Part shown: in pieces, positions 1-64,000 of the stretch | How the letters are laid out: each line of letters opens with the position of its first letter | Numbering within the stretch: the first letter of the stretch is position 1 | UHGV virus genome: UHGV-1351408 | Length of the DNA stretch: 64,000 bases | Direction: 5' to 3' (one strand) | Origin: a virus | Position numbers and translations under genes: made by a program | The notes under the pieces: model-generated | What the model saw: only the letters and a program-made list of their open reading frames with translations | What the model was told of the DNA's origin: nothing | Databases searched by the model: none

Positions 1-812
1 ATCACAGCTACTTTTCCAGCACCTTTAAGGCCGAAGTAGTTGTCTGCATTATCCCCAGCAACAGCCTGATAACACAAGAATTTAAAACCTACACCGACTG
101 TTTTTGCAGCTTTTGGCTTTGATTTAATAGGGCAATCCCAGATATCACCAACATTATTATCAGCAATAAAAATCAGTGGTGACTTTTCATAAGTCATATC
201 AATACAATAAGTCCCTTCAGCTTGTCGAAGGTCTTTGTCAATACTCATAAGAGCAGCCTTCTTACCCATCTTTTCAGCTTTAGCAATTACGATGGAATCG
301 GCTTCGAAGCCTCCCTTTAAGAGCTTGAACTCTGGCCTAGATAGGAGATATTCACGACAAGCAACTAAGTGTGTTGGTGTGACAGCATCTTTACGGTTAC
401 CTTGATATTGGTGCTCAAGACCTTTAATGTCTTTATGTTTATGTACACCCTTCTCTGTTAAATAACCTACCCAAGTTCTTTCTTTACCAACAACCTTAAG
501 CCATTCCTGAAGAACCTGCTGAGTAGCCATGATAGCTTCTTTTTCACTCTTAGCTTCTTTCCAAGTCTGTCTTTCCCATTCCTCTTCATCAAATGTTAGG
601 CCAAGTTCTTCCACGAGGATTCTCTGGTCTGCTAACCATCTTGCGGCATCTTTTGCATTATCAAATGGCTCAGATTCTTCTGCTGTAAGTTTATTCACAT
701 ATTTATACTTTGCCTTTTCAACTACACAAGCACCTTTATAGGCAATACTGTCAGAGTCAATAAAGACATGCGTAACTGAATCGGGGAGTTTTGTTAGTGT
801 GTACTTCTCCAT
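1..812 (-). CDS. 5'-3' exonuclease / flap endonuclease (T7 gp6-like); C-terminus runs off the window start
   Basis: Manual minus-strand translation from ATG at 812 (GGAGAG RBS upstream) stays open to position 1: MEKYTLTKLPDSVTHVFIDSDS... ending ...DNYFGLKGAGKVAVI, an H3TH-like G-x-x-G-x-G-K motif. Absent from ORF track because there is no stop inside the window. Confidence 0.55.
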   Translation of the reverse strand, partial: MEKYTLTKLPDSVTHVFIDSDSIAYKGACVVEKAKYKYVNKLTAEESEPFDNAKDAARWLADQRILVEELGLTFDEEEWERQTWKEAKSEKEAIMATQQVLQEWLKVVGKERTWVGYLTEKGVHKHKDIKGLEHQYQGNRKDAVTPTHLVACREYLLSRPEFKLLKGGFEADSIVIAKAEKMGKKAALMSIDKDLRQAEGTYCIDMTYEKSPLIFIADNNVGDIWDCPIKSKPKAAKTVGVGFKFLCYQAVAGDNADNYFGLKGAGKVAV

Positions 813-874
813 TGTGACTCTCCATATGAAAAAGCCCCATACTAAGTACAGGGCTTTAAAGTAACTTTTAGAGA

Positions 875-1732
875 TTAGTCTTCTGTATCGAAGTCTTCAT
901 CTTCTTCGTCATCTGGGTCTGGCAAGTCTTCATCGTCGCCGTCATCGGAATTATTCGAAGGTTTGTGGTCTGTTGCGTCTTCTTCAGTGATTTCACCATT
1001 ATCTTCAACGCCATCAAGACCAAGCATAGCCAGTTCGTCTTCATCCAGTTCAGGTTCACCGTTAGCACCGTTACCACCAGTGTAGGGTACAAGAGTATCA
1101 ATGATAAACTGTTCCTGAATAGGCTTTGTCAGAACATTGTTCTCAAAAGTGTAGAAGTGAGTAGAAAGAATCACACTACCAAAAGAACCGTTACCAACTG
1201 CAATGTCTGGATGAATTACATCATAGTTCTTGTCATCTTCATGTTTGTCAGATGCTTGAGCTTTGATTTTCTTCATCGGCTGTTTAACAGCTACACGCTT
1301 ACCATTTACTTCTTCAATCAGCATTACAGGGAATGACTGTTTAGCTGTCCACACAGCACCATCTTTATAAGCTGCTGCACGACTTACTTTCAAGATGTAG
1401 TAAGTGTCTGCTTCAAATGGTGGTTTGCAACCAAACTTCTCTTCGAAGTCATCTGCATCAACCGCTTCAGTAGTAACTTTATCCCAACCTTCTGGGTTTT
1501 TCTTAGACTTAGTGAACTCTTTAAACAGCTTGTTACCATCTTCTGCCAGAATTGAAACACTGTAGTTACAGTCTTTGCCTGGGAATTTCTTATCAATAGA
1601 TTTACCTTTCCCCGGACGTGGTGAAGTGTTCAGGTAATAAAACCAGACATCTTTCAGCAGGTAACGCAAAGTTTGACGTTCAGTACCGTTGTACTTCTCT
1701 ACCGGAGCTTTCATTTTAACAACTTTAGACAT
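875..1732 (-). CDS. hypothetical protein with strongly acidic C-terminal tail (possible ssDNA-binding protein)
   Basis: 285-aa ORF; C-terminus DDGDDEDLPDPDDEEDEDFDTED resembles the acidic tails of phage SSBs; sits between primase-helicase and exonuclease. Confidence 0.5.
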   Translation of the reverse strand: MSKVVKMKAPVEKYNGTERQTLRYLLKDVWFYYLNTSPRPGKGKSIDKKFPGKDCNYSVSILAEDGNKLFKEFTKSKKNPEGWDKVTTEAVDADDFEEKFGCKPPFEADTYYILKVSRAAAYKDGAVWTAKQSFPVMLIEEVNGKRVAVKQPMKKIKAQASDKHEDDKNYDVIHPDIAVGNGSFGSVILSTHFYTFENNVLTKPIQEQFIIDTLVPYTGGNGANGEPELDEDELAMLGLDGVEDNGEITEEDATDHKPSNNSDDGDDEDLPDPDDEEDEDFDTED

Positions 1733-1804
1733 TATTTAAACCTCTATCTCAATTTATGAAGAGTACCAATTCTAATTTGTTGATACTCTATTGTCAAACA
1801 TTAA

Positions 1805-1954
1805 TTACTGGAAGTTGTGCTTATCTTTAGAAGCTGCTTTACGTGCAGTTTTTCCAGTTCTTACACGCTTCTCTTCATAGTATTTCGCTGGTTTGCCAGC
1901 AGTGGCTTTTAAGGAATCCCCAAAAACTTTTTCAAATGCTTTAGAGTGTTTCAT
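1805..1954 (-). CDS. small basic hypothetical protein (49 aa)
   Basis: Manual ORF MKHSKAFEKVFGDSLKATAGKPAKYYEEKRVRTGKTARKAASKDKHNFQ; GGAGAA RBS; ATGA start/stop overlap with upstream gene; below ORF-track cutoff. Confidence 0.3.
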   Translation of the reverse strand: MKHSKAFEKVFGDSLKATAGKPAKYYEEKRVRTGKTARKAASKDKHNFQ

Positions 1955-2244
1955 GATATTCTCCGATATACTTGATATTCAAACACATTTTCTTTAATCA
2001 TAAACAGCCAACCAATATTATGTCGAGGTATAGTAATAGTGACTGTTATCATACTGTGATGGAACTTTTCTTCTACCTCAACGCCTCCATCACATTTCAT
2101 GTAGAGCATTCTATAGAACCTATCAACCTTTGTCAAACACTCTTCCTGAAATTCATTTAAACTTTTTTCTTCAAAGAAGGGTATGAACCCCTCTCTTTTA
2201 TAACTATCACTCAGTTTCAAACGGGCAGTCATCTGCATCCTCAC
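1951..2244 (-). CDS. hypothetical protein
   Basis: 97-aa ORF in operon orientation; start overlaps the 3' end of the primase-helicase gene. Confidence 0.4.
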   Translation of the reverse strand: MRMQMTARLKLSDSYKREGFIPFFEEKSLNEFQEECLTKVDRFYRMLYMKCDGGVEVEEKFHHSMITVTITIPRHNIGWLFMIKENVFEYQVYRRIS

Positions 2245-4198
2245 TTAATACAGGTGGAATCGTTGAGCTTTGACGCTGTTCTTCAGTATAGACTTCACCA
2301 GTCTCACGGTCAAACACTTCATCTTCATAATGAGGTAGAGAGTCATCATAATGGTCTTCAGCTTCACCAATACCAAACTGTTGACGAATATTTTCTGCTG
2401 CACCATCAATGTCAACACCACATCCAGAAGCTTTGATAAGACGTCCTGTGTCTGGATTGTACCAAGTATGACCAGCAATACCTGTTGACTTACCATGACG
2501 ACGACACTTAGTTAACTTGATTTTTGTCAAGTTTTTCTTAACAGGGTCTGGGTCAACCTTGTTACGCATTAACAGAATATTGTTCATGGAAATCTGGAAA
2601 TACGCACCAGAACCTTTAATGTCCTCTTCAGAGATATCTCCACCTTCAGAGTTAGCTTTCTGACCACCTGCACTCTTACGAACGTGACAGACGTTTACCT
2701 GTGCATACTGGTAGCGTTTGCAGCGACGTAATAGCTCAGACAAAACTTCCTCTTCATCTGTATCTGAACGTGACAGAGCCAACGTAATAGGGTCAAGAAT
2801 GATAATCTTACAGTCTAAACTATTAACAAGATAGTCAACAAACTCCAGCAGGTTATCTTGGTCAATTGCCCCTTGATGGTCAACGATATGGATGCGACGA
2901 CCTTTTGAAAGCTCGGCGTGTGCTCCCTTTAATTCATCCCAATCTCGTTCATCATAGGGAATCTCAGAAATCTGCTTGCTTAGGTGGATTGCACAGAGCA
3001 TCTCCATCAACTCTTCATAGGTATCTTCTACAGGAATTACACCGATATTATAATCAGTTTCTTTCCAAGCTGAATAAATCATCTCACGAGTGTAAGCTGA
3101 TTTACCTACTGAAGATGGGGCTGCAATAGTCGTAATCTCACCTAAACCGTAACCACCATAAGTCAGTCTGTTCAAATCCCCGAAAGATTCTGGGAAAGGA
3201 ATCAATGGAATCTGACCACGATTCTTCATTGCCTCAAAACCATCTGCAAAGTTCTTAATACCAGCAGGACAGTAACGAGGTGCATTGTAGATACGCTGCT
3301 TAAATCCTTCCAGAACTGTATCTTTTTCTTTATAGAACTTTGTCCACCACTCGTTAAGGTCTTTTACACCCTCTGGGTACTGGAATAAACGAACCTTCTC
3401 AATAGGTAGGATACCAGCAGCCTCTTTGGTAGCTTTAGCACCTGCTTCATCGTTATCAAAGCACAAGTAAATCTCATCAAATGATGTGATGTACTGATAG
3501 TTGTCTTTGATAGACTTAATGTTTGCACCTGATGGGACAGATACGTGACAGTAATTCTTACGACGAGACTTGTCCTTAATCGCAAGAGAAGTCATATAGA
3601 TTGCTGTCGCACATTCCATCTCACCTTCCCAGATGAATAGACGGTTACCACCTTCTGGAGCAATCCATGAACCGAACATTGCCAGTTCACCTTTAATGTC
3701 TCCAACACCACCTGAAAAGTCTTTTAACTTACCACGTAGGTGTTCTTTTGGATGGTCTTCTGGGTAACGGTGACGAACACGGTAGCCAACATGTTCTAGC
3801 TTACCATCTTCATTACGTTTGTAAGTCGGATAGAAATGTGCATCAATTTCACCGTCACTGTCAATGTCAACCTTGATACCTAGACGTTCAAGAACTTTTG
3901 CAGGAATCTTCCTGTCTTTCAAGTCCATTGCTTCTAGGTTTTCTTTTACATCGTCTAAATCCATTCCACGGAAAGTACGGTTTTTGTTATCTGAACCAGT
4001 AGAATAAGTGCTCACGATTTGTCCTTTATCAAAATCCCACTCTGGGAAACCTTTGTTACAGCTAAAGCAAGTCATCGAATAAGAATCATCGTCATGATGA
4101 TAGATTGAACCAGCATCTGATGAACCACAACGTGGACATGCACAATGACCAATAAACTGACCAGCCTCTTTCAATTTACGACCTTTAGACATTAGCAC
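2207..4198 (-). CDS. bifunctional DNA primase-helicase (T7 gp4-like)
   Basis: 663 aa; N-terminal Cys4 zinc ribbon (CPRCGSSD...CFSCNKG); C-terminal DnaB-type Walker A (APSSVGKSAY). Confidence 0.85.
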   Translation of the reverse strand: MLMSKGRKLKEAGQFIGHCACPRCGSSDAGSIYHHDDDSYSMTCFSCNKGFPEWDFDKGQIVSTYSTGSDNKNRTFRGMDLDDVKENLEAMDLKDRKIPAKVLERLGIKVDIDSDGEIDAHFYPTYKRNEDGKLEHVGYRVRHRYPEDHPKEHLRGKLKDFSGGVGDIKGELAMFGSWIAPEGGNRLFIWEGEMECATAIYMTSLAIKDKSRRKNYCHVSVPSGANIKSIKDNYQYITSFDEIYLCFDNDEAGAKATKEAAGILPIEKVRLFQYPEGVKDLNEWWTKFYKEKDTVLEGFKQRIYNAPRYCPAGIKNFADGFEAMKNRGQIPLIPFPESFGDLNRLTYGGYGLGEITTIAAPSSVGKSAYTREMIYSAWKETDYNIGVIPVEDTYEELMEMLCAIHLSKQISEIPYDERDWDELKGAHAELSKGRRIHIVDHQGAIDQDNLLEFVDYLVNSLDCKIIILDPITLALSRSDTDEEEVLSELLRRCKRYQYAQVNVCHVRKSAGGQKANSEGGDISEEDIKGSGAYFQISMNNILLMRNKVDPDPVKKNLTKIKLTKCRRHGKSTGIAGHTWYNPDTGRLIKASGCGVDIDGAAENIRQQFGIGEAEDHYDDSLPHYEDEVFDRETGEVYTEEQRQSSTIPPVLSEDADDCPFETE

Positions 4199-4385
4199 CT
4201 CTTCGTTGTAGTTCTGCCTTCAATCCATTTTCAATCTTGTCCAGTTCATGAATCTCATCTGCAATCTCTTTCCTTCGTGATTCAACTCTCTTAAGACGTT
4301 CAATCATTACCTCATTGGAAAGAGATGAGAGTTCCACTAAACGGTGGTCAATAACTTTAAAATTGTCTTTTACTCTCATCTTCAT
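4185..4385 (-). CDS. hypothetical protein
   Basis: 66-aa coiled-coil-like ORF upstream of the primase gene. Confidence 0.35.
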   Translation of the reverse strand: MKMRVKDNFKVIDHRLVELSSLSNEVMIERLKRVESRRKEIADEIHELDKIENGLKAELQRRGANV

Positions 4386-4393
4386 TCTCTCTT

Positions 4394-5137
4394 TTAAATC
4401 TTCAGGATAGCTCTTAGCTTGCTCTCAAGGTCTGCAAGAGTACCATTATTATGAATAATGTCACGCTCATATTTTGTAGAAATACCATTTTCTGAAACAT
4501 GTGATGAAACTTTGTCCACATTGTCTCTTTTTACTTCAATGGTTTGGTGTGCAAATCTACTCAGCCACTCAGCTTCAGAGTCAAATCTTAAATCACTGAT
4601 TAAAACAACACCTTCTTGATTTCTAAGTGAGCAAACATCAAAGAAATTTACCATTCGTTTTTCGAGGTCTTTAGCCCAGAACTTGTCACCCAGAACTTTA
4701 CGGATAACTTCAGTGCCCCAAATCTGTTGAATTTGTCTTGATGAGAATTTATACTTTTTACTAAATCCCAGACGTGTTAATAGAGTCGGTTTAGCAACCT
4801 TCTTCAGTTCCATAATTAATCGTCCGGTTAACTCTGACATGAGTTTGAAGTCCGTATGATAACGTTCACCTCTGAAGGTAAACTCCATAGCTTCTGTGAC
4901 CTTGAACATCAGTTCAGAGTATGATAAATCAAAAACCTGTGGAGTCTCTTTAGTTTCACCGTACAGGTCATTCCAAGTTAAGTCAAATATCCTTGATGCA
5001 GAGAGTTTAAGGTTGTCTGCATAGGCCATTACTGCAACATTGTAGCCATACTCATCTTCTAGGATATTCTTCACAATAGAACATGAGGTGTCTTTTCCAG
5101 AACGTGCCTTTCCAGTAAATGCGATAATATTACTCAT
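4394..5137 (-). CDS. deoxynucleoside monophosphate kinase (T4 gp1-like)
   Basis: N-terminal P-loop IIAFTGKARSGKDT matches the dNMP kinase signature RSGKDT. Confidence 0.6.
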   Translation of the reverse strand: MSNIIAFTGKARSGKDTSCSIVKNILEDEYGYNVAVMAYADNLKLSASRIFDLTWNDLYGETKETPQVFDLSYSELMFKVTEAMEFTFRGERYHTDFKLMSELTGRLIMELKKVAKPTLLTRLGFSKKYKFSSRQIQQIWGTEVIRKVLGDKFWAKDLEKRMVNFFDVCSLRNQEGVVLISDLRFDSEAEWLSRFAHQTIEVKRDNVDKVSSHVSENGISTKYERDIIHNNGTLADLESKLRAILKI

Positions 5138-5198
5138 TCTATCTCCCTTAATTACTAAAAAGCCCCCAACTAAGGAGGCTTGTAAGATTTATAAATGC

Positions 5199-6011
5199 TT
5201 AGTGAAGTTGTTCACTAGTAATTTGTGAGTGCTCTTTTTCAGCCATAGCTGAGACTTGCTTCACAAAATCGTCACCAAAGTGAATGCGAAGCTTCTCTTC
5301 AATGATTGAAGCACCAATGTTTACCAAAACATCATTGATTGCTTGCATACTGACACCACCAGTCATCTCCTCAACGAACTCAATGGTTACACCCAACATC
5401 TGAGCAAGTTGGATTAGTGCAACGATATTCATCATTGTAGAAATAGCTGGAATCATCAGAGCGACCTTCACCTGTAGTGGTTCTACATCAGCTACAGAAT
5501 CATCTTTCACAGCTTCTGCTAAAGACTCTTTAGTTTGCTGGATAATCTCTCTGATTCGTGGGGTTAACTCTTCTACACCCCAATCAAACTTTTCATATCG
5601 TGAAAGCTTCTCTTCCATGCGCTTCTCAAGAGCAGCCATAACAGCACTTGTTGATGCAATGATTGTATCAATAAGGGAATCATTATCCTGAGTCAGCAAC
5701 AGTTCTTTATTTTCGTCTGACATCCTGATATAGTCATTCTTTTGCATTTCATAAAAAATGAACTCAGCAAGTGCGTCAACACCAACAGCGATAGATGCCA
5801 GAGCTAGTGGAGTGTCTGTCAACATCATGTTAACCTGTTCTGCAAAAGCACCGTTATCAGACTTGTCTTTAGGCAAGTTATAGCTTGCAGGCATAAACCG
5901 TTCTGTGTAGTTGTTTCCACGAAGAATCATAGCCATGCTTTCTACGGCATTGATTAAGAATGCTTCGTCAATACCTTTTTCTTTAAGCATTTGGTCTACA
6001 GTAGTATTCAT
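5199..6011 (-). CDS. hypothetical protein
   Basis: 270-aa ORF. Confidence 0.5.
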   Translation of the reverse strand: MNTTVDQMLKEKGIDEAFLINAVESMAMILRGNNYTERFMPASYNLPKDKSDNGAFAEQVNMMLTDTPLALASIAVGVDALAEFIFYEMQKNDYIRMSDENKELLLTQDNDSLIDTIIASTSAVMAALEKRMEEKLSRYEKFDWGVEELTPRIREIIQQTKESLAEAVKDDSVADVEPLQVKVALMIPAISTMMNIVALIQLAQMLGVTIEFVEEMTGGVSMQAINDVLVNIGASIIEEKLRIHFGDDFVKQVSAMAEKEHSQITSEQLH

Positions 6012-6012
6012 A

Positions 6013-6435
6013 TTATTTCTCTCTCAGTTGGTTAAGTTTCTTTCTAGAGCATTTTAAGTTTTCTGATGAAGAAAAGTCAAGTGTCTTTTCAGAACGTGGA
6101 TAGTAATGTCTATCCCAAGAAGTTTCAACATCGTTAATCAGTGACGCTAGATTACACAGGTCTGTACCACTTTGCAACCTCTTTTTAAGAGAATCTAGTA
6201 AAGCAACTGTGTCTTTAGCTTTACGTCTCGCTGTAGCAACATCTTTCATATGCTCAAATACAGAGCATTTTAAGTCATCTTCATAGTTTTCAGACAACTC
6301 TATTTCATGTTGTATATCAACCATTCTCCTGTGATGGTGAGCATATTCCCGTTGAGCAGCAATGTCAAGTTCTTCCAACTTCTGCAAAGCCCTAACAAAG
6401 TCAGCTATGTCTGGGTGAACAAACATTTTCTGCAT
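6013..6435 (-). CDS. hypothetical protein
   Basis: 140-aa ORF; first gene of the minus-strand replication operon. Confidence 0.5.
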   Translation of the reverse strand: MQKMFVHPDIADFVRALQKLEELDIAAQREYAHHHRRMVDIQHEIELSENYEDDLKCSVFEHMKDVATARRKAKDTVALLDSLKKRLQSGTDLCNLASLINDVETSWDRHYYPRSEKTLDFSSSENLKCSRKKLNQLREK

Positions 6436-6610
6436 GTAAGCCTCTTTTAAGTAACTATTAAGTTTTAATCTTTTATCTTAACGTATTCTATACGTTATAC
6501 TTTAAAGCTTTTTAAAAGCTATTAAATAATCTTTTAAGAGTTTTAAAGTATCTGTATAGTTAAACTGTTAAGTAACCTTTTAAGTAAAAACCCACTTCGC
6601 AAAGATTAAC

Positions 6611-6633
6611 ACCTTGTCAAGTACATTGTCAAC
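6611..6633. promoter_or_regulatory. 23-bp motif ACCTTGTCAAGTACATTGTCAAC, two TTGTCAA half-sites 11 bp apart
   Basis: Near-identical copy at 48894-48916; both lie in divergent intergenic regions upstream of plus-strand gene blocks. Confidence 0.4.
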
Positions 6634-6692
6634 TTGCTTTTTATAATTTTTTGCAGTAATGTATGAGGTTAATGATTTTAGAGGGAGTAAAA

Positions 6693-9392
6693 ATGGAAAA
6701 CGTAGATTTTAAAAACTTACATTTAGTTGGTGATACAGAAACTGATGGTTTACTCCTTGAGTTCACTAAAGTGCACGTAATGGCTTTCGCAGACTATAAA
6801 TCTGACGATGAAGAGCCACCTGTATGGGTCTTTACAGATGAGCCTATCCTCGGTCACAAGTATACCAAGTACATTAAGGGTGGTTTGCGTGAAGGTATTG
6901 AGTTTGCGTTAAAGGCAAAACGACTTTGCATCCATAATGGTTTAGGGTATGACTGGTGGGTTTTCAATCACATTGCACCTGATTTGTGGAACTTTGATAA
7001 TCCAAAGTGTAAGCCGTGGAGTAATTTCTTTCAGGATTCTCTTATCCAGTCTCGTGTTCAGTGGATGGATAGACCAACTCCAAAAGGCTATAAAGGTGCT
7101 CATGGCTTGGCAGCATGGGGTGCTCGTGTTGGTGTCCGTAAACCAGAGATTGAACATTGGGGTGTGTGGAATGCAGAAATCTTCACTCGTGTTGTGGAAG
7201 ATATCCGTATTAACGCCAAAACTAAACGTGCATTGGATAATGAATATCTGAAGCTAAAGAAGTGTGGCATAGACACCTATGAAACCTACATGCGAGCTAA
7301 AGAAACATCTTTCTGGATGAGTCAACAAGCTATCAATGGTTGGAAAGCTGATAAAGAGCTTATGGAGTTCCATGTAAAGGAACTTGACAAATTGACTAAT
7401 GAGCTTGCTTCAGAAGTTGAACCACATCTTCCTCCAACTATTAAGACCAAAGGTAAAGTCACTGGAGAAGAGTTTGCAAAAGCTTGGAATGAGTATGTTG
7501 AAGCATTTGGTCATGCAGATGGACTGAAGAGAATTACCAAGTACCCTAAGACAAAGTATCGTCAACAGGTACGTAACGGTGAGATGCAGACATATGAAAT
7601 CAAGCCATTTGGTAAGCCAACTACAAAGATTTTTAACATTGAAAAGAGAAATTGCTATACACCAACCAACTCTGTAACTGGTGAAGAGTACAAGGAAGGT
7701 TTTGTAGCAATGAAGGATGCTCGTGCAATTTGCAATGAGTTGAACGCAAAGATTGGTAAGAAATGCAAAGACTGGAAGCCAGTAAAAACAGTTAAAACTG
7801 TGAAGTACTATAACAGTCATGTTGTTAACCACTTTGAACTTGAGTCAAGTCGCTACACAGGTTTGATTGATGCACCATATACACCAATTGAGTTCGAAGT
7901 TTCTCGTATGACTCAGGTAGCAGTTGTTAAAGACTACTTGAAATCAGTTGGTTGGATTCCAGATGACTGGAACTACAAGAAAGATTCAGATGGTCGTCCT
8001 GTTAAGGTTTGTCGCTTCAAAGACAACAAAAAGATGATTACAAAGCATCCTAAATGGCAGGAGATGGTTGAACGGTGCGGCTTGAGTTATGTTGAACATG
8101 AAGGTGTCCAGTACATTGAACATAACTGGTCTGTGAAGAAGTACACAGATTTGCTTGAACCTTGTTTAATCCGTACTTCACCAAAACTTACTGAATCATC
8201 TTATGATACGATTGAAGGTGAGCTTGGACAGAAGATTGCTAAGTACTATACTTTGATGCACCGACGCAGAACTATTGAGAACTCAAAGGATGATGAAAAA
8301 GGTTGGTTGAACCAGATTCGTCCAGATGGTCGCCTTAGTGCTGGCGCAATGGTGTTTGGTACTTCAACTGGACGTATGACACAATATGGTATTGTAAACG
8401 TACCGTCTGGTGCTGCTGTCTATGGGGAACCAATGAGGGCAGTGTGGATTTGTGAAGAAGGTACTAACGTTGTCTCTGTAGACATGAACTCAGCCCAGCT
8501 AGTTCTTCTTTGCAACTTTATGGGTGACAAAGACTTCACCAAAGCGGTAACGCAAGGTAAAGAAGAGATTGAGTTTATTCGTCAAGAAGATGGACGCTAT
8601 TACTGCAAACACTTTGATGAGTACCTCAACCCAGAGATTGATAAGTACCTGCGCTATGACTCTGAGAATGACCTGTACGTTGTCTATTCAGGGACTGATG
8701 CACATACACTGAACAGTATTTACTTTAGCTTGAATGATGAGCAGGATATCTTGACTTGTCGTGCAACGCAGGATGAGAATCTTCTTCATGAGATTAGTAA
8801 AGGTCGTAAGAAAGCTAAGAATGGTATCTATGCACTGCTGTTTGGTGCAGGTGATGAGAAGTTTGCTAAAACTATTAAGGCAGCCACTACTCAGGAAGGT
8901 GCATTAACTAAACAGACTTACTTTGTGCGTTTGCCAAAGATTAAGAAATTATTAGATAACTTGGAAGCTGACTACAAAGCAACTAAAAAGGCACTTGAAG
9001 AGGTGTTTGGTAAGACTGCTGCAATCTCTAAAGGGGGTTTTGTAAAGGTTGCTGGAGCTTGGTTGTGGTGTAAATCTCCACATAAGTTATTGAATTATTT
9101 GCTCATGGGTTCGGAGGCTCAGATTCAAAATGAGGCAATTAACCTGGCTTGTCGTCGTATGATTGACGAAGGCTTGATGAAGTTGAATGGTCGTAAACCA
9201 GCTATTGGTGCTCGCTTACTCTGCGCATATCACGATGAAACGAGTTGGGAATGCCCAGAAAGTATGACGGCAGAGGTGAAAGCAGTCACTGACTGGTATT
9301 ATGGGCAAGCTTCTAAGAACTTAGGTCTTAAGAAAGAAACACTTGTAACAGGTACTGGTAAGGTTGGTAAAAGCTGGCTTGAGGTTCACTAA
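6693..9392 (+). CDS. DNA polymerase, family A (T7 gp5-like)
   Basis: ORF 6663-9392; start placed at MENVDF after GAGGGAG RBS; N-terminal exonuclease motif VGDTETDGL; C-terminal CAYHDE motif C. Confidence 0.85.
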   Translation: MENVDFKNLHLVGDTETDGLLLEFTKVHVMAFADYKSDDEEPPVWVFTDEPILGHKYTKYIKGGLREGIEFALKAKRLCIHNGLGYDWWVFNHIAPDLWNFDNPKCKPWSNFFQDSLIQSRVQWMDRPTPKGYKGAHGLAAWGARVGVRKPEIEHWGVWNAEIFTRVVEDIRINAKTKRALDNEYLKLKKCGIDTYETYMRAKETSFWMSQQAINGWKADKELMEFHVKELDKLTNELASEVEPHLPPTIKTKGKVTGEEFAKAWNEYVEAFGHADGLKRITKYPKTKYRQQVRNGEMQTYEIKPFGKPTTKIFNIEKRNCYTPTNSVTGEEYKEGFVAMKDARAICNELNAKIGKKCKDWKPVKTVKTVKYYNSHVVNHFELESSRYTGLIDAPYTPIEFEVSRMTQVAVVKDYLKSVGWIPDDWNYKKDSDGRPVKVCRFKDNKKMITKHPKWQEMVERCGLSYVEHEGVQYIEHNWSVKKYTDLLEPCLIRTSPKLTESSYDTIEGELGQKIAKYYTLMHRRRTIENSKDDEKGWLNQIRPDGRLSAGAMVFGTSTGRMTQYGIVNVPSGAAVYGEPMRAVWICEEGTNVVSVDMNSAQLVLLCNFMGDKDFTKAVTQGKEEIEFIRQEDGRYYCKHFDEYLNPEIDKYLRYDSENDLYVVYSGTDAHTLNSIYFSLNDEQDILTCRATQDENLLHEISKGRKKAKNGIYALLFGAGDEKFAKTIKAATTQEGALTKQTYFVRLPKIKKLLDNLEADYKATKKALEEVFGKTAAISKGGFVKVAGAWLWCKSPHKLLNYLLMGSEAQIQNEAINLACRRMIDEGLMKLNGRKPAIGARLLCAYHDETSWECPESMTAEVKAVTDWYYGQASKNLGLKKETLVTGTGKVGKSWLEVH

Positions 9393-9453
9393 TTAGTGTT
9401 GACAAGGTGCTCAGGGAAGAGTACCTTATACTGTATCTTGTATAGGAGGGCTT

Positions 9454-9663
9454 ATGAGCCACCGTGGAAGAACCCATGCAGCGATGATGAAAGGTGCTTC
9501 AAAGGAAACTATCAAGAACCGTAAGCAGAAGTTGTTTGAGAGAATGAACAGGTTGATTGACAATTCATCTCTTTCAGGTTCTGAGAAGGTTTTCTTGAAA
9601 GGTAATCTGAAAAGCATTGCACAAGAACTTATTGACATTGAGTATTGGAGACACCAAAAATGA
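9454..9663 (+). CDS. hypothetical protein
   Basis: 69 aa; AGGAGGG RBS. Confidence 0.45.
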   Translation: MSHRGRTHAAMMKGASKETIKNRKQKLFERMNRLIDNSSLSGSEKVFLKGNLKSIAQELIDIEYWRHQK

Positions 9664-9872
9664 CACTTGCAGACGTTATTCAGCAACTTCACGACAATTG
9701 CTATACTCCAGAGTTGATTCAGGAGATGCTTATTGTAGTGATGCCTAGTAAGTTCGTAAAAGGTTTTAATAGTGAATCTTTAAAGTCTGCACATATCCTT
9801 ATTGTTGACGGTAAGATTGCAAGAGACCGCACAGGAGTCCTTAAAGGTGAACGTATTAGTATTAACCTCTGA
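9660..9872 (+). CDS. hypothetical protein
   Basis: ORF 9645-9872; start at MTLADV after GGAGA RBS. Confidence 0.4.
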   Translation: MTLADVIQQLHDNCYTPELIQEMLIVVMPSKFVKGFNSESLKSAHILIVDGKIARDRTGVLKGERISINL

Positions 9873-9888
9873 ATATTGTGGATACCAA

Positions 9889-10044
9889 AATGAAACGTAA
9901 AGTAAAATTCTTCAGTTTATATGGAAGAGTCGGTAAAGGTTTTGATTGGCAACTTCTACGTTCAGATGTTAAAAGCAATGAGTTAGCACAGCTCATCATA
10001 AACTACAGACGAACGTACAGAGAGGTAGAACATCGTGAACAGTA
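9889..10044 (+). CDS. small hypothetical protein (51 aa)
   Basis: Manual ORF MKRKVKFFSLYGRVGKGFDWQ...; below ORF-track cutoff. Confidence 0.25.
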
Positions 10045-10289
10045 AAATTGAAAAGTCTGATGAAGTTATCAGAAGCAAAGACAAAGCTACAGCCCTAATC
10101 GCTGACGCTTGGAGCAGAGGCTTAGATTACGAATGGTATCTTAGTGTATGTCAAGAGTTATCAGTCTCCCCAGTATCAAAAGAAACTTTCGATAAACTCT
10201 ACGCAGTTTGTCAAGAGGGATACAATGAAGCCATGCTTCAAAACTGCATGAGTTTAACCAACCCAAAAGCATCTGACTTATTCTTTTAA
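10035..10289 (+). CDS. hypothetical protein
   Basis: 84 aa, GTG start. Confidence 0.4.
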   Translation: MNSKIEKSDEVIRSKDKATALIADAWSRGLDYEWYLSVCQELSVSPVSKETFDKLYAVCQEGYNEAMLQNCMSLTNPKASDLFF

Positions 10290-10298
10290 GGTGAAGAT

Positions 10299-10505
10299 AT
10301 GCAAGTTCTAGTAAACTACATCTACTGTTATGATACTGTTCACTCCACTACAACGGTAGCCCAACGTAACCCAATCGTCCCACGGGAAGGTGAGTTGGTT
10401 AGAATCGAGGGTTGGACTTACACTGTGGAAAGCATCACCCATAAGTTTGATGTTGCTGGTGATGTTCAAGTTATTGACGTAGAAATTGGTGGTAAGAGAA
10501 AATGA
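10299..10505 (+). CDS. hypothetical protein
   Basis: 68 aa; AAGGTGA RBS. Confidence 0.45.
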   Translation: MQVLVNYIYCYDTVHSTTTVAQRNPIVPREGELVRIEGWTYTVESITHKFDVAGDVQVIDVEIGGKRK

Positions 10506-10663
10506 AATCTAAGCAAACAATGACAGATGCAATCTTCACAGTACACAGTTTCGAAAGGTTGTGCATCAAAGATGCAAAGGATACCCCAAAATGCGTTGTG
10601 CATTTCATTAAAAGATGTAGCAACAGGTCTTATATGAAATCTGAAAAGGAAAGAGCAGAATGA
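10502..10663 (+). CDS. small hypothetical protein (53 aa)
   Basis: Manual ORF MKSKQTMTDAIFTVHSFERLC...; start/stop overlaps with neighbours. Confidence 0.25.
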   Translation: MKSKQTMTDAIFTVHSFERLCIKDAKDTPKCVVHFIKRCSNRSYMKSEKERAE

Positions 10664-10851
10664 ATAAAGAAGGTAAGAATAAGAATGCTGTACTTACTCC
10701 TGATGGGAAGGTTCAATCCTTCATCCTGACAGTTGGTGGAAAACCTTTTCGTTGCCACTGCGGAGCAAACTGCTTTCATAAACCGGATAAAAATGACTTA
10801 GAGCTTTACGCATGTAATGCTTGCAATACTTGGTATCACTCAGAGGAATAA
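10660..10851 (+). CDS. small zinc-ribbon protein
   Basis: 63 aa with CHCGANC ... CNACN motifs. Confidence 0.45.
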   Translation: MNKEGKNKNAVLTPDGKVQSFILTVGGKPFRCHCGANCFHKPDKNDLELYACNACNTWYHSEE

Positions 10852-10852
10852 A

Positions 10853-11956
10853 ATGACAATACTGTACAAACAAAATAAAGACGGCTCTTTTAACGTCTGG
10901 TCGTGTGTTGCTGTAGGTGACAAAGTTATTACAACCTACGGTAAAGAAAATGGCAAGATGATGTTTGAAGAGTATACAGCAGAACCTAAAAACATCGGTA
11001 AAAAGAATGAGCGTAACGCTGAACAGCAAGCTCTCTTTGAAGTTGCTGCAAAGTATAAAAAGCAAGTTGACCGTAAAGGTTATGCTTACACAAAAGAGTC
11101 TGCACAGAATACTGAGAAGGTAGGTGTACAGCTTGCTCATGATGCTGCAAAGGTTAGCCATGCAAAGTATCTGAAGTTCCCTGCTGATGCTCAACCGAAA
11201 CTTGATGGTGTCCGTTGTAGGATTTCAAGGCACTTGAGTATTGGCAGTGTATTTACAGCATATTCTCGTGAGAATACTGTTTACAAAATCCCTACTGAAC
11301 TAATACCTGACATTATGGCAATGTTAAGGCTCCACAAAGATGTTGATGAATTTGATGGAGAGATTTATGCTCATGGGTGGGACTTAGAAGATATCGTCTC
11401 CATGATTAAAAATGAAGATAATCCTGACAGACACTTGCTCAAGTTTTACTGGTACGATATCTGTGACAGTACTAAGACGTGGCCTGAGCGTAGAGATATT
11501 ATTGAGACTTCACCATTGAATGACTTCAGAGACGGCTGTAAAGTTGTACCTGTTAAGTCTCGTCGTGTGAACTCTTGGGAAGAGTTTGATGAAGCTCATG
11601 ATAAGTGGGTTGAAGCTAAGTTTGAAGGTGCAATGTACCGTTCAATCTCTGAAGAATCTTTCTACGAGTGTTGTCACCGTTCATACTTCTTGATTAAACA
11701 CAAGAAGATGCACACTGAAGAGTTTAAAGTGACTGGTGTCAAGACCGATAAACGTGGTCATGGCAAGTTCGTTGTAGAGACTCTTCCTAACGTCTTTGTA
11801 GATGTCTCATGGAAGACTACTCATGAGAAGAAACAGTATCTTGCTGAGCATCCTGAAGAGTTTATCGGGAAACCTTTAACGGTACAGTTCCAGAAGATGA
11901 CTCGTAAGGGTTCTTTACAGTTCCCTGTCGGACTAGTTATTAGGGATTATGAATAA
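10853..11956 (+). CDS. ATP-dependent DNA ligase
   Basis: Adenylation motif I AQPKLDGVRC (KxDG); start placed at MTILYK after GAGGA RBS. Confidence 0.8.
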   Translation: MTILYKQNKDGSFNVWSCVAVGDKVITTYGKENGKMMFEEYTAEPKNIGKKNERNAEQQALFEVAAKYKKQVDRKGYAYTKESAQNTEKVGVQLAHDAAKVSHAKYLKFPADAQPKLDGVRCRISRHLSIGSVFTAYSRENTVYKIPTELIPDIMAMLRLHKDVDEFDGEIYAHGWDLEDIVSMIKNEDNPDRHLLKFYWYDICDSTKTWPERRDIIETSPLNDFRDGCKVVPVKSRRVNSWEEFDEAHDKWVEAKFEGAMYRSISEESFYECCHRSYFLIKHKKMHTEEFKVTGVKTDKRGHGKFVVETLPNVFVDVSWKTTHEKKQYLAEHPEEFIGKPLTVQFQKMTRKGSLQFPVGLVIRDYE

Positions 11957-11966
11957 AAGTTGTTGA

Positions 11967-11995
11967 CATAGAAAATTTGGTGAGTATACTGAGCA
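11967..11995 (+). promoter_or_regulatory. sigma70-like promoter (TTGACA-16-TATACT)
   Basis: gTTGACAtagaaaatttggtgagTATACT directly after the ligase gene, firing into repeat region I. Confidence 0.4.
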
Positions 11996-12000
11996 GCATA

Positions 12001-12325
12001 AACCGACGGGTACTCACCAGCATCACTTAAGAGTCTTTTAAAAGGGTTTTTAAGTGATGTCTGGTAAAGTATGGTTCTGTCCGGTAATGCGATGTATGCT
12101 ATGGTTTGGTGTGGGTAGTTAGTCTCAGCTACATTAAAATGAGACTTACCTTTTTAAAAGGTCTTTAAGAGGGTCTTTTAATGAGGTGGGGTCTGGTTTG
12201 GTATGGTAATGCGAGGTATGGGTCAGGTGGGGTGAGGTGTAGTTAGGTCTGGTATGGGTGGATGGTAGTAGCCACATTAAAAATCTACCAAGTTTCTAAA
12301 GAGTCTTCTGTTGAGGGTTCTTTAC
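12001..12325. repeat. composite repeat region I: two ~140-bp units (palindromic or GTCTTT-box head, GT-rich GGTNNGG body, ACATTAAAA tail)
   Basis: 10-bp perfect inverted repeat CATCACTTAA/TTAAGTGATG at 12021-12059; GGGTC at 12171, 12188, 12220; units recur at 13426-13700. Confidence 0.6.
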
Positions 12326-12347
12326 AAACAACTTAACAATCAACTAA

Positions 12348-12953
<606 letters not shown>

Positions 12954-12955
12954 TT

Positions 12956-13396
12956 ATGAATACAAAAGCATTAGCAGCAAAGTTTAGTTACGGTGACACT
13001 GTATCACATTCTGAGATGGACACCTTCTTAGGTATTGTGAAGCCAACTTATCAAGGTGACATTGTTAAGTACGAAGATGAAATGAAGGCTTATGCACTTA
13101 CACGTCTAAACCGACTTGAGAAGTTTATTGAGAAACTTCTTAAAGAAGAGAAGATTTATCTGGTTGCTTCAATGGGTGTTGGTTATCGTGTGGTTGAACC
13201 TAAACATCAAGCAACTATTGCAAAACGTAAAATGTCTGGTAAGATTGGTCGTGCTTTAAAACAAGCCACTCAAGCAATTGAGAATGTGAACACTATGGCA
13301 CTTAGTCATCAAGAACGTTCACGACTGATTGAACAGCAAAACCATTTAGCTGCTATGAAAGCTAACATTAACAAGCAACGTAGAAAACCTTTCTAA
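12956..13396 (+). CDS. hypothetical protein
   Basis: 146 aa. Confidence 0.5.
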   Translation: MNTKALAAKFSYGDTVSHSEMDTFLGIVKPTYQGDIVKYEDEMKAYALTRLNRLEKFIEKLLKEEKIYLVASMGVGYRVVEPKHQATIAKRKMSGKIGRALKQATQAIENVNTMALSHQERSRLIEQQNHLAAMKANINKQRRKPF

Positions 13397-13405
13397 GTTG
13401 ACTAG

Positions 13406-13431
13406 GTAGCCTCTTCGGAGGCTCCTTTTTA
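13406..13431 (+). terminator. rho-independent terminator
   Basis: AGCCTC-TTCG-GAGGCT hairpin followed by CCTTTTT. Confidence 0.6.
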
Positions 13432-13700
13432 AAAGGTCTTTAAACAGGGTCTTTTAATGAGGTTTGTTATGGTCAGGTATGGTGTGGTGTTGTAAAGTTT
13501 GGTGCGGTCAGGTTAGGCTTGGTATGGGTAGTTAATCGAAACTACATAAAAATTCGATTACATCACTTAAGAGTCTTCTAAGAGGATTTTTAAGTGATGT
13601 CTAGTCAGGTATTGTCCGGTATGGCAAAGCATGGTTCGGTTCGGCAGGGCTTGGTATGGAAGGATGGTAGTAGCCTTATAAAAAATCTGCCAAATAAGCT
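13426..13700. repeat. composite repeat region II (same unit types as region I, reversed order)
   Basis: Head AAAAGGTCTTTAAACAGGGTCTTTTAATGAGGT; palindrome CATCACTTAA/TTAAGTGATG at 13561-13599; GT-rich body. Confidence 0.6.
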
Positions 13701-13783
13701 ATAAAATCTGTTGACAAGTCAGGTGTTATAGCTTATTTTTATACTCAATGTAATACAAAATTTAATATAACTTTGAGGTCATT

Positions 13784-14167
13784 ATGAAAAAGATTTTATT
13801 AGCTGCTGCAATGGTTATGGCAATGAATTTACCAGTCAATGCAACAGAACTCCCAAATGTGGACTTATCAGGTGTTTCAGAAGACACTTGCCAGATTGTT
13901 AAAGGTGTTGCTCTAGCTAATGGTGAGCTACTTAAACCAATCTCTGAAGAGTCTTTGACAGAGATGACTGATAAGGTAACTGACTATCAATATCGCGTTC
14001 TTGCAGAGTATTTCCTGCAATCTGCAAATATTAAAGAGAAGCACCATGATGATATTGATGTACAGGCTATGCTCAATCATCGTATTCAGTTTAAAGAAGA
14101 TTTGATGCAAAAAGCTATGTATGGTGTTGAGTATTTCTTAGAAAACAGAAGCTGCACAGGTATTTGA
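13784..14167 (+). CDS. secreted or periplasmic hypothetical protein
   Basis: 127 aa; N-terminal signal-peptide-like MKKILLAAAMVMAMNLPVNA. Confidence 0.5.
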   Translation: MKKILLAAAMVMAMNLPVNATELPNVDLSGVSEDTCQIVKGVALANGELLKPISEESLTEMTDKVTDYQYRVLAEYFLQSANIKEKHHDDIDVQAMLNHRIQFKEDLMQKAMYGVEYFLENRSCTGI

Positions 14168-14168
14168 T

Positions 14169-14381
14169 ATGGCTCTTAAAAAGTTACATCCCCGAAGCGG
14201 TTATGGTAAGATAATTGACGATACAGATGGCTTTACAGTCTTTACAGTTATCTGTCAAGATGATTCACAGATTGAAAAGGCTCTTGATGATTACCTTAAC
14301 GATGAACGTGAAAAGGTTAGAGCTACAAACATAGATTCATTGATTGACACTTCACGTAAACGGAAGAAGAAAGATGAATGA
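14169..14381 (+). CDS. hypothetical protein
   Basis: 70 aa. Confidence 0.4.
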   Translation: MALKKLHPRSGYGKIIDDTDGFTVFTVICQDDSQIEKALDDYLNDEREKVRATNIDSLIDTSRKRKKKDE

Positions 14382-14673
14382 AGTTTTTGACCCTTATGCT
14401 CCACAAGATGATTGGGAGGCTGACAGAGAGGCTGAAATGGAGAGTTATGTTTGTCCAATGGATGTAGACGAAATGAGAGACTTCGTTGCACACCGTTTTA
14501 AGAAAGAGATTAAATCCAGAGGTCTTTCTCAAGAGCAAGTTGCTAAAATTTGTGGTATCTCTCAGGCTCGCGTATCCAACATAATTAATCTCACTGGTAA
14601 TGTCTCTCTTGAGTTTATGTTGGAAGTATGTGAAAAATTTGGTGTTAATTTTAATTTAAGGCTGGCAGATTAA
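14374..14673 (+). CDS. helix-turn-helix DNA-binding protein (XRE-like)
   Basis: ORF 14344-14673; start at MNEVF; HTH-like QEQVAKICGISQARVSNI. Confidence 0.45.
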   Translation: MNEVFDPYAPQDDWEADREAEMESYVCPMDVDEMRDFVAHRFKKEIKSRGLSQEQVAKICGISQARVSNIINLTGNVSLEFMLEVCEKFGVNFNLRLAD

Positions 14674-14674
14674 T

Positions 14675-15034
14675 ATGAAACGTGAAAACATTATCCACTC
14701 TGAAAACTTCGCATTAGGTTTTTATGGTGTACCGACTCACCTTGAAAAGTATTATGGTGTGAAGATTCTTTCCAATCTCATTATGGCTTACAAAGATGGT
14801 AAGATTAAGCATACTGAGAAGAAACGTGTCATGGGTTATATGGCTGTAGGTTCAGCAATCTCAAACATTAAGCTGGAAACAACTAGCAGCCAGATTGTGA
14901 AAGACCACTTCATCAAAGAGCTTTACCAGAATCTTGACGGTGTAGATGTTCAGGCTGTTTGGTTGGATGTTGATGGTCACAACTACACAAGTTTTGTTTT
15001 CAAAAATGATGACATTAAGTGTCTGTTCCCATAA
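14675..15034 (+). CDS. hypothetical protein
   Basis: 119 aa. Confidence 0.5.
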   Translation: MKRENIIHSENFALGFYGVPTHLEKYYGVKILSNLIMAYKDGKIKHTEKKRVMGYMAVGSAISNIKLETTSSQIVKDHFIKELYQNLDGVDVQAVWLDVDGHNYTSFVFKNDDIKCLFP

Positions 15035-15047
15035 TAGGTGATTAACT

Positions 15048-15563
15048 ATGATTGATATCTACTTACAAGATGCTCATGCAGACTTCCTTAAAGTGATGCT
15101 TAAAAAGTTTATGGCTTCACAGTATGAGAATGAAGCATCTTTTAAAATAGTTACATGTGGCGACGAAGCTGGTTTTGTTGAGATTGAACATGAAGGTACT
15201 GGAAAGACTGTTTGTAAGTTACCTGATAGCATGTTCTCTCCTGTGTTCTTAACAAAGACTAGTATAAATGTTAAGCTTGTACCTCAGATTGAAACATACT
15301 CTGGTACAGATTACCCTAAAGGCTTTAAGTCACTGATGAAGTACTTCTTAGATGACTTTGTGAGTAATCTTCTGAGAGAGGTAAAAGAAAGCCGCACAGT
15401 GTTGACTGTAGAGAATATGGGTGGCGCTATTAGAGTTACTTCTGACTGCTTTGTTATGAGCCTCTTCGACTTCGTTCCTAAGAACTTTGATGGTATTCTG
15501 GATGAAGAAGATGATTGTGTAGACTTTATATTGGTTCTTGAACCAGTTTTTGAGGTTAAATAA
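15048..15563 (+). CDS. hypothetical protein
   Basis: 171 aa. Confidence 0.5.
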   Translation: MIDIYLQDAHADFLKVMLKKFMASQYENEASFKIVTCGDEAGFVEIEHEGTGKTVCKLPDSMFSPVFLTKTSINVKLVPQIETYSGTDYPKGFKSLMKYFLDDFVSNLLREVKESRTVLTVENMGGAIRVTSDCFVMSLFDFVPKNFDGILDEEDDCVDFILVLEPVFEVK

Positions 15564-15824
15564 ATGAAAATTGAACACTGTTATGAGTCTGATGGGACAC
15601 CTATCCGATGCCCACATTGTGGATGTACAGACTTGCAAGGTGAAGTTCATGTGATTGTTAATGGTAACATAGCTGAAGAGAGTACTACATGTGTTGGTTG
15701 CGGTGAGCATCTATCATTCTGGGCTTATGGTTCATACCAACCTACACCACACTTAATCTACCACAGCAATAAAGCTGTGAAGAGTGTTATCAACTGGTTC
15801 ATTAATAAAGGGTTTATAAAATGA
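15564..15824 (+). CDS. zinc-ribbon hypothetical protein
   Basis: 86 aa; CPHCGC ... CVGCGEH. Confidence 0.45.
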   Translation: MKIEHCYESDGTPIRCPHCGCTDLQGEVHVIVNGNIAEESTTCVGCGEHLSFWAYGSYQPTPHLIYHSNKAVKSVINWFINKGFIK

Positions 15825-16366
15825 TTAAATTAATCTTCGCAAGTGGTGAAAATGGTGAATTTGGTACTCCAACTGGTATGCCGTGGCCTCGACATAAACA
15901 GGATATGCAAGAGTTTAAGAGGCTCACTAAAAACAACTTAGTAGTGATGGGTAATGAGACTTTTAAGACTCTGGGGAGTAAACCTTTACCAGAACGTGCA
16001 AACCTAATCTTAACAAATTCTGTACCATATTTAGGCATAGACTTTGGCAAAGATGATATAATGTATGCTAAGGCCACTAAAGAGTCATTTGGAGCATTTT
16101 TGAAGTATCTTGATAGCTCTATTGATGAAGATGTCTTTGTAATTGGTGGTGCAGGTGTTCTTGTTAATGCTTTACCGTATGCTGATGTAGTGTTCCATAC
16201 AGTTTTCCATAAAGTTACTGAAGAGGTCACTGTGTATTTACCTTTTGAAAACTTCTTCGATAAACTGTATGATAACCGTGTATTTGCAAAGGTGCAGTCA
16301 AGACCCTCAGATGATGGTAAAGCAACCTTTGAAATCTATGTTCCACAAGTAAAAGGCCACTTTTGA
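15821..16366 (+). CDS. dihydrofolate reductase
   Basis: N-terminus GTPTGMPW...VVMGNETFKTLG...PLPERANLILT matches the DHFR fold signature; immediately upstream of thymidylate synthase. Confidence 0.75.
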   Translation: MIKLIFASGENGEFGTPTGMPWPRHKQDMQEFKRLTKNNLVVMGNETFKTLGSKPLPERANLILTNSVPYLGIDFGKDDIMYAKATKESFGAFLKYLDSSIDEDVFVIGGAGVLVNALPYADVVFHTVFHKVTEEVTVYLPFENFFDKLYDNRVFAKVQSRPSDDGKATFEIYVPQVKGHF

Positions 16367-16367
16367 T

Positions 16368-17267
16368 ATGTCACAAGCTGATTTGAGTTACAAAAATATC
16401 CTGAACCATGTTTTATCCGTTGGTGAACTGCGTACTACACGAACTGGAGATGTTATCTCTGCATTTGCTCCACCACAATTTCGTTTTGATATGCGTACTG
16501 GTTTCCCACTCTTAACATCTAAACAGGTGTTTACACGGCAAGTTATTGGGGAAGCTTTATGGTTCCTGAATGGTGAGAATAAACTTGGTGAACTTCGTTA
16601 CCGTACTTGGGGTGAAAATGATGGGGAACGCTGGACTATCTGGTCAGATGATTTTAAACGCTGGTTGAGTTCTAATTATTCTTCTGAACAAGACTGGTTA
16701 GAGGATGCAGGTGGGAGAATCTACGGAGTTCAGTGGAGAAACTTTGAAGGTCATAATGGTTGTGTTGTAGACCAGTTAGAAACCTTAGTAACGAAGATGA
16801 AGGGTGATATCACAGACCGTTACATGCTTGTTAATGCTTGGAATGCAGCAGATATTGCAGCAAACTCAATGGCTCTAGCACCTTGTCATGTTCTGTTTCA
16901 GATTTATATTACTAACGAGGGTGAAGTTGACTTACAATGGTATCAGCGTTCAGTAGACACCTTTTTAGGACTTCCGTTTAATATTGCATCTTATGGTTTT
17001 ATTCTGGAAGTTCTTTGTAAGATGACTGGATACACTCCACGGTACTTGATAGGTGTCTTTGGGGATACTCAGATTTATCAGAATCATATGAAGCAGGTTT
17101 ATGAACTGATGAACAATGAAGAGTTCCATGCACCAACTTTTGAGATTGGTATCCCACTTAACACTTTAAGTGACTTAAAACACCTCACTGCAAGTGACTT
17201 TATCGGTGGTATTAACAATTACCAACATGCAGGAAAGATTGAAGCACCTTTGTCAGTAGGTAAATAA
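16368..17267 (+). CDS. thymidylate synthase (ThyA-type)
   Basis: Active-site region MALAPCH and QRSVDTFLGLPFNIASY. Confidence 0.85.
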   Translation: MSQADLSYKNILNHVLSVGELRTTRTGDVISAFAPPQFRFDMRTGFPLLTSKQVFTRQVIGEALWFLNGENKLGELRYRTWGENDGERWTIWSDDFKRWLSSNYSSEQDWLEDAGGRIYGVQWRNFEGHNGCVVDQLETLVTKMKGDITDRYMLVNAWNAADIAANSMALAPCHVLFQIYITNEGEVDLQWYQRSVDTFLGLPFNIASYGFILEVLCKMTGYTPRYLIGVFGDTQIYQNHMKQVYELMNNEEFHAPTFEIGIPLNTLSDLKHLTASDFIGGINNYQHAGKIEAPLSVGK

Positions 17268-17270
17268 AAC

Positions 17271-17300
17271 AAAAAAGGCTCCCGTAAAAAGGAGCCTTAA
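17271..17300. terminator. convergent terminator hairpin
   Basis: AAAAAA-GGCTCC-CGTAAAAA-GGAGCC between the converging thymidylate synthase and 17304-17675 genes; strong T-run on the minus strand. Confidence 0.55.
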
Positions 17301-17303
17301 ACT

Positions 17304-17675
17304 TTACTTTTCAGTATTCTTTGTGTTCTTTTCAGTAATAGCTTGGAGGGCTGATACTGATTGAGCCAGATTGTTCACACTATCAGAGAATTTATCAAGA
17401 GTCTTAGTAAGTTTTGCGTTCTCACCCTTAACATTCTCTAACTGGACTTTCTGGTTCTCCATCCCTAGCTGAAGCAGCCTCATATCAGACTGTAAATCAC
17501 GAATAGCTGAATAATTACTTTTGGAATAATTATCTAACTGCTGTAACTTTGTTGTGATAGACACTTCTTGCTTACCATCCGAGACTTGCATGGTGGTATA
17601 CATACCAATAACACTAAAAATACCAACTACAATTGCACCAATATTATTTTTAAAAGCTTCCTCTAGCCACTTCAT
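17304..17675 (-). CDS. membrane-anchored coiled-coil protein (possible i-spanin-like)
   Basis: 123 aa; N-terminal TM segment IGAIVVGIFSVIGMY then coiled-coil region. Confidence 0.45.
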   Translation of the reverse strand: MKWLEEAFKNNIGAIVVGIFSVIGMYTTMQVSDGKQEVSITTKLQQLDNYSKSNYSAIRDLQSDMRLLQLGMENQKVQLENVKGENAKLTKTLDKFSDSVNNLAQSVSALQAITEKNTKNTEK

Positions 17676-17869
17676 TTATTCTCCCCCTTAAAAGCTTTTT
17701 CTAAGTTATCTACGAACTCATCATCAATAGGTGTGTCTGTTTTACTCGCAAGGTATCTTGCAAGCCTAAAGAACACTTTCTCAATCATGTATTCACTTAG
17801 AAGGGATAAAATGAGTTTCCAGAAGAAGCTACCTAGATTTTTTAGAAGAATTGCTAGGATTGTAGGCAT
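17672..17869 (-). CDS. small membrane protein
   Basis: 65 aa, hydrophobic N-terminus. Confidence 0.4.
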   Translation of the reverse strand: MPTILAILLKNLGSFFWKLILSLLSEYMIEKVFFRLARYLASKTDTPIDDEFVDNLEKAFKGENK

Positions 17870-17948
17870 TTAATCACCTCATCAGCCAAGATGGTGAGAA
17901 TACCCATAAAAAATATTAACACCATCTTAACAATCAGTCAACAAGGGA

Positions 17949-20333
17949 TTAAGCAGTTCTTACCCAAGCCATTAACTTGTAGAACTGGTTAGTAACACTA
18001 AATGCCGAACCAGAACCTGTACTACCAGTATTACCACTAACTGTGTGGCTGTGAGCACCAATGCCTACAGAGTGGGAATGGTTACCAGCACCACTTGTAG
18101 TACCAGACCATGTGTGTGTATGGTTACCAGTTGTGTTAGTGTTAGGGAACTTGTTATCAGTTCTGTCAAGCCAGTCAAGAGTTCTTGTCTTATTGTTACC
18201 AATAGTGGTATATCCGTACTGAGCATCACCACCATTAACCAATAGCAGACCTAAGTGGTGAGCGTGGTTACCAGCAGCACTTGTTGTACCACTTACAGAG
18301 TGAGTATGACCACCAGTGCTATTAGTACCCTTCGTACCATAATCAAAAGATGAAGTGGTAGCAGAGAAACTGTGAGTGTGTGATGGTAAGTTACCAACAG
18401 CTAACGTTACAGAATCTGAACCACCAGTTGTAGCAACATCTGAACCATTTGCTGCTGCGATTCTGATAGTTCTACCAACACCATTGTTCAGGTATGTCCA
18501 AGTTAGACCAGGAAGTGCTGTATTAGGGTTAACATTACTGTTAAACCACGTTACAATACCAACTGGGTAGATTTTATTAAGGTCTGTAGAGTCACTTACT
18601 GCCTGTGCAATCTTCTGGTCAGTCTCAGCTTTAGTGTATGCACCGATATCTGAAGGGGTTGGTTTAAAATCAGTTGTGTAAAGCTGTGCCTCTCCGGCAT
18701 AGTCACCATTTTTGTCATAGGCATAGGTGAATGTTGCCAAACCATTTGAACCGTATACAAAAGAGATACCCCTTGCATGTGCAGCAGACTTATTAGAGTG
18801 AGCAACATGAATTGCCAACTCTTTCAGACCACTAGTCACACTGTTGTTTCTGACAAAACCTGAATACCCAAGATTAAATGCTGAAGGGTTTTCAAGATTA
18901 TCTACAGATACAGTCATCAAGGATTGATTTAATAACTGAGTCTTAACAAAGTATCTAGCATCTAAGTTAGACCAATCAGATGGCTGAACTTGACCAGTAA
19001 TGGTTAGATTCTTATTAGCCTTAATCACTGAAGTCCCAAGAGTAATTTGAGTGCCAGAGAAACTATTGTTTAAGGCTACATCAGTAGAATTTGTGCCACC
19101 CACACCTACCCACCATCTAGATACATTCGCAGTATCAACACCACGGATATATTGTGGCTGCCCCTGTGTTAAGTTCCTTAATACTACGCCTTCATTATTT
19201 GATACAATAGTTTGCACATTCACAAATGTGTTAGCAACATTAAGTTTAGGTAGGTTACTCAAAGTTGCGGCTGGGATGTATCTAGAGTCAATGTTAGCCC
19301 AATCTGAAGGTTGAACTTGACCACCAATTTGGACTGTTCTGCTCATGGTAATGGTGTTACCTAGTGAGATTTGTGTTCTTGCTAAATAGTTATAGATGTT
19401 TACAATGTTCTCATCACCGTCATTACCAATGTACCACTTATTAGTTCCATCTGATTTTCTTGCTTGGATATACAAAGCAGCAGTTGTATCTACATTTTGC
19501 AGAGTAATAGCATTAGCATTCTTCTTAACAACAAAATTAGTGAAAATATTAGAGCCACTAAATGTGTTATTACCAGCTAACTGTGCAAATCTCTGGTTAG
19601 CTTCTGTTTGAGTAAAATATCTAGCATCCAAGTTAGCAAAACTTGATGGCTGAACTTGACCAGCAATTTGAAGAGTCCTGTTGACTGTTACTAAATTTCC
19701 CAAAATAGCAATTGAAACGTCAGTCTTGACATTCTTTAACACAAGGTTGTCTGTGCCTTTATTATCATTACCTAGATACCACCTGTTAGTACCGTCTGCA
19801 TCTTGACCACGAATATATAGCGGCATTCCTTGTGTAATGTTCTTAACAATAAGAGCTTCATTATCAGAGAGGATAGCTTGAGTACCTCTAAATGTGTTAT
19901 TTACAGCTAATCTTGCATATCTTGCATCATTCTCTTCATTAGTTCTCATCCCAAGTTCATTAGGACTTGGTTTATTCAGAGTATGGTAAACAGTTGCTGA
20001 CCTTGAAGCATCTGCAATAGTTAGCTTAAGACCATTTGAGTTGATTTTAAAAGACTTTAAAACATCTCCGATATTAATCTCAGAAGAGCCTGTTGGGTCA
20101 AATACTGTCTTACCACCATAAAGTAACTTAACAATTCCTAAGTCACCTGCCATAGTGCTACCAGCAATCTGAACAAATCTCTCAAGTTTAAAAGATGCTA
20201 AGAAGTCTTGATAGGTCATTCGACGGTCTTCATCACCCAGCATTTCAGGTCTCTTTTTAACTCTGACATGAAGAAGGTCATCTGAACGGATTGTGTCGAT
20301 TGAGTTTAATTCACTCAACTTGTAATCTGCCAT
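17949..20333 (-). CDS. tail fiber protein with internal repeats and C-terminal HxH motifs
   Basis: 794 aa; repeated ~100-aa units ([14 protein letters not shown]); C-terminal HTHSFS / GGHTHS / GNHAHH / GNHSHS. Confidence 0.7.
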
Positions 20334-20379
20334 TATAAATTTTCCTCTTAAAAGGGGCTATAAAGCCCCTGTAAAGAAA

Positions 20380-21567
20380 TTAAGCTGTTCTCTGCCATAC
20401 ATACAGTACGAATGATGGCTGCTCAATGTTGAAAGCTTGTCCACCACCAACACTGTTAGTGTTTCCGCTATGTGTATGCTCAGAAGAAGAAACTGTCACA
20501 GTACCGTTGTGTGTATGTGAACCAATACCAACTGTATGGCTATGAGCACCAATACCCACTGTGTGATTGTGGTTACCGGTTGTGTTAGTGGTAACGCTAA
20601 AAGAGTGGGTGTGCGAACCAGCGACTTCGCAGACAGCATCTGCTGAGTACCACGATTGGTCATTCCTTGTAGACCAAACCATTGCAGGTCTTTCCGACAG
20701 ACCACCACCTGCTTCATAAGTCAATCTGTGGTTGTGAGCACCAGCAGCACTTGTTGACCCACTACCAACGTGATTGTGGTTACCAGTTGTGTTAGTGGTC
20801 TTTGTTCCATAGTCAAAAGAGTTGGTAGTCTTAGTTCCATAGTCAAAAGCTGAGATTGAAACAGTTGCATTATGAGTGTGACCACCACCACTGAGAGACA
20901 CAGAGTGTGAGTGTTGAGGCATATTATTAACTGACAAAGTGACAGTTGAAGCACCAAATACAGAACCTGCTGGCCTTGTATCAGAGTCATAACCAACCAA
21001 TGCCCTACCTTTTGAAACTAACTCCCAAGTACCTCCACAAATTAAGTATGTAGAAGGATTTGCAGAGTTCATAGAAAGATGGATAGTACCTACTGGATAA
21101 GAAGCCTGAACAGCCTTGTACAAGTTATTTACTGCTCTTGCTGTAGCATACTTATCTGCATCTTCGTTATACAGATTAGATGTTGTCCAGTTCTGGACAT
21201 TACTTAAACCAACCTGTGCCTTAGTTGTATTGTGTGGGTTACTCTTGTCCTTAATATGTTGCTGAACAAGGTTATTAACCTCTTCTGAAGACATAATCTG
21301 TAGATTTGCTCTTGCCTCAGCTACATTAACAATATCTGATAAGTTATTTGCAGCAACTAACTGAAGAGCATTAATAACATTATCTAAACCAATTTGTGTC
21401 TTAGTAACACCATGAGGGTTATTTTTTAGGCTTGAGTGTGGAGCAAGTAATTGCTCAAGAGTACATCTCTTATCCTCAATACCCTGCTTAAGATGGAAGA
21501 TATCACTAAGGTCAATTGGTAAGGCTGCTTGAGGCAAGGCACTAATTTGAATTTCACCTACTGCCAT
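20380..21567 (-). CDS. tail fiber protein (HxH-repeat paralog)
   Basis: 395 aa; HSHSVS, GGHTHN, GNHNH, GSHTHS motifs; DNA segments shared with 17949-20333. Confidence 0.65.
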   Translation of the reverse strand: MAVGEIQISALPQAALPIDLSDIFHLKQGIEDKRCTLEQLLAPHSSLKNNPHGVTKTQIGLDNVINALQLVAANNLSDIVNVAEARANLQIMSSEEVNNLVQQHIKDKSNPHNTTKAQVGLSNVQNWTTSNLYNEDADKYATARAVNNLYKAVQASYPVGTIHLSMNSANPSTYLICGGTWELVSKGRALVGYDSDTRPAGSVFGASTVTLSVNNMPQHSHSVSLSGGGHTHNATVSISAFDYGTKTTNSFDYGTKTTNTTGNHNHVGSGSTSAAGAHNHRLTYEAGGGLSERPAMVWSTRNDQSWYSADAVCEVAGSHTHSFSVTTNTTGNHNHTVGIGAHSHTVGIGSHTHNGTVTVSSSEHTHSGNTNSVGGGQAFNIEQPSFVLYVWQRTA

Positions 21568-21569
21568 TA

Positions 21570-29585
<8,016 letters not shown>

Positions 29586-29586
<1 letters not shown>

Positions 29587-29825
29587 TACATTTTTCCTGC
29601 TCTTCTAAGTTCGTTGTAAGCAATTTCCTCTTTATACGACCTCTGAATTTCAAGAAATTGTCTCAATGATAATAAATCAGAGAATGTCATAGCAAAGAGT
29701 TGGTCAAGTGTTTCTTTACACCCTTCCATACCATAAATAGCAAGCACAAATTTCATCTCGTCTGCTTCTTCATAGGTTGCCTCTACAGCAGCATCAGTCA
29801 GTGGTGTCTGTAGAGTGTTACCCAT
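29586..29825 (-). CDS. tail assembly chaperone, frameshift-extension ORF (gpT/E'-like)
   Basis: 79-aa ORF; its frame is the -1 frame of 29828-30226 and is open back to the slippery site. Confidence 0.45.
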
Positions 29826-29827
29826 GT

Positions 29828-30226
29828 TTACTGAGAAGTTAGGCTTTTGAAAATGCTTGCTTCGAAAAAACTTCCGAAATTTGCCTCCAGCGCAAATGCT
29901 AAGTAATCAATAAATTCACCATAGTTTGCTTGGAAGTATGTATCAATATTAAGTGGGAAGTCATCAACAGTTGCCCCTTGAAATAATAGGGTAGCCATTT
30001 CTTCAAGGTTAATTTCTTCAATTCTGTCAAAACAAGCTTCAACAAGTTCTTTAAATGGAACCATTGGAGCTTCTTTCTTATCTTTATCAGTCAGACTTGA
30101 TAGCATCTGTGCAAAAGTTGGAACAACAATTTTACCCAACTTCATAGACATCTTAATACCATCTCTTGCCCCAAGCAGAACGATATTTACTTTCTTACCA
30201 TTAATTACTCTAGATTCTGTTTTCAT
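29828..30226 (-). CDS. tail assembly chaperone (gpG/E-like)
   Basis: 132 aa; directly upstream of tape measure; contains the slippery heptamer near its 3' end. Confidence 0.5.
   Translation of the reverse strand: MKTESRVINGKKVNIVLLGARDGIKMSMKLGKIVVPTFAQMLSSLTDKDKKEAPMVPFKELVEACFDRIEEINLEEMATLLFQGATVDDFPLNIDTYFQANYGEFIDYLAFALEANFGSFFEASIFKSLTSQ
29864..29870 (-). other. candidate -1 programmed frameshift heptamer T_TTT_TTC
   Basis: In zero-frame phase of the upstream ORF; -1 frame has no stop from here into 29586-29825 (checked codon by codon). Confidence 0.45.
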
Positions 30227-30246
30227 TGTGATTCCTTAATACTTTT

Positions 30247-30288
30247 AAAAGAAACAAAAAAGGGGAAGACCTTTTAAAGTCTCCCCCT
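30247..30288 (-). terminator. rho-independent terminator after tube gene
   Basis: Hairpin GGGGAAGAC/GTCTCCCC; T-run on the minus strand. Confidence 0.55.
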
Positions 30289-30299
30289 TATAGGATTTA

Positions 30300-30746
30300 T
30301 TAAACACTTGACGCTGGAATTGTAGAAGTGTAGTCTAGCTTCTCACAACCAAAAATCCAAGTTTTAGAGTTCTGGTCACGACCAAGTTCAATCTGCGGTA
30401 ATTCCTGCAACCAAGCATTAATACCAGTTGCCAGAACAGAGCCTGATGGGTCGTAGATTACGAAGTTAGAAGAGATATCTTCTTCAAGTTCCATATTGTC
30501 TTGTTTAGCTTGAATTGCAGAAAGCATCTGATTAGAGAGAGAAGTCTGCATTAGCTCAATCTCAATAGTACCTGTCTTGTCTGCATTTCTTGTCAGAGCA
30601 ACCTGACCACCTGCACCTACAACTGGTGTAATAAGTGGTGATGTTCTCTGTAGACGTAAGAATGAATCTGGAGCAAAGCCTTCAATAGCAATGCCGTTCC
30701 AGCTACACACAACGTCTTTAGGGGAATATTGCTGATACATAGCCAT
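30300..30746 (-). CDS. tail tube protein (by size and position)
   Basis: 148 aa. Confidence 0.45.
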   Translation of the reverse strand: MAMYQQYSPKDVVCSWNGIAIEGFAPDSFLRLQRTSPLITPVVGAGGQVALTRNADKTGTIEIELMQTSLSNQMLSAIQAKQDNMELEEDISSNFVIYDPSGSVLATGINAWLQELPQIELGRDQNSKTWIFGCEKLDYTSTIPASSV

Positions 30747-30761
30747 TCCAATTTACCTCTA

Positions 30762-32114
30762 TTATTCGTAAGCCACTGTACCTTTCAAGTCAACATCCAA
30801 GATAGCCCCTGCTAAGATACCTGCGAAGGTAACATCTTTCAGGATACGAGCTTTCTTGTCTGCCAAAGCAACTTGAGAGGCTTTAGGAACATTAACTGTG
30901 TAAGATGACAGGAAGTTTCTGTTGACTGCTCTTTGTAGAGAGGTTTCAATGACTTGACGAATACGGGTAATACCAGTATCATCATAAGTAATCTTACCAC
31001 CCTTCTGGTTAATTAGCAAGTCTCTCAGAGAAGTTTTCAGGTCTGATTCCAACCAGTCAACGCCACGGATGATATCAATCCATTCCCCACCAGAAGTAAT
31101 CCCTCTACGAACCACTGGAACACCACCATCAAGGTCAATAAAGTTACAGTGACGTGCATCTAAAGCTGACTTCTGAATACTTGTCAGAGGTCTCTTATTA
31201 GCTGGCTGTAGAGAAGCAGCTACACCAGTCAACTGAGCATTACCCCAAGCAATTGACCCTGCATCGTATGGAGCACCGTAAGCAATGTATGCCATCTCTG
31301 GATAGTCTTCTGCTGCTGTGTGATGCCACAAGCAAACTGTGCGGGTATACATACTCTTAGCAAGCTGTGCTGGAACATCGTTTGCACTGTTTAATTCTGT
31401 ACCTTGTAGTGCTGATACATCAGAGTTAGCAGTGAAGAAGATTTTCTTACGAGCCTGAATCTCAGAAGCCATTGCTAAGACAAACTGTTGAGTTCTGTCT
31501 TCTGCTGCAATGAAATACCAGTCAGTTGAATAAGCTTCAATAGCTGCTAGAGCAGTTGATGCTGTATCGGCAGTTGTGCTTGCAATAGATACAGTCTGTG
31601 CTGTAGTTGTTACTTTCACAAAGTCATTATCACCAGCTTTAGTGATAATCATTGTGGCAGAACCACCGCTACCAGTTACGTTCACAGAAACCTTATCTTT
31701 AATTGTTGGGTCAGCTTCAATCTGTGTTTTGAACTGTTGCAAAACTTTCTCAGCAGTATCTGATTCCACTGCTGTATACTGATATGGTTGAGAAATTCCA
31801 CCGCCAGCAGCTACAGTAATTGAGTAGTCTGTACTTTCGGTAACAGCATCAGGAATTGATACAGTATACTGCATAGCACGTCTACCAATATAAAGCTGAG
31901 TTACTTTAGGAGTCTGACTCCAAAGTTGTTTAGCAGCCTTATATGCAGCAGAGTTTTCATCGAAATCTTCAGCAACTTCAGTTAAGGAAGTGTAACCACG
32001 CACTCTTTCTTCAAAGTTATCTGTTGAAGCTAAGAATAGTGGCAGCCCAAAACCTTCTCTTGTAGTTCCTGCGGTGTTCAATGTAATATCTACATTAACA
32101 ATTGGATTCCACAT
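30762..32114 (-). CDS. tail sheath protein (by size and position)
   Basis: 450 aa, directly upstream of tube. Confidence 0.45.
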   Translation of the reverse strand: MWNPIVNVDITLNTAGTTREGFGLPLFLASTDNFEERVRGYTSLTEVAEDFDENSAAYKAAKQLWSQTPKVTQLYIGRRAMQYTVSIPDAVTESTDYSITVAAGGGISQPYQYTAVESDTAEKVLQQFKTQIEADPTIKDKVSVNVTGSGGSATMIITKAGDNDFVKVTTTAQTVSIASTTADTASTALAAIEAYSTDWYFIAAEDRTQQFVLAMASEIQARKKIFFTANSDVSALQGTELNSANDVPAQLAKSMYTRTVCLWHHTAAEDYPEMAYIAYGAPYDAGSIAWGNAQLTGVAASLQPANKRPLTSIQKSALDARHCNFIDLDGGVPVVRRGITSGGEWIDIIRGVDWLESDLKTSLRDLLINQKGGKITYDDTGITRIRQVIETSLQRAVNRNFLSSYTVNVPKASQVALADKKARILKDVTFAGILAGAILDVDLKGTVAYE

Positions 32115-32714
32115 TTATTTTACCCCTTTGGAGTCTACATCTAGATGGATAGTATATTCTGGCGGCTCTTGTCCTTCTTCGTAAACTAATTCACCATCCA
32201 CAATGACACGCTCAATAATACTTCCACGTTCATCTTTCAGGACTGAATTTTTTACAAGAGTTACAACAAGAGGTGCAGAATTTTCGAAATCTGTATTGAG
32301 ATAAGTATAGTCATTCGGGATTGCTCCAGTATCTAGTACTGTAGCCCCTGTTTCTTCAAGGATTAAATCTCTGACTGAACTCATCTCTAATCGTTGTTTA
32401 AGCTCAAGCATGATGCTGTGAGCACCCTTACCATTTACCGTAATCAATACAGGAATCTGAAAAGCAATTCTGTAGCAAACTACATCATCTTCAACAAATT
32501 TATCAAGAACCCAACCATAAGGTGTTGCAGCATCTTGACAATATACGGTAATGAATGGCTGGTCAGGTTTTAAACCTTTGTCATTTGAGTTATCAGAAGG
32601 GTAAGCTCTAATTACATTTGGTCTATTATTTTTATCACGAGCTAGTCTGTGACCAATAACATCCACTAAGGTTCTAACTAGACCTTTTTCAAGTTCTGCT
32701 GTTTCTAACTGCAT
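32115..32714 (-). CDS. head-tail joining / tail completion protein
   Basis: 199 aa; position. Confidence 0.4.
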   Translation of the reverse strand: MQLETAELEKGLVRTLVDVIGHRLARDKNNRPNVIRAYPSDNSNDKGLKPDQPFITVYCQDAATPYGWVLDKFVEDDVVCYRIAFQIPVLITVNGKGAHSIMLELKQRLEMSSVRDLILEETGATVLDTGAIPNDYTYLNTDFENSAPLVVTLVKNSVLKDERGSIIERVIVDGELVYEEGQEPPEYTIHLDVDSKGVK

Positions 32715-33090
32715 TCATTTTATCCCTTCTAATAATGATATATTCATAATGGGACGTATGGGCTAATTGCTGTGACCAATCCATAGTCATAAATACTTCA
32801 TACTCATGACCATCAATCATAACAATATCAGACTCATTCCACTCTACATCATCTGAAGTTCTAAGTTTATATGTGGTATACAGGATTCTTGTATCGGTAA
32901 GCCTAATACCTTCCGGTAAAGCAATCTGTGTACCATTCTTTACAGAACCTTTGATATATGGCTGGATATTACCTTTGCAGTTAACCTCTACAATATCTTG
33001 TGAAGCTACCCAATCACCATCATCATTATAATAACCATCTTCAGAGACTTTACGCTTTACTACAAAGCTGTGTCTGTTTAAGAGTCTCAT
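32689..33090 (-). CDS. head-tail joining protein
   Basis: 133 aa; position. Confidence 0.4.
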   Translation of the reverse strand: MRLLNRHSFVVKRKVSEDGYYNDDGDWVASQDIVEVNCKGNIQPYIKGSVKNGTQIALPEGIRLTDTRILYTTYKLRTSDDVEWNESDIVMIDGHEYEVFMTMDWSQQLAHTSHYEYIIIRRDKMNAVRNSRT

Positions 33091-33569
33091 TTTTTAATAC
33101 CCTTCTTAGTAGAAATTTTATAAGCAAGGTTGTCTCTTAAGTCACCTGTCTCAACAAGAGGTGCATTAAAGCCTTTTTTCTTGACTGTGGAAGGTGCGTT
33201 AGGAGGGAGGATAGCAGAATTACCAAAACCTCTTTTAATTGCCTTTTGAGCATTCTTTGCAAATGCTTCTAAGGTATTTGAAGGGTCTGTGTTGAGACTG
33301 CTAAGTTGCTTATATAGATTCTTCTTAGTCTGCTCTAACAAGGTCTGTTTGTTTAGCATCATAGTGATTTCAAACAACCTACGATATACTTTACCAGAAG
33401 CTGAGGGAACCCCAATAACTTCTTGTAAATACATTAAAGCAGGATAAGAAAAACCAGAGCTATGTTGACCTTGTTCTTGAAAATACCCAACTTGAGCATT
33501 AGCCGTTTGCAAGTTCTTCATAGCCCCGACTAATTTTGCTCTAGCGGGGTGAATAACCCTTTTAACCAT
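33087..33569 (-). CDS. head completion protein
   Basis: 160 aa; position. Confidence 0.4.
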   Translation of the reverse strand: MVKRVIHPARAKLVGAMKNLQTANAQVGYFQEQGQHSSGFSYPALMYLQEVIGVPSASGKVYRRLFEITMMLNKQTLLEQTKKNLYKQLSSLNTDPSNTLEAFAKNAQKAIKRGFGNSAILPPNAPSTVKKKGFNAPLVETGDLRDNLAYKISTKKGIKK

Positions 33570-34018
33570 TATTCATCTCGCTCGATAATAAATACGCCAT
33601 TAACACGGTTGCAGTAATCTCTGCCTTCGTATCTGGCAGCATCACCATATTCTGTGTATTTCTTGACAGAGCAAGGATTCTGACGACGCATATCAATGTC
33701 GCACTGATTAATACCACCTGCATAGGGTAGTCCTGAAACAGAGCTTTTAACAAGGTCGTCATAAACAGCTTTCAGAGATTTGAATCTGGAAGAGTTACGT
33801 AAATAAACACCACCAACCTTCTCATCTCCCATCTTGGCTACTTGAAAGAGTAAATATTTAAGAGCTTTGATGGCTGCTTTCTTTTCATCCTTTCCAGATT
33901 CTAGATAGAACCACTCTAGCACAGACTGCTCAATAAGAATTTCATCATTATTAGTGTCTGTGCAGAGGATTCTTACTCTATCAAGAGGGTTATTGGCTGG
34001 GTCGCCTGTATAACACAT
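33569..34018 (-). CDS. head completion / DNA-packaging protein
   Basis: 149 aa; position. Confidence 0.4.
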   Translation of the reverse strand: MCYTGDPANNPLDRVRILCTDTNNDEILIEQSVLEWFYLESGKDEKKAAIKALKYLLFQVAKMGDEKVGGVYLRNSSRFKSLKAVYDDLVKSSVSGLPYAGGINQCDIDMRRQNPCSVKKYTEYGDAARYEGRDYCNRVNGVFIIERDE

Positions 34019-34039
34019 TAATAACCCTCCTTAAGAATA

Positions 34040-35143
34040 TTAGTCTTTGGCGTCAGCACGAACATCTACCAGCAACTGAGGACGAGTACAGTATGGCAGC
34101 ATGTAAGAGTGAGCTTCAAAGTCAATACCTTCGTCACGGTCTTTTTCGTATTCGAATACGTACAGTTCCTGACCAAGTGTATTTGCGTAACCCATCTTAG
34201 GACATGGACCATAAGCCACTTCGAAGATGTTGTTTGCTTCACCCAGCATAGAAACGTTAGGGAAGGCATGACCAACACCAACAGTTGCTGCTGCACCATC
34301 AATGCTCACCAGAGTGTGAACCTTACCGCGCTTGTCTTTGAACTTACCGTTGTACTGGACAAACTTAACACCACCGTAGTAGAAGGTGTTCATATGAGCC
34401 TGAACGCCGTCAGTACCACCAGTTCTCAGAGAACCAGTAATCTGTTGCCAAGCCAGCGGAGTCTGCTGTGCAAGATAAGCGTCACGAATCTTAGGATGTT
34501 TAGTCAGCTTGCTGAAGAACACACGGTCAACAACTACGTGAATTTCTTCACCGTTGATTACAGTGCCAGTCTTAGCTTCATCTTCCATGTGCATACGCAG
34601 TTCTTCAATAGAAGCGTCGATATCCGCATTAGGGTTGTCAAGGTCGAAGTAAACAGTCTTCTTCTCAACATCGAACTGCTTGTACAGGTCAGCGTACAGA
34701 GTACCACGAGCATCGACAACTTTACCCTTCAGAGCTTGCATAAACAGGAACTCACGAGTAATATCGAACTTGGTACGAATCTTCATCAGCTTCTTAGCAC
34801 GTACTACAGCTTCAGTAGTAAGCTCGTTTGCAGTGCCTGGCTGACGTACACCCTGAATTTCATCAGGAGTGATGCTTTCAACTTCTTTGAAGTACATCAT
34901 TGGGAAGCTGATTTGACGAACACGCTCAGGTGCGCTAGTCTCTGCTTTACGGCTATCACGGTCTACCGCATCAAGCAAGCTAACATCCCAATCAGTCAAG
35001 TCCATAAGGAAAGTAGTTTGGGTGATTGGTGCTGAACGGAACAGACCTAAGTTGGAAATATACCCATAAGTATTTGGGATAGACTGGACTTCACCAGTCA
35101 GGTCAGCAAGGAAAAATCTGCTTTTTTCAGAATTAGTCAACAT
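34040..35143 (-). CDS. major capsid protein (lambda gpE-like arrangement)
   Basis: 367 aa; follows decoration protein and protease-scaffold. Confidence 0.65.
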   Translation of the reverse strand: MLTNSEKSRFFLADLTGEVQSIPNTYGYISNLGLFRSAPITQTTFLMDLTDWDVSLLDAVDRDSRKAETSAPERVRQISFPMMYFKEVESITPDEIQGVRQPGTANELTTEAVVRAKKLMKIRTKFDITREFLFMQALKGKVVDARGTLYADLYKQFDVEKKTVYFDLDNPNADIDASIEELRMHMEDEAKTGTVINGEEIHVVVDRVFFSKLTKHPKIRDAYLAQQTPLAWQQITGSLRTGGTDGVQAHMNTFYYGGVKFVQYNGKFKDKRGKVHTLVSIDGAAATVGVGHAFPNVSMLGEANNIFEVAYGPCPKMGYANTLGQELYVFEYEKDRDEGIDFEAHSYMLPYCTRPQLLVDVRADAKD

Positions 35144-35176
35144 TGTAAAATTCTCCAGAATGTCTTATTATTGTTA

Positions 35177-35554
35177 TTACAGGCCAGTTGGTACGAAATC
35201 AATACCTTTAGCAGCCAGAGCTTTCTTGACGTTCTCAGCATTAACACCAGACTCAAGAGTAAGCATGTCTTTCAGTTCTGCATCACGGTAAATACCAACA
35301 ACTTTCAACTGACCGTGGTAAGACAGTTGCAGGTCTGCATAAAAGTTAACGATACATACAGAATCAGCCTGAGTTTCTTCCCCTGCTGCAACTTTAGTAC
35401 CATCTGCTTTCAGAACTTCACCTACACGGTATTCTGTTGAAGCAACTGGAGTGTACTCTTTACGAGAGTGGCCTGTTGGGGTAATCTGTTCCCAAAGAAT
35501 GATATCATTCAGAGGTTCTCTTTTACCTAGCTTAGTAAAACCTTCATATGCCAT
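35177..35554 (-). CDS. head decoration protein (gpD-like, by position)
   Basis: 125 aa between protease-scaffold and capsid genes. Confidence 0.45.
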   Translation of the reverse strand: MAYEGFTKLGKREPLNDIILWEQITPTGHSRKEYTPVASTEYRVGEVLKADGTKVAAGEETQADSVCIVNFYADLQLSYHGQLKVVGIYRDAELKDMLTLESGVNAENVKKALAAKGIDFVPTGL

Positions 35555-35565
35555 TATTGTGTTCC

Positions 35566-36912
35566 TTATTTAATAAGAGATTTTAGAGCATTCTGGAGAG
35601 CCAGTTTGCGTTGTTCAGCGGTGTCTTCGGAAGCATTCTTAGCTGGTTCGTTTTCTTCTTCAACCAAATCAGCTTCGCCGTCATTACCCATTTCTTCCAT
35701 AGCGTTGGAATGTTCAAGAACAGCACCAGCAGTTTCTTTCAGCTTGGTAATTTCTGATTCTTTTTCTTCCATTGCAGAAGCGTGGGACGCGATAGTTTCA
35801 TTAAGTTTCTGGTTAGCACCTTCCATAGCATTCATAAACAGAACACTCAGAGGGTTATCAAGACCAGCACCTAAAATAGTTGTTGCAGCTTCTTTTGCAT
35901 CAAATCCAAAAGCTTCAGCAGAAGCAGAAATCTTATTAGTCAAATCTGACAAAGCAGCTTCCTGTTCTTTGGCTTTCATTTGAGCAACCTGAAGACGCAA
36001 AGCTTCTAGTTCTTGCTTTTCTTGTTCAGTCATTTCTTCACCTGAATTGTTAACGTTTAAACTTACAGGAGCCTCTTCAGAACCTTGTAAGTAATTTAAG
36101 AAATCATCTTGAGACATGATTGAGTTAATTAAACCAAGTTCAAGAGCTTCCTGAGCAGAATAAACATTCGCCTCAGTATTCTTTACAGCTTCTTCAGAGA
36201 GATTACGAGATTCAGCTACAAAACCTGTAAAGGTTGCGTAGGTATCATTAATTCTCTTTTGAAGTCTTTCTTTGCTTTCTTCTGAAAGTGCTTGGAATGG
36301 TGAACCCATACCTTTAAACTCACCAGCTTTGATGACGTTAATTGTTACGCCATTCTTTTCAAATGCCTTAGTTAATTCCTGATGAACCATGATTACACCA
36401 ATAGAACCAACATCTGCATCTGGTGATGCAATAATTTCTTCAGCAGAAGATGCAAGAGCGTATGCAGCGGAACAAGCGAACTCATCTACATAAGCAATAA
36501 TTTTCTTTTGGCCTCTTGAAGCCATAATGTGACGTGCTAATTCAAAGCAACCTGAAGCTTCACCACCACCGGAATCAATATGCAGAACAATAGTCTTAAT
36601 TGACTCATCTGCTAAAGCTTCGTCAAAGCCTCTGCGTAAACCTTCATAAGAGCTTAAACCACCTGTACACATTGCATCAATGAATGTCATACGATGAGTT
36701 AAGCCACCCATAATAGGGATAATAGCAATATCATCTTTTACTTTTAAAAGACTTCTTGCTTCACCTTTGGGTTTATCAAAGTTTACTGCTGCTTGGACAT
36801 CACCCAGCAATCTGTTATTCACATAAGTTGCTGCTGAGTGAGCTAATGATTCAGTGGCTAGTAAAGGTTGGTTGAATAATCTATCAGCAAGTCTGAAGAT
36901 ATTCGAACTCAT
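35566..36912 (-). CDS. prohead protease, S49 (SppA/ClpP-like) family, fused to scaffold domain
   Basis: 448 aa; S49-like core (IVLHIDSGGGE ... FACSAAYALAS); C-terminal coiled-coil region. Confidence 0.7.
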   Translation of the reverse strand: MSSNIFRLADRLFNQPLLATESLAHSAATYVNNRLLGDVQAAVNFDKPKGEARSLLKVKDDIAIIPIMGGLTHRMTFIDAMCTGGLSSYEGLRRGFDEALADESIKTIVLHIDSGGGEASGCFELARHIMASRGQKKIIAYVDEFACSAAYALASSAEEIIASPDADVGSIGVIMVHQELTKAFEKNGVTINVIKAGEFKGMGSPFQALSEESKERLQKRINDTYATFTGFVAESRNLSEEAVKNTEANVYSAQEALELGLINSIMSQDDFLNYLQGSEEAPVSLNVNNSGEEMTEQEKQELEALRLQVAQMKAKEQEAALSDLTNKISASAEAFGFDAKEAATTILGAGLDNPLSVLFMNAMEGANQKLNETIASHASAMEEKESEITKLKETAGAVLEHSNAMEEMGNDGEADLVEEENEPAKNASEDTAEQRKLALQNALKSLIK

Positions 36913-36923
36913 TTTTACTCACC

Positions 36924-37256
36924 CTATTTGTTTAAATCTACAGAGACTGAAGAGATAACATAGATACCTTCTTCAGCAAAGAATTGAGGTTTGCTAAGAG
37001 CACCAGTTGCCACGCATTTATCGTTGGCATCCCACAAGCTATAGTGTGAGACCGTTGCAGAAGCTGGGACAGTAATATTAACTGTGTCTTCTGAGGCAAT
37101 TAAGCCATTATCCGGTTCAGAAAAATAAATAGCCACTGGATGAGTAACCTTATTTGCTGTAGGGTCTGCCGTTGGGTCTACATTGTGTAAAATAATAGTC
37201 GTTGGGGTTAGCGTGGCGAGGATTTTATTCTTACCATCAATAGTTAATGTTCCCAT
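36924..37256 (-). CDS. hypothetical head protein
   Basis: 110 aa. Confidence 0.4.
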   Translation of the reverse strand: MGTLTIDGKNKILATLTPTTIILHNVDPTADPTANKVTHPVAIYFSEPDNGLIASEDTVNITVPASATVSHYSLWDANDKCVATGALSKPQFFAEEGIYVISSVSVDLNK

Positions 37257-37756
37257 TAATTAAACCTTACTTTTTGTTTAAGGACTGTTGAATGGTTACC
37301 AGATTCATCTACCACATTTACAATCATATCATATACTTTACCTTTGACAAGTACTTTGTAATCATTTTGTGAAAAAATGTATTCAAGTCTGTTTGTTTCT
37401 TTATTAACTATCATTGGAGATTGAAATGCAGTGTCGAGGGTAATGAAAGAGGCTTCAATGCTATTAACATTGATACGTTTATTCTCGCAGTTATATAACT
37501 TTACACCCAAAAGGCATGAACTGTCAAATGGAATTTTAACAATTTCACTACAATTTCCTGAAATAAACGATTTTCCACTCATTGGTGCATCAAGTAACCT
37601 GCAAATAGTGAAAACGTCAGAGATTCCACCATCACTAACATAACCTGAAAGGCTGACCCTTGAGCCAGCCTCTACAGATAACTTATCAGTAATGATAAGG
37701 ACACCTCTATACGAATGCACTCGTGTAGCATTTGAAATAGAGATAACTTCAGCCAT
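37256..37756 (-). CDS. hypothetical head protein
   Basis: 166 aa. Confidence 0.4.
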   Translation of the reverse strand: MAEVISISNATRVHSYRGVLIITDKLSVEAGSRVSLSGYVSDGGISDVFTICRLLDAPMSGKSFISGNCSEIVKIPFDSSCLLGVKLYNCENKRINVNSIEASFITLDTAFQSPMIVNKETNRLEYIFSQNDYKVLVKGKVYDMIVNVVDESGNHSTVLKQKVRFN

Positions 37757-39231
37757 TATTTATTTGCCTTATTTGCTGTGCTTGGGTCTTTCGCTGAAGG
37801 TGTCTTTGCAGTACCTTCTCCAGCGGTCTTATAACCATCTCCTGAACGGCTTTGGCTATTCGGAGAAAGCTTTTCAGATACTGGCTGAGACTCATCAGCA
37901 GGAGGAAGACCAATATGCTCTCTAAGTTTGTTAGATAGCTCTTTGTCAACTTCCAAAGCACCTACTGCAACAGTCTTCTGAATATAAGAACCAATTGCTT
38001 CAAGGTCTGGAGTTTCAATATCATCATATGTGATTTGCACATGTTCTTCATCATCCCACATATTAAGAGCATAAGTCTGTGCAACTAAGTCACGGTTAAT
38101 TACGTTCTTAATTTGCTTCAGCAGAATATCTACTGACATTGCTAATAAGCTTGTCTTAGAATCTGCAAGAGAGAATGAACCGTATTTTGACTGACCCATA
38201 GCAAGAACATCTGACATAAATGCCATCATAATCTGCTTAGAATATCTGTCAATGATAGAGCCTGTGTCATATGCTTTAGCACCCTGTCTAGAAACTAATG
38301 AGAACTCAAAAATATCCTCTTTAGTATCTGGGTCGATATATCTAGGCCAGATTAAACCTGCTCTGTCATTAGCAATCATGTCATTAACAACAGTTTTGCA
38401 GTATTGTACGAAAGCTTTCTTTTCAGGTTCTGCATTTTCATCTAGATAGTCTGGTGGTAAACCAATCTTTGGCATACCTACTAAGTCTCTTGAAACACCA
38501 ACAGCCTCATACTCTTCAATCTGTACTTTATATTTCCACGGTACATAAGCATTAAGTAATGGTGAACGACCTTCTGGATTTCCATATTCATCGTCATACT
38601 TAAACAGCATAAACTTAGCTCGTGGAAGTTTTCTTGTTAGAGGTCTCTCTCCAAGATTGATTGCTCCAGCAATATGTGAAACATTTCTCAGATTCTGTCT
38701 AACACCAGTAACTTTTCTAAAGTCTTCGTCAAAATACCACTTATCAAGTGTTGACTGGTTTCTGATTGGTAATTTAGCCCACCCAATTAGACCATCATCA
38801 AATTTTGACTGGTACTTTCCTTTTTTACCCTGACGTTTCTTATAAACCTTTTCGTTAACACAGAACCCATAAGTGCAGAATGACATTACAGAGTTAATAA
38901 AATCTGCCCAATCATGCTCCATGTCATCCATTAAAGAATTAAAGAAGTCTGCTCTTTCAAGCATTTTAGGGTCTTGCTCTTTTCCCTTTGGAGGTACGAA
39001 TCTCCAGTTGACTTTTCTGACAAACATCTTAATAATATTTACAGATGCTGCTACAGCAGGGTCACGCATCATTAATTGGAAAGTTTTAATACTTTCAGGG
39101 AACCTTAGTGCCTGACGAGGTTCTTCATAGATTCTTCCATTCTTAACCTTCAGACCCAAAGAACCTACTTCACCCATTCTAAATGGTGGTAAGCTTTCTT
39201 GTGTTTCTGTAATATCTGCCATTCTTCTCAC
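37756..39231 (-). CDS. portal protein
   Basis: 491 aa; immediately downstream of large terminase. Confidence 0.65.
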   Translation of the reverse strand: MRRMADITETQESLPPFRMGEVGSLGLKVKNGRIYEEPRQALRFPESIKTFQLMMRDPAVAASVNIIKMFVRKVNWRFVPPKGKEQDPKMLERADFFNSLMDDMEHDWADFINSVMSFCTYGFCVNEKVYKKRQGKKGKYQSKFDDGLIGWAKLPIRNQSTLDKWYFDEDFRKVTGVRQNLRNVSHIAGAINLGERPLTRKLPRAKFMLFKYDDEYGNPEGRSPLLNAYVPWKYKVQIEEYEAVGVSRDLVGMPKIGLPPDYLDENAEPEKKAFVQYCKTVVNDMIANDRAGLIWPRYIDPDTKEDIFEFSLVSRQGAKAYDTGSIIDRYSKQIMMAFMSDVLAMGQSKYGSFSLADSKTSLLAMSVDILLKQIKNVINRDLVAQTYALNMWDDEEHVQITYDDIETPDLEAIGSYIQKTVAVGALEVDKELSNKLREHIGLPPADESQPVSEKLSPNSQSRSGDGYKTAGEGTAKTPSAKDPSTANKANK

Positions 39232-39238
39232 CTAGCTA

Positions 39239-40855
39239 TCAACGTCTAAGCCCCTCATATGGGTTCCCTCTCACTAAGTCTGTGTGAGCACCCATTGATG
39301 GTGGCTTGAATAATTTAACTTCGTTAAGACTGTTGAAAGCATCACTGGTAGCATCCACTTGGTCATCTTTAGTTTTACCATCACCACAAAAGCCTTCAAG
39401 CTCTTGGAAGTAAGCTTCATTCCAGCTACCTCTCAAGACTTTTACAAGTCCAGCTTCAGAAGCAGCAGAAAATCCCGCAAAGCGGGTAACTTTATCTTTA
39501 TTTGTTGGTTTAGCTCTTGCGCGATAACCTTTCTCGGCAAGTTTCCTGATGAGGGATGTTGCATAGGATTTACCAGCAGCGCCTGGGTCTTGAGGGATAA
39601 AAATACCAGTTCGCTTACCGTCACTTTCAGCAGTCAAATTAATTTGTGTTTCGACTCCAGAGGGTCTATCTCTAAATCTTACTACATCAATGATATAATA
39701 GCAACCGTCTTTTTTAGATTTACCCATCTTAACACCCGCTGTCCAGTCTGGGTTAGGGTTAATTTCAGATGGTAAAGTCGCTGCTAAGTCCCATGCTCTG
39801 ACATCAAACACATCTTCTGGTAGTGAATCAACAATCTCACACCATTGTCTTTGCCAATAGTTTGAACCTTCTGCACGAGCCTTCCAGTTACCGAAACGAA
39901 GTCTTGCAACGTTTACAGGTGTGTTGTTTTCCAACTTACCACGATACTTAGGTTCCAAGAAGTCAAGAATTGGGTTATCATCAATCGTACCAGAGATGAA
40001 GGTGTATGTCTGAGGAATCTCAAGAGGGAACATTTCAAGAATCTTGTCTCTCTCCCAATCAGAAACCATCACACCATCATTCATAACATACCAACGAATA
40101 CGACCACATTTCTCAGGGTCTGGGTAACCTTCTTCATCTAAGAATGGCTCTACCCAATCATAAATGAAGTGGTCTCTATCTGGGTTCATAGAAATCTTCA
40201 TGTATGAATCCCCTTCAGCACCAGAACGTAGACGGGTCTGTAGGTATGAAATCTGTGAAGCTGAGAAGTGTGTACCTTCGTCAAAGTAAATAGCTGAGTA
40301 TTCAATACCCTGATGACCTTCAGCGTGCTTTTCAAGCTCTAAGTAGGTGAACTTAATAGTTGCCCCAGAAGGGAATGTGATAGTCATTTTCTGCTCGTGA
40401 GGAATCCCACCAAACTTACCAAATAGTTTCTTTGCAGCAGGCCATAAACCACCTTGTAACTGTGTTGTATTTCGACGGAAATATACAGCATTATAGTTAG
40501 GGTCTTCAATAAATCTTAAAGAGTCCATTAACAATGCAGCAGTTTTACCAGCACCAGCAGCACCACCATATAAAACCAAGTCAGCATTAGTATTTAAAAA
40601 CACCTCTTGAGAACCCGGTTGAGGGGCTACATAATTCTTATCAGTCATCAATTTGAAGATAAGTCTAACTTGGTCTGGTGTGTATCTTAATAAAGTCAGA
40701 ATTTGAGTTGGAAGGAATTTAGAGGGGTCTTTACCGAATGATTTGATAATTTCTTTTACTTCATCAGAAAGCCCCAACTCTCCAGCTAGGACTTTCCTAA
40801 CGTCTTCCACTCGCTTCTGCTTAACAGCATTTAAGTCCATTAAGCACCTCCGCAA
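39239..40855 (-). CDS. terminase large subunit
   Basis: 538 aa; Walker A LYGGAAGAGKT. Confidence 0.85.
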   Translation of the reverse strand: MRRCLMDLNAVKQKRVEDVRKVLAGELGLSDEVKEIIKSFGKDPSKFLPTQILTLLRYTPDQVRLIFKLMTDKNYVAPQPGSQEVFLNTNADLVLYGGAAGAGKTAALLMDSLRFIEDPNYNAVYFRRNTTQLQGGLWPAAKKLFGKFGGIPHEQKMTITFPSGATIKFTYLELEKHAEGHQGIEYSAIYFDEGTHFSASQISYLQTRLRSGAEGDSYMKISMNPDRDHFIYDWVEPFLDEEGYPDPEKCGRIRWYVMNDGVMVSDWERDKILEMFPLEIPQTYTFISGTIDDNPILDFLEPKYRGKLENNTPVNVARLRFGNWKARAEGSNYWQRQWCEIVDSLPEDVFDVRAWDLAATLPSEINPNPDWTAGVKMGKSKKDGCYYIIDVVRFRDRPSGVETQINLTAESDGKRTGIFIPQDPGAAGKSYATSLIRKLAEKGYRARAKPTNKDKVTRFAGFSAASEAGLVKVLRGSWNEAYFQELEGFCGDGKTKDDQVDATSDAFNSLNEVKLFKPPSMGAHTDLVRGNPYEGLRR

Positions 40856-40861
40856 ATAGAA

Positions 40862-41062
40862 TTATTCAGAGTCTGTAGCAGTCTCTTCTTTCTTAACTTC
40901 GAACTTTGCATCAACAGCATCAAGAAGTGCATCCATAGATGCCTCTTTAATATCAATACCTGTTGCTACAGATAATCTGTCTGCAATTGCCATGATAGTG
41001 TTCTGCATAAATTCTAGCTTCTTATTAGCTTCATAAAGTTCTTTATAAACGGTCTCACTCAT
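40862..41062 (-). CDS. hypothetical small protein
   Basis: 66 aa upstream of large terminase. Confidence 0.4.
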   Translation of the reverse strand: MSETVYKELYEANKKLEFMQNTIMAIADRLSVATGIDIKEASMDALLDAVDAKFEVKKEETATDSE

Positions 41063-41096
41063 TATGTTTTCTCCAAATAATTAACCATGTTTCCCC

Positions 41097-41121
41097 TTAA
41101 AAAAGACGGTACAGAGACCGT
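41097..41121 (-). terminator. hairpin with T-run (terminator or attenuator)
   Basis: GACGGT-ACAGAG-ACCGTC with T-run on minus strand. Confidence 0.35.
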
Positions 41122-41185
41122 CAAGGAGAAACCACAATGTACGTCAGAGACATACTGTATAAGTCTTCTTATAAAGTATAACTCT

Positions 41186-41258
41186 GTAAAAAAGCCCTGT
41201 CTAAAAATACTCTTCGGTAGCGAAAGGAAGAATACTTATAGCAGGGCATTATTATTAT
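41186..41258 (-). terminator. long imperfect hairpin with T-run at the 3' end of the tRNA operon
   Basis: GCCCTG ... CAGGGC followed on minus strand by TTTTTT. Confidence 0.4.
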
Positions 41259-41284
41259 TTTAATTGAGAGAGAGTAAAATAACT

Positions 41285-41360
41285 TGGAGAATCCGAAGGG
41301 ACTCGAACCCTTATAAACCTGTTTTGCAGACAGGCACATAGCCATTTCTGTCACGGATTC
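41285..41360 (-). tRNA. tRNA-Cys(GCA)
   Basis: Acceptor GAATCCG/CGGATTC, T-loop TTCGAGT, anticodon loop CTGCAAA, U73, CCA encoded. Confidence 0.7.
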
Positions 41361-41364
41361 AAAT

Positions 41365-41457
41365 TGGAGGAAGATACCAGACTTGAACTGGTACACCGAT
41401 TTCTCAGTTACTGGCAGTTTAGCAAACTGCTCCCTTACCTTTTAGGGTTAATCTTCC
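41365..41457 (-). tRNA. tRNA-Ser(GCT), long variable arm
   Basis: 93 nt; anticodon stem GCAGT/ACTGC, loop TTGCTAA. Confidence 0.6.
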
Positions 41458-41458
41458 A

Positions 41459-42193
41459 TTATTTCTGTAATGCGTTCTTCATTTCTGGTGTTGCAATAGT
41501 GTCAATCACACCAGTTTTACAAGCATCGTCAAACCAGTCTGGTAAGATACCTGCTAAGAACCCATTGATATTCGTTTTAAGGTACTCTGCAATAAGGGCA
41601 GCTTCTTCTTCAATCATCTGCACAACTTCATCTGCATAAGCTGTAATCTTCGAAATACCTTCATTAATCTTACTAACAGCTTGGTTAGCTAAATCAGAAA
41701 TAGTATCAAGACCTTTGTCAATAGCATCTTGTAAGTCACTTAATACATCATTAACACCGTCTAGTGCACTGTTAATCATATCAATAGCTTTTTGACCATA
41801 CTCTGTAGCAACACCCATAATACCACTAAATGGTGTACAACCGACTTGTTCACCTGCTGCACCCATAACATTAGAATAACCTTTTGCTACCTGCATACGT
41901 GATGAAAACTCATCAATGGACTTTTGACCGTAATCCGTCAGCGTTTTGGTAGTTGATGTAGTACTTGTCAGACTCGTTGTAAAGCTGTTAAGCAGAACTG
42001 TTGTAAGTCCAGCAGCAACAAGTTTATCCTTTATTGTAGGGTCTGTTACAGAGCTAATAGAGCTTACAAGTGATGTAGAGGCAGCTACGGTTCCACCGAG
42101 AACTGCTGCACCAGTAATAAGGGGATTAGAAAACCCTCTACCGGTTTTTAAGAGATTAAAAATCTCCTTACCTTGTTCTGTCATCTCTTTCAT
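41459..42193 (-). CDS. hypothetical Ser/Thr-rich protein inside the tRNA array
   Basis: ORF 41459-42256; start moved to MKEMTEQ (AAAGGTG RBS) to avoid tRNA-Phe. Confidence 0.45.
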   Translation of the reverse strand: MKEMTEQGKEIFNLLKTGRGFSNPLITGAAVLGGTVAASTSLVSSISSVTDPTIKDKLVAAGLTTVLLNSFTTSLTSTTSTTKTLTDYGQKSIDEFSSRMQVAKGYSNVMGAAGEQVGCTPFSGIMGVATEYGQKAIDMINSALDGVNDVLSDLQDAIDKGLDTISDLANQAVSKINEGISKITAYADEVVQMIEEEAALIAEYLKTNINGFLAGILPDWFDDACKTGVIDTIATPEMKNALQK

Positions 42194-42209
42194 TAAGCAC
42201 CTTTGAAAT

Positions 42210-42286
42210 TGGTAGTCCAGTGGGATTTGAACCCTCTTCTCATGTTTTTCAGACACGCGCTTTAACCATATAAGCTACTTGGACTA
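42210..42286 (-). tRNA. tRNA-Phe(GAA)
   Basis: Acceptor TAGTCCA/TGGACTA, anticodon loop CTGAAAA. Confidence 0.6.
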
Positions 42287-42291
42287 TAAAT

Positions 42292-42367
42292 TGGGGTGAC
42301 CTACGGGATTTGAACCCGTATAGACCATGTTCACAGCATGGGTCATTACCATTTATGATAAGGCCAC
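42292..42367 (-). tRNA. tRNA-His(GTG)
   Basis: Anticodon loop CTGTGAA; extra 5' G and C73. Confidence 0.7.
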
Positions 42368-42398
42368 ATTTAAGGACTCTCGTAAGAACCCTTAGAAG

Positions 42399-42474
42399 TG
42401 GCAGCGGCATAAGGATTTGAACCTTAATAAGACAGCTTCAGAGACTGCTGCATTGCCAGTTATGCTATACCGCT
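42399..42474 (-). tRNA. tRNA-Gln(CTG)
   Basis: Loop CTCTGAA, G73. Confidence 0.5.
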
Positions 42475-42479
42475 AAATT

Positions 42480-42558
42480 TGGTACTCCATATCGGATTCG
42501 AACCGATACATAACACAGATTTTAAGTCTGGCCTCTCTGCCAATTGGAGTAATGGAGC
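42480..42558 (-). tRNA. tRNA with Leu anticodon TAA, short variable arm
   Basis: 79 nt; loop CTTAAAA; Leu-type D-loop AATTGGCAGAG; A73. Confidence 0.5.
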
Positions 42559-42560
42559 AT

Positions 42561-42636
42561 TGGCGGGGGATGTTGGAATTGAACCAACTTCTTCGATTTC
42601 AAAGACCGAGGTTTTAACCTTGTAAACTAATCCCCT
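42561..42636 (-). tRNA. tRNA-Gln(TTG)
   Basis: Anticodon stem TCGGT/ATCGA, loop CTTTGAA, G73. Confidence 0.55.
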
Positions 42637-42644
42637 TTAAATCT

Positions 42645-43202
42645 TTACTTTCTTAGTGGATGAATAAAGAATGCCAACATAACTCTTTCCCTTGAGAATG
42701 CTCTTTCTTCTGGGACAACACTTTTTAGCTTCCACCCAATATAAATTCTCCAGTAAAACTGTTTACCAAAGACTTTAATTGATGGGATAAAAGCGAATAA
42801 TCCCCAAGCATTGCTGTTCCACATTAGGAGATAACCTGTCTGATTATCTTCAGGGTTAGAACTTACGTTGATATTACCTTTCCACTTAGTAACATCTTTT
42901 ACATCTCTTCCTAACACATGGTAAGAGAAGTTATAAGCTTTGTTTCTCCAGAGCCAACCAACTCTCTGCATATAGACACCAAGCTTACCAATCTTTCTAA
43001 TCTTAGCCCATCGTTCGATATGACCTTCATCACCATCAATTGGGTTGTCATAAGTTTCCATCCATCTGAACCCGAAAGGTAAGTGTCCTTTCTTCTCACT
43101 GTAGAATGGAACTACAAAAGGTGCTAAGATAACTGCTAAGATTGCTGCAAATGGCTCTAATAAAGCTAAGAAAATCCATGAAGCATACTTCAAATATCTC
43201 AT
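42645..43202 (-). CDS. membrane protein inside the tRNA array
   Basis: 185 aa; N-terminal hydrophobic segment WIFLALLEPFAAILAVILAPFVVPF. Confidence 0.45.
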   Translation of the reverse strand: MRYLKYASWIFLALLEPFAAILAVILAPFVVPFYSEKKGHLPFGFRWMETYDNPIDGDEGHIERWAKIRKIGKLGVYMQRVGWLWRNKAYNFSYHVLGRDVKDVTKWKGNINVSSNPEDNQTGYLLMWNSNAWGLFAFIPSIKVFGKQFYWRIYIGWKLKSVVPEERAFSRERVMLAFFIHPLRK

Positions 43203-43441
43203 TGTCTAATCCTAGTAAGGAGGTAAACATTATTATCTGTTTCTGAGTTTTCTGGTAAAGCTGTCTCAAAATTGACGCTTTTAAATTGTCTCCCACCAAA
43301 GTAATGACCAATAAATTTTTGTACTTTTATTGGGTCACATTCCCAGCCGACTTTCAAGAAAATGTGGGTATCTATAGTGGGAACCCTTACAAACTCAATA
43401 CTATTGGAATTTTCATGTTCAACGACGATTAATGTTTGCAT
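43199..43441 (-). CDS. hypothetical protein
   Basis: 80 aa. Confidence 0.4.
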   Translation of the reverse strand: MQTLIVVEHENSNSIEFVRVPTIDTHIFLKVGWECDPIKVQKFIGHYFGGRQFKSVNFETALPENSETDNNVYLLTRIRQ

Positions 43442-43459
43442 AAATCTCTCTTATTTATC

Positions 43460-43535
43460 TGGCGCAGGATAAGGGACTTGAACCCCTATTAACAGCTTCG
43501 TAGACTGTTGCTCTATCCATTTGAACTAATCCTGC
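43460..43535 (-). tRNA. tRNA-Arg(ACG)
   Basis: Acceptor GCAGGAT/ATCCTGC, loop CTACGAA. Confidence 0.7.
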
Positions 43536-43650
43536 TTACCTACGAGAACACCATACAGTTTTTCACAAACTTTGCTTTTACGTCTGTTTAGATATGACGC
43601 TCTAAACTTTTTTTGCAATTGACTTATTACTCATAGTGTTCTCCTAAAAT

Positions 43651-43728
43651 TGGTGTTCCAAGACGGATTCGAACCGTCACTAGTACAAGGTTTGAGCTTG
43701 CATCCTCTGCCAATTGGGATACTGGAAC
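43651..43728 (-). tRNA. tRNA with Leu anticodon CAA, short variable arm
   Basis: 78 nt; loop CTCAAAC; D-loop AATTGGCAGAGG; A73. Confidence 0.5.
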
Positions 43729-43729
43729 A

Positions 43730-43804
43730 TGGTACTCACTAAAGGACTTGAACCTTTTTCTTCATCTTGTAAGGGTGATGTTTTACCATATAAACTAAGC
43801 GAGT
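43730..43804 (-). tRNA. tRNA-Val(TAC)
   Basis: Loop CTTACAA. Confidence 0.5.
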
Positions 43805-43900
43805 GTGAAAGAGGTCTGAAGTTGTGCCACTAACTCAACTCCGTGGAATTTGTTACGGTCTTCAGTTGACTCAAAGTGGTCTTTCACTTGACCTCTGAAT

Positions 43901-43976
43901 TGGTGCTCCCACAAGGATTCGAACCCTGATAAGTTGCTTACAAGGCAACCGTAATAGCCAATTATACGATAGGAGC
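43901..43976 (-). tRNA. tRNA-Thr(TGT)
   Basis: Anticodon stem GTTGC/GCAAC, loop CTTGTAA. Confidence 0.7.
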
Positions 43977-43983
43977 ATTAATT

Positions 43984-44058
43984 TGGAGCATCCAGAGGGA
44001 ATCGAACCCTCAACCTCAGTTTGGAAGACTGTAATTTTCCCGTTTAAACTATGGATGC
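43984..44058 (-). tRNA. tRNA-Gly(TCC)
   Basis: Acceptor GCATCCA/TGGATGC, loop CTTCCAA. Confidence 0.65.
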
Positions 44059-44064
44059 ACTAAT

Positions 44065-44140
44065 TGGTGGAGTCACTGAGAATTGAACTCAGTTCCCAAG
44101 TTTGCAAAACTCGAATTTTAACCATATAAACTATGACCCC
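44065..44140 (-). tRNA. tRNA-Ala(TGC)
   Basis: Loop TTTGCAA. Confidence 0.6.
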
Positions 44141-44145
44141 AATTT

Positions 44146-44221
44146 TGGTACAGGTGGAGGGAATTGAACCCATCGTCTTACTGATTAAGAGTCAGCCGCA
44201 TAACCATTTTGCTACACCTGC
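44146..44221 (-). tRNA. tRNA-Lys(CTT)
   Basis: Loop CTCTTAA. Confidence 0.55.
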
Positions 44222-44228
44222 ATTAATT

Positions 44229-44305
44229 TGGTACACCTAGAGAGATTCGAACTCACACTGAGCAGATTCTAAGTCTGCTGCCTCTACCAATTGGGCTATA
44301 GGTGC
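44229..44305 (-). tRNA. tRNA with Leu anticodon TAG, short variable arm
   Basis: 77 nt; anticodon stem GCAGA/TCTGC, loop CTTAGAA; D-loop AATTGGTAGAGG; A73. Confidence 0.55.
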
Positions 44306-44560
44306 ATTAAATCTTTTTAGAGAACTTCTAAGAACCTAAGCAACAAGGTTCCACAACAAGCTGTAATAACCTTAGAAGCCCTCTAAAAAGACCTAATTTG
44401 GTCTTTGCATAGTCTTGTTTAATCCGGTGACTAGAACCTTTGGAGAGCTTGATATTATCTCTTCTCCGTGACACCTACTAGGTGCTTTATCAGTGTGTAC
44501 GACAATACACGAGGGATAAACCGAAAATGCGAGCAAGCATGGACGGTGTAAATCTTATTA

Positions 44561-44650
44561 GGCGGTAAGTAAAGGAGTCGAACCCTCACCGTATCTCTAC
44601 AGTGGCAACAGTTTTCAAGACTGTTTGGCTGCCATTAGCCGCTACCTACC
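44561..44650 (-). tRNA. tRNA-Ser(TGA), long variable arm
   Basis: 90 nt; anticodon stem ACAGT/ACTGT, loop CTTGAAA; 3' CC encoded, terminal A not. Confidence 0.6.
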
Positions 44651-44663
44651 CCTAATAAGACTT

Positions 44664-44746
44664 TGGCATGGGACGGAGGAGTTGAACCCCTTTGAAACGG
44701 TTTTGGAGGCCGTTGCTCATGCCTTAGAGTCTTAACATCGTCCCAC
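44664..44746 (-). tRNA. tRNA-like element, anticodon unassigned (CCA/Trp possible)
   Basis: 83 nt with good acceptor (GTGGGAC/GTCCCAT) and T-arm, but D/anticodon region does not fold canonically. Confidence 0.3.
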
Positions 44747-44888
44747 ATTATAATTCGAAGCTTACCGTATTATCTCAACACTGTAAAGCCCCTTCTCAGA
44801 TTATTTACATGTTCTGGAAAACATGAGATACAGACCACCTCCCTACAGGAAGACCCGCTTAGGTCGTCTAAGTAATCTGCTAACTAAT

Positions 44889-44965
44889 TGGCACACCCTA
44901 CAGGATTCGAACCTGTAACTAACGATTTAGAAGACCGTTGCTCTATCCAATTGAACTAAGGGTGC
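44889..44965 (-). tRNA. tRNA-Arg(TCT)
   Basis: Anticodon stem ACGGT/ATCGT, loop CTTCTAA. Confidence 0.7.
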
Positions 44966-45302
44966 ATTAATCTTTAAAGACTCTCTTAGAAAGCCCTTAA
45001 AGATGCCCACCTTATTAATCATACCGTGGGCTAGTACGCCAAATTCTTTGATGAGGGATTGGAATACCTCACTGGTGTTTAGCCTATCAAGCTACTGCCA
45101 GAAAAACATTGTCGTTTGCATTTATTTTAAATTTGCAAAATAGACGCTACGCAACGAAAACTATTCAGAATATGTACAACAAATTTCCCCACATTGTGTT
45201 ACGTCTAACGCTCATGTATTGGTGTTTGAATTATACATATTATGAATTATTTTTAGTTACTATAAAGTAGTCACATCTTAATGTCAACAACTTTATTGAA
45301 AT

Positions 45303-45378
45303 TGGTACTGGTAGGTGGAATCGAACCACCGATGTTCCCTTATCAGGGGAGTGTTATAACCTTCTTAACTATACCAGC
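45303..45378 (-). tRNA. tRNA-Ile(GAT)
   Basis: Loop CTGATAA. Confidence 0.6.
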
Positions 45379-45379
45379 T

Positions 45380-45456
45380 TGGAGGTTCAGATGGGAATCG
45401 AACCCACATTCATAGGGCTTATGAAACCCCTGCATTACCTTATCTGCGACTGAACC
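45380..45456 (-). tRNA. tRNA-Met(CAT)
   Basis: Loop TTCATAA; GGG/CCC run in anticodon stem. Confidence 0.55.
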
Positions 45457-45534
45457 ATAATAAGTACCCTAGTTAGAGAAACTGTTGAGTGGGTGTTTCC
45501 AGCCGCGCAGGTGTTTCTCAGTTAAGGGTGAATT

Positions 45535-45610
45535 TGGTAGAAGTGGAGGGATTCGAACCCATCGCCTGTCAGATTAAAAGTCTGCCGCATCACCATTCTG
45601 CTACACTTCC
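45535..45610 (-). tRNA. tRNA-Lys(TTT)
   Basis: Loop CTTTTAA. Confidence 0.6.
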
Positions 45611-45814
45611 ATTAAATTATCTTTGTAGATAAGCTACCCAGACTTGCTTAAGGTCTGTAGCGATGTGCCTTTTTGGGTTTAAATCTAGAATTTACCCTTT
45701 CACCCTTTGTGGTCGCATACTCACAGGTAAGCTTAATAACTTATCTACAAAGATAATTACCAGACCGTTGTTTATCATCTTAAGTGCTACCATTACACCA
45801 ACTCGACATCTGCC

Positions 45815-45838
45815 GAGTGAAGGAATCGAACCTTCGCC
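45815..45838 (-). other. isolated tRNA T-arm-like module (GAAGG-TTCGATT-CCTTC) without an acceptor stem
   Basis: Canonical T-arm, but no 5' partner for the would-be acceptor within 100 nt; lies inside a conserved-box spacer element. Confidence 0.35.
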
Positions 45839-46068
45839 TTTTCTTTACCGGAGAAATAGATTGTTTAAGTTTTGCTGTAAACGGTCTTCTGTAAATTTGT
45901 TGAGCCAGACCAAGTTTTAAATTTTTTCAAAATTAAATTGGCTTGAAAATATCATACGTACTTGCTGAATTTGGTCTTCTGCTCCTTTAAAGAATACTCG
46001 TAAGAACTCTTTAAGGGAGGGGCTAAATAGCCCTCTCAAAACATCATTTTGAAATACTTATTATAATT

Positions 46069-46145
46069 TGGCGGCTACGATGAGACTTGAACTCACATCA
46101 TCTCCCGTGACAGGGGAGTATTTTCTCCAGTTAAACTACATAGCC
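46069..46145 (-). tRNA. tRNA-Asp(GTC)
   Basis: Anticodon stem CTCCC/GGGAG, loop CTGTCAC. Confidence 0.7.
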
Positions 46146-46150
46146 TCTAT

Positions 46151-46238
46151 TGGTGTGCCGTGTAGGAGTCGAACCTACCGAGTCTCAATGACAAGGGATT
46201 TACAGTCCCCACCGCTACCATCTACGGGATAACGACAC
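46151..46238 (-). tRNA. tRNA-Tyr(GTA), long variable arm
   Basis: 88 nt; loop CTGTAAA. Confidence 0.7.
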
Positions 46239-46247
46239 ATTTTAATT

Positions 46248-46324
46248 TGGCGGTTAGTCAGGGATTCGAACCCTGTGCCATTCGCTTAACAGGCGACCGC
46301 ACATACCTTATGTGCTTCCTAACC
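46248..46324 (-). tRNA. tRNA-Asn(GTT)
   Basis: Loop CTGTTAA. Confidence 0.6.
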
Positions 46325-46400
46325 TTAATACATTACCAGACCGTGTTTTTCTTTTATCCGCAAAAAGTAGTTTGTTGCTGAATACGGTCTTCTGTAAAAT

Positions 46401-46477
46401 TGGAGGCGGGTGCAGGAGTCGAACCTGCCGATACCATGCTAATGAGACATGTGAGACGCCCTTTCTCTATACCCGCA
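46401..46477 (-). tRNA. tRNA with CAT anticodon (Met or Ile2)
   Basis: Loop CTCATTA; 1-72 mismatch. Confidence 0.45.
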
Positions 46478-46568
46478 ATTCTTAATGACCAGACCAAATC
46501 TCTTCTTTGTCCGATTTACCTTCAGATGAATAAGATTAAGTTTGCTGTAATTGGTCTTCTGTCAAAAC

Positions 46569-46646
46569 TGGCGTTCCAGAAGGGATTTGAACCCTCAGAT
46601 ATCCACTTTGAAAGAGTGGTGACTTTACCATTTTGTCTACTGGAAC
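46569..46646 (-). tRNA. tRNA-Glu(TTC)
   Basis: Anticodon stem CCACT/AGTGG, loop CTTTCAA. Confidence 0.7.
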
Positions 46647-46653
46647 ATTAATT

Positions 46654-46730
46654 TGGTCTCTGTTGGAGGACTTGAACCTCCGGCCTTACCGCCCCAAACG
46701 GAACGCTCTACCAAGCTGAGCTAAACAGAG
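46654..46730 (-). tRNA. tRNA-Pro(TGG)
   Basis: D-arm AGCTCAGCTTGGTAGAGC, loop TTTGGGG. Confidence 0.7.
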
Positions 46731-46848
46731 ATAAACTTTTCAAACTCTATGTAAACACTTTAACATTATTTTTTAGTGGTTGTCAAGAACTTTTTTAAAA
46801 TATTTTTCAGTATCTTAGAAAAGCTCTCATTTCGTTTCTATGTAGAAC

Positions 46849-46877
46849 ATATTAAAGGGTATCAAACACATTGTCAA
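46849..46877 (-). promoter_or_regulatory. near-consensus sigma70 promoter for the tRNA operon (TTGACA-17-TAATAT)
   Basis: Minus-strand read: TTGACAatgtgtttgatacccttTAATAT, about 110 nt upstream of the first tRNA (Pro). Confidence 0.45.
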
Positions 46878-46896
46878 TACCCTTTTTAAAACTTTT

Positions 46897-48312
46897 TTAC
46901 CAGATGTAACGGTCAAGCATTACTGCTTTGAGCATTACGCTGATTGGGTCAAACTTCTCACCACCAAGCAGAGCTTTTAAAGTGGCTGGAGAGAACCCTG
47001 ATACCATTGCTACACCATTATCCTTAACAGATACTTCGCAAGTACCATTACGGTTTGCTAAGTACCAGAATACTAGTTGTGGCATTTCGTATCCAGCTTT
47101 TTTGTACTTACTCTGAATTGCTTCAAAGTTTGTACGACCATTTGCACCATCAACCTGATTAAACTCCATATCAGAGAAGATAATAAGCTTACTTGGCATA
47201 TCTTTCTGAGTCAAGTTGTTTCTCTTACCTGTTTCAAGAATGCGGTCAAAAGCTGCTTGTAAGTTAGTTGAGCCATATTCAACGTGTCGCATCACCTGAC
47301 GATGACGGTTTCGTAAATCACCACTCAGTTCGATGAAGTGAGGGTTTGTTGAATAAACCATTAACTCATTCTTAAAGCAACCTGTATTGCGTTCTGCTAC
47401 ATACAAGGCAAGTGATACACCAATATCCAGAGCAGTAATGGAGCCAAAATTCACCCAAGACATTGAACTTGATACATCAGACATACACAAGATGTTTTCA
47501 CCTTCTGCCATCCAGTTTGGTAGTGCTTTCCACTGCTCATTAGCAACATCTGCATTACCATACTTGACAGATTTAATCACATCGTATGGGTAAACAGCAC
47601 CAGCGTTAATCTTAGTCTCACCTTTTGATAAGGACTCGATGTAAGCTTTGTAACGCTCTCCATCTTTACGGTTAAACAGTTTTTGGTAACGTGCAGCAGC
47701 AAGTGAAGGAATCTTACTGTAGTCAATCTTACCAAACTCATTAGCAGAGATTTTTTGCTCAACTGTATCAGATAGTGCAGACAACAGTGTGCGGTACTCT
47801 TTCTCACTCAAGTTGGCAAACTTGCAGAAACGTTTTACAAACTGCTTATGACGTGGTTTGACTCGTGGCAACCACTTAGCCGCCAAACCTGCTGTTGCAG
47901 GGTCTAGTAATGCTGCTTCTAAATGTTTGAAGGCATCTGTCTCGAAACGAGTACCTACGAAGATTTTGAAGTCATCAAAACGACCAAGTTCTGCAATCTT
48001 ATCCATAATGCGAAGAACCTGCGTAGACTCTAAAACTTTGTCTTCAATTGCTTGAAGCAAAACAGTTCTGAAGGCTTTACGCTCACCCATACCTTCTCGT
48101 ACATCTCGCATATGAAGCAAAATACGAACTGCAACATCAACATCCTCACGCAAAGCTTTGTAGAACAGGTCTGGTAAGATTTCTACGTTGCTACGGCTTG
48201 AACCAGCAGCTTTGTAAAAGTCTACAAGAGCAGACATTGATGAAGTATGGTTTACAGCACCATTTTCAGTTCGACCTGCATGAAGGTGCGCATGTTTAAA
48301 TAATTCGCTCAT
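46897..48312 (-). CDS. vWA-domain protein with MIDAS motif (possibly Ro60/TROVE-like)
   Basis: 471 aa; helical N-terminal part; C-terminal vWA features: DxSxS (CMSDVSSSMS), later STN and FSDME. Confidence 0.6.
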   Translation of the reverse strand: MSELFKHAHLHAGRTENGAVNHTSSMSALVDFYKAAGSSRSNVEILPDLFYKALREDVDVAVRILLHMRDVREGMGERKAFRTVLLQAIEDKVLESTQVLRIMDKIAELGRFDDFKIFVGTRFETDAFKHLEAALLDPATAGLAAKWLPRVKPRHKQFVKRFCKFANLSEKEYRTLLSALSDTVEQKISANEFGKIDYSKIPSLAAARYQKLFNRKDGERYKAYIESLSKGETKINAGAVYPYDVIKSVKYGNADVANEQWKALPNWMAEGENILCMSDVSSSMSWVNFGSITALDIGVSLALYVAERNTGCFKNELMVYSTNPHFIELSGDLRNRHRQVMRHVEYGSTNLQAAFDRILETGKRNNLTQKDMPSKLIIFSDMEFNQVDGANGRTNFEAIQSKYKKAGYEMPQLVFWYLANRNGTCEVSVKDNGVAMVSGFSPATLKALLGGEKFDPISVMLKAVMLDRYIW

Positions 48313-48393
48313 ATTTTACTCTCTTCTCTCATTTGTTTGTTGATGTGACAGACTTTAGAGCAACTTTGTAGAGTCTGTCAACACCTTTTAAGA

Positions 48394-48765
48394 TTATTTT
48401 TTGAGAGTCGCTACAGCAGAGAACGTTGGTTTGTTATCTGTCTGTTGTTGACCACCATTATCAGGAGTCTTCTTAGTGTCTGCTGCAAGTGCTTTCATCT
48501 CACCTGCTGAGTGAGTAAAGATAGTTTTACCGACCTCAATCATACTCTTGATGGTTACGTCATCTGTGTTTAACCCGAACTCTGCAAGCTTAGCCGCGTC
48601 CCTTGTAACAATCGCCTCAAACAGCTTTGCAGCGAACTCAGCAGAATTATCAATGGTCAGTTGAGCTTTTACGAGCGAGCTTTTGTTACGAGAGCCTTTT
48701 GGTCTTCCAGATGGGTTTCCAGACTGGCCTTTTTTAAACTGGCCTTTGTTTGTTCTGTTTTTCAT
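48394..48765 (-). CDS. hypothetical basic protein with AT-hook-like GNPSGRPKG motif
   Basis: 123 aa. Confidence 0.5.
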   Translation of the reverse strand: MKNRTNKGQFKKGQSGNPSGRPKGSRNKSSLVKAQLTIDNSAEFAAKLFEAIVTRDAAKLAEFGLNTDDVTIKSMIEVGKTIFTHSAGEMKALAADTKKTPDNGGQQQTDNKPTFSAVATLKK

Positions 48766-48893
48766 TGGTATGCCTCTTATAAGACCTCTTAAAAGGCTTT
48801 TAAGATAAAAGATAGATATCCAGAAAGATATCTGTTTAAATAGCCTTTTTAGAGGAACCTTTTAAGTTATCTTCTAAGTATTTATAAGCCTAC

Positions 48894-48916
48894 ACCTTGT
48901 CAAGTACTTTGTCAAC
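48894..48916. promoter_or_regulatory. second copy of 23-bp motif ACCTTGTCAAGTACTTTGTCAAC
   Basis: Differs at one position from 6611-6633; divergent intergenic region upstream of the 49-57 kb plus-strand block. Confidence 0.4.
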
Positions 48917-49014
48917 AACTTTTTTAACTTGTAATAGTTCTTGACTTGTTGTATGGATTACTGTACCATCTTACTTAAAGCTGTAGGTCTGCCTTGTTCT
49001 ACAAAGGAGACTTA

Positions 49015-49176
49015 ATGAGAAAATCAAATAAACCGAAGAAAGGTAAGAATACCAATCACTGTAAGGAATCAAAAAGGGTAGAGTTACTCTACTATTCATC
49101 CTCTGAAATTGGTCTGTACCTGTTCTTTCAAAATTACAGAAGACAAGAGGATTATCTATGTGTAGTTCCCAATTAG
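49015..49176 (+). CDS. small hypothetical protein
   Basis: ORF 48994-49176; start at MRKSNK after AAAGGAGA RBS. Confidence 0.35.
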   Translation: MRKSNKPKKGKNTNHCKESKRVELLYYSSSEIGLYLFFQNYRRQEDYLCVVPN

Positions 49177-49391
49177 AAATCGCAGATATTATAGATTTAT
49201 ATCAAACTGCAAAGAGTCATGGTTATATAACCTCAATTGGAAAGAATAGTCACTATGATGCTTTGACTGGAATGTATTTCAGGGCAATGGCTCAATCTAG
49301 TGAACAACACTTAATGGTTTCTTCCAGTGAGTTTACTTCGTTTCTCTATTGCAGCAAAATCATAAATCGCAGGAGAACTGAAAAATGTTAA
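49158..49391 (+). CDS. hypothetical protein
   Basis: 77 aa. Confidence 0.4.
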   Translation: MCSSQLEIADIIDLYQTAKSHGYITSIGKNSHYDALTGMYFRAMAQSSEQHLMVSSSEFTSFLYCSKIINRRRTEKC

Positions 49392-49975
49392 CAGTAACTT
49401 TTAATTACAATAGTGACGGCTCTGTATCAATTAATTCACCGTATGCTAATGACCTCTTGAAAGAGTTAGTTAACCAGTGTGACAGAGGTCTTTTCTATGT
49501 TCAAAACTCTTTTAAACAAAAGACCATTGCTAATAATTTGATGCGCGTAACAGTGACTGCATCTAATCCAAACTATGACTTTGATAGTGAAAGTCCATAT
49601 TCATTAGTTGCTCTTGGAGAGTCTAGTCAATTTAAACTTGTATGCCATGACTCAGAAACATTTCTTAAGGTATTTTCCAACCTTATTCACAATAATAAGT
49701 ATAGTTACGTTGATGGGAGTGTGAACTTCTATCCAGCAAACTATACCTGTTTATTGGTTGATAATATGAGAAAGAGTAAGCAAGAGCCTACAGAAATTTC
49801 ATTTGATGTGAACTCTAGTCCAGATGCAGAAACAAGTAACAGCTTTGATATGGATTATGCGCTATCGCTTAGTAAAAAATCCGAGTTCATTGATTATGTC
49901 AATGGATTTGGTTTTAAGTTTGATGAGAGTATGAATCTCAAAAAACTTAAGAACCTACTTAAGACTAAAGCTTAA
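49385..49975 (+). CDS. hypothetical protein
   Basis: 196 aa; GGAGAA RBS. Confidence 0.55.
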   Translation: MLTVTFNYNSDGSVSINSPYANDLLKELVNQCDRGLFYVQNSFKQKTIANNLMRVTVTASNPNYDFDSESPYSLVALGESSQFKLVCHDSETFLKVFSNLIHNNKYSYVDGSVNFYPANYTCLLVDNMRKSKQEPTEISFDVNSSPDAETSNSFDMDYALSLSKKSEFIDYVNGFGFKFDESMNLKKLKNLLKTKA

Positions 49976-50022
49976 GTGTAGATAGGGGTTATTACCCCTT
50001 TTACTATTTATAAGGATATTTA

Positions 50023-50394
50023 ATGAAGGCTAAGAGTGCAAAAGACTTTTACTGCTTCCTACAATCCTACATCAATTCTGTGAAAAATGGTGAGCGATAT
50101 AATCTTAATGATGTTATCCCAACACCTTTGACATGGAGACTAAGTAAATGGCCTGAAGAAGATATCACATCGACGAGTGAACAACCTGCCTACAACCCTG
50201 AAATGCACATCCCAGATTCTGAAAACCTATTATATCCAATGTTTCATATTGTTGGTCTTGGTAGATTTCTTATGGATATTCAATATGTGATTGGTAAGGG
50301 TTATGAGATTAAAGGTATTGTTGTTGGTGATGTATCTTCACATCATAAAGGTTATTTTAGATTAAACGCACATTTAGAGGCTAAAAAGAAATGA
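50023..50394 (+). CDS. hypothetical protein, paralog of the N-terminal domain of the next gene
   Basis: 123 aa; shares FMDLQYAI and NAKLKDA motifs with the N-terminus of 50391-51524. Confidence 0.55.
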   Translation: MKAKSAKDFYCFLQSYINSVKNGERYNLNDVIPTPLTWRLSKWPEEDITSTSEQPAYNPEMHIPDSENLLYPMFHIVGLGRFLMDIQYVIGKGYEIKGIVVGDVSSHHKGYFRLNAHLEAKKK

Positions 50395-51524
50395 TTAAAG
50401 CAAAAACTTACCCAGACTTCAAAGAGTTTGTGAAGGGCTTCATTGCAAACGTAAAGGCTGGTAAGAGATATGATTTTAGAACATATCAAGAAGCTATTTT
50501 ACCGCTTACCTATAGTTCATATTGGCCTGAAGCTGATATCGCAGAAGTTGAGAAGTTTGACTACAAGCCAGACTACAAAGTTCCTTTTAGTGATGAATTG
50601 CTTTACAGTGTTGGTGCACAGATGAGAACTGCTGATTTCTTCATGGATTTGCAGTATGCAATCATCAATGGTAAAGATGTTGACACAATTTACTGTGAAT
50701 GGTTGGCAAGAGTTAAGCCGTTCTCAATGTTGAATGCTAAGTTGAAGGATGCTATCAAGCCACCATCAATTACTCAGCAACCAACCAATCAAACAGTAAA
50801 TGAAGGTGGTACACTTACCCTAAGTATTATTGCAACTAATGCCACTGGATATCAATGGAAGAAGGATGGTGAGGACATCTCCAGTGCCACTTCTGCAACT
50901 TACACAAAACAATCTGTAGTACCTGCCGATGCTGGTTCATATACTTGTGTTGTATCTGGAGAGGCTGGGACAAGTGTTACTTCAGACGCAGCAACAGTTA
51001 CCGTTAACGCACTACCTGTTATTACCAAGCAACCTTCTAGCCAGACCATCAATGAGGGTGGAAACATTAGCTTGGAAGTGACTGCCACAGGTGCAACGGG
51101 CTATCAGTGGAAGAAAGATGGCTCTAATATTCCTTCAGCTACAAATGCTACTTATAGCAAGTCTGGTGCACTACCAGCAGATGCAGGTTCATATACTTGC
51201 GTTGTAACGGGTGCAGGTGGTTCCGTTACTTCTAGCCCTGCAACAGTAACTGTTAAAGCACTTCCGGTAATCACTCAACAGCCAACTAATCAAGAAATCA
51301 CTGAAGGTGAGGTATTGACACTCAACGTTGTGGCAACAGGTGCAACGGGTTATCAGTGGAAGAAGGGTGAGGAAAACATCCCAGACGCAACGACTGCAAC
51401 TTACACCAAAGAAGGTGCAACTGCTGCTGATGCAGGAAGCTACACTTGCGTAGTGACTGGTGCAGGTGGCTCTGTAACATCTAATGCGGCAACAGTTACA
51501 GTTAACCCAACAGGGGAGGCATAA
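50391..51524 (+). CDS. Ig-like domain protein with three tandem ~83-aa repeats
   Basis: 377 aa; repeats ITQQPTNQ..GYQWKKDGE..AGSYTCVV x3, also tandem at DNA level. Confidence 0.6.
   Translation: MIKAKTYPDFKEFVKGFIANVKAGKRYDFRTYQEAILPLTYSSYWPEADIAEVEKFDYKPDYKVPFSDELLYSVGAQMRTADFFMDLQYAIINGKDVDTIYCEWLARVKPFSMLNAKLKDAIKPPSITQQPTNQTVNEGGTLTLSIIATNATGYQWKKDGEDISSATSATYTKQSVVPADAGSYTCVVSGEAGTSVTSDAATVTVNALPVITKQPSSQTINEGGNISLEVTATGATGYQWKKDGSNIPSATNATYSKSGALPADAGSYTCVVTGAGGSVTSSPATVTVKALPVITQQPTNQEITEGEVLTLNVVATGATGYQWKKGEENIPDATTATYTKEGATAADAGSYTCVVTGAGGSVTSNAATVTVNPTGEA
50760..51506 (+). repeat. three tandem ~249-bp DNA repeats encoding the Ig-like domains
   Basis: Copies at about 50760-51010, 51011-51258, 51259-51506. 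Confidence 0.6.
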
Positions 51525-51988
51525 TGCAACTCTCAAGAAAAGGTTTAGATGCCATTAAGTTCTTTGAAGGTCTGAAGTTAGAGGCTTACAAAGACTCTGC
51601 CGGAATCCCAACAATCGGGTACGGTACAATCCGTATTGACGGAAAACCTGTTAAGATGGGTATGAAAATTACTGCTGAACAAGCTGAACAGTATCTTCTC
51701 GCAGATGTTGAAAAGTTTGTTGCAGCAGTGAACAAAGCTATCAAGGTTCCAACTTCTCAGAATGAGTTCGATGCACTTGTAAGTGAAACATACAACATCG
51801 GTATCACAGCTATGCAGGACTCTACATTTATCAAGCGCCACAATGCTGGTAATAAAGTAGGTTGTGCAGAAGCTATGCAGTGGTGGAACAAGATTACAGT
51901 CAAAGGTGAGAAGGTCACTTCAAACGGTCTGAAAAATAGACGAAGAATGGAAGCTGACATTTATCTTGACAGTGTATATCCAAAGTAA
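51524..51988 (+). CDS. endolysin, GH24 lysozyme family (T4 e-like)
   Basis: N-terminus FFEGLKLEAYKDSAGIPTIGYGT matches T4 lysozyme [21 protein letters not shown] including catalytic Glu/Asp/Thr positions. Confidence 0.8.
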   Translation: MQLSRKGLDAIKFFEGLKLEAYKDSAGIPTIGYGTIRIDGKPVKMGMKITAEQAEQYLLADVEKFVAAVNKAIKVPTSQNEFDALVSETYNIGITAMQDSTFIKRHNAGNKVGCAEAMQWWNKITVKGEKVTSNGLKNRRRMEADIYLDSVYPK

Positions 51989-51997
51989 TATCTTCAT

Positions 51998-52025
51998 AGG
52001 CTCCTTCGGGAGCCTTTTTTATTTT
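51998..52025 (+). terminator. rho-independent terminator after endolysin
   Basis: AGGCTCC-TTCG-GGAGCCT followed by TTTTTTATTTT. Confidence 0.65.
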
Positions 52026-52039
52026 CTAAGGAGAAAGCT

Positions 52040-52438
52040 ATGAAACTTTGGGCTAGTGACTTTGGGACTTTTAAGTACACCCGTAATGGCTCGCTTGTAC
52101 GCATTGTTGGAAATAATGTAGTTTCAAGAGGTGACAAGGTGTATACACGGTTTACTGTAGAGCTTGTTGAACTGTCACCTATTGAGTCTGTTAACAATGG
52201 TCTATTCAAGTTTGAGACTTACAATGTCAATGAGCATGGACAATTCAACCCTCTTGGCGAAAGTGGACTTGATATTATTTCAGAGCACCCATTGACAAAA
52301 GAGCAACTTGCAGGTTACTATAAAACTGTTCTGGAAAGGCAGTTAGCAACACATGAACAAGAAGCTAACTACCATCTACAGCATTGCGAAAATTTAAGAG
52401 CAAAAATTGAACAAGCAGAGAGAGGTTTTTATGAATAA
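52040..52438 (+). CDS. hypothetical protein
   Basis: 132 aa; AAGGAGA RBS. Confidence 0.5.
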   Translation: MKLWASDFGTFKYTRNGSLVRIVGNNVVSRGDKVYTRFTVELVELSPIESVNNGLFKFETYNVNEHGQFNPLGESGLDIISEHPLTKEQLAGYYKTVLERQLATHEQEANYHLQHCENLRAKIEQAERGFYE

Positions 52439-52820
52439 AGAGATTCAAGTAAAAGTTGACACGTTTGGGCATGATGGTCGTGAAGACGCTGGTCTTGCTG
52501 ATGCAGTAATTTTTGAGTGTAATGGTAATATCAGCCTTCGTTTTACAGGCTCAGGTAGCACACTACGTAGGATGCGAGATGATGCAGATGGATGCCCTGT
52601 ATTTGGTTGGTATGACATGGAGTTCCCACTTTATGCAATCCATTATCCAGATGGTGGGGAAGACTGGACAACTCAATCAATCCGTGATGAGCTTAACGGC
52701 ATTCCGGTTGAGCCAGAAGAGAAAGAGCCTGTTGAACTGACCTTTACATTCATCAAAGAGGAGAAGGTAGGTGATTTGTCAGTAACTGAAGCAATTCAAG
52801 TCTCACAGGTTATCCGTTAA
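52431..52820 (+). CDS. hypothetical protein
   Basis: ORF 52407-52820; start at MNKEIQ. Confidence 0.45.
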   Translation: MNKEIQVKVDTFGHDGREDAGLADAVIFECNGNISLRFTGSGSTLRRMRDDADGCPVFGWYDMEFPLYAIHYPDGGEDWTTQSIRDELNGIPVEPEEKEPVELTFTFIKEEKVGDLSVTEAIQVSQVIR

Positions 52821-53113
52821 TGAGCAAAGTACAGGTTATTTTCCCTATTTGTGACTTCTCACTAGAGCGTGAACTTGACCTGTACGAAGAAATTACTGAC
52901 GAAATCATCTGGTCTGTTGTAGAAGAGGCTATCAAGAAACTGTATGGTGGCCTCTTAAACCCATCAAGTAAAAAGCTCACTACTAAGCAAGTAGCTGATA
53001 CGTACACTTCATACGATGCCTACAACAAGCCTTTTGAAAATACCTGCTTTGACCTTATGGTAGGCAATAATAAAGTCAACTATTTCTTCGTCAGAGAGTT
53101 TAACGATGAGTAA
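52820..53113 (+). CDS. hypothetical protein
   Basis: 97 aa. Confidence 0.5.
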   Translation: MSKVQVIFPICDFSLERELDLYEEITDEIIWSVVEEAIKKLYGGLLNPSSKKLTTKQVADTYTSYDAYNKPFENTCFDLMVGNNKVNYFFVREFNDE

Positions 53114-53450
53114 GCTCCATGTCGTAGTCTACAAAAACTTCTCAGATATCAAAGAGTCTTTAACCAATAAGCTTGACATGCAACGGAAAAGACTCTTTTT
53201 AATGTACGATATTGACAACTACAACCATCCTAAAGAGTTCAACTACAAAGATGGTACAAAGGTTGTAGAATTTGAAGATTCTGTAACAGTGTATGTCAAA
53301 CATGACTTACCAGCAAAGTACATAGGGATGTTAGAATACTATATATTCAAACATACAGGTATGCGTGGTGAATCTGTAAAGATATCTTCTGTAGAAGTTT
53401 TTGAGAAACCTAACACACAACTTAAAAAGTATTTAATGAGGAAACTGTAA
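53106..53450 (+). CDS. hypothetical protein
   Basis: 114 aa. Confidence 0.5.
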   Translation: MSKLHVVVYKNFSDIKESLTNKLDMQRKRLFLMYDIDNYNHPKEFNYKDGTKVVEFEDSVTVYVKHDLPAKYIGMLEYYIFKHTGMRGESVKISSVEVFEKPNTQLKKYLMRKL

Positions 53451-54040
53451 TGTCCGAAGAGCAACAGAATATTACCCCACAAGTAACACTAGTCCAACAT
53501 TTTGGGAACATTGAAGGTTGTGTTGCACTTTTTCAACCAAGTATCAATTCTCCTGCAAAAGTCTGTAAGTTGACTATGAATGTCAACAATATCAGTGTTT
53601 GCCTTGTTGATGAAGTACAATACTTCAAATTCAATGACAGAGAGGTTGATGCTGCACTATTGAAGTATCGAGCGAGCCTCGAAAAAGACATTGACCACAA
53701 AGAACTTGTAACACTGTTTGGTGACCTTCACAAGCTTCTTGAAAAGGTTATTAAGCGTACATACTACATGAACAATGGTTCAATTGTCACAACTTTGATT
53801 TCTCCATGTATCTCAGAGCCAATTCTGACTGATGAAGGTGGATTCTACGTAGTGGCATCAGCAGATTCTGATTGGTGGATGAAAAATACAGCACTTAAGA
53901 CGGTTATTGAGGCTATTCGTGAGCATATCCCTTCATTCAGCCCGTGGAAAGGTAAAGGTGATGACTTTATCGCATTGTTGAGCGAAGAAAGTAGCAAACG
54001 TAGTGCATTAATGCCTAAGAAATACTCTTGCCGAGTATAA
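53450..54040 (+). CDS. hypothetical protein
   Basis: 196 aa. Confidence 0.5.
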   Translation: MSEEQQNITPQVTLVQHFGNIEGCVALFQPSINSPAKVCKLTMNVNNISVCLVDEVQYFKFNDREVDAALLKYRASLEKDIDHKELVTLFGDLHKLLEKVIKRTYYMNNGSIVTTLISPCISEPILTDEGGFYVVASADSDWWMKNTALKTVIEAIREHIPSFSPWKGKGDDFIALLSEESSKRSALMPKKYSCRV

Positions 54041-54102
54041 AATATTGACTATAATGGGAGCTATCGAGAGGTAGTTCCCTTTTTAGTTTCTGGAGAATAG
54101 AT

Positions 54103-54648
54103 ATGCCTAAAGTAAAAGAACACGATAAAATTATTCTGTATGTTAAACAAAACCCTTTGAAGAGTGTTGAGGCTGTTGTGACATATGTCTCACACAATGG
54201 TACAGTCTATTTTCGACCACTGAAGAACTTAGACTTTGATACTACACCAAACCACACATTTAGTACTTCTGCAAGACTGTGTGCAGGAACTGTATACTCA
54301 ACCGCTGAGATTGAGTCCTTAGCTTTCACAGGTGCTTACAAGAACTTTATAGGGATTGCTTTAAAGGACTCTGAAGAAACTTTTAAGTTTTTCATGGAAA
54401 CTAATAAGGGCTGTTATGCACATACTATGCCAGTTTTTAAGAGGGTTGGTACAGAGCTTGCTAGTAAGTGCGAAGAAATTAGCAGTGACCTGAAGGAACT
54501 TAAAGCATCGGTGCAGAATGCTGTTTACATCATTGAAAGGAACCACTTAGAAGCTCTTTTCAGAGATATGTTGAAAGCAGGGTTTACTCCAAATGAAATC
54601 ACAAGAGAGACTCAACGTCAGTTCAGAAACGCTATGGTGAAAGAATGA
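54103..54648 (+). CDS. hypothetical protein
   Basis: 181 aa; GGAGAA RBS. Confidence 0.5.
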   Translation: MPKVKEHDKIILYVKQNPLKSVEAVVTYVSHNGTVYFRPLKNLDFDTTPNHTFSTSARLCAGTVYSTAEIESLAFTGAYKNFIGIALKDSEETFKFFMETNKGCYAHTMPVFKRVGTELASKCEEISSDLKELKASVQNAVYIIERNHLEALFRDMLKAGFTPNEITRETQRQFRNAMVKE

Positions 54649-54863
54649 AAAAACTAACTACAGTTGAAGATTACTACAAGCTGTCCCTATTAGAACAATA
54701 TCGTAGGAGTCAGAATATCAGAAAATGCTATGGTAAACACGCTGAAGGTGACTTTTACCGTTGCTACGATGCAGATTTAAAAGGTGTAACACCTAGAGGG
54801 AAAGTCCTGCAAAGACTTGTTGACCTTGAGTGGAACAAACGATTGAGAGGGGTTGGAAAATGA
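54645..54863 (+). CDS. hypothetical protein
   Basis: 72 aa. Confidence 0.45.
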   Translation: MKKLTTVEDYYKLSLLEQYRRSQNIRKCYGKHAEGDFYRCYDADLKGVTPRGKVLQRLVDLEWNKRLRGVGK

Positions 54864-55363
54864 TTTACGAAGAAAGATATAAAATAGATTATCAGGATAC
54901 TCGTCATCATACTTCTTTGAGAGTAACCAAACCAAATGGAGATACCGGTATCATAGCACATTTCGGTGGTGATTATTGGTACGGTACAGGTTGTTTTGAA
55001 GGCTACACTCAAGAATACTTGAAAGCTTTCTACAGAGATTTTACAAACGACTACAACAGAGTTGTTGACGAAAAGAATAAGTGCATTAAGCATGAACACC
55101 ATGCCAGAGGTTGTCTGAATATTGCTATGATACTGGTTTTCTTCTTAGCAACATTACTAGCCGTATCAGCAATCAGCTACATAGCTCAAGACTTGACTAT
55201 CACACAGATTACTGCAAAGGTATATGATGTTTGGTACTTGTATGCTGTTCCTTTAGCTGGTATCATCATCTCACTACTAAGATTCAGAGTTCATAAGAAA
55301 CGACTTAAGGACTCGGAGATTAAACTTGAAGAGGTAAGTAAAGAATGCAACCTACAATTATAG
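54860..55363 (+). CDS. membrane protein (two C-terminal TM segments)
   Basis: ORF 54830-55363; start at MIYEER; hydrophobic segments MILVFFLATLLAVSAISYI and YLYAVPLAGIIISLL. Confidence 0.45.
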   Translation: MIYEERYKIDYQDTRHHTSLRVTKPNGDTGIIAHFGGDYWYGTGCFEGYTQEYLKAFYRDFTNDYNRVVDEKNKCIKHEHHARGCLNIAMILVFFLATLLAVSAISYIAQDLTITQITAKVYDVWYLYAVPLAGIIISLLRFRVHKKRLKDSEIKLEEVSKECNLQL

Positions 55364-55439
55364 CTGTATGTGTTCGTTTTGCAATCGCTGAAATGATTAA
55401 CAAGGCAATCTTGAAAGATGCCTATGGAGAAACTAAGTA

Positions 55440-55664
55440 ATGATTAAGACACCTGTACCAATTTTTGGATTTCCTTCTATAGAAGAGTTTAAAGTTTATC
55501 TTGACAAAAACTTCTACAATGAGCAGCCTGTTACTTTGCTGAAGAGTGACTTATCAGAGCTTCTTGATATGGTTATCAAGGCAACTTCTGAGAAGGAGCC
55601 TGAGCAGAAAGCTGAGAAGAAGACTAGTAAGAAATCCGATAAAAAGGCTGAAAAGTCTGAGTAG
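55440..55664 (+). CDS. hypothetical protein
   Basis: 74 aa, Lys-rich C-terminus. Confidence 0.45.
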   Translation: MIKTPVPIFGFPSIEEFKVYLDKNFYNEQPVTLLKSDLSELLDMVIKATSEKEPEQKAEKKTSKKSDKKAEKSE

Positions 55665-55717
55665 TAACTTGAGGGGTTACTTGATAGCCCCTTCGTAGAA
55701 ACTTAGAAGGTAGCGAA

Positions 55718-56140
55718 ATGAAAGAGCTTATTGGTAAAAGATTGACAGTTTACTGCTCTAAAACAAAGAAACCACTCACTTCTGTGAAGGTTTTTGATGT
55801 TGACACCACTGGTGTAGAGTACCCAATCCAATGCACAATAATTACTCCATTCAATGCAGATGATATGGATTTTAAAGAGTGTGAAGTGATATCTTTTAAT
55901 GCTGATGGGTATTGGAGAGGTAAGTTAAACAAGCAATCAAAAGATTTTGATATGAAAATCCTTATCAATGAGGGCTATATCAGTGTAAAAGATATCCTCG
56001 TAGAAGCCTATGAAGAGGGTATAATAGATGTTGTGCAAGATGTTGAAAAAGCTTTAAAGCTTGTTATTCCACATTTAGAATCTGGAAAGCTGACTTTAGA
56101 GATGCTTAATAGGGTTATTCGGAGAGCTTATGAAAATTAA
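55718..56140 (+). CDS. hypothetical protein
   Basis: 140 aa. Confidence 0.5.
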   Translation: MKELIGKRLTVYCSKTKKPLTSVKVFDVDTTGVEYPIQCTIITPFNADDMDFKECEVISFNADGYWRGKLNKQSKDFDMKILINEGYISVKDILVEAYEEGIIDVVQDVEKALKLVIPHLESGKLTLEMLNRVIRRAYEN

Positions 56141-56594
56141 AGTAGTAGTTCAAAAAGCAATGCTTAACAATTCAACTAAAGATAAAATGTACAAAGAGAT
56201 TTGTGATAAGTTGAATTGTTCAAGACATGCTGCTAAGGCTCTTGTGCATTGCTTTATCTTGGAATGCTCAGAAGCTTATATGAAACATATAGCTTTTGAA
56301 AGTTCTAACTTACTAGGTGATGTAGAAGTTGGTGAGAAGCTAAAAGAACCTGAGATGAAAACAGTTCCTAAAGTTGGTAATGTATACCCTCTTAAAGATT
56401 TCAAGACTGGAAAGATTGTTGCAAAAGGTGTAGTAGAATCTGTTTATCACGATGGTAAATACTTACTTAAAATATTTGAGTATGATAGCCACTACACACA
56501 CTTATGTGGGATTACATTCTTAGTAACAGAAGAAGACCTCATTAAGAACAATGGCAACAAGTTTGCAGTTCCAGCTTACCAAGTTTTACGATAA
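56130..56594 (+). CDS. hypothetical protein
   Basis: 154 aa. Confidence 0.5.
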   Translation: MKIKVVVQKAMLNNSTKDKMYKEICDKLNCSRHAAKALVHCFILECSEAYMKHIAFESSNLLGDVEVGEKLKEPEMKTVPKVGNVYPLKDFKTGKIVAKGVVESVYHDGKYLLKIFEYDSHYTHLCGITFLVTEEDLIKNNGNKFAVPAYQVLR

Positions 56595-56607
56595 TGGTGT
56601 GATAGAT

Positions 56608-57156
56608 ATGGAAAAAGATAACTTAAAAGATGTTGAAGGTAACTACCTAGTACTTGACTGGAGTGATATCCGAGAAGCACTCTCCGAAGAAAGCCTTGAC
56701 CTGCTAGAGCAACTTATCTTCTCAGTACGCCATACCAGAGGTATTGTAAATGGTAAAGAACCATTAGAAGGAATCTTTGTAGAGAAGTCTTATCCGTTCT
56801 ATGAAGACACTTTACAGAAAGTTAAAATCTACTTTAGACAGAAGAACCGTAAAGTGGTCACTATGGTATCTCTTGGTGGACAGAGTATGTCTGTGATGGA
56901 AGATATCAACCCTAAGAGACCGAGTAAAGGTGTTTGTATAAAAATCACAGGTCATGAAGAGTATATCTCAGTGGATGACTTTAGCTCATTCTGTAGTGGT
57001 TCTTGTGTCTTTAATGGTTTTCACTATGATATCCGAGTGTACCCAATCAAGGGAGATGATATCATGATGCAGGTATTCGATAATAACAATGGATTTACTC
57101 ATTTTTATCAGACAACCAAGTCATCATTAAAAACAGTTCTTGAAACACTGATTTAA
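56608..57156 (+). CDS. hypothetical protein
   Basis: ORF 56551-57156; start uncertain (56551 or 56608). Confidence 0.45.
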   Translation: MEKDNLKDVEGNYLVLDWSDIREALSEESLDLLEQLIFSVRHTRGIVNGKEPLEGIFVEKSYPFYEDTLQKVKIYFRQKNRKVVTMVSLGGQSMSVMEDINPKRPSKGVCIKITGHEEYISVDDFSSFCSGSCVFNGFHYDIRVYPIKGDDIMMQVFDNNNGFTHFYQTTKSSLKTVLETLI

Positions 57157-57166
57157 AATATCTTAA

Positions 57167-57195
57167 GAGCCTCCTTAATCGGGGGCTTTTTAATT
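57167..57195 (+). terminator. rho-independent terminator ending the plus-strand block
   Basis: AGCCTCC-TTAATC-GGGGGCT followed by TTTTT. Confidence 0.55.
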
Positions 57196-57199
57196 TTTA

Positions 57200-58758
57200 T
57201 AAAATTTTATCGGTTGTCCCAACCTCTGGGTCACCATCATATGTGAATAAGATATCTACCCTTCTTAATAGCCTTCTTAATCTTACTCTCTATATAGTTA
57301 TATAGTACTATACAGTATCTTAGTAACTATCTAGTGGTCTTAATAGCCCTCTGTATAGCCCTTCTAAACACTCTTCTAACAAGCCTTCTTAACAGCCTAT
57401 ACAATCACCTTAACCGTACCTCTACACCCTCTTAGAAGCCCCTATACACCTCTTAATCTCTATGTCAGCTATGATACCCTCTATATGTGTTCACTAGGGA
57501 ATACTAAGCCTCTATATAGACTGTTTTAACAAACTTAACAGGAATATCTTCACAGACCTTATCTCACAAGGTCTAACACGGTACTAACAAGGTATCTTAT
57601 AAGCCTGTTTATGCCTGTATTTTTAAAAGACTGTATAGGTAATTATTCAGAATTTTAAAATTTTTATAAAATAGGACTATCAAGTCATTTTTTAGGGTCT
57701 TTGAAGGAACTGAAAAATATCTGTAGAAGATGTATATCTGCTTGGTAGCCCTTAACATCCCTGTAACATCCCCTTTGCAGAATTTTAAAATATCATTAAC
57801 AATCTCTTAACAGCTATTACATTCTCTTAACATCTCTTCAGAGGTCTTAACAGATTCTTAACAGAACTAACAAGGGTGTAACAAGTTCTTAACAGTCAAT
57901 ACATGGTCTTTATAGTTTCTTAACAGATGACTAACAATAGCTAACAAGTTAATTTTTAAGAGTTATTTTGTAGGGATTGGTAACAATACCAATTAAGATA
58001 ATTAACAAGTTTCTAACAAGTGTTTAATCTTTTTAACAAGCTATTAACATGGTCACTATCTCTTTTCTTATCATTCCCTTTCCCTCTTAGTGATTCTCTA
58101 AATAGCCCTCTTAAAAGCTCTCTATAGCTCCTTGTAAGCTCTTTTAAGCCTCTTCCTAGTAGTTACACCCCAACTGTACAGACACCTTTTTATAGGGCTT
58201 TACAGGGGCTTTAAAGGCTATGTCAAAGGTTCTTACAAGGCTTTTACGTGGTCTTAACAGAGATTTAACAAGGGGCTAACAAGTTGCTAACAAGTGCCTT
58301 AAAAGCATAACTATGTAGGGATTGTTAAGAAATTGTTAAGAAAATGTTAAGGGGGCTAGCATTTACGTAACTTTTAAGCTATCTATCACGTAACTTTGAA
58401 GTAACTTTATAGCCCCTATAACATACTTTTTAGTGACTATCAAGGGGATTGTTTAGTTATTCACAAGATACTAACGAGATAATAAAGCTCACACCCTTAT
58501 AAGATTCTTTTAAGCCTCTATAAAGCCCTGTAAAGAGCTTTTAAGGGTGAGTTAATGCAATCCCTTAAGTTAGATTGATAAGGCTGTTATAGCGCTTTAT
58601 AGAGCGTTTAAGTGGGCCATCCCCTTTCTGGGGTTATTGGCTTATATTTAAGTTGATTTGATAAAAGGCTATAGAGTAGACTATAGAGTTATTGCTTTTA
58701 AGGTCTGATAAGATTCTGAAAAGGTGAGGAAAGGGATTGTATAAGGATTGGATAGACG
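57200..58758. repeat. 1.6-kb non-coding iteron-rich region (more than 25 TAACA(A/G)G copies, both orientations) with an AT-rich tract
   Basis: Dense runs at 57790-57960, 58010-58050, 58250-58300, inverted copies TTGTTAAG at 58320-58350; AT-rich 57290-57340; no ORF of 60 aa or more. Confidence 0.6.
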
Positions 58759-58782
58759 TAAAAAAGCCCCTGTGAGGGGCTG
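58759..58782 (-). terminator. rho-independent terminator ending the 58.8-64 kb minus-strand block
   Basis: AGCCCC-TGTGA-GGGGCT with T-run on minus strand; second hairpin GGGGCT-ATTT-AGCCCC at 58796-58811. Confidence 0.55.
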
Positions 58783-58821
58783 TATAAAGGTATCTGGGGC
58801 TATTTAGCCCCGTTGCGTCGA

Positions 58822-59070
58822 TTAGTTGTAACCTTGTTTATTGTAGTACAGTGAGACAATCAAGTCACCCCAGTAATGATAGTGATGCTCATCGTTTAAT
58901 GCCTCTTTTACAGCGTCTTTCCAGAAGTCATCAGTAGGGTTATAATCTGGGATAACTTGCTTGATAACTGTCTTCACTAATGAAAAGCATTCATCAGTTC
59001 CACCGATATCAAATTTAACGTCCAGAGTATAACAGCCATAAGCATTGACAGTTGCGCGGATAGTTGCCAT
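58822..59070 (-). CDS. hypothetical small protein
   Basis: 82 aa; preceded by type-A cassette. Confidence 0.5.
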   Translation of the reverse strand: MATIRATVNAYGCYTLDVKFDIGGTDECFSLVKTVIKQVIPDYNPTDDFWKDAVKEALNDEHHYHYWGDLIVSLYYNKQGYN

Positions 59071-59139
59071 TTTCAGAATCTCCTAGTTTAAGGACTTTAT
59101 TTAGTGGGGAAGGTCATTCCCTCCCCGTTGATTAGTAAT
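59071..59139 (-). promoter_or_regulatory. type-A intergenic cassette (8-bp hairpin GGGGAGGG/CCTTCCCC + CACTAAATAAAG + SD)
   Basis: Minus-strand read ...CAACGGGGAGGGAATGACCTTCCCCACTAAATAAAGTCCTTAAACTAGGAGATTC...ATG. Confidence 0.5.
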
Positions 59140-59403
59140 TTACTGCATGTTGGCGTATGTTGCAAGCCTTTTTTCGTTGTATTTTGTCAGAATCTCACAA
59201 GATAAAACATCATATTTTGTAACCGCTTTGCCTTTGTCGAGGTCAAAGAATCCGAACGCTTTACCGTCTTTGAATCCGACAACTTCGTAAGATTCTTTAA
59301 CGATTTCACCATTGAACAAATCGCTTTCGATGCGGTGAAACAGTGCTACGTCTTCTTTGTCAGTTGCAATTTGTAAAAGTGTGGTCAGCTCGACGTGTTC
59401 CAT
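59140..59403 (-). CDS. hypothetical small protein
   Basis: 87 aa; type-A cassette upstream. Confidence 0.5.
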   Translation of the reverse strand: MEHVELTTLLQIATDKEDVALFHRIESDLFNGEIVKESYEVVGFKDGKAFGFFDLDKGKAVTKYDVLSCEILTKYNEKRLATYANMQ

Positions 59404-59468
59404 TTCGAATCTCCAGTTTAGGATTTTATTTAGTGGGGAAGGTCATTCCCTCCCCGTTGATTGACAAT
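59404..59468 (-). promoter_or_regulatory. type-A intergenic cassette
   Basis: Near-identical to 59071-59139. Confidence 0.5.
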
Positions 59469-59999
59469 TTACAGATTTTTGATTGTCTCGTCAATGTCTT
59501 TTTCAATATCTTTTAAAGTTTTTTCTAAGTTCTTGATATTGAACGTTAAACCTTCTCCCAGTGTCTTAGAGTAACCGCTAGGACGTAAATCATAAAGCTC
59601 GATTTCTTCCACTAGAGAAAGGTTAACAGCCCAGCCACCTATGCCGTAGGCCATTGAAACGGTATTTACAGGGGCTTTATAGAACTTGTTCAAGGACTTG
59701 ATAGAACGTTCATAAGCCATTTTATAACCATTTAAAAGGTTTTTAACGTGGTTGTGAACGTTTTTACAATCATCTAAGTAAAGACCTAAAAACATCGGGA
59801 GAAGTTCCGCGACAGCTTGCATAAAGTGAGAGACTACAACGGTGGAAACATTGCGACGATGGACGTAATAAGCCCCGTTTTCTGATTTGGTAATGGTTGC
59901 AAAGTGTACACCATTGCAACGAAATTCATAGGTATCTTTAACAGGCTTTGACATTACAGCATTTGAACGAATGAAGTTGATAGCTTGAAATTTGTTCAT
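59469..59999 (-). CDS. hypothetical protein
   Basis: 176 aa; type-A cassette upstream. Confidence 0.5.
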   Translation of the reverse strand: MNKFQAINFIRSNAVMSKPVKDTYEFRCNGVHFATITKSENGAYYVHRRNVSTVVVSHFMQAVAELLPMFLGLYLDDCKNVHNHVKNLLNGYKMAYERSIKSLNKFYKAPVNTVSMAYGIGGWAVNLSLVEEIELYDLRPSGYSKTLGEGLTFNIKNLEKTLKDIEKDIDETIKNL

Positions 60000-60075
60000 T
60001 TTAGAATCTCCAGTTTAGGACTTTATTTAGTGGGGAGGTTATTGCCTTCCCGTTGATTAGTAATTTACTTGTTTT
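60000..60075 (-). promoter_or_regulatory. type-A intergenic cassette (variant hairpin)
   Basis: GGGGAGGTTATTGCCTTCCC variant; followed by 145 bp extra spacer containing a TTGTCAAG motif at 60147-60167. Confidence 0.45.
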
Positions 60076-60219
60076 GATAGCTGATTGCAAGCAATTTTTT
60101 AAGTTTATCTATAAAGAATCTTTTAAGTGAATCCCTTTTAGATAAACCCCCTCGAACAAATGTACTATTGTCAAGGGGTATCGTCAAGTAATTTTTTAAA
60201 GTTTTTTATAAGTTATTGA

Positions 60220-60561
60220 TTAACTGATGAATATTTTTTCAGGCTTTACATAGCTGATACGCTGACTTTTTAGCAGGTCATCCCAGATTAGCGCGGCAAT
60301 ATGAGAATAGCCGGATTCACGTAAAAGTTTCATTGTTTTACTTCTCGTCTCAAAGCGGCTTGCGTAGTATTCACTGTTCAAGGTTGTTTTATTCCCTTCG
60401 TTGTCTGTATGGATGATTTGCATCACTTGAAAGGGGCTTACATCCTCACCTTTGTTCCACTGCTCAAAGTATTTTAGGCACTGCATAGGTGATATCTTAT
60501 CACTTACTTGAGTTGACCAAGATGAACCCTCTTTATCAGTAATTACAGTTACATAAGCCAT
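60220..60561 (-). CDS. hypothetical protein
   Basis: 113 aa; type-A cassette upstream. Confidence 0.5.
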   Translation of the reverse strand: MAYVTVITDKEGSSWSTQVSDKISPMQCLKYFEQWNKGEDVSPFQVMQIIHTDNEGNKTTLNSEYYASRFETRSKTMKLLRESGYSHIAALIWDDLLKSQRISYVKPEKIFIS

Positions 60562-60650
60562 TTTAGAATCTCCAGTTTAGGACTTTATTTAGTGGGGAAG
60601 GTCATTCCCTCCCCGTTGATTGACAATTTACAGATTTTTATCAGGCTTGT
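60562..60650 (-). promoter_or_regulatory. type-A intergenic cassette
   Basis: Identical core to 59404-59468. Confidence 0.5.
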
Positions 60651-60884
60651 CTAGTCTTTTTCAATGATAATTTCATACTGACCATCTACGCTGTCAAAAT
60701 AGACACCATCTTCATCTTCTGTCTTAAAGTAGCATTGAATATCATCACTGGCGGGATAGTCTTGTCTTGCTATCTGGCAAACTTGAATAGCATTTTCTTT
60801 ACTCCCTGTAAACTCCTCAAGCCCTTTAAAATCACATGAATGACCATTACAAATAGAAAGGATAAGATAAACGGTTGTAAGCAT
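60651..60884 (-). CDS. hypothetical small protein
   Basis: 77 aa; no conserved cassette upstream, only a GGCCC-TGTAT-GGGCC hairpin. Confidence 0.45.
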   Translation of the reverse strand: MLTTVYLILSICNGHSCDFKGLEEFTGSKENAIQVCQIARQDYPASDDIQCYFKTEDEDGVYFDSVDGQYEIIIEKD

Positions 60885-60947
60885 GATTTAAGCCCTTTAA
60901 ATGGCCCTGTATGGGCCTTAAGTTGGAAGTTGGTGTCTTTGTACTGA

Positions 60948-61511
60948 TTAACCTAAAAAGTCTTTTAAATTGCGCTCTGTGATGTTTGCCGTGATTTTAT
61001 CCAACAAGTCACAAAACACGGAACTATCACCGCTATTCTGTACAATTTTCGCCATACTTAACAAATCATCGTCAACATAGCCTAAATTGCGGTTAGTTGC
61101 ATCTGGTACAAAGAAAGGTGCATACATCGCACTAAATTTCGTCGAGTGAAGGCCAATAATCCAACCTTTATCAAAGTGTCCGGTAAAGCTGGCGATATCA
61201 CTCATGTTGTCACAAGAATAATCATCCTCTAGCTCTTCCTCTGGGATATCCATCTCAATGACAATTACGTCCTGCGTTTCCATTTGGAAAGCTGCCGTAA
61301 TAAGCCCAGATTCTAAAGCGTTTTGAATGCAGCGTTCACGAATGTAAGAATCTTCCTCATCTTCCAGACATTCCGTTTTGATAATCTTGTTCATTGGGTA
61401 AACGTAGAAACAATCATCCATGTATGAGCAGTTCCAGATTCCTTCCGGCTTGTCGCCACCATTCAGCAGGTTTACAAAGTTTTTGATGGTAGTTCCGTGA
61501 TAGCATTTCAT
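60948..61511 (-). CDS. hypothetical acidic protein
   Basis: 187 aa; type-B cassette upstream. Confidence 0.5.
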   Translation of the reverse strand: MKCYHGTTIKNFVNLLNGGDKPEGIWNCSYMDDCFYVYPMNKIIKTECLEDEEDSYIRERCIQNALESGLITAAFQMETQDVIVIEMDIPEEELEDDYSCDNMSDIASFTGHFDKGWIIGLHSTKFSAMYAPFFVPDATNRNLGYVDDDLLSMAKIVQNSGDSSVFCDLLDKITANITERNLKDFLG

Positions 61512-61596
61512 TTTTGAATCTCCAGTTTAGGATTTAGTGGTAAAGCTCTTTATCTGGGGCTTACTTTATCGAACTATAAGCCCCTTGTAAAGTACT
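61512..61596 (-). promoter_or_regulatory. type-B intergenic cassette (hairpin GGGGCTTA..TAAGCCCC flanked by AAAGTACTTTAC / AAAGAGCTTTAC direct repeats + SD)
   Basis: Minus-strand read ATAAAGTACTTTACAAGGGGCTTATAGTTCGATAAAGTAAGCCCCAGATAAAGAGCTTTACCACTAAATCCTAAACTGGAGATTC...ATG. Confidence 0.5.
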
Positions 61597-61845
61597 TTAT
61601 TTAACTTTTTTTGAGAAAATTAGTTTAACTGCAACTGTAGGAATCTCGTCAGCGGTTGTAACCAGCATTACTTTTTGAGTGACCAACTTATAACCGTTCT
61701 TTGCAGCGTATGCGGTAAAACGGTTGACATTGTAACTATAAGTTTTTGGTGTGTTGTCTGGCATGTGGTAAAGAAAAGGTTTACCCAAGTTTTCTTCTTG
61801 TGTCAATAGTCGGCAGGTATCAGGGACATTGAAATAGTTCATCAT
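61597..61845 (-). CDS. hypothetical small protein
   Basis: 82 aa; type-B cassette upstream. Confidence 0.5.
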   Translation of the reverse strand: MMNYFNVPDTCRLLTQEENLGKPFLYHMPDNTPKTYSYNVNRFTAYAAKNGYKLVTQKVMLVTTADEIPTVAVKLIFSKKVK

Positions 61846-61937
61846 TTTTTAATCTCCTAGTTTAAGGACTGTGTAAAGCTCTTTATCTGGGGCTTAAGAT
61901 ACCAACTTTTTAAGCCCCTTGTAAAGTACTTTATTAC
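61846..61937 (-). promoter_or_regulatory. type-B intergenic cassette
   Basis: Hairpin GGGGCTTAAGATACCAACTTTTTAAGCCCC. Confidence 0.5.
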
Positions 61938-62135
61938 TTAATTTTTGACAACTTTTAAAACTGCAAGATAACCTAAGCAATAAGAATCACCGAAGAGAGT
62001 TCTACCCATGAAAGAATCCTCTTTGATATCCTTTGCAGTGACAGTTTTTTCTACGCCGTGGGAAAGGACTACATCACCAACTTTGATATCTTTGATGTGT
62101 GTTGTTTCAATGGTTAAGCCGTTAATAATAGCCAT
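61938..62135 (-). CDS. hypothetical small protein
   Basis: 65 aa; type-A cassette upstream. Confidence 0.45.
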   Translation of the reverse strand: MAIINGLTIETTHIKDIKVGDVVLSHGVEKTVTAKDIKEDSFMGRTLFGDSYCLGYLAVLKVVKN

Positions 62136-62210
62136 TTTAGAATCTCCTAGTTTAAGGACTTTATTTAGTAGGGAGGTTATTGCCTCCCCGTTGATGAGTA
62201 ATTTAATCTA
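62136..62210 (-). promoter_or_regulatory. type-A intergenic cassette (variant)
   Basis: GTAGGGAGGTTATTGCCTCCCC variant hairpin. Confidence 0.45.
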
Positions 62211-62235
62211 TCTAAAAATCAGTGTCAACATCTTT

Positions 62236-62640
62236 TTAAAGTTCTGCGTAGATTGCATCACAGACATCACGGAAATCATGATTTGTTAAGTTACGTTGTA
62301 ACCAAGTGGCAAAGAAATCAGCGATTGCAAAATTAGCGTCATACTCGACGGATAGCCACACTTTAACAGCAAATCGGAACATCTTTAAATCAAGCTCTTT
62401 ATTCATTACCTTTGATTTGCCTAACATGTCGGCCATCTCATGTTGTGCACCGTCTAGCGTGATACCGGCTGCAACGTCAGCCAATGAGTTTTTTACGCTT
62501 TCAACGTCTAAGATAATACTTTGAATCTTCCCAATAATGTTTTGCAGTGTTTCATCTGGTGCTGATGATGTGATAACATTAATCCGGTTGACGGTCAAAC
62601 GTGCTTTTAAGATAGATAACTCACGATTATTAATAGCCAT
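62236..62640 (-). CDS. hypothetical protein
   Basis: 134 aa; type-B cassette upstream. Confidence 0.5.
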   Translation of the reverse strand: MAINNRELSILKARLTVNRINVITSSAPDETLQNIIGKIQSIILDVESVKNSLADVAAGITLDGAQHEMADMLGKSKVMNKELDLKMFRFAVKVWLSVEYDANFAIADFFATWLQRNLTNHDFRDVCDAIYAEL

Positions 62641-62725
62641 TTTTGAATCTCCAATTTAGGATTTAGTGGTAAAGCTCTTTATCTGGGGCTTACTTTATCG
62701 AACTATAAGCCCCTTGTAAAGTACT
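62641..62725 (-). promoter_or_regulatory. type-B intergenic cassette
   Basis: Same hairpin as 61512-61596. Confidence 0.5.
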
Positions 62726-62998
62726 TTATGCTAAATGCAGCTTTTTGCCTTTTACTATGATGTAACTTGATGCGCTATTGCCGCATACATCTTGATAAAT
62801 TCTACGCAAACGGCCTTCGTAGTATACTTTCCAGCTAGTTGGAATCTTTTTCCCGTATCCGGTAGCAGTTTTTTGGAATCCTGCAAGTTGCCAATCCAAA
62901 ATGTGCTGTTCAGCTTGTAAATCCTCGAAGTGCATTACACCGTTTACATAGTGGCGTAGGGTTACGTTTAAGGTGCGACCGTTGTTAGTAGTGTACAT
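62726..62998 (-). CDS. hypothetical small protein
   Basis: 90 aa; type-A cassette upstream. Confidence 0.5.
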   Translation of the reverse strand: MYTTNNGRTLNVTLRHYVNGVMHFEDLQAEQHILDWQLAGFQKTATGYGKKIPTSWKVYYEGRLRRIYQDVCGNSASSYIIVKGKKLHLA

Positions 62999-63075
62999 TT
63001 TTGAATCTCCTAGTTTAAGGACTTTACTTAGTGGGGAAGGTCATTCCCTCCCCGTTGATTAGTAATTTACTTGTT
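62999..63075 (-). promoter_or_regulatory. type-A intergenic cassette
   Basis: GGGGAAGGTCATTCCCTCCCC hairpin. Confidence 0.5.
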
Positions 63076-63088
63076 TTTAAAACTAAAA

Positions 63089-63421
63089 TCAAGAGAAATT
63101 TTTTCGTTTGTTCAGTTCTTGGACAATTACAGTGTAATAGTCTTTTAAGTCACTGATATTTAAAGCATTTATCAGAGAGTTATAATCATCGACAAGCTGA
63201 AAATTATCTTTGAAAATGTCGCTGATTTGATAAGTTTTTGATTGAAATCTGAAGCTCATTTCTAACCGTTTTATTTGTTCATCACTTAAACGCTCCAGAA
63301 AGCTCATTACAAGGCTATTATTAACCTGTTGCGTGATTGCCTTACTTGCCAAATTATATGCGCTATAAGCCTTGTACAGTGCTATAATGGCAATGATTGC
63401 AGTGATACCCATCATTAACAT
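63089..63421 (-). CDS. hypothetical membrane protein
   Basis: 110 aa; N-terminal TM segment MLMMGITAIIAIIALY; overlaps upstream gene by 7 nt. Confidence 0.5.
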   Translation of the reverse strand: MLMMGITAIIAIIALYKAYSAYNLASKAITQQVNNSLVMSFLERLSDEQIKRLEMSFRFQSKTYQISDIFKDNFQLVDDYNSLINALNISDLKDYYTVIVQELNKRKNFS

Positions 63422-63711
63422 GGTGCTTCCTCTTTACGTGATACTTTGCCATTTAAAGTTATCTCATAAGACTCTAGTAAATCACTTTCAGACTTAACAG
63501 GACTTTTACAAGTATCATCATAAACATTAATTTGCAATACAGGCTTTTTATACTCCCTGCAACTATTCCATAAGCAAATCACTACACGACGGCCTTTTAT
63601 TTTGCCGTGTAACCATTCCATAACCTCATGAGTATTTCTTGAGGTCTCGATAAAATCGATTTTGTTGAGTAACTTGCTTAGATTTTCCCTAACTTTATTT
63701 GATAATTTCAT
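63415..63711 (-). CDS. hypothetical protein
   Basis: 98 aa; type-B cassette upstream. Confidence 0.5.
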   Translation of the reverse strand: MKLSNKVRENLSKLLNKIDFIETSRNTHEVMEWLHGKIKGRRVVICLWNSCREYKKPVLQINVYDDTCKSPVKSESDLLESYEITLNGKVSRKEEAPC

Positions 63712-63799
63712 TTTTGAATCTCCAGTTTAGGATTTAGTGGTAAAGCTCTTTATCTGGGGCTTAAGATATCAGCTTTTAAGCCCCTTGTAAAGTACTTTA
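63712..63799 (-). promoter_or_regulatory. type-B intergenic cassette
   Basis: Hairpin GGGGCTTAAGATATCAGCTTTTAAGCCCC. Confidence 0.5.
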
Positions 63800-64000
63800 T
63801 CAGATTAAATTGCCAGTTAATGATAAGTGCATTTTATAGCCTTTTTTGGTAAAAACGTTCACTTTACCCAGTGTTTTTACACCTTTAAAAAGGTTGTTTG
63901 AACTGCGTTTTAAAGTTAACTGCTTATCAACCTTCACGCCCCACCTTACAGCAGATTGTTTCCCGTTGTCAATCACTTTCCCGCATAACTTTTTAGCCAT
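63800..64000 (-). CDS. hypothetical small basic protein
   Basis: 66 aa; start codon at the last three bases of the window, so upstream region unseen. Confidence 0.45.
   Translation of the reverse strand: MAKKLCGKVIDNGKQSAVRWGVKVDKQLTLKRSSNNLFKGVKTLGKVNVFTKKGYKMHLSLTGNLI

Follow-up and report, generated by a model that had tools for sequence, protein, structure and literature searches.

Felix O1-like phages, Bas63 among these, are classic typing, biocontrol and model phages and are usually described as carrying tRNAs for 19 amino acids; in the related Mooglevirus Sf14, tRNAscan-SE 2.0 independently arrived at '26 tRNAs, 19 amino acids' (PMC12482277). Described RNAs that depart from the ordinary tRNA plan include the allo-tRNAs, with acceptor/T arrangements of 8/4 or 9/3 (Mukai et al. 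2017, PMC5389517), and bacterial tRNA-Sec, with 8/5; both are marked by a long variable arm and an extended D stem. YrlA-type Y RNAs, encoded close to a Ro60-like gene and on its strand, have T and D arms like those of a tRNA, permuted domains, a loop-closed acceptor-like stem and ends that form a Ro60-binding stem (Chen et al. 2014, PMC4201824). According to van den Berg 2023 (eLife) and Azam 2024 (Nat Commun), phage tRNAs neutralise tRNA-targeting defences. The retron Eco2 nicks tRNA acceptor stems in vitro, that of tRNA-Trp included (PMC12916289).

The locus described here lies in the Felixounavirus genome UHGV-1351408, of which a stretch of 64,000 nucleotides (the window) was analysed. ARAGORN detects 26 tRNA genes for 19 amino acids in its cluster, and tryptophan is the only amino acid without a detected tRNA. 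A first-pass annotation, made from the letters alone, had pointed to an 83-nt tRNA-like element in this cluster. The element is real: it is encoded on the minus strand (sequence GUGGGACGAUGUUAAGACUCUAAGGCAUGAGCAACGGCCUCCAAAACCGUUUCAAAGGGGUUCAACUCCUCCGUCCCAUGCCA; coordinates in Table 1) and has relatives in 236 phage records from several Ounavirinae genera. None of the 60 records listed among these annotates it as a tRNA, and literature searches found no published description. We consider it probable that this element is a functional but non-canonical tRNA-Trp of the phage's own, with anticodon CCA, which arose from an ordinary tRNA-Trp by remodelling of the core.

Table 1. Features of the locus and its surroundings, in window coordinates.
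Feature	Position	Strand	Description
Ro60-like ORF	46897-48312	-	Ro60/TROVE+vWA fold; predicted structure, pLDDT 88.8
YrlA-like RNA	45762-45887	-	outer stem, V and T arms, covarying closed 7-bp acceptor-like hairpin, D arm
Best sigma-70-like promoter match	45259..45287	-	TTGACA-17-TATAGT; 11/12, consensus scan only
tRNA-Arg(TCT), upstream neighbour	44889..44965	-	canonical
Proposed non-canonical tRNA-Trp(CCA), whole gene	44664..44746	-	83 nt including encoded CCA; 111 bits on its own covariance model (R1)
Acceptor stem, 5' strand	44740..44746	-	GUGGGAC; pairs with 44668-44674 (GUCCCAU)
Insertion	44731..44737	-	UGUUAAG, 7 nt, between position 9 and D stem
D arm	44715..44730	-	ACUC-UAAGGCAU-GAGC; 3-bp CUC/GAG stem, A10.C25 mismatch, loop with G18 and G19
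Anticodon arm, including paired 26-44	44697..44714	-	5 Watson-Crick pairs AACGG/CCGUU; 9-nt loop 44701-44709
Anticodon	44704-44706	-	CCA
T arm	44675..44691	-	AGGGG-UUCAACU-CCUCC; 4 paired positions and conserved A49.C65 mismatch
Discriminator	44667	-	G
Encoded 3' CCA	44664-44666	-
Spacer to tRNA-Ser(TGA)	44651..44663	-	AAGUCUUAUUAGG, 13 nt; 13/13 identical in 6 loci
tRNA-Ser(TGA), downstream neighbour	44561..44650	-

Architecture and covariation

Single-sequence folding of the gene is by itself not informative (z = -1.5); the case for it rests on comparative data. Eleven distinct Ounavirinae variants were compared, and the RNAalifold consensus is the fold given in Table 1. Paired cells make up 99.5% of the alignment's helices, and double compensatory changes occur at 8 pairs across all four of them. 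The covariation score is 0.374 versus 0.165 for shuffled alignments (none of 500 shuffles reaches 0.374), and slid controls lie between about 0 and 0.06.

At the ends of the molecule the first-pass annotation was largely right. It had called the acceptor a perfect helix: the seven pairs stand, but pair 1-72 is a G.U wobble in the window. This pair (AU/GU/GC) and pair 2-71 (UA/CG) both covary among the variants. The T arm, with loop UUCAACU, and the discriminator G followed by a CCA in the DNA are present as annotated; the loop keeps the UUCRANY pattern throughout, seen as UUC(A/G)A(C/A)U, and T-stem pair 50-64 changes from G-C to U-A in Mooglevirus. G8 (44739) can in addition pair with C65 (44675), which would give an 8/4 acceptor/T arrangement, and the minimum-energy fold and RNAalifold both draw the acceptor with 8 bp. 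Since G8-C65 is invariant, covariation cannot test this pair, so that the 8/4 split is possible but unproven.

The centre of the molecule was what the annotation had found puzzling. Its stem AACGG/CCGUU around a 9-nt loop, CCUCCAAAA, is present; four of the five anticodon-stem pairs show double compensatory changes, and 26-44 pairs and covaries. Two further versions of the loop are known, CUUCCAACA in Felix O1 and CUUCCAAAC in Arno162. Positions 31 and 39 never pair, being always C.A or C.C; because these flanking positions are unpaired, the nine nucleotides amount to an ordinary Y32-U33-CCA-A37-M38 loop. As for the claim that the D/anticodon region folds into no standard cloverleaf, it holds for the Rfam models, which return none, but not for the D arm, which exists and is displaced by the insertion. 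The middle pair of the D stem is U-A in five variants and A-U in five, a compensatory exchange, and the GG of the loop is invariant. An alternative D helix that uses the insertion, AUGUU/GGCAU, is 98% paired with wobble changes only, no double change and one mismatch; it can be a minor alternative at most, because it is sterically incompatible with the covarying CUC/GAG stem. Thus the gene has the 7-bp acceptor, discriminator, 3' CCA, UUCRANY T loop and G18/G19 D loop of a canonical cloverleaf, as well as a variable region of 5 nt. It departs from that plan in the connector of positions 8-9, which has 9 nt instead of two.

This connector, GAUGUUAAG, consists of G8, A9 and the 7-nt insertion. 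Its sequence hardly varies between genera, the one substitution being U to C in PC79-13, and in Pectobacterium phages it is 2 nt longer (11 nt versus 9); the insertion stays almost unchanged even where overall identity falls to 74%. When canonical tRNA-Trp genes are aligned to R1, the match covers them entirely and is broken only once, by a gap of 7 nt at the insertion, and the gene is therefore a tRNA-Trp with a conserved UGUUAAG insertion. Two readings that had been offered separately, an unusual Trp(CCA) tRNA and a tRNA with an insertion, are accordingly one and the same thing; the third, a tRNA-like regulatory RNA, is less supported.

The positions that never vary are U33, the CCA anticodon, A37, G18G19, the UUCRA of the T loop, G73 and the 3' CCA, while 32 and 38 do vary. 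Anticodon and G73 are invariant in all 11 variants; the identity set of E. coli TrpRS consists of anticodon C34-C35-A36 and G73. As judged from sequence, the pattern of invariant and variable positions is that expected of a decoding tRNA.

Gene finders, relatives and alleles

At the boundaries of the gene, ARAGORN in default mode calls no standard tRNA, and its intron and relaxed modes give nothing credible; the relaxed calls (a 131-nt Trp with a 55-nt intron, a Pyl and a Gly) are implausible and were rejected. In metazoan-mitochondrial mode the program calls the gene mtRNA-Trp(cca). The first-pass annotation had proposed an Rfam search and had named a standard cloverleaf found by covariance models as what would speak against its view. 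No such cloverleaf was returned: the tRNA model RF00005 gives no match at its gathering threshold of 29 bits or at E<=10, and the sole match, RF01852 tRNA-Sec at 23 bits, is below the gathering score of 47. A tRNA-Sec identity was rejected on this sub-threshold score, the anticodon CCA and the absence of a long variable arm. The standard gene finders miss the gene because of the 7 extra bases between acceptor and D stems. A short intron was likewise rejected, as the insertion is conserved as sequence; we know of no bacterial splicing mechanism for such a short tRNA intron.

Identity to relatives is 85-92% for the gene and 88-97% for the flanking tRNAs; in the comparison with Arno162 it is 74% for the gene and 65% for tRNA-Arg. 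By this measure its conservation equals that of the canonical tRNAs beside it, and the alignments indicate that it is a selected, tRNA-Trp-derived RNA. Beyond the gene itself, the best matches of its covariance model are canonical tRNA-Trp(CCA) genes (36-39 bits) and the annotated tRNA-Trp of Erwinia phage Pistou (36.5 bits), which also aligns completely save for the one 7-nt gap. A pattern scan of metagenomes yielded 120 loci, all but one of which are, by the covariance model, canonical tRNA-Trp or unrelated sequence; the exception is an identical Felixounavirus copy, and no more distant insertion-bearing relative occurs among the 120.

In 23 Ounavirinae records the locus is occupied by another Trp(CCA) gene, of 71 nt and of the type found in wV8, which is annotated as tRNA-Trp in five of them; no record with both alleles was seen among the Ounavirinae records compared. 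Both alleles have the same conserved upstream sequence, anticodon CCA, G73, CCA and a non-canonical D region. The 71-nt allele is shorter than a normal tRNA, whereas the gene studied here is longer; its D arm and the 5' side of its anticodon stem are reduced, its T stem has the canonical 5 bp, and downstream of it comes an HNH endonuclease-like gene in place of tRNA-Ser(TGA).

A tRNA-Trp of 84 nt with the same layout and covariation of its own is present in about 40 Bacillus phage records, among them the cereus-group phages BCP8-2, TsarBomba, Bc431v3, Kirov, Thrax and Chewbecca. Often this gene has no annotation or bears a possible-pseudogene flag; among the 22 annotated tRNAs of the Thrax4 cluster there is no other Trp tRNA. 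On the model of the Felixounavirus gene the Bacillus genes score 33-51 bits, with the connector aligned without a gap.

Cluster context and proposed pathway

The best promoter match (Table 1) probably drives the sub-cluster of Arg(TCT), the gene, Ser(TGA) and onward; a scan of 44200-45400 showed no terminator-like site. Directly next to position 1 of the gene stands a -10-like box; were it active, transcripts would begin inside the acceptor stem, which counts against our preferred reading. The spacer, compared in six loci of Mooglevirus, Suspvirus and related phages, contains a GUCUUA complementary to the UAAGAC formed by the insertion and the edge of the D stem. The duplex has an energy of -7.4 kcal/mol; of 2000 shuffled trailers, 34 do as well.

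As a functional tRNA-Trp, the gene would be transcribed from the minus strand within the polycistronic tRNA cluster, cut by RNase P at position 1 (44746) and trimmed at the 3' end to the encoded CCA. The helices, to which covariation attests, would assemble into an L-shape of normal dimensions. Its acceptor/T stack would have 12 layers (7 bp, A49.C65 or G8-C65, and 4 bp) and its anticodon helix six, namely the Watson-Crick pair 26-44, four more pairs and the unpaired C31.A39. The decoding loop would be the standard 7 nt, Y32-U33-C34-C35-A36-A37-M38, and the GG of the D loop could dock on the UUCRANY T loop. The sole length difference from a normal tRNA would thus be the conserved loop-out UGUUAAG, between position 9 and the 3-bp D stem. 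Host TrpRS would presumably charge such a tRNA via anticodon CCA and G73, UGG would be read, and the phage set would be complete for all 20 amino acids.

Alternative explanations

Three observations sit uneasily with a functional tRNA-Trp, besides the -10-like box. The Rfam tRNA model does not recognise the gene, the tRNA genes of Bas63 are mostly non-essential in laboratory hosts (PMC11482910), and tRNAscan-SE 1.21 labels the Bacillus analogue a 'possible pseudogene' at 19.55 bits. The three conserved A.C mismatches (10.25, 31.39, 49.65) and the 7-nt insertion in the tertiary core could, moreover, compromise binding to EF-Tu or the ribosome. That the gene is a decaying tRNA-Trp pseudogene without function would agree with its three helix-end mismatches and insertion and with the failure of tRNA finders to call it, or, for the Bacillus analogue, with their pseudogene score. 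This reading is already disfavoured and in our view scarcely credible: neither helix-breaking changes nor faster divergence is found, given 99.5% paired cells and 8 compensated pairs; compensatory substitutions occur in all four helices, identity matches that of functional neighbours across genera, the insertion is near-invariant even at 74% overall identity, and the gene persists in 236 records. The insertion is conserved so strongly that it may serve for more than decoding, which is a further point against the preferred reading. A recoding tRNA, in which the altered D-arm region or expanded loop adds UGA or quadruplet reading to UGG, is a very improbable alternative. Changes in the D arm of tRNA-Trp enable UGA reading with the anticodon unchanged, as in the Hirsh suppressor, and the corresponding mutations of E. 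coli tRNA-Trp are G24A and A9C. We treat this precedent as a lead, not as a test; the insertion lies beside position 9 and the D stem. Among the long ORFs of the window, a second in-frame stop comes directly after the first in 3 of the 9 that end in TGA and in 6 of the 45 that end in TAA, an excess from a very small sample and not significant. Against recoding, 9 of 55 long ORFs use UGA as an ordinary stop, neither an in-frame UGA nor a frameshift site was identified, the functional loop has the standard 7 nt with U33 and A37 conserved, and the Bacillus analogues have a fully canonical loop of that length, closed by a 31-39 pair.

Other proposals look to phage-host conflict. In one, the gene is a tRNA-Trp specialised such that its remodelled core escapes or decoys a host factor that targets or senses tRNA-Trp, for which tRNA nucleases, acetyltransferase toxins, retrons and other defence effectors come into question; decoding of UGG would then be optional. 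We regard this as unlikely, although the neutralising of tRNA-targeting defences by phage tRNAs, as the above authors document it, and the nicking of the tRNA-Trp acceptor stem by Eco2 in vitro (PMC12916289) both favour it. So does the fact that the odd architecture is kept for Trp specifically in unrelated phage lineages, that Ounavirinae and other phages have three different non-canonical Trp alleles, and that ARAGORN misses 16 of 120 viral Trp-type genes. No Trp-specific defence nuclease was identified, and the proposal overlaps with a functional tRNA-Trp instead of excluding it. A non-translational tRNA mimic, which as Y-RNA-like partner or preferred substrate or decoy of the Ro60-like protein, whose gene lies immediately upstream of the tRNA cluster, would aid anti-defence, we hold to be quite unlikely. 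The top 11 PDB matches of the model of the Ro60-like ORF are all Ro60 or TROVE (E 5e-9 to 4e-7); for gp130, its ortholog in Bas63, activity against the ppl defence system is reported, and the authors of PhageMaP raise the speculation that Y RNAs are among the Bas63 'tRNA genes' (PMC11482910), both of which favour a Ro60 partner. The core is non-canonical, with an invariant single-stranded connector. The gene lies about 2.2 kb downstream of the Ro60-like gene on the same strand, inside the 4-kb rule of Chen et al. 2014 (PMC4201824), a criterion that does not discriminate because every tRNA in the cluster meets it; a distance of about 2.5 kb likewise separates the analogous Trp gene of Joanripponvirinae Bacillus phages from a DUF2828 gene. 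What the gene lacks is the Y-RNA module: its ends pair as a normal acceptor stem carrying G73-CCA, not as a Ro60-binding stem, its domain order is unpermuted, and its anticodon loop is fully conserved. The proposal is weakened further because the YrlA-like RNA of the same cluster is a much better Y-RNA candidate and because the architecture occurs in phages without a Ro60-like gene: about 24 listed Bacillus phage records with it, mostly Herelleviridae, are outside the complete list of 28 Bacillus Ro60-like records. Conversely, three viral loci with a nearby Ro60-like gene have a canonical tRNA-Trp.

A functional, remodelled tRNA-Trp is thus the reading that we prefer. A more tentative extension, which we see as possible though not likely, is that expanded-connector tRNA-Trp genes form a distinct recurrent class of phage tRNAs, in Gram-negative Ounavirinae and at least three Bacillus-phage lineages, in which a conserved loop-out of 7-9 nt beside position 9 and the D stem confers a specialised property and is not simply an oddity that is tolerated. 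With this property the tRNA could resist or decoy a host defence or sensor directed at tRNA-Trp, decode UGA in the Hirsh manner, or offer a handle to a phage RNA-binding protein such as the Ro60-like gp130. The recurrence of the architecture for Trp in unrelated phages, together with the other non-canonical Trp alleles, suggests a Trp-specific selective pressure from phage-host conflict.

If the gene is a functional tRNA-Trp, the tRNA set of these phages is complete, hundreds of GenBank records are short of one tRNA gene, and analyses of tRNA adaptation and codon usage that assume no phage tRNA-Trp need correction. The gene would then also be a natural test of how far remodelling of the acceptor/D junction is tolerated (a 7-nt loop-out, G8, three A.C mismatches and an open 31/39), which is relevant to the rules of tRNA structure, the design of gene finders and the engineering of orthogonal tRNAs.

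Comparison with known tRNAs and tRNA-like RNAs

Among the systems named at the outset, the YrlA-type Y RNAs share with the gene tRNA-like T and D arms and a same-strand Ro60-like gene within about 4 kb. Their end stem, permutation and loop-closed acceptor-like stem are all absent from it and present in the YrlA-like RNA (Table 1). Together with the adjacent Ro60-like protein, that RNA of the same cluster is a concrete candidate for the 'Y RNA' of the PhageMaP authors' speculation. To allo-tRNAs and tRNA-Sec the gene is similar in its possible 8-bp acceptor and 4-bp T stem, 12 stacked pairs in total. It differs from them in having no long variable arm (its variable region has 5 nt) and no extended D stem, and in its anticodon CCA; G8-C65, on which the 8/4 branch depends, is not conserved in the Bacillus analogues, which have A8.

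With the Bacillus tRNA-Trp, the gene has in common a 3-bp D stem, the GG loop, A49.C65, G73 and an encoded CCA, and most of the seven aligned Bacillus members have G1.U72, as in the window variant. The connector has 11 nt (AGAARCUUWAW) in the Bacillus gene versus 9 nt, or 10 counting A10, in ours, and the two sequences differ save for a UU(A/U)A core; the Bacillus hosts are Gram-positive. The Bacillus anticodon arm is fully canonical, with a covarying 31-39 pair, unlike the unpaired 31/39 of the Felixounavirus gene. Canonical tRNA-Trp, for instance E. coli trpT or that of Pistou, shares with the gene the anticodon arm xGGy-CUCCAAA-rCCx, G73, A1-U72 (in most variants), the 5-nt variable region, the T loop and the encoded CCA. 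Relative to it, the gene has 7 extra nucleotides after position 9, a 3-bp D stem with A10.C25, G8 for U8 and the A49.C65 mismatch, and it fails the Rfam tRNA model and ARAGORN. The tRNA-Trp of Pistou (Kolesnikvirus) is located between Gly and Thr, whereas the gene described here follows Arg(TCT); both have the same anticodon arm, CGGC-CUCCAAA-ACCG, with the same C31.A39 mismatch.

Genomic context of the Trp element

The window is a segment of a Felixounavirus genome with 96-98.5% identity to many Felix O1-like phages of Escherichia and Salmonella. Between 41285 and 46730 on the minus strand, ARAGORN predicts 26 tRNA genes, of which Rfam at the gathering threshold recovers 24. These genes serve 19 amino acids, and the sole one missing is Trp. 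The published tally for Mooglevirus Sf14 by tRNAscan-SE 2.0 (26 tRNAs, 19 amino acids; PMC12482277) agrees with this cluster; hence, tRNAscan-SE 2.0 also misses the 83-nt element, assuming that Sf14 possesses it as Sf13 and Sf17 do. For the reference Felix O1 cluster (NC_005282, 23600-30300; locus L149), ARAGORN predicts 25 tRNAs versus 22 in the published table; Met, Ser(TGA) and Ser(GCT) are among those added, and the genes are interspersed with three HNH endonuclease genes. The spacer between tRNA-Ile and tRNA-Arg(TCT) in the window (44966-45155, minus strand) shows two weak similarities below threshold, one to tmRNA at 14.9 bits and one to permuted tmRNA at 20.3 bits; both are probably due to chance.

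Positions of the element and associated features in the window
Feature	Position	Strand	Remark
tRNA-Ser(TGA)	44561-44650	-	flanks the element on the other side from tRNA-Arg(TCT)
Trp element	44664-44746	-	83 nt
Insertion UGUUAAG	44731-44737	-	departure of the element from a normal tRNA
tRNA-Arg(TCT)	44889-44965	-	flanks the element
Sigma-70-like promoter, strong	45287-45259	-	upstream of tRNA-Arg(TCT)
YrlA-like RNA	~45762-45887	-	between tRNA-Asp and tRNA-Lys(TTT); YrlA layout
471-aa ORF	46897-48312	-	Pfam DUF2828 and DUF7788; directly upstream of the tRNA cluster

No terminator-like site was found between the strong promoter and the element, and it is therefore plausible that the element is co-transcribed with the cluster. 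A weaker promoter-like site (44750-44778, minus strand; TTGAGA-17-AATTAT or TATAAT/TATAGT) ends right at position 1 of the element; its sequence is kept across genera, and one record labels it 'promoter'. If active, it would start the transcript within the acceptor stem. On the other side, the 13-nt spacer to tRNA-Ser(TGA), AAGUCUUAUUAGG (44651-44663, minus strand), is 100% identical in the six compared loci from Mooglevirus, Suspvirus and related phages. Its GUCUUA complements UAAGAC at the edge of insertion and D stem (-7.4 kcal/mol, reached by 34 of 2000 shuffles). This complementarity may serve as a processing signal or reflect a pairing confined to the precursor. The spacer upstream of the element carries an 18-nt motif, GGAGGTGGTCTGTATCTC (44825-44842, minus strand), that is found again in a spacer of the tRNA cluster of a distant relative, Erwinia phage Pistou (L011, ~4623-4640); in the window, the motif is followed by a hairpin CATGTT...AACATG.

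Structure and conservation

Read on the minus strand, the element is GUGGGAC GA UGUUAAG ACUC UAAGGCAU GAGC A ACGGC CUCCAAA ACCGU U UCAA AGGGG UUCAACU CCUCC GUCCCAU G CCA. The acceptor, T arm, encoded CCA and AACGG/CCGUU stem with its 9-nt loop reported in the first-pass annotation are all there; the 7-bp acceptor GUGGGAC/GUCCCAU, described as perfect, has G.U as its pair 1-72 in the window variant. In the proposed search against Rfam, the tRNA model has no match, whether the cut-off is the gathering threshold or E<=10; the only match is to tRNA-Sec, with 23 bits against a threshold of 47. ARAGORN with default, intron and relaxed settings makes no credible standard-tRNA call; its metazoan-mitochondrial mode returns 'mtRNA-Trp(cca)'.

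In homology numbering, all lengths 3' of the D arm are canonical: 1 nt at position 26, 17 nt for the anticodon arm, 5 nt for the variable region, 17 nt for the T arm and 7 nt for the acceptor strand, followed by G73 and CCA. The insertion is near-invariant, with a single U-to-C change in one phage and 2 nt more in Pectobacterium phages. Position 8 is G8, where a normal tRNA has U8, and three A.C oppositions lie at helix ends (A10.C25, C31.A39 and A49.C65). G8 could pair with C65 to give an 8/4 acceptor/T branch; because this pair is invariant, it is beyond the reach of a covariation test. With either pairing, stacks of 12 and 6 layers would be kept, as in the normal L-shape. Positions 26 and 44 form a covarying Watson-Crick pair (A-U, G.U or G-C), and positions 31 and 39 are always unpaired (C.A or C.C), hence the 9-nt loop. 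The anticodon loop occurs as CCUCCAAAA, as CUUCCAACA in Felix O1 and as CUUCCAAAC in Pectobacterium phages. Positions 32 and 38 vary around an invariant U33, C34-C35-A36 and A37, as one would expect if the loop serves in decoding.

The element is present in 236 phage records, from Felixounavirus (including Felix O1, L149:2934-3016), Mooglevirus, Suspvirus and unclassified Pectobacterium Ounavirinae. In none of the 60 records listed is it annotated as a tRNA; the labels are 'none', 'hypothetical protein' or 'promoter'. We recovered 11 distinct variants, and pair counts were made on an alignment of ten. Here, 99.5% of cells pair in the proposed structure, and 8 of the 20 pairs show two-sided changes. 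The covariation score of 0.374 (0.165 for shuffles) is reached by 0 of 500 shuffles, and sliding the partners by 1-3 columns lowers it to about 0 to 0.06; RNAalifold independently yields the same structure. Compensation is seen in the acceptor (2-71 U-A to C-G), the D stem (middle pair U-A in five variants, A-U in five), the anticodon stem (AACGG/CCGUU, GUAAG/CUUAC, GUAGG/CCUAC) and the T stem (50-64 G-C to U-A). Identity to relatives is 85-92%, against 88-97% for the flanking bona fide tRNAs; in the comparison with a Pectobacterium phage, it is 74% against 65% for tRNA-Arg. Conservation of the long upstream spacer is much lower in most comparisons (43-51% in five of seven loci). The element is a selected RNA structure, neither chance nor a pseudogene; the latter reading is contradicted by compensation in all helices and by the tRNA-like rate of divergence.

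Ancestry and the Trp slot

A covariance model built from the element variants (R1) scores the element at 111 bits. In about 0.8 Mb of fetched loci, the next-best matches beyond element copies are canonical tRNA-Trp(CCA) genes with 36-39 bits; the annotated tRNA-Trp of Pistou scores 36.5 bits. Each of these alignments runs from position 1 through to the CCA end and is broken by just one gap, of 7 nt, which lies between position 9 and the D stem; this supports the earlier suggestion of an unusual Trp tRNA or a tRNA with an insertion. The tRNA-Trp of Pistou, of canonical length, already has the C31.A39 arm, which is thus older than the insertion. Another Pistou sequence (L011:4167-4252), syntenic and just after tRNA-Arg(TCT), has an acceptor stem, T arm and CCA around a middle that is not an anticodon arm; it scores 20.7 bits on R1.

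At the locus of the element, 23 Ounavirinae records have a 71-nt Trp(CCA) gene (e.g. wV8, L010:475-545) with reduced D and anticodon-stem regions, labelled tRNA-Trp, tRNA-OTHER/pseudo or not at all. None of the records examined contains both forms. Kolesnikvirus, the sister genus, has a conventional tRNA-Trp between Gly and Thr, a slot that is empty in the window. In these phages, the locus of the element thus behaves like a 'Trp slot'. In wV8, the 71-nt allele is followed by a gene similar to an HNH endonuclease of Felix O1, suggesting that one allele replaced the other through a homing endonuclease.

With high confidence, the element derives from tRNA-Trp and is both conserved and under structural constraint; it is best classed as a non-canonical tRNA. 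That it is charged and decodes UGG is the best explanation and, as an inferred function, rather probable.

Alternative functions

More speculatively, the element could read UGA in the manner of the Hirsh suppressor, or quadruplets by virtue of its 9-nt loop. The 55 long ORFs in the window end in TAA (45), TGA (9) or TAG (1); a second in-frame stop directly follows TGA in 3 of 9 cases versus 6 of 45 for TAA, suggestive numbers that are too small, and UGA serves as the terminator of 9 of the 55. A role in evading or decoying host defence would fit both what has been published on phage tRNAs and the finding that odd architectures recur specifically for Trp.

The element might also be a Y RNA, though this is improbable. 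The predicted structure of the 471-aa product (pLDDT 88.8) matches Ro60/TROVE+vWA proteins, among them the Ro60 of Thermus phage phiLo, and all of its top 11 PDB matches are of this type. It is the ortholog of Bas63 gp130, which, according to a preprint, resembles Ro60 in structure and counters the ppl defence system; the authors speculate that Y RNAs may be among the 'tRNA genes' of Bas63 (PMC11482910). About 700 phage records contain homologs, which adjoin the tRNA array in the cases examined (Ounavirinae, Thrax4). Element and Ro60-like gene co-occur in Ounavirinae, as do this gene and a Trp counterpart with expanded connector (the nucleotides between acceptor and D stems) in Joanripponvirinae. 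However, the 28 Bacillus records with the Ro60-like gene all belong to Joanripponvirinae or a few other phages, about 24 other listed Bacillus records with an expanded-connector Trp (mostly Herelleviridae) are absent from the Ro60-like list, and in three viral loci with the Ro60-like gene near a Trp gene the tRNA-Trp is canonical. Since the two occur apart, the protein is not needed for the architecture. Moreover, in YrlA the ends form a Ro60-binding stem, the tRNA-like domain is permuted and its acceptor-like stem is closed (PMC4201824), none of which applies to the element. A better candidate lies elsewhere in the cluster: the YrlA-like RNA shows just this layout, with the outer stem AGACCGUU/AACGGUCU, then a V hairpin, the T arm GAAGG-UUCGAUU-CCUUC, an acceptor-like hairpin of 7 bp closed by a loop, and the D arm GUGU-AAUGGUA-GCAC. 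It is kept in 253 records; the acceptor-like hairpin covaries across genera (ACUCG/CGAGU, ACACG/CGUGU, ACCCUUC/GAAGGGU), while T and D arms are invariant. Most listed records annotate nothing there, a hypothetical protein or the neighbouring tRNA, and one has 'tRNA-Thr'; Rfam gives no more than a partial tRNA match (45818-45868). This RNA is a candidate YrlA-type Y RNA and the likely partner of the Ro60-like protein.

Comparison with tRNA-Trp of other phages

A scan of viral contigs (IMG/VR) by a Trp-type anticodon-arm/T-arm signature yielded 120 loci; ARAGORN predicts tRNA-Trp(CCA) in 104 and misses it in 16, two of them from Bacillus phages (one is BCP8-2). Several missed loci resemble further non-canonical Trp tRNAs, e.g. 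L223 with a shortened D region; a few (L220, L262) apparently have no 5' acceptor strand in the 70 nt examined.

An 84-nt tRNA-Trp is present in about 40 records of Bacillus phages from at least three virus lineages: Herelleviridae (Caeruleovirus, Tsarbombavirus), Joanripponvirinae and Andregratiavirinae, among them BCP8-2, TsarBomba, Bc431v3, BM15, Kirov, Chewbecca, JBP901 and Thrax4 (loci L229, L254 and L274-L280). The annotated cluster of Thrax4, with 22 tRNAs, has no other Trp gene. Like the element, the 84-nt gene has a 7-bp acceptor, a 3-bp D stem with GG loop, a conserved A49.C65, G73 and an encoded CCA; its connector is 11 nt long (AGAARCUUWAW). It shows compensation of its own in the D stem (GAC/GUC to GGC/GCC), at 31-39 (U-A to A-U) and in the T stem (AGAGG/CCUCC to AUGCG/CGCAC). 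R1 scores these genes at 33-51 bits, the best above canonical tRNA-Trp, and aligns the connector without the 7-nt gap. Their anticodon arm, unlike that of the element, is fully canonical; thus, an expanded connector and an unpaired 31/39 need not go together. Some records label the gene tRNA-Trp, many leave it unannotated, and one states 'tRNAscan-SE 1.21 score 19.55; possible pseudogene'. We found no literature description of the Ounavirinae form, which is unannotated in the records examined, whereas its Bacillus-phage counterpart is already annotated, if sporadically.

What the first reader, a model, noticed from the sequence alone, without database searches (positions are those of the whole stretch)
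45761..46561. Four hairpin elements with a conserved 20-nt box interleaved with tRNA genes, next to a vWA/MIDAS protein gene
Between tRNA genes there are four non-tRNA elements that each end (plus-strand coordinates) in the box TTGCTG-W-A-W-W-YGGTCTTCTG (45872-45891, 45962-45981, 46375-46394, 46542-46561). Each box pairs with an upstream AGACC(G/A)(T/A) segment (45761, 45907, 46338, 46491) to give a 7-8 bp stem enclosing 40-110 nt. The first element also contains an orphan tRNA T-arm (45815-45838). A degenerate fifth copy may sit at 43851-43865. They share strand and operon with the tRNAs and lie 0.4-1 kb from a vWA protein gene. Ro60/Rsr proteins carry a vWA domain and bind Y RNAs, some of which have tRNA-like modules; these elements could be a new family of structured ncRNAs in that vein, or processing signals, or MITE-like insertions.
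Basis: partly seen in the sequence, partly recalled or inferred. Interest (0 to 1): 0.7.

Follow-up and report, generated by a model that had tools for sequence, protein, structure and literature searches.

The report
Phage Y-RNA-like partners of Ro60-like protein
Four small structured RNA genes hidden among the tRNA genes of this Felix O1-type phage belong to a widespread, previously undefined RNA family that sits next to a Ro60-like protein gene in many phages and carries the same signature as the enigmatic Class I RNAs of social amoebae.

Summary
The 20-nt box occurs exactly four times (0.06 expected by chance). On the minus strand, which also carries the 26 tRNAs, each element has a covarying 4-bp outer helix, an AGA/G internal loop and a 7-bp helix. 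A single-stranded WWUWCAGCAA box and a variable interior follow. The suggested fifth copy is not supported.

The neighbouring vWA gene (DUF2828+DUF7788) has no TROVE sequence match. Its AlphaFold model nevertheless matches Ro60 structures over its full length; they are the top nine PDB hits.

Homologues of this protein (40-47% identity) carry the same RNA motif. A covariance model found it in 52 of 75 diverse phage loci, all on the gene's strand and mostly within 500 nt of the gene. The consensus is AG-N5-N3-C(A/C)GCAA...N5-CU-G. A model built without any Felix-like sequence recovers three window elements at E 2e-6 to 4e-5.

E1 encloses a circularly permuted tRNA-like body in the YrlA module order.

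Best reading: these are Y-RNA-like partners of a phage Ro60 paralogue. Binding is inferred, not shown.

Unexpectedly, the helix, UUACAGCAA box and CUG end match dictyostelid Class I RNAs.

The parts
46486..46564 (-). Element E4, between tRNA-Glu and tRNA-Met. Outer helix 46561-46564/46486-46489. AGA loop 46558-46560 opposite G46490. Inner helix AGACCAA 46551-46557 / UUGGUCU 46491-46497. Box UUACAGCAA, with CAGCAA at 46542-46547. The interior holds a 5-bp hairpin with a 7-nt loop.
   Evidence: R1 scores 76.5 bits. The independent model R3 scores 36.4 bits, E 2e-6.
46333..46397 (-). Element E3, between tRNA-Met and tRNA-Asn. Outer helix 46394-46397/46333-46336. Inner helix AGACCGU 46384-46390 / ACGGUCU 46338-46344. 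CAGCAA at 46375-46380. Interior hairpin CUUUU-UGCGGAU-AAAAG.
   Evidence: z -2.5. R1 scores 70 bits. R3 scores 35.3 bits, E 4e-6. Orthologues switch the outer helix from UUAC/GUAA to UUGC/GCAA.
45902..45984 (-). Element E2, downstream of tRNA-Asp. Outer helix GAGC/GCUC 45981-45984/45902-45905. Inner helix 45971-45977/45907-45913. CAGCAA at 45962-45967. Interior A/U-rich hairpin.
   Evidence: R1 scores 73.1 bits. R3 scores 31.2 bits, E 4e-5.
45757..45894 (-). Element E1, the YrlA-like member. Outer helix 45891-45894/45757-45760. Inner helix 45880-45887/45762-45769. CAGCAA at 45872-45877. The interior is a permuted tRNA-like body: V (anticodon-arm-like) hairpin 45840-45856, T arm 45819-45835, closed 7-bp acceptor-like hairpin 45801-45818, D arm 45784-45798.
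   Evidence: Fold. R1 scores 53.7 bits. The acceptor hairpin has 3 pairs with double-sided changes in orthologues, and 97.4% of cells are paired. The in-silico re-permuted sequence is called tRNA-Thr(GGU) by ARAGORN. There is a partial Rfam tRNA hit of 22 bits.
46897..48312 (-). Gene for a 471-aa Ro60-like protein: an N-terminal helical-repeat domain (Pfam DUF2828) and a C-terminal vWA/MIDAS domain (DUF7788). It is PHROG 850, 'RNA-binding protein'.
   Evidence: AlphaFold model pLDDT 88.3. Foldseek against the PDB gives Ro60 as the top 9 hits. The Bas63 orthologue gp130 was reported as Ro60-like and as a counter to the Ppl defence (PMC11482910).
46749..46877 (-). Two sigma-70-like promoter matches (46877->46849 and 46786->46757) between the protein gene and the first tRNA. 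They are possible start points of the tRNA/RNA transcript.
   Evidence: These are consensus matches only, and their number is no higher than in shuffles.
41285..46730 (-). Array of 26 tRNA genes in which the four elements are embedded. E4 and E3 each start 7 nt after the CCA end of the upstream tRNA.

Best explanation
The four elements are genes for small non-coding RNAs of about 60-140 nt. They are transcribed with the phage tRNAs and released by the tRNA-processing enzymes.

Each RNA folds so that its 5' and 3' ends form a conserved helix: AG-N5 pairing with N5-CU, followed by an unpaired G. In Felix-like phages an outer 4-bp helix extends this. Immediately 3' of the 5' strand lies a single-stranded box, WWUWCAGCAA.

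I infer that this helix-plus-box module is the binding site for the ring-shaped Ro60-like protein encoded just upstream. This would mirror the way Y RNAs bind Ro60/Rsr through their terminal helix.

The variable interior would then be the effector module. In E1 it is a tRNA mimic in the YrlA arrangement of V hairpin, T arm, closed 7-bp acceptor hairpin and D arm. This module may be cut by RNase P and receive CCA. In E2-E4 the interior is a simple hairpin.

By analogy with Rsr/Y-RNA complexes, the RNP would recruit or gate host RNA-handling enzymes such as PNPase or tRNA enzymes during infection. It may also underlie the anti-defence phenotype reported for the Bas63 orthologue.

Shown here: the family, its structure, its covariation, its linkage to the gene, and the protein fold. 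Inferred: binding, processing and downstream function.
For: 1. The elements are non-random and structured.

2. G.U pairs appear only in the minus-strand sense, and there are no A.C cells. This points to selection at the RNA level, on the tRNA strand.

3. The neighbouring protein has the Ro60 fold with an intact MIDAS site.

4. Model R2 gives 75 hits at E<=1 in 75 loci carrying 40-47% identical homologues. All are on the gene's strand, none lies inside the gene, 59 lie within 500 nt of it, and 52 loci have at least one. A pattern scan gives 101 hits on the gene strand, 35 on the opposite strand and 23 in shuffles.

5. Many of these loci have no tRNAs at all.

6. Model R3, built without any Felix-like sequence, finds E4, E3 and E2 at E 2e-6 to 4e-5. 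The next hit in 64 kb is at 0.2.

7. E1 and many distant members carry a YrlA-like tRNA mimic. Rfam YrlA scores 30-39 bits on L084, L100 and L156. Some members encode N73-CCA in the acceptor loop, as expected if RNase P cleaves them like M. smegmatis YrlA (PMC4201824).

8. The helix-plus-box module also occurs in the opposite permutation, replacing the anticodon arm of a normal-order tRNA-like RNA (L123, z -5.3). It therefore behaves as a discrete module.

9. In Listeria phage CKA15, three very highly transcribed unannotated regions lie within 2 kb upstream of the homologous gene (PMC12282133). R2 finds three elements at that position in the related phage LMTA-34.

10. The PhageMaP authors independently noted that gp130 is Ro60-like and guessed that Y RNAs hide among the tRNAs.
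Against: There are no expression or binding data for this phage.

The box (CAGCAA) differs from the Ro60/Rsr-contact motifs known so far (GGUCCGA, GNCGAAN0-1G).

Rfam Y_RNA and YrlA models give no hit on the window's elements. Pfam TROVE does not match the protein.

Sequences in alignments A7 and A9 were picked by a scan that required complementarity, so their near-100% pairing is partly by construction. The strand and position biases and the cross-model detections are the independent evidence.

The only protein shown to bind the look-alike dictyostelid Class I RNAs directly is an RRM protein (Rnp1A), not a Ro60-like one.

In this phage two promoter-like sites separate the gene from the RNAs, so co-regulation is not established.
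Confidence: 0.72

Rival explanations
1. The elements are punctuation or processing signals of the tRNA polycistron, for example RNase III, RNase E or RNase P guide structures, with no function of their own as RNAs and no link to the vWA protein.
For: They sit exactly in tRNA-sized slots. E4 and E3 start 7 nt after a CCA end, and the next tRNA begins about 13 nt after each. Other long inverted repeats in the same array, one bracketing tRNA-Ser, look like processing stems. The outer helix that covaries only in Felix-like phages could be a precursor-processing feature.
Against: The same helix-plus-box motif flanks the Ro60-like gene in many phage loci without a single tRNA in 11 kb, such as L082, L091-L095, L101-L103, L105 and L110. 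The invariant single-stranded CAGCAA box and the elaborate tRNA-mimic interiors are not needed for a cleavage site. The 7-bp helices are too short for RNase III.
Confidence: 0.1
2. They are functional small RNAs that act independently of the Ro60-like protein. They might be tRNA-mimic decoys for host anticodon nucleases or other defence sensors, or ligands of a host or phage RRM-type protein. The gene linkage would then reflect only shared early expression.
For: E1 mimics tRNA-Thr(GGU) closely. Phage tRNAs are known to counter tRNA-targeting defences (cited in PMC11482910). Dictyostelid Class I RNAs with the same box bind the RRM protein Rnp1A directly.
Against: Only some family members carry tRNA-like modules, whereas every member carries the helix and box. 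The tight linkage to one protein family, same strand and mostly within 500 nt, persists across Gram-negative, Gram-positive and actinobacterial phages. That is the classic signature of an RNA-protein pair, and it was used to find YrlA.
Confidence: 0.12
3. They are DNA-level elements: MITE-like or attC-like mobile repeats, recombination sites for shuffling tRNA cassettes, or decayed tRNA pseudogenes.
For: The copies have terminal inverted repeats and variable lengths. E1 exists in long (about 130-nt) and short (about 62-nt) forms in related phages. One relative has a T-arm-to-T-arm deletion fusing E1 to tRNA-Lys. Some genome annotations call part of the region a tRNA pseudogene.
Against: Number and order are fixed at four per genome in nearly all Felix-like contigs. 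The elements lie strictly on one strand relative to the protein gene: 78 of 78 hits. G.U pairs are tolerated but A.C never is. Compensatory changes preserve the helices, including the acceptor-like hairpin. No transposase or integrase lies nearby and no target-site duplications were noticed.
Confidence: 0.04

Closest known systems
Bacterial/phage YrlA and YrlB Y RNAs (Rfam RF02553; Chen et al. 2014, PMC4201824)
   Same: These RNAs are encoded within a few kb of a Ro60-family gene on the same strand. Their 5' and 3' ends pair to form the presumed protein-binding helix, with a conserved purine-rich motif on the 5' side. One RNA per locus carries a tRNA mimic in the order V, T arm, closed acceptor stem and D arm, alongside simpler siblings (YrlB-like). 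A 7-bp acceptor stem, as in M. smegmatis YrlA, is cut by RNase P and CCA-tailed. Distant members of the present family score 30-39 bits against RF02553. The mycobacteriophage 'Ro-like' proteins are 33% identical to the window's protein.
   Different: The conserved motif is WWUWC(A/C)GCAA, lying single-stranded after a 7-bp helix framed by AG...CU-G. It is not GNCGAAN0-1G. The window's E1 gets no YrlA hit at E<=10. The protein matches Pfam DUF2828+DUF7788, not TROVE. There are four RNAs, interleaved with tRNA genes.
Dictyostelid Class I RNAs (Rfam RF01414; Kjellin et al. 2021, PMC7919456)
   Same: Both have a short covarying terminal helix joining the 5' and 3' ends. A conserved motif follows the 5' strand directly: CCUUACAGCAA in Class I RNAs, and UUACAGCAA in E1, E4 and many other phage members. 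Both start with (A)AG and end with CUG(U), have a variable A-rich interior, and are 42-65 nt long (short phage forms are 41-78 nt). Eight Class I sequences align without gaps to phage elements at both ends, with CAGCAA and the terminal UG invariant. RF01414 is the only non-tRNA Rfam family that hits E3, E4 and E1, with coordinates matching the element boundaries.
   Different: Rfam scores are 12.8-20 bits, far below the gathering score of 41.5. Class I RNAs have a 6-bp stem and a 4-nt spacer, against 7 bp and 3 nt in phages. They are eukaryotic genes with a DUSE promoter and no tRNA-like versions are known. Their only proven direct binder is the RRM protein Rnp1A. They were reported to be unique to Dictyostelia. 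Whether Dictyostelium has a DUF2828 protein could not be checked here.
Metazoan and Deinococcus Y RNAs with Ro60/Rsr (RF00019; Stein 2005; Chen 2013)
   Same: A ring-shaped HEAT-repeat plus vWA protein is paired with several small RNAs. Their terminal helix, with an internal loop or bulge, binds the protein, and their variable loop recruits partners such as PNPase. There are two to four paralogous RNAs per genome.
   Different: There is no sequence similarity in either the RNA or the protein. The helix motif (GGUCCGA with a bulged C) is absent. There is no Rfam hit.
Thermus phage phiLo Ro60 with Yrl1/Yrl2 (PMC12135203)
   Same: This is a phage-encoded Ro60 homologue with adjacent Y-like RNAs, and binding was shown experimentally. 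Its structure (9kop/9l5y) is among the top matches to the window protein's model.
   Different: phiLo Ro60 is a canonical TROVE protein. Its RNAs carry the CGAA motif in an internal bulge and are not embedded in a tRNA array.
Circularly permuted tRNA / two-piece tmRNA genes
   Same: In E1 the 3' part of a tRNA (anticodon-like arm, T arm, 3' acceptor strand) precedes the 5' part (5' acceptor strand, D arm). Re-permuting the sequence in silico gives a canonical tRNA-Thr(GGU) cloverleaf.
   Different: There is no bulge-helix-bulge motif or ligation pathway. The acceptor ends are joined by a 4-nt loop, and the break lies between the D arm and the anticodon arm, where the helix-plus-box module is attached. 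The anticodon loop has C33 instead of U33.

Membership tests
YrlA (RF02553) | Encoded within about 4 kb of a Ro60-family gene, on the same strand | tested here: met
   E1-E4 lie 0.33-1.1 kb downstream of the Ro60-like gene, on the same strand.
YrlA (RF02553) | tRNA-like domain in the order V stem-loop, T arm, acceptor stem-loop, D arm, enclosed by a 5'/3' helix | tested here: met
   E1 fold. Across 11 orthologues, 97.4% of cells are paired and the acceptor hairpin shows compensatory changes. E2-E4 lack this domain and are YrlB-like.
YrlA (RF02553) | GNCGAAN0-1G motif near the 5' end | tested here: not met
   The conserved motif is WWUWCAGCAA. No GNCGAA is present in the 5' strands.
YrlA (RF02553) | Reaches the Rfam gathering score (69 bits) | tested here: not met
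   No YrlA hit on the window at E<=10. Distant family members reach only 30-39 bits.
Y RNA in the functional sense | Physically bound by a Ro60-family protein | not testable with these tools
   This needs RIP, CLIP or EMSA. Only genomic linkage was shown.
Dictyostelid Class I RNA (RF01414) | Short terminal helix joining the 5' and 3' ends, with structure conserved but not sequence | tested here: met
   (7 pairs, 5 with double-sided changes; note the selection caveat). Class I RNAs are described the same way in PMC7919456.
Dictyostelid Class I RNA (RF01414) | About 11-nt motif CCUUACAGCAA adjacent to the 5' strand of the helix, and a CUG(U) 3' end | tested here: met
   E1 has GUUUACAGCAA, E4 AAUUACAGCAA, and E2 and E3 have AUUCAGCAA. 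All end the helix with CU followed by G. The joint alignment has invariant CAGCAA and terminal UG.
Dictyostelid Class I RNA (RF01414) | Reaches the Rfam gathering score (41.5 bits) | tested here: not met
   Scores are 20.0, 19.7 and 12.8 bits for E3, E4 and E1.
Dictyostelid Class I RNA (RF01414) | Eukaryotic gene with an upstream DUSE promoter; 42-65 nt | tested here: not met
   This is a phage genome, and the elements lie inside a bacterial-type tRNA array. The helix-to-helix cores are 53-126 nt.
Ro60/TROVE protein family (for the neighbouring gene) | HEAT-repeat ring followed by a vWA domain with a MIDAS site (the fold) | tested here: met
   The nine best Foldseek PDB hits are Ro60 chains over the full length, probability 1.00, TM 0.51-0.66. 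D279xS281xS283, T349 and D381 are invariant.
Ro60/TROVE protein family (for the neighbouring gene) | Match to the Pfam TROVE profile, or sequence similarity to solved Ro60 structures | tested here: not met
   Only DUF2828 and DUF7788 match at E<=10. Single-sequence and profile searches of PDB sequences find no Ro60.
tRNA (for E1) | Canonical cloverleaf in 5'-to-3' order with open acceptor ends | tested here: not met
   ARAGORN and the Rfam tRNA model do not call E1. There is only a 22-bit partial hit. It becomes tRNA-Thr(GGU) only after in-silico re-permutation.
MITE / mobile repeat | Copies dispersed on both strands, with insertion polymorphism and target-site duplications | tested here: not met
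   There are only four copies in 64 kb, all on one strand. Their number and order are fixed in relatives. Target-site duplications were not searched for systematically.

The most novel reading that the evidence does not exclude
The phage elements and the Class I RNAs of dictyostelid social amoebae are one RNA family. This family would be the cognate ligand of the DUF2828 branch of the Ro60 superfamily, a branch found in phages, in giant viruses of protists and, by Pfam's description as I recall it, in eukaryotes.

If so, Class I RNAs would not be unique to Dictyostelia. They have been abundant, developmentally important RNAs of unknown mechanism since 2004, and they would be Y-RNA analogues. 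Their function could then be approached through a Ro60-like partner protein.

The phage versions would also show that the same helix-plus-box handle can carry interchangeable effector modules, including tRNA mimics in both circular permutations.
Probability: 0.4. Interest if true: 0.92.

Novelty: new variant of a known kind. Interest (0 to 1): 0.78.

Why it matters
The Ro60-like protein family occurs in at least 710 GenBank phage records. These include Felix O1-like, KVP40-like, P100-like, Campylobacter, staphylococcal and mycobacterial phages used in typing, biocontrol and therapy. Until now there was no defined RNA partner outside mycobacteriophage YrlA.

A simple consensus (AG-N5-N3-CAGCAA...N5-CU-G) and a covariance model now let these RNAs be annotated. 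In current records they are missed, called pseudo-tRNAs, or overlaid with spurious ORFs.

The finding gives a concrete, testable basis for two published guesses: that Bas63 gp130 works with hidden Y RNAs, and that the hyper-abundant transcripts of Listeria phage CKA15 are Y RNAs.

It offers a natural series of modular RNAs, with one handle and many effector domains, for dissecting what Ro60-type RNPs do in infection and anti-defence.

If the resemblance to dictyostelid Class I RNAs reflects common function, a 20-year-old open question in Dictyostelium RNA biology becomes directly testable.

Tried and rejected
- **Sigma-70 promoter reading of the box.** By eye, the hexamer spacings do not fit. 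The scan finds promoter-like sites only upstream of the array, and no more of them than in shuffles. Rejected.
- **Fifth copy at 43851-43865.** No covariance-model hit with filters off. Rejected.
- **Existing Rfam families.** Y_RNA, YrlA and others give nothing for the window's elements, at gathering thresholds or at E<=10. The only hits are a partial tRNA hit and weak Dicty_Class_I_RNA hits.
- **Sequence-level link of the protein to TROVE/Ro60.** Pfam at E<=10, and phmmer and profile searches of PDB sequences, were all negative. Only the fold comparison was positive.
- **Loose stem-plus-box scan.** It gave 1152 hits against 945 in shuffles and was uninformative. It was replaced by a stricter pattern and by covariance models.
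- **MAFFT alignments A5 and A6.** A5 had two mistyped sequences and A6 had misaligned rows, so they were redone as A7 and A9.
- **AlphaFold-database fold search** for eukaryotic (Dictyostelium) DUF2828 proteins. The library was unavailable.
- **Avesson et al. 2011**, the list of four Class I-binding proteins. The paper is not held.
- **Literature searches** for DUF2828, for the motif string, and for Ro60 with Felix O1, Bas63 or Dictyostelium. No paper defining these RNAs was found.
- **Supplementary tables of Chen 2014**, to see which 22 phages were covered. They are not held.
Full report
**Source and setting.** The window is a Felixounavirus, a Felix O1-like E. coli/Salmonella myophage. The region 45600-46600 is 99.3% identical to Escherichia phage EC106 and 97-98% identical to many others. 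ARAGORN finds 26 tRNA genes, all on the minus strand, between 41285 and 46730. Rfam confirms 24 of them. The finding lies in the promoter-proximal part of this array, just downstream of a 471-aa gene (46897-48312, minus strand).

**Checking the observation.** The 20-nt box occurs exactly four times at the stated coordinates, even with three mismatches allowed. Shuffles give 0.06 expected matches.

Read on the transcribed (minus) strand, every element has the same plan:
- a 4-bp outer helix;
- an internal loop of AGA opposite a single G;
- a 7-bp helix, AGACC(G/A)(U/A) pairing with (A/U)(C/U)GGUCU;
- a single-stranded WWUWCAGCAA directly after the 5' strand;
- a variable interior of 37-112 nt.

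The outer helix differs among the four copies but stays complementary (UUAC/GUAA, UGAC/GUCA, GAGC/GCUC). I collected the elements from 74 IMG/VR stretches that carry the box. This gave 23 distinct short forms in which all 11 pairs are paired in every sequence. Five pairs change on both sides. The covariation score is 0.471 against 0.159 in column shuffles (0 of 500 reach it). Sliding the 3' partner by 1-3 columns drops pairing to 20-46%.

The only non-Watson-Crick pairs are G.U in the minus-strand sense. No A.C cells occur. Selection therefore acts on an RNA made from the tRNA strand.

One partner coordinate is off by a base (45762, not 45761).

**Element E1.** Its interior folds into an anticodon-arm-like hairpin (UUUCU-CCGGUAA-AGAAA), a 4-nt connector and a canonical T arm (GAAGG-UUCGAUU-CCUUC). 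A 7-bp acceptor-like stem closed by a 4-nt loop (ACUCGGC-AGAU-GUCGAGU) follows, then UG and a D arm (GUGU-AAUGGUA-GCAC).

This is a circularly permuted tRNA. When I joined the 5' half to the 3' half in silico and added CCA, ARAGORN called a 74-nt tRNA-Thr(GGU).

In 11 distinct orthologues, 97.4% of cells are paired. The acceptor-like hairpin switches between ACUCGGC/GUCGAGU, ACACGU/GCGUGU and ACCCUUC/GAAGGGU, with three pairs changing on both sides. The third variant encodes G-CCA immediately after the 3' acceptor strand.

Some Felix-like phages carry a short E1 (72-76 nt) with the same ends but only a hairpin inside. The helix-plus-box frame and the tRNA-like insert are therefore separable.

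**The neighbouring protein.** Pfam gives DUF2828 plus DUF7788, the vWA part. TROVE does not appear even at E<=10. PHROGs calls the family 'RNA-binding protein'. Single-sequence and profile searches of PDB sequences find no Ro60.

An AlphaFold model built from 40 homologues has pLDDT 88.3. Its nine best Foldseek matches in the PDB are all Ro60: Xenopus 2i91 and 1yvp, human 9nfa, and Thermus phage phiLo 9kop and 9l5y. They align over the whole length (E 5e-8 to 2e-6, TM 0.51-0.66). The next matches are isolated vWA domains. The MIDAS residues are invariant.

The PhageMaP preprint independently reported that the Bas63 orthologue gp130 resembles Ro60 structurally and lies upstream of the tRNAs. 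It also reported that gp130 counters the Ppl defence, and speculated that some 'tRNA genes' might be Y RNAs. It did not identify them (PMC11482910).

**Relatives elsewhere.** A protein-guided scan of IMG/VR returned 75 loci whose homologue is only 39-47% identical.
- In about half of the 60 loci examined, a tRNA array starts right after the gene on the same strand. The others have no tRNA at all.
- An orphan-T-arm scan showed YrlA-like permuted tRNA mimics beside the gene. They are preceded by the same box (UUCAGCAA, UACAGCAA, UUCCGCAA) and enclosed by helices whose sequences differ from phage to phage.
- A model built only from Felix-like elements (R1) found 25 hits in these loci. Of these, 24 were on the gene strand, clustered just before or just after the gene.
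- A strict pattern (AG, 4-7 nt, 1-5 nt spacer, YNGCAN, then the complement ending in CUG) gives 101 hits on the gene strand, 35 on the other strand and 23 in shuffles.

The family consensus is 5' AA-AG(G/A)NNNN-WWW-C(A/C)GCAA ... NNNN(C/U)CU-G 3', with a constant 10 nt from the A of AG to the box. In 26 members, the five variable pairs of the helix each show several pair types and 99.4% pairing. These sequences were chosen by a scan that demanded complementarity, so this figure is partly circular.

Model R2, built from this set, gave 75 hits at E<=1 in the 75 loci. All are on the gene strand and none lies inside the gene. Fifty-nine lie within 500 nt of it, and 52 loci have at least one. Many of these hits were not in the training set.

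A third model (R3) was built from 24 elements of distant phages plus a Listeria phage, with no Felix-like sequence. It finds E4, E3 and E2 in the 64-kb window at E 2e-6, 4e-6 and 4e-5. The next hit is at 0.2.

The interiors are modular:
- plain hairpins;
- YrlA-like tRNA mimics, several with N73-CCA encoded in the acceptor loop (L106, L151);
- tRNA-like bodies in normal order that use the helix as their closing stem (L139, L151);
- at least two other conserved modules.

In L123, a 233-kb T4-like contig, the module appears in the opposite permutation. A tRNA-shaped RNA with open acceptor ends carries the helix (closed by a GUCA loop) and the box UCCUGCAA in place of the anticodon arm (z -5.3).

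**Known phage cases.** tblastn finds the protein in 710 GenBank phage records. These include Vibrio, Aeromonas, Campylobacter, Listeria, Staphylococcus, Enterococcus, Bacillus and 95 Mycobacterium phages. In the mycobacteriophages it is annotated 'Ro-like RNA binding protein' (33% identity).

In mycobacteriophage Nicholas, three elements follow the gene, with the consensus GUGGAC-N3-NN-CAGCAA...N3-GUCCAG. The middle one is tRNA-like and scores 37.9 bits against Rfam YrlA, below the gathering score of 69. Chen et al. 2014 had reported YrlA-like RNAs in 22 phages, including mycobacteriophages, using the same criteria of proximity and shared strand (PMC4201824). The tRNA-like members are therefore a divergent branch of a known kind. 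The box, the short members and the spread beyond actinophages were not described.

In Listeria phage LMTA-34, R2 finds three elements directly upstream of the gene (E 3e-7, 2e-6, 2e-3). For the related phage CKA15, transcriptomics showed three extremely abundant unannotated transcripts within 2 kb upstream of the homologous gene. The protein was also found in virions (PMC12282133). This is indirect expression evidence for the family.

**An unexpected resemblance.** The only non-tRNA Rfam family touching the window's elements is RF01414, the Class I RNAs of Dictyostelium. It scores 20.0, 19.7 and 12.8 bits on E3, E4 and E1, with coordinates coinciding with the elements. These E-values are multiplied by 4227 families. 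As a single-family test they would be about 6e-4, but the test is post hoc.

Its consensus is GaUcuC-CUUACAGCAA-...-GagAuC-UG. Kjellin et al. 2021 describe Class I RNAs as follows (PMC7919456):
- 42-65 nt long;
- a 6-bp terminal stem that covaries;
- an 11-nt motif next to the 5' strand;
- conserved start AAG and end CUGU;
- a variable remainder;
- said to be unique to Dictyostelia.

Eight Class I sequences from that paper's supplement align without gaps to phage elements at both ends. CAGCAA and the terminal UG are invariant across the joint alignment. The register differs by one nucleotide: a 6-bp stem with a 4-nt spacer, against 7 bp with 3 nt.

DUF2828/DUF7788 proteins also occur in giant viruses of protists (Pithovirus, ChoanoV1, Marseillevirus, CroV). 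I could not check whether Dictyostelium encodes one, because the AlphaFold-database library was unavailable. I also could not read which four proteins bind DdR-21. This link is therefore a hypothesis.

**Mechanism.** The following is shown:
- a conserved, covarying RNA structure on the tRNA strand;
- a Ro60 fold for the adjacent protein;
- tight, strand-specific linkage of the RNA motif to that protein family across very distant phages;
- YrlA-type tRNA mimicry in E1.

The following is inferred:
- The RNAs are cut out of the tRNA transcript. E4 and E3 begin 7 nt after a CCA end and stop about 13 nt before the next tRNA.
- The helix plus CAGCAA is the protein's binding site.
- The interior modules recruit partners. 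[quoted passage not shown]
- The RNP remodels or protects RNA during infection, which may explain the anti-Ppl phenotype of gp130.

**Rivals.** Three alternatives remain: pure processing signals, protein-independent decoys, and mobile DNA repeats. They are disfavoured by the presence of the motif next to the gene in tRNA-free loci, by the universality of the handle against the variability of the interiors, and by the strand-specific pairing rules and fixed arrangement. None is excluded without experiments.

**Verdict.** The elements are a new variant of the Y-RNA/YrlA kind, with their own binding signature and a distinct Ro60 paralogue. They are absent from Rfam as such and unannotated in phage records. 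The similarity to dictyostelid Class I RNAs is the most novel lead.

Noticed in passing
window 45615-45636 / 45737-45758; 44306-44332 / 44371-44397; 44550-44562 / 44651-44663: There are other long inverted repeats inside the tRNA array. A 22-nt, 95% complementary pair encloses 100 nt between tRNA-Lys and E1. A 27-nt pair forms a long hairpin after tRNA-Leu. A 13-nt pair brackets tRNA-Ser(UGA) exactly. They could be processing stems or further ncRNAs. None carries the CAGCAA box.
   Followed up: partly
window 45663-45920 (+): An 85-aa ORF on the opposite strand overlaps E1. Related genomes annotate it as a hypothetical protein, for example AYO145A orf047. Given the conserved RNA structure underneath, it is probably an annotation artefact.
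   Followed up: no
window 41285-46730: The 26 phage tRNAs cover 19 amino acids. tRNA-Trp is the only one missing. E1 mimics a tRNA-Thr(GGU) that the array otherwise lacks; only Thr(UGU) is present.
   Followed up: no
window 44670-44744 and 44966-45155 (minus strand): There are weak Rfam hits in large non-tRNA spacers of the array: tRNA-Sec-like at 23 bits, and tmRNA or permuted-tmRNA-like at 15-20 bits. They may be degenerate tRNA-like sequences. They were not examined.
   Followed up: no
one IMG/VR Felix-like variant of E1 (176-nt entry): In one relative the T arm of E1 runs straight into the 3' end of tRNA-Lys (…GGTTCGATTCCCTCCACTTCTACCA). This is as expected from a deletion by recombination between the two T arms, and it shows how tRNA-like modules can be gained or lost.
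   Followed up: no
L123 9044-9172 (233,234-bp T4-like contig): This is a tRNA-shaped RNA with open acceptor ends. Its anticodon arm is replaced by the family's helix (closed by a GUCA loop) plus the box UCCUGCAA. It is the opposite circular permutation of E1 (z -5.3).
   Followed up: partly
L157 (Listeria phage LMTA-34) 928-1479 and 5308-6455: A ROOL RNA lies about 1 kb upstream of the Ro60-like gene (88.5 bits, just under the gathering score of 99.1). An RtcB 'tRNA splicing ligase' gene lies about 1.3 kb downstream. This is an RNA-repair-type neighbourhood.
   Followed up: no
L083 4276, L085 3133, L089 149, L090 1265, L115 4734; L088, L118, L125, L126, L152, L154: Two further conserved interior modules occur within the same helix-plus-box frame. 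One contains CCUUUCUGGAGGGGAAAGCAAAAACUCGCC. The other ends in CAGGGUUAG…GCCCC. Their structures and roles are unknown.
   Followed up: no
L156 (mycobacteriophage Nicholas) 231-1302: A Band-7/SPFH-like membrane protein gene and a tRNA-Tyr lie 1.2-2.2 kb upstream of the Ro-like gene. This recalls the SPFH plus tRNA-like RNA pairing, which I remember from comparative-genomics work on RNA repair systems.
   Followed up: no
L100 10696-10922: A group I intron (Rfam 71.5 bits, above the gathering score) lies in a distant phage locus that also carries three family members.
   Followed up: no

What the first reader, a model, noticed from the sequence alone, without database searches (positions are those of the whole stretch)
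46897..48312. vWA/MIDAS-domain protein encoded directly upstream of the tRNA operon promoter
The 471-aa protein has a helical N-terminal half and a C-terminal vWA domain with an intact DxSxS motif (DVSSSMS) plus downstream Thr and Asp positions. Its N-terminal domain is shorter than a full TROVE domain, so the Ro60 assignment is tentative. A metal-dependent adhesion domain next to a tRNA array has no obvious structural or replication role.
Basis: inference. Interest (0 to 1): 0.6.

Follow-up and report, generated by a model that had tools for sequence, protein, structure and literature searches.

The report
Phage Ro60-like protein plus Y-RNAs
The gene encodes a phage version of the ring-shaped RNA-binding protein Ro60, and the tRNA cluster just downstream hides four small RNAs that look like its Y-RNA partners. 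A near-identical protein in phage Bas63 is already reported to defeat a bacterial defence system, but I found no earlier description of the RNA partners.

Summary
In detail: a 471-aa ORF (46897-48312, minus strand) with a helical N-terminal half, a C-terminal vWA domain with an intact MIDAS motif, and a 26-tRNA array directly downstream on the same strand.

The tentative Ro60 reading is supported.
- The vWA half matches a Ro60 profile (hhalign E 2.5e-6).
- PHROG 850 contains both this protein and a true phage Ro60.
- By sequence it is Pfam DUF2828+DUF7788, not TROVE.

The window is a Felixounavirus. The protein is 97% identical to Bas63 gp130, which a 2024 preprint describes as Ro60-like, sitting upstream of the tRNAs, and countering the Ppl defence system. 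The protein-level finding is therefore already known.

New here are four elements (45753-46567) that share a covarying bulged helix. One carries a permuted tRNA-like module in the order reported for bacterial YrlA Y RNAs. Covariance models find such RNAs, always on the gene's strand, beside homologs in 34 of 75 distant phage loci. Rfam's YrlA model independently hits two of them. Homologs in many phage lineages lie inside tRNA or tmRNA clusters.

The parts
46897..48312 (-). CDS, 471 aa: Ro60-like protein (Pfam DUF2828 + DUF7788; PHROG 850). It is the ortholog of Bas63 gp130 (97% identity).
47518..48312 (-). N-terminal all-helical half (residues 1 to about 265). In the model it superposes on the HEAT-repeat ring of Ro60.
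   Evidence: There is no sequence-level TROVE match.
46948..47493 (-). C-terminal vWA domain (residues 274-455, DUF7788), related by profile to the Ro60 vWA domain.
47464..47478 (-). MIDAS DxSxS motif (D279, S281, S283). T349 and D381 complete the site.
48352..48381 (-). Promoter-like site upstream of the gene (TTGACA-18-TAAAGT).
   Evidence: A promoter is also annotated here in phage AYO145A.
46757..46877 (-). Two promoter-like sites in the 166-nt spacer between the stop codon and tRNA-Pro. A 12-bp hairpin overlaps the first.
   Evidence: consensus matches only
46482..46567 (-). E1: short Y-RNA-like element (outer helix UGAC/GUCA, AGA/G internal loop, inner helix AGACCAA/UUGGUCU, UACAGCAA box).
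   Evidence: R2 47.7 bits, E 5e-6
46329..46400 (-). E2: short Y-RNA-like element (inner helix AGACCGU/ACGGUCU).
   Evidence: R2 47.8 bits
45898..45987 (-). E3: short Y-RNA-like element (outer helix GAGC/GCUC).
   Evidence: R2 36.8 bits, E 9e-4
45753..45897 (-). E4: YrlA-like RNA. The same closing helix encloses a V hairpin, a T arm (GAAGGUUCGAUUCCUUC), a 7-bp closed 'acceptor' stem and a D arm (GUGUAAUGGUAGCAC).
   Evidence: R1 134.6 bits, R2 115.4 bits
41285..46730 (-). Array of 26 tRNA genes co-oriented with the gene. E1-E4 lie inside it.
48394..48765 (-). Upstream gene (123 aa, DUF5681 / phrog_4114). It is syntenic with the Ro60-like gene in Ounavirinae-like contigs, and no role is inferred.

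Best explanation
The gene encodes a divergent, compact Ro60-type protein: a helical-repeat ring closed by a vWA/MIDAS domain. Four small RNAs transcribed with the adjacent tRNA array are its likely Y-RNA partners.

All four RNAs share a conserved bulged closing helix, which I infer to be the protein-binding site by analogy with the Y-RNA stem bound by Ro60. One of them (E4) also carries a tRNA-like elbow module, as bacterial YrlA does.

My inference is that during infection the protein and these RNAs form ribonucleoprotein particles that act on structured RNA. The most likely way is by engaging host tRNA-recognising enzymes or 3'-to-5' exoribonucleases such as PNPase, as shown for bacterial Rsr/Y RNA and for Thermus phage phiLo Ro60.

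Shown by others for the 97%-identical Bas63 gp130: it protects the phage from the Ppl defence system and can transfer that protection to T7.

Shown here by computation: the fold, the vWA-profile homology, the conserved structure of the RNAs, and their synteny with the gene. Inferred: protein-RNA binding, the host partner, and the link between the RNP and Ppl evasion.
For: Fold:
- The model has pLDDT 89.9 and pTM 0.89.
- The top 11 Foldseek hits are full-length Ro60.

Sequence:
- hhalign against a TROVE alignment gives E 2.5e-6 across the vWA domain.
- The MIDAS residues are invariant.
- True Ro60 Bxz1 gp220 falls in the same PHROG 850.
- Cluster-L mycobacteriophage homologs are annotated 'Ro-like RNA binding protein'.

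RNA partners:
- The box pair occurs 4 times, against 0.25 expected, all on the gene's strand and 330-1145 nt downstream.
- The helices covary between copies.
- E4 has the V-T-AS-D order described for YrlA. Its T and D arms are conserved, and its AS stem is fully compensated in Moogleviruses.
- RNAalifold finds 16 of 22 pairs with double changes.
- 90.3% of cells are paired, against 66% in shuffles and 36-48% in slid controls. On 34 sequences the figure is 93.8%, with 21 of 22 pairs compensatory.
- R2 finds clean hits in 34 of 75 distant loci, in 19 of them within 400 nt of the gene, and all 58 hits are on the gene's strand.
- The Y-like RNA is the nearest RNA gene to the protein gene in 12 of 23 loci, against 3.5 expected.
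- Rfam's own YrlA model hits the element next to LeBron gp53 (E 2e-5) and L089_a (E 1e-5), both beside DUF2828-type proteins.
- There are no non-tRNA hits in the T4, T5 or Bxz1 controls.

Context:
- 40 of 75 distant loci have tRNA or tmRNA genes within 10 kb, and all 498 such genes are co-oriented with the homolog.
- In Listeria phage List-36 the homolog lies near RtcB and an RNA ligase.

Function: Bas63 gp130 data. phiLo Ro60 binds Y-like RNAs and host PNPase.
Against: - No Pfam TROVE or vWA_Ro60 hit. The ring halves alone give no significant profile match (E 0.14). Pairwise BLASTP to Bxz1 Ro60 is not significant.
- The ring is about 90 residues shorter than in Ro60. I could not read the model coordinates, so ring closure and the charge of the central cavity were not checked.
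- gp130 alone, from a plasmid or inserted into T7, restores T7 growth on Ppl hosts. Anti-Ppl activity therefore does not require the phage's Y-like RNAs.
- Rfam's YrlA model does not detect the window's own elements, even in a 921-nt search.
- E1-E3 are short and AU-rich, with modest folding z-scores (-0.7 to -2.2).
- 41 of 75 distant loci have no detectable element.
- I chose the boundaries of the training sequences partly by eye, and many loci are related. The statistics therefore overstate independence.
- R2 can give false positives at junctions of tandem tRNAs (T4). Such overlaps were excluded from my counts.
Confidence: 0.68

Rival explanations
1. Protein-only anti-defence factor. The Ro60-like protein neutralises Ppl (and perhaps other host factors) by direct protein-protein contact, for example through its MIDAS face. 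The neighbouring RNAs are unrelated to this activity or only modulate it.
For: gp130 expressed alone from a plasmid, or inserted in T7, restores T7 plaques on Ppl hosts and even raises plating above the no-defence control. vWA/MIDAS domains are classic protein-interaction modules, and the best vWA-only fold matches are the MDN1 and Ku80 interaction domains.
Against: The family occurs in 710 phage records infecting Proteobacteria, Firmicutes, Actinobacteria, Campylobacter and cyanobacteria, which is much wider than one E. coli defence gene would explain. Its conserved co-orientation and adjacency with tRNA, tmRNA and Y-like RNA genes is not explained by a protein-only role. E. coli RNAs could substitute as ligands in the T7 experiment.
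Confidence: 0.3
2. Quality-control or maturation chaperone for the phage's own tRNA precursors. The ring captures misfolded or unprocessed pre-tRNA 3' ends and hands them to host exonucleases. On this view E1-E4 are processing spacers or degenerate tRNA remnants rather than dedicated partners.
For: The gene sits at the head of the tRNA array here and inside tRNA clusters in many lineages. Ro60 binds misfolded non-coding RNAs through its cavity (PDB 2i91 and 9nfa are among the top hits). Other spacers of the array are also strongly structured.
Against: E4's T and D arms are conserved and its AS stem is compensated across genera, which indicates selection on the RNA itself rather than decay of a tRNA. 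The same closing helix with its UACAGCAA box recurs in unrelated phages, and three loci without any tRNA still carry an element next to the gene. The Bas63 tRNAs are mostly non-essential.
Confidence: 0.2
3. Scaffold of an RNA-repair system. The RNP presents nuclease-damaged tRNAs to phage or host end-healing and sealing enzymes (Pnk, RtcB, RNA ligase), countering anticodon nucleases.
For: In bacteria, rsr and yrlA are described as part of the RtcB/RtcA RNA-repair operon (papers listed; established knowledge). In Listeria phage List-36 the homolog lies 1.3 kb from a bona fide RtcB (1e-59) and close to an RNA ligase. The jumbo-phage survey links ROT/TROVE proteins to RNA repair. Bas63 encodes a polynucleotide kinase.
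Against: No RNA ligase or RtcB neighbour recurs across the 75 loci; the best protein neighbour is present in only 17 of 75, and these are ClpP, DnaJ and homing endonucleases. None lies next to the gene in the window. Ppl is not known to cut tRNA.
Confidence: 0.15
4. An ordinary vWA protein with a structural, adhesion or MoxR-type chaperone role and no RNA-binding ring.
For: It has an intact MIDAS motif. Some records annotate it only as 'vWFA protein'.
Against: The full-length fold match is to Ro60, not to vWA-only proteins. There is no AAA+ MoxR partner in the neighbourhood. The gene lies outside the structural module and is dispensable on standard hosts in Bas63, where its deletion mutant was viable and showed a plaque defect on the Ppl strain.
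Confidence: 0.02

Closest known systems
Bas63 (Escherichia phage JohannRWettstein) gp130, PhageMaP preprint, bioRxiv 10.1101/2024.10.10.617714
   Same: This is the ortholog: 97% identical, 471 aa, with the same position directly upstream of tRNA-Pro and tRNA-Glu. The preprint reports it as structurally Ro60-like and as a counter to Ppl that can be transferred to T7.
   Different: The preprint only speculated that some annotated tRNAs might be Y RNAs. The four box elements lie between the tRNAs, and E4 is annotated there as an opposite-strand hypothetical protein (bas63_0137). The preprint's proposed mechanism, inhibition of DNA degradation by Ppl, is untested.
Bacterial Ro60 (Rsr) with YrlA/YrlB or Yrn1 Y RNAs (S. 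Typhimurium, D. radiodurans; Chen et al. 2014, PMC4201824)
   Same: Ring plus vWA fold. Y RNAs are encoded within a few kb on the same strand. One Y RNA has a tRNA-like domain in the order V, T, AS, D, alongside shorter Y RNAs that share the stem.
   Different: The protein is DUF2828/DUF7788, not Pfam TROVE/vWA_Ro60, and its ring is about 90 aa shorter. The stem motif is CAGAAGACC...GGUCUGG followed by UACAGCAA, rather than GNCGAAN0-1G. Rfam's YrlA model misses the window copies. The elements are embedded in a phage tRNA array rather than an rtcBA operon.
Thermus phage phiLo Ro60 with Yrl1/Yrl2 (NAR 2025, PMC12135203; PDB 9kop, 9l5y)
   Different: phiLo Ro60 is deposited as a TROVE-domain protein, and identity to it is only 15-16%. 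PNPase binding was not tested for the Felixounavirus protein.
Mycobacteriophage Bxz1 gp220 (cluster C Ro60) and its YrlA
   Same: It falls in the same PHROG 850, has the same RefSeq product name 'RNA-binding protein', and has a Y RNA just upstream.
   Different: gp220 is Pfam TROVE + vWA_Ro60. BLASTP to the window protein is not significant. Its Y RNA is not detected by my models R1 and R2.
Stable tRNA-like RNAs of unknown function in the T5 and T4 tRNA regions (T5 RNA1, RNA2, RNA3; T4 rnaC, rnaD)
   Same: They are small stable non-tRNA RNAs interspersed with phage tRNA genes.
   Different: T4 and T5 did not appear among the phage records with a DUF2828-type homolog, and their RNAs are not matched by R1 or R2. 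I regard the resemblance as one of context only.

Membership tests
Ro60 / TROVE family (Pfam PF05731 TROVE + PF25045 vWA_Ro60) | Significant match to the TROVE domain HMM | tested here: not met
   hmmscan at E <= 1 returns only DUF7788 and DUF2828. hhalign of the N-terminal halves gives E 0.14. A profile search against PDB gives Ro60 hits only at E 0.6-2.
Ro60 / TROVE family | Ro60-type vWA domain with a MIDAS motif at the C-terminus | tested here: met
   hhalign against the TROVE/Ro60 alignment gives 88.8%, E 2.5e-6 over 193 columns, aligning DxSxS, T and D. The MIDAS residues are invariant. Pfam, however, names the domain DUF7788, not vWA_Ro60.
Ro60 / TROVE family | Fold: helical-repeat ring closed by the vWA domain | tested here: met
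Ro60 / TROVE family | Y RNA gene(s) close by on the same strand | tested here: met
   E1-E4 lie 330-1145 nt downstream on the same strand. Such elements were found in 34 of 75 distant loci. Rfam YrlA hits lie beside two DUF2828-type proteins.
Ro60 / TROVE family | Binds the Y RNA stem and single-stranded RNA ends; tethers an exoribonuclease | not testable with these tools
   This needs biochemistry. It is shown only for Rsr and phiLo Ro60 in the literature.
Pfam DUF2828 + DUF7788 architecture / PHROG 850 | Matches above the curated thresholds | tested here: met
   DUF7788 148.9 bits (cut-off 27.1) and DUF2828 102.2 bits (cut-off 29). phrog_850 E 1.2e-183 over the full length.
YrlA Y RNA (Rfam RF02553), for element E4 | Score at or above the Rfam gathering threshold (69 bits) | tested here: not met
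   No YrlA hit in the window at gathering threshold, at E <= 5, or at E <= 10 in a 921-nt search. Relatives L089_a and the LeBron element reach 40.9 and 39.8 bits. The known Bxz1 YrlA also reaches only 32.5 bits.
YrlA Y RNA, for element E4 | Architecture: terminal stem, V hairpin, conserved T stem-loop, variable AS stem-loop, conserved D stem-loop | tested here: met
   MFE folds, the RNAalifold consensus and covariation counts, compared with the published description.
Anti-defence protein (anti-Ppl), as Bas63 gp130 | Orthology to the experimentally tested protein | tested here: met
   97% identity over 470 residues with identical synteny. The phenotype itself is taken from the preprint and was not tested here.
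MoxR-associated vWA co-chaperone | Adjacent AAA+ MoxR ATPase gene | tested here: not met
   None is present in the window neighbourhood or among recurrent neighbours.

The most novel reading that the evidence does not exclude
Divergent Ro60-type proteins of the DUF2828/DUF7788 family, paired with YrlA-like tRNA-mimic RNAs, are a widespread and so far unrecognised accessory module of phage tRNA and tmRNA clusters. Homologs occur in 710 sequenced phages, including Felix O1-like, Aeh1, large Vibrio phages, Listeria, Campylobacter and cluster-L mycobacteriophages. The module would work as an RNA-based counter-defence device: the tRNA-like RNA tethers the ring to host RNA enzymes or nucleases, or acts as a decoy for them. 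Ppl evasion in E. coli would be the first phenotype of that general mechanism.
Probability: 0.3. Interest if true: 0.8.

Novelty: new variant of a known kind. Interest (0 to 1): 0.62.

Why it matters
Ro60-Y RNA particles are conserved from bacteria to humans, where Ro60 is a lupus and Sjogren autoantigen. Their physiological role in bacteria is still poorly defined, and genetic phenotypes are weak.

This system offers four things together:
- a Ro60-type protein in an easily manipulated E. coli phage;
- a clear published plaque phenotype (Ppl evasion) for its ortholog;
- four candidate cognate RNAs within about 1.1 kb of the gene;
- hundreds of natural variants for comparison.

Whether, and how, a Ro60-Y RNA particle acts in phage-host conflict becomes directly testable.

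The result also suggests that part of the non-coding 'spacer' sequence in phage tRNA arrays encodes functional tRNA mimics. At least one widely copied 'hypothetical protein' annotation (wV8 gp048, bas63_0137) probably covers an RNA gene on the other strand.

Tried and rejected
- Direct sequence searches found no Ro60. phmmer against PDB gave nothing. NCBIfam gave nothing useful. BLASTP against Bxz1 Ro60 was not significant. A profile search against PDB gave only sub-threshold Ro60 hits.
- hhalign restricted to the ring halves was not significant.
- A search for a conserved protein partner across 75 loci found only lineage-specific synteny (ClpP, DnaJ, homing endonucleases, DNA polymerase). The best neighbour family occurred in 17 of 75 loci.
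- Rfam's Y_RNA and YrlA models on the window found no hit at any threshold.
- I tested the idea that an annotated tRNA is itself the Y RNA. The candidates I found are instead the inter-tRNA elements. The ARAGORN tRNA-Met at 46401-46477 is atypical, but I did not pursue it.
- I considered the idea that the E elements are chance repeats or junction artefacts and rejected it. They covary, and they recur in unrelated phages outside tRNA genes. R2 does, however, give one false positive at a T4 tRNA-Leu/tRNA-Gly junction.
- Literature searches for DUF2828, DUF7788 and YrlA found no description of this protein-RNA pairing. The supplement of Chen et al. 2014 listing its 22 phages is not held. I therefore cannot exclude that cluster-L mycobacteriophage elements were already listed there.
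- The afdb50 fold library was unavailable. The model's coordinates could not be read, so no cavity or electrostatics analysis was possible.
Full report
**Observation.** The ORF at 46897-48312 on the minus strand is real and encodes 471 aa. In full-protein numbering it carries DVSSSMS at residues 279-285, with T349 and D381 completing a MIDAS site. These five residues are invariant in 43 homologs down to 40% identity. That alignment and the structure model lack Met1, so their numbers are one lower. ARAGORN finds 26 tRNA genes at 41285-46730, all on the same strand, and the first starts 166 nt after the stop codon. Rfam confirms 24 of them. Two sigma-70-like sites lie in the 166-nt spacer and one lies upstream of the gene. 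Such sites are no more frequent here than in shuffled sequence, so the promoters are plausible but not shown.

**Identity of the window and of the protein family.** The region is 98.6% identical to Felixounavirus genomes (fjerdesal, wV8, FelixO1-like). About 250 records carry the gene, annotated variously as 'vWFA protein', 'RNA-binding protein', 'DUF2828' or 'hypothetical'. Pfam assigns DUF7788 (residues 274-455, E 1.7e-43) and DUF2828 (E 3.9e-29), with no TROVE or vWA_Ro60 hit. PHROGs places it in phrog_850, 'RNA-binding protein', at E 1.2e-183. More than 2,500 90%-identity clusters are homologous. tblastn finds the family in 710 phage records from hosts as different as Escherichia, Vibrio, Aeromonas, Campylobacter, Listeria, Staphylococcus, Enterococcus, Bacillus, Mycobacterium, Sinorhizobium and Synechococcus. 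The cluster-L mycobacteriophage members are already annotated 'Ro-like RNA binding protein'.

**Is it Ro60-like?** Plain sequence searches do not reach Ro60. A family profile gives only sub-threshold hits, although four of the five hits are Ro60 or TROVE chains aligned at the MIDAS motif.

An AlphaFold2 model built on the 43-sequence alignment is confident (pLDDT 89.9, pTM 0.89). The fold searches gave:
- Foldseek against the PDB returns, as its 11 best hits, only full-length Ro60 structures: Xenopus 2i91, 1yvp and 1yvr; human 9nfa, 9nep and 9nf8; and Thermus phage phiLo 9kop and 9l5y. E-values are 2e-8 to 9e-7 and TM-scores reach 0.67. The next hits, at E >= 2e-3, cover only the vWA domain.

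I then fetched a bona fide phage Ro60, Bxz1 gp220 (TROVE 9e-50, vWA_Ro60 4e-54). It matches the same PHROG 850 at 2.8e-140. A profile built from its relatives aligns with the family profile at 88.8% probability and E 2.5e-6. The alignment runs over the last ring helix (GAVYPYDV against ARVHPINV), the whole vWA domain and the C-terminal VSGF motif.

The ring halves alone give no significant profile match (E 0.14). The position is therefore:
- the vWA half is homologous to Ro60 by both sequence profile and fold;
- the ring half is related by predicted fold only;
- the protein belongs to a sister family (DUF2828/DUF7788), not to Pfam TROVE.

**Prior art.** A literature search turned up the PhageMaP preprint (PMC11482910). 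[quoted passage not shown] Its deletion gives tiny plaques on a strain carrying the Ppl defence gene, and complementation restores them. gp130 expressed from a plasmid or inserted in T7 rescues T7 on Ppl hosts. The authors speculate that some annotated tRNAs may be Y RNAs. I verified that bas63_0130 is a 471-aa gene followed by tRNA-Pro and tRNA-Glu, and that it is 97% identical to the window protein. How Ppl works is unknown.

**Genomic context across phages.** Among 75 distant IMG/VR loci (39-45% protein identity):
- 40 carry tRNA or tmRNA genes within 10 kb, 21 of them within 1 kb, and 8 carry a phage tmRNA;
- all 498 RNA genes found across the 80 loci scanned (the 75 distant loci plus 5 Felixounavirus loci) are on the same strand as the homolog;
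- no protein neighbour recurs across lineages.

In Listeria phage List-36 the homolog lies between a tRNA array and a true RtcB (1e-59) plus an RNA ligase. This recalls the bacterial rsr-yrlA-rtcBA arrangement.

**Candidate Y RNAs in the window.** Reading the spacers of the tRNA array showed four copies of a box pair on the gene's strand: (A/G)CAGAAGACC(AA/GT)nU(U/A)CAGCAA ... (UU/AC)GGUCUGG. Only 0.25 copies are expected by chance. The elements are E1 at 46482-46567, E2 at 46329-46400, E3 at 45898-45987 and E4 at 45753-45897.

All four fold into the same closing structure:
- a 4-bp outer helix that covaries (UGAC/GUCA, UUAC/GUAA, GAGC/GCUC);
- an asymmetric internal loop (AGA opposite G);
- a 7-8 bp inner helix that also covaries (AGACCAA/UUGGUCU against AGACCGU/ACGGUCU).

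E4 encloses, in order, a variable hairpin, a T arm with loop UUCGAUU, a 7-bp stem closed by a tetraloop, and a D arm. This is the V-T-AS-D order that Chen et al. describe for bacterial YrlA, where T and D are nearly invariant and AS is variable but foldable.

Every Felixounavirus locus examined has the four copies. In Moogleviruses the T and D arms are conserved, while the AS stem is entirely replaced by compensating pairs: ACUCGGC/GUCGAGU, ACACG/CGUGU and CCCUUC/GAAGGG.

**Extension to distant phages, and statistics.** Contigs encoding homologs at 51-56% identity carry the same design just downstream of the gene, with different but complementary closing helices and the UACAGCAA box. One of these contigs comes from an unrelated 143-kb phage and has three tandem copies between the gene and the first tRNA.

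- On ten such sequences, RNAalifold recovers the outer helix, inner helix, T arm and AS stem, and 16 of 22 pairs show double changes.
- 90.3% of cells pair, against 66% in shuffles and 36-48% when partners are slid. The covariation score is 0.65 against 0.21, and no shuffle out of 500 reaches it.
- A covariance model (R1) built from these sequences finds significant full-length matches in 19 further loci not used to build it, all on the gene's strand.
- The enlarged alignment of 34 sequences has 93.8% of cells paired and 21 of 22 compensatory pairs. This alignment is fitted to the model, so it counts as support rather than independent proof.
- The second model (R2) detects all four window elements (115, 48, 48 and 37 bits). 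It finds clean, non-tRNA hits in 34 of 75 distant loci, in 19 of them within 400 nt of the gene. Three of these loci have no tRNA at all. All 58 hits are on the gene's strand.
- The Y-like RNA is the RNA gene nearest to the protein gene in 12 of 23 loci, against 3.5 expected (P about 1.5e-5). Because the loci are partly related, this overstates independence.

**Independent cross-check and controls.** In mycobacteriophage LeBron, which was not in any training set, R2 hits 100 nt downstream of the DUF2828-type gp53 (54 bits, E 6e-9). Rfam's curated YrlA model hits the same place (39.8 bits, E 2e-5, full length). Rfam's YrlA model also hits my element L089_a (40.9 bits, E 1e-5). These scores are below Rfam's gathering threshold of 69 bits, but so is the known Bxz1 YrlA at 32.5 bits. 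Rfam's YrlA model does not reach the window's own copies, so they connect to curated YrlA only through my models.

The negative controls were the T5, T4 and Bxz1 tRNA regions, 161 kb with roughly 65 tRNAs. They give no hit outside tRNA genes. The one hit is a false positive spanning the T4 tRNA-Leu/tRNA-Gly junction. Hits overlapping tRNAs were excluded from my counts.

**Interpretation.** The most economical reading is a phage Ro60-type ring protein with cognate Y-like RNAs that are co-transcribed with the tRNAs. E4 would be a YrlA-type tRNA mimic, and E1-E3 would be shorter YrlB-like partners sharing the presumed binding helix. By analogy with Rsr/Y RNA/PNPase and with phiLo Ro60, the particle probably engages host RNA-processing or RNA-decay enzymes.

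What this has to do with Ppl is open. gp130 alone protects T7, so either the protein acts on Ppl or a host factor directly, or host RNAs can serve as ligands. The protein-only, tRNA quality-control and RNA-repair-scaffold models remain viable and are not mutually exclusive. A generic vWA role is excluded by the fold.

**Limits.** Everything about RNA binding is inferred. The structure is a prediction, and I could not read its coordinates to check ring closure. The RNA boundaries were first chosen by eye. The loci are not phylogenetically independent. Forty-one of the 75 distant loci show no element with the present models. The list of 22 phages in Chen et al. 2014 was not available, so part of the RNA finding may already be recorded for mycobacteriophages.

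**Verdict.** The protein is already known, as Bas63 gp130. The system as a whole, a DUF2828-type Ro60 relative plus a divergent YrlA-like RNA class embedded in phage tRNA arrays, is a new variant of the Ro60-Y RNA kind. The candidate partner RNAs and the breadth of the association are the additions made here.

Noticed in passing
window 45663-45920 (+): An 85-aa ORF on the opposite strand overlaps the YrlA-like element E4. Its counterparts are annotated as hypothetical proteins in deposited genomes (wV8 gp048, AYO145A gp131, bas63_0137). The conserved RNA structure on the other strand suggests these protein annotations are spurious.
   Followed up: partly
window 45611-45751, 44966-45302, 44306-44560, 43536-43650, 43805-43900, 45457-45534 (minus strand): Other non-tRNA spacers of the array fold much better than mononucleotide shuffles (z -3.7 to -5.6). 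One example is a roughly 17-bp closing helix around 45611-45751. They may be further structured RNAs or processing elements.
   Followed up: no
window ~44661-44744 (minus strand): A tRNA-like element with a 7-bp acceptor stem (UGGGACG/CGUCCCA), a T arm and a 3' GCCA, but an aberrant D and anticodon region. It scores only 23 bits, and only as tRNA-Sec. Nearly the same sequence is present in the distant contigs L086-L088.
   Followed up: no
window 46401-46477 and 46151-46238 (minus strand): ARAGORN calls these tRNA-Met and tRNA-Tyr, but Rfam's tRNA model does not match them (15.9 and 29.6 bits, and only as tRNA-Sec). The Tyr gene is marked as a pseudo-tRNA in phage AYO145A. The 'tRNA-Met' lies exactly between elements E1 and E2.
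   Followed up: partly
L016, L031, L039, L049, L051, L064, L068, L069: Eight distant phage loci carry a phage-encoded tmRNA a few kb from the Ro60-like gene on the same strand. ClpP-like protease and DnaJ genes are among the recurrent neighbours across the distant loci.
   Followed up: partly
L092 3426-3977 (Listeria phage List-36): A ROOL RNA (RF03087, 91.5 bits, just under the gathering score of 99.1, E 2.7e-17) lies between the tRNA array and the Ro60-like gene. RtcB, a metal-dependent phosphohydrolase, a tRNA amidotransferase and an RNA ligase follow downstream.
   Followed up: partly
L090 (T5, record positions 30284-33949) and L094 (T4, record positions 70908-71171): The T5 and T4 tRNA regions carry annotated stable or tRNA-like RNAs of unknown function (T5 RNA1, RNA2, RNA3, RNAI, RNAIII, RNAIV; T4 rnaC, rnaD). 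They are not matched by my models, and T4 and T5 did not appear among the records with a DUF2828-type gene. Model R2 gave a false positive at the T4 tRNA-Leu/tRNA-Gly junction.
   Followed up: partly
L089 11393-12652: An IS605 OrfB / TnpB-like gene (PF01385, PF07282) sits just beyond the tRNA/Y-like RNA cluster of a 143-kb phage contig.
   Followed up: no
GU169904.1 (Staphylococcus phage SA1), record positions 145270-146682: A record labelled as a Staphylococcus phage holds a copy 98% identical at protein level to this Felixounavirus gene. The record probably contains FelixO1-like sequence, through chimerism or contamination.
   Followed up: no
window 48394-48765 (-): The upstream 123-aa gene (DUF5681, phrog_4114, with a basic GNPxGRPKG N-terminus) keeps its position directly before the Ro60-like gene in contigs whose proteins are only 53-63% identical (L086-L088). 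It is not among the recurrent neighbours in more distant phages.
   Followed up: partly

What the first reader, a model, noticed from the sequence alone, without database searches (positions are those of the whole stretch)
50023..51524. Ig-like triple-repeat protein with a duplicated N-terminal domain, directly upstream of the endolysin
Gene 50391-51524 has an N-terminal domain paralogous to the preceding gene 50023-50394 and three tandem ~83-aa Ig-like repeats that are also near-identical at the DNA level (about 249 bp each). Ig-like domains in phages are usually on virion surfaces, yet this gene sits outside the structural operon beside the lysozyme, so its role is unclear.
Basis: seen in the sequence. 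Interest (0 to 1): 0.5.

Follow-up and report, generated by a model that had tools for sequence, protein, structure and literature searches.

The report
Felix O1-type capsid decoration protein (Hex-Dec)
The three-repeat Ig-like gene beside the lysozyme is the already-described "Hoc-like" head decoration protein of Felix O1-type phages, so the finding is ordinary; only the small anchor-domain-only copy just upstream has no known role.

Summary
The window is a Felixounavirus (Felix O1-like myophage) genome. Gene 50391-51524 (377 aa) is the ortholog of Bas63 Hex-Dec (PDB 9NCF chain S, E=1e-299) and Sf14 gp20 (PDB 9C2D chain S). In those phages a monomer sits at the centre of the 60 pentamer-proximal hexamers of the T=9 capsid. 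An N-terminal ~120-aa capsid-binding domain (CapBD) anchors it and a string of Ig-like domains projects outward. Orthologs were found in virions by mass spectrometry (Felix O1 Gp36, Sf14 gp20). The position far from the structural module and the 1-4 variation in Ig number are published.

The repeats are not near-identical in DNA: 64-67% identity, with synonymous sites saturated.

New details here:
- The Ig units are orthologous A-B-C-D; this phage is A-B-D, and shorter alleles are in-register hybrids.
- The 123-aa upstream gene is a CapBD-only paralog, not mentioned in either structural paper.
- It is under purifying selection (dN/dS 0.125) and lacks both capsid-contact arginines.
- It is absent from the published Felix O1 virion protein list, pseudogenised in one lineage and fused with Hex-Dec in one isolate.

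Its function is unknown.

The parts
49984..49999 (+). Terminator-like GC hairpin plus T run that closes the upstream unit, immediately before the three-gene unit
   Evidence: The same position is annotated as a rho-independent terminator in phage AYO145A.
50023..50394 (+). 123-aa CapBD-only paralog of Hex-Dec (phrog_4463, unknown function; Felix O1 ORF37, Bas63 bas63_0125). Same fold family as the capsid-binding domain, with no Ig domains.
   Evidence: - BLASTP against Hex-Dec: 37% identity, E=4e-17.
- phmmer against PDB chains 9ncf_S and 9c2d_S: E~2e-11.
- AF2 model (pLDDT 65): the only significant Foldseek hits are 9c2d_S and 9ncf_S, TM 0.65.
- dN/dS 0.125.
- G79 and Q/H107 replace the capsid-contact arginines.
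50149..50169 (+). 21-nt stretch (codons for W-P-E-E-D-I) shared at 86% with 50523-50543 in Hex-Dec. It is the crossover point of the natural paralog/Hex-Dec chimera in phage SP3_SHan-2021.
   Evidence: Repeat family D4, spacing 374 nt; chimera alignment.
50391..50759 (+). Hex-Dec capsid-binding domain (CapBD, aa 1-123), with Arg79 and Arg107
   Evidence: Near-identical to the modelled part of Bas63 Hex-Dec, PDB 9ncf_S; whole-protein E=1e-299. Arg79 and Arg107 are the MCP-contact residues reported for Sf14 gp20 (PMC11821841).
50760..51011 (+). Ig-like unit A (aa 124-207)
   Evidence: Pfam Ig_3/I-set; 90% nt identity to unit A of the 4-Ig allele in L007.
51012..51260 (+). Ig-like unit B (aa 208-290)
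   Evidence: Pfam Ig_2/I-set; 90% nt identity to unit B of L007.
51261..51524 (+). Ig-like unit D (aa 291-373), a 4-residue tail and the stop codon. Unit C of the 4-Ig alleles is absent.
   Evidence: 90% nt identity to unit D and 69% to unit C of L007. Aligns with residues 379-458 of Bas63 Hex-Dec.
51524..51988 (+). Endolysin (T4-type phage lysozyme), overlapping the Hex-Dec stop codon by 1 nt, which suggests translational coupling
   Evidence: PF00959 E=9e-41; phrog_7.
51998..52015 (+). Terminator-like hairpin (7 bp, 5 GC) plus T run that ends the three-gene unit
   Evidence: annotated as a terminator in AYO145A.
34040..35143 (-). Major capsid protein, the binding partner of Hex-Dec; Asp221 is conserved
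   Evidence: phmmer against 9ncf_A (E=2e-247) and 9c2d_A; residue 221 is D.

Best explanation
Genes 50023-51988 form a terminator-bounded unit on the + strand. It encodes three proteins: a CapBD-only paralog, the capsid decoration protein Hex-Dec, and the endolysin. I infer late expression from the endolysin and a virion protein sharing the unit.

Hex-Dec (377 aa) is the Hoc-like decoration protein of Ounavirinae. By homology to solved virions, one monomer plugs the centre of each of the 60 pentamer-proximal hexamers of the T=9 head. It binds through its N-terminal ~120-aa CapBD; in Sf14 the contacts are salt bridges from Arg79 and Arg107 to Asp221 of the major capsid protein. Three acidic I-set Ig-like domains (units A-B-D) extend outward as a flexible fibre. 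By inference from T4 Hoc and from Bas63 knockout data, the fibre gives weak, condition-dependent adhesion to surfaces or hosts and is not needed for capsid integrity.

The number of Ig units changes by in-register recombination between units.

The 123-aa upstream protein is an old duplicate of the CapBD alone. It is maintained by selection but has lost the capsid-contact arginines. It is most likely an accessory, dispensable factor that is absent from virions or present only at low copy. It probably still binds a capsid-related partner in the infected cell (capsomer/procapsid or Hex-Dec itself). That last step is inference only.
For: Shown here:
- Orthology to Bas63 Hex-Dec and Sf14 gp20, PDB 9ncf_S E=1e-299 and 9c2d_S E=4e-171.
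- Arg79 and Arg107 are present in the window protein (alignment). MCP Asp221 is present, and the MCP is about 99% identical to 9ncf_A.
- Three Ig_3/I-set domains. The Ig part has pI 4.5.
- Terminator-like hairpins flank the unit and the start/stop codons overlap.
- The order paralog - Hex-Dec - endolysin holds in every locus that carries the paralog among the 33 related loci examined. Hex-Dec lengths are 210/294/377/461 aa.
- Units are orthologous A-B-C-D. 1-Ig alleles are A/D or A/B/D hybrids with different breakpoints.

From papers:
- Capsid position, monomer binding and the Arg79/Arg107-Asp221 contacts (PMC11821841).
- Bas63 Hex-Dec, a gene more than 10 kb outside the structural module, and 1-4 Ig domains in the genus (PMC12609058).
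- Felix O1 Gp36, the gene next to lysin gp35, is in the virion proteome (PMC3185647).
- Bas63 g124 is more essential on E. coli S17-1 than on the other three strains tested (PMC11482910). bas63_0124 is the Hex-Dec gene.

Paralog:
- Homology and fold.
- dN/dS 0.125, against 0.043 for the CapBD.
- G79 is invariant and Q/H stands at 107.
- Absent from the Felix O1 virion list.
- Pseudogene in REP11, CECAV_041 and L020; chimera in SP3.
Against: - Nothing was measured on this particular phage. Capsid location is by homology, though at 97% identity in the CapBD and 99% in the MCP.
- The biological role of the Ig fibre is not established for any Ounavirinae phage. Both structural papers only propose Hoc-like functions.
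- For the paralog, the absence from virions rests on one stringent shotgun proteome and on the lack of reported extra density. A 14-kDa protein at low copy could have been missed.
- No direct evidence exists for any binding partner of the paralog.
Confidence: 0.92

Rival explanations
1. The 377-aa protein is a tail protein, as most GenBank records and PHROG 3995 call it ('tail protein', 'major tail protein').
For: The phrog_3995 label is 'tail protein'. Ig-region matches reach major-tail-protein PHROGs 158, 853 and 3575. Most related records carry that annotation.
Against: - Matches to tail PHROGs other than 3995 cover almost only the Ig repeats (from residue ~96-127 onward), not the N-terminal domain.
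- The N-terminal domain matches only the capsid-bound chains 9ncf_S and 9c2d_S.
- PMC12609058 states explicitly that Hex-Dec was mis-annotated as a tail component in most Felixounavirus genomes.
Confidence: 0.02
2. The Ig protein works in lysis together with the adjacent endolysin, for example as a cell-wall or envelope-binding helper, and is not a virion part.
For: It overlaps the endolysin start codon by 1 nt, which suggests translational coupling. It sits in the same terminator-bounded unit. The adjacency is conserved as far as Erwinia phages.
Against: - Orthologs are in purified virions by mass spectrometry and cryo-EM.
- It has no signal peptide or transmembrane segment, and no cell-wall-binding domain hits.
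- Co-transcription with a late lysis gene is enough to explain the adjacency.
Confidence: 0.02
3. The 123-aa paralog is itself a second, Ig-less hexamer-centre decoration protein. It could occupy the 20 true-threefold hexamers that Hex-Dec does not bind, or compete with Hex-Dec and so set the density of Ig fibres.
For: - Same fold family as the CapBD.
- Encoded directly upstream with an ATGA start/stop overlap, consistent with co-expression.
- Under purifying selection across three genera.
- Its altered, strongly conserved segment 69-95 covers the position of Arg79, one of the two reported capsid contacts.
- The Sf14 paper notes that Asp221 geometry differs in true-threefold hexamers, so a differently shaped anchor could fit there.
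Against: - Both cryo-EM studies report no density on the other hexamers.
- It is not in the Felix O1 virion proteome, nor among the extra virion proteins of VpaE1.
- Both contact arginines are lost.
- It is pseudogenised in a viable lineage.
Confidence: 0.15
4. The paralog has been recruited to a function unrelated to the capsid, such as a host-interaction or anti-defence role, and only keeps the fold.
For: - It evolves about 4 times faster at non-synonymous sites than the CapBD (median dN 0.083 against 0.021).
- 43% of positions in its C-terminal half are fixed but different from Hex-Dec.
- It is dispensable in nature.
Against: - No similarity to any family other than the CapBD family: Pfam none, PADLOC not scanned, PDB only CapBD chains.
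- Strict linkage to Hex-Dec in every genome that has it.
- A natural chimera between the two genes exists in an isolate deposited as a complete genome.
Confidence: 0.2

Closest known systems
Bas63 (JohannRWettstein) Hex-Dec, bas63_0124, PDB 9NCF chain S (PMC12609058)
   Same: Direct ortholog. The CapBD is about 97% identical and has the same I-set Ig units. The gene order is the same (paralog bas63_0125 - Hex-Dec - endolysin bas63_0123). The MCP partner is 99% identical.
   Different: Bas63 has four Ig units. This phage has three and lacks the third one: its unit 3 aligns with Bas63 unit 4.
Shigella phage Sf14 gp20 (Mooglevirus), PDB 9C2D/9C3A chain S (PMC11821841)
   Same: Same architecture (CapBD plus three Ig), E=4e-171. 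Arg79 and Arg107 are conserved. It binds as a monomer at the centre of pentamer-proximal hexamers and was detected by mass spectrometry.
   Different: A different genus, with more divergent Ig units.
[quoted passage not shown]
   Same: Works alike: a dispensable monomer at hexamer centres, with a string of Ig-like domains projecting from the head. PHROG 'Hoc-like head decoration' families match the Ig region.
   Different: The domain order is reversed: the Hoc capsid-binding domain is C-terminal. The CapBD is topologically distinct, larger and pseudo-twofold symmetric, with minimal sequence similarity (PMC12609058). It is not a member of the Hoc family in the strict sense.
T5 pb10
   Same: N-terminal capsid-binding domain followed by an Ig-like domain. 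The pb10 Ig domain matches the third Ig unit (PDB 5lxk_A E=1e-11, 8zvi_a).
   Different: pb10 has one Ig domain, and its capsid-binding domain shows no detectable homology: the match is confined to residues 298-374.
Erwinia phage phiEa21-4 gene 38 / phiEa104 homolog (Kolesnikvirus)
   Same: Distant CapBD homolog (31% identity, E=6e-15). It lies directly upstream of the endolysin in syntenic context and keeps R79 and a basic residue at 107. It is annotated 'conserved structural protein'.
   Different: It carries one Big_2 domain instead of I-set domains, and there is no CapBD-only paralog upstream.

Membership tests
Ounavirinae Hex-Dec / Sf14 gp20 hexamer-centre decoration protein | N-terminal ~120-aa capsid-binding domain homologous to the modelled chains 9ncf_S and 9c2d_S | tested here: met
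   phmmer E=1e-299 and 4e-171, aligned from residue 1.
Ounavirinae Hex-Dec / Sf14 gp20 hexamer-centre decoration protein | C-terminal tandem Ig-like domains (1-4 in the genus) | tested here: met
   Three Ig_3/I-set stretches. Relatives have 1, 2, 3 or 4 units.
Ounavirinae Hex-Dec / Sf14 gp20 hexamer-centre decoration protein | Capsid-contact residues Arg79 and Arg107, and partner MCP Asp221 | tested here: met
   R79 and R107 are present. MCP D221 is present. The residues are defined in PMC11821841.
Ounavirinae Hex-Dec / Sf14 gp20 hexamer-centre decoration protein | Gene outside the structural module, next to the endolysin | tested here: met
Ounavirinae Hex-Dec / Sf14 gp20 hexamer-centre decoration protein | Physical presence on the capsid of this phage | not testable with these tools
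   Known only for orthologs: cryo-EM of Bas63 and Sf14; mass spectrometry of Felix O1 Gp36 and Sf14 gp20.
T4 Hoc family | N-terminal Ig-like domains followed by a C-terminal capsid-binding domain homologous to that of Hoc | tested here: not met
   Here the capsid-binding domain is N-terminal. Hoc-like PHROG matches cover only residues ~121-290. No Hoc chain appears among the PDB hits to the N-terminal domain. PMC12609058 reports a distinct topology.
Phage major tail / tail tube proteins with Ig-like extension (the database annotation) | A tail-tube or other tail-protein domain outside the Ig region | tested here: not met
   Tail PHROGs other than 3995 match almost only the Ig repeats. The N-terminal domain matches capsid-bound chains only.
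Hex-Dec CapBD fold (asked of the 123-aa paralog) | Full-length homology to the CapBD | tested here: met
   BLASTP E=4e-17; phmmer E~2e-11 against 9ncf_S and 9c2d_S over residues 2-118; Foldseek TM 0.65, the only significant hits. Caveats: the model has pLDDT 65, and its input alignment included the window CapBD.
Hex-Dec CapBD fold (asked of the 123-aa paralog) | Capsid-contact arginines 79 and 107 | tested here: not met
   Gly at 79 in all paralogs; Gln or His at 107.
Hex-Dec CapBD fold (asked of the 123-aa paralog) | Presence in virions | not testable with these tools
   The literature is negative so far. Felix O1 ORF37 is absent from the virion list. It is not among the VpaE1-only virion proteins, but the full VpaE1 table is held only as an image.

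The most novel reading that the evidence does not exclude
The conserved 123-aa CapBD-only paralog, which neither structural paper mentions, would be a second capsomer-centre ligand. It could occupy the 20 true-threefold hexamers left free by Hex-Dec. Alternatively it could act before or against Hex-Dec binding and so control how many Ig fibres a head carries. Either way, Felix O1-type phages would have a two-component, tunable head-decoration system.
Probability: 0.15. Interest if true: 0.45.

Novelty: already known. Interest (0 to 1): 0.22.

Why it matters
For the main finding the value is correct annotation. The gene is a head decoration protein, not a 'tail protein', and its odd position and variable repeat number are already documented. 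Hoc-like fibres are of practical interest for phage display and for phage adherence to mucus and surfaces. In therapeutic Felix O1-type phages the Ig copy number is a natural variable worth recording.

Two small additions from this work could be followed up cheaply. First, the Ig units are orthologous modules that are lost through independent in-register crossovers. Second, a selected CapBD-only paralog of unknown role sits in the same unit in most of the 253 matching phage records, and natural loss and fusion variants are available as ready-made mutants.

Tried and rejected
- Tandem Repeats Finder on 49000-53000 found no array, because the units are too divergent in DNA.
- The search for homologous proteins with the CapBD returned almost only 210-aa (1-Ig) clusters and no remote relatives, so it was useless for the copy-number distribution.
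- The search for related loci with the divergent 122-aa CapBD-only protein P0097 found nothing in IMG/VR, so its context is unknown.
- Supplementary tables that could show paralog peptides or knockout fitness were not available. No text is held for the PhageMaP and Bas63 papers. VpaE1 Table S2 is an image. The Sf14 supplements do not list the paralog.
- A guessed accession for Bas63 was wrong. The right record, MZ501086, was found by tblastn with a Bas63-specific repeat.
- A sigma-70 promoter scan gave fewer hits than shuffles and no promoter in front of the unit, so it is uninformative for late phage promoters.
- A frameshift or fusion reading of the two ORFs was considered and rejected. They are in different frames with a standard ATGA overlap. 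Both are separate ORFs of conserved length in all loci that carry the paralog.
- A recent duplication was considered and rejected for the repeats: synonymous sites are saturated.
Full report
**What the window is.** The 3-kb region around the finding matches 253 phage records, almost all labelled Escherichia, Salmonella, Shigella or Citrobacter phages of the genus Felixounavirus and its relatives. The best match is phage TH10 at 92.7% nucleotide identity. The structural module lies on the minus strand. It runs from the tail fibre gene (17949-20333) through the tape measure, sheath, major capsid protein (34040-35143), protease and portal genes to the large terminase gene (39239-40855). A cluster of 26 tRNA genes follows at 41285-46730. 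The finding lies on the opposite strand, about 9.5 kb beyond the terminase gene.

**Check of the observation.** Both ORFs exist at the stated coordinates.
- The 123-aa product of 50023-50394 aligns with the first 100 residues of the 377-aa product of 50391-51524 at 37% identity, E=4e-17.
- The larger protein has three tandem units of 84, 83 and 83 residues (aa 124-207, 208-290, 291-373). They are 67-71% identical in protein and are recognised three times by Pfam Ig_3/Ig_2/I-set.
- The next gene, 51524-51988, is a T4-type lysozyme (PF00959, E=9e-41).
- One statement is wrong: the repeats are not near-identical in DNA. Codon-aligned identity is 64-67%. The proportion of synonymous differences is 0.66-0.72, close to saturation, and dN/dS is 0.11-0.17. 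Tandem Repeats Finder finds no array.

The units are therefore old and are kept similar by selection on the protein.

**What the Ig protein is.** A sequence search of the Protein Data Bank gives two overwhelming matches over the full length. One is chain S of 9NCF, the capsid of phage Bas63 (JohannRWettstein), with E=1e-299. The other is chain S of 9C2D/9C3A, the capsid of Shigella phage Sf14, with E=4e-171.

The papers describe these chains as a Hoc-like decoration protein: 'Hex-Dec' in Bas63 (PMC12609058) and gp20 in Sf14 (PMC11821841).
[quoted passage not shown] Its Ig-like domains are flexible and not resolved.
- The Sf14 paper names the contacts: Arg79 and Arg107 of gp20 to Asp221 of three of the six capsid subunits.
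- The window protein has both arginines. The window capsid protein is about 99% identical to that of Bas63 and has Asp221.
- The Bas63 paper already states three points: the gene lies more than 10 kb outside the structural module, it is mis-annotated as 'tail protein' in most genomes, and the number of Ig-like domains ranges from one to four in the genus.
- Virion mass spectrometry detected Sf14 gp20 and Felix O1 Gp36. Gp36 is the gene next to lysin gp35 and the ortholog of the window gene.
- A genome-wide knockout screen of Bas63 found g124 more essential on E. coli S17-1 than on the other three strains tested (PMC11482910). bas63_0124 is the Hex-Dec gene, with bas63_0125 the small paralog and bas63_0123 the endolysin.

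**Local organisation.** A terminator-like hairpin precedes the small gene (49984-49999) and another follows the endolysin (51998-52015). Both positions are annotated as terminators in phage AYO145A. The three genes overlap start to stop: ATGA at 50391-50394 and one base at 51524. This looks like one transcription unit with translational coupling. I infer late expression from the endolysin and a virion protein sharing the unit. That is enough to explain why a head protein sits beside a lysis gene. The order is the same in every related locus that carries the paralog. The adjacency of Hex-Dec and endolysin extends to the Erwinia phages phiEa104 and phiEa21-4. There the CapBD (31% identity, E=6e-15) carries a single Big_2 domain instead of I-set domains.

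**Repeat number.** Among 33 related loci the protein is 210, 294, 377 or 461 aa long, corresponding to 1, 2, 3 or 4 units.
- Compared with a four-unit allele (units A-B-C-D), each unit of the window gene has one clear ortholog at 90% nucleotide identity and about 65% to the others. The window is A-B-D, and two-unit alleles are A-D.
- A sliding comparison shows that the single unit of one-unit alleles is a hybrid. It starts as A and ends as D, with the switch at different points in different phages; in one lineage it runs A, then B, then D.
- Copy number therefore falls through independent, in-register crossovers between units.

This refines the published observation of variable numbers and is not a new phenomenon.

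**The small upstream gene.** It covers the whole CapBD and nothing else.
- It matches the two solved CapBD chains at E~2e-11.
- An AlphaFold2 model of modest quality (pLDDT 65) has only those two chains as significant Foldseek hits, TM 0.65. The input alignment included the window CapBD, so this adds little beyond the sequence homology.
- A tblastn search finds two CapBD-encoding places in most of the 253 records. At least 16 records have only one.
- The family has 51 clusters at 90% identity, nearly all of 122-124 residues, and no Pfam domain.
- Across 25 genomes its median dN/dS is 0.125, so it is under purifying selection. Its non-synonymous divergence is about four times that of the Hex-Dec CapBD (median dN 0.083 against 0.021; CapBD dN/dS 0.043).
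- Conservation within the paralog family is strongest in residues 69-95 and 103-120. The first segment covers the position that Arg79 occupies in Hex-Dec. The paralogs have an invariant Gly at 79 and Gln or His at 107. In the C-terminal half, 43% of positions are fixed in both families but differ between them, against 25% in the N-terminal half.
- The distant Erwinia-phage Hex-Dec keeps Arg79 and a Lys at 107.

Neither structural paper mentions the gene. 'Paralog' does not occur in either main text, and neither 'gp19' nor 'gp21' (the numbers either side of gp20) occurs in the Sf14 main text. Felix O1 ORF37, the paralog, is not in the virion list. The VpaE1 paper names only gp54, gp58 and gp68 as virion proteins not seen in Felix O1; its paralog is ORF40. 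Both cryo-EM studies report no density on the remaining hexamers.

**Natural variants of the small gene.**
- In phages REP11 and vB_CECAV_041 and in one IMG/VR contig, the gene is a pseudogene. All three share the same internal deletion of about 230 nt and lack a start codon. The 3' end that carries the Hex-Dec ribosome-binding site is retained.
- In Salmonella phage SP3_SHan-2021 the two genes are fused. The first 47 or so residues come from the paralog and the rest from Hex-Dec. The junction is at the shared W-P-E-E-D-I stretch, window 50149-50169 and 50523-50543. The chimera keeps the Hex-Dec segment with both arginines.

The paralog is therefore dispensable for propagation, and its N-terminal part is at least compatible with the Hex-Dec fold.

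**Size of the family.** A profile of both groups searched against 1.84 billion representative proteins finds only 13 clusters. The distant members carry other display modules behind the CapBD: Big_2, I-set, Big-like, or a charged low-complexity tail. One is a divergent CapBD-only protein. The Erwinia phages have no paralog. The duplication therefore probably post-dates the split from that lineage and pre-dates the divergence of Felixounavirus, Mooglevirus and Suspvirus, whose members all have it.

**Mechanism, with status of each step.**
- Shown by homology to solved structures: the CapBD plugs the hexamer centre through Arg79/Arg107-Asp221 contacts, at 60 sites per head.
- Shown by sequence: three acidic Ig-like domains follow (pI 4.5).
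- Inferred from T4 Hoc and the Bas63 knockout data: the fibre gives weak, condition-dependent adhesion and is not required for capsid stability.
- Inferred for the paralog: it is a selected but dispensable accessory protein that no longer binds in the way Hex-Dec does. It is most likely not a stoichiometric virion component, and its partner is unknown. A second-decoration role on the true-threefold hexamers is not excluded but is disfavoured by the published maps and proteomes.

**Verdict.** The main finding is an already described protein family and a previously reported allele: the same 377-aa architecture as AYO145A gp41, which the Sf14 paper discusses. Interest is low. The only open point is the function of the CapBD-only paralog. 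It is a modest lead, and natural mutants are available to test it.

Noticed in passing
L002 2501-3379 (Salmonella phage SP3_SHan-2021, MW296865): A single 292-aa gene replaces the paralog plus Hex-Dec. Its first ~47 residues are paralog-type and the rest is Hex-Dec with two Ig units. The crossover lies at the shared WPEEDI stretch (window 50149-50169 / 50523-50543).
   Followed up: partly
L003 2306-2497 (REP11), L004 2313-2497 (vB_CECAV_041), L020 ~3320-3500: The paralog is a pseudogene with one shared internal deletion of ~230 nt and no start codon. Its 3' end with the Hex-Dec ribosome-binding site is kept. This is a natural knockout lineage.
   Followed up: partly
L019, L020, L023, L004 (1-Ig alleles); L003, L002 (2-Ig alleles): Short Hex-Dec alleles contain hybrid Ig units (A/D, A/B/D, B/C/D) with different breakpoints. 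Copy number was therefore reduced several times independently by in-register crossovers, although the units are only ~65% identical in DNA.
   Followed up: yes
L037 4001-4615 (Erwinia phage phiEa104; same in phiEa21-4 gene 38): A distant CapBD homolog carries a Big_2 domain instead of I-set domains. It lies directly upstream of the endolysin and has no CapBD-only paralog. The anchor domain has exchanged its display module.
   Followed up: partly
window 41285-46730, minus strand: A dense cluster of 26 tRNA genes lies between the terminase gene and the Hex-Dec unit. It includes two tRNA-Met, two tRNA-Gln, two tRNA-Lys, two tRNA-Arg, two tRNA-Ser and three tRNA-Leu genes.
   Followed up: no
window 46897-48312, minus strand: A 471-aa protein with DUF2828 and DUF7788 (phrog_850, 'RNA-binding protein') sits immediately beside the tRNA cluster. 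Its function was not examined.
   Followed up: no
window 41459-42256, minus strand: A 265-aa ORF (phrog_2114, with a weak match to a GTP-binding-domain PHROG) is embedded within the tRNA cluster and overlaps the predicted tRNA-Phe at 42210-42285. The ORF start (GTG) may be miscalled.
   Followed up: no
(collection records): A record named 'Staphylococcus phage SA1' appears among the Felixounavirus matches, and its 123-aa protein is 99% identical to the VpaE1 paralog. The host label is probably wrong.
   Followed up: no
P0097 (122 aa, from the representative search): A divergent CapBD-only protein (E=1e-33 to the profile) of unknown origin. No locus for it was found in IMG/VR, so whether it also sits next to a Hex-Dec gene is unknown.
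   Followed up: partly
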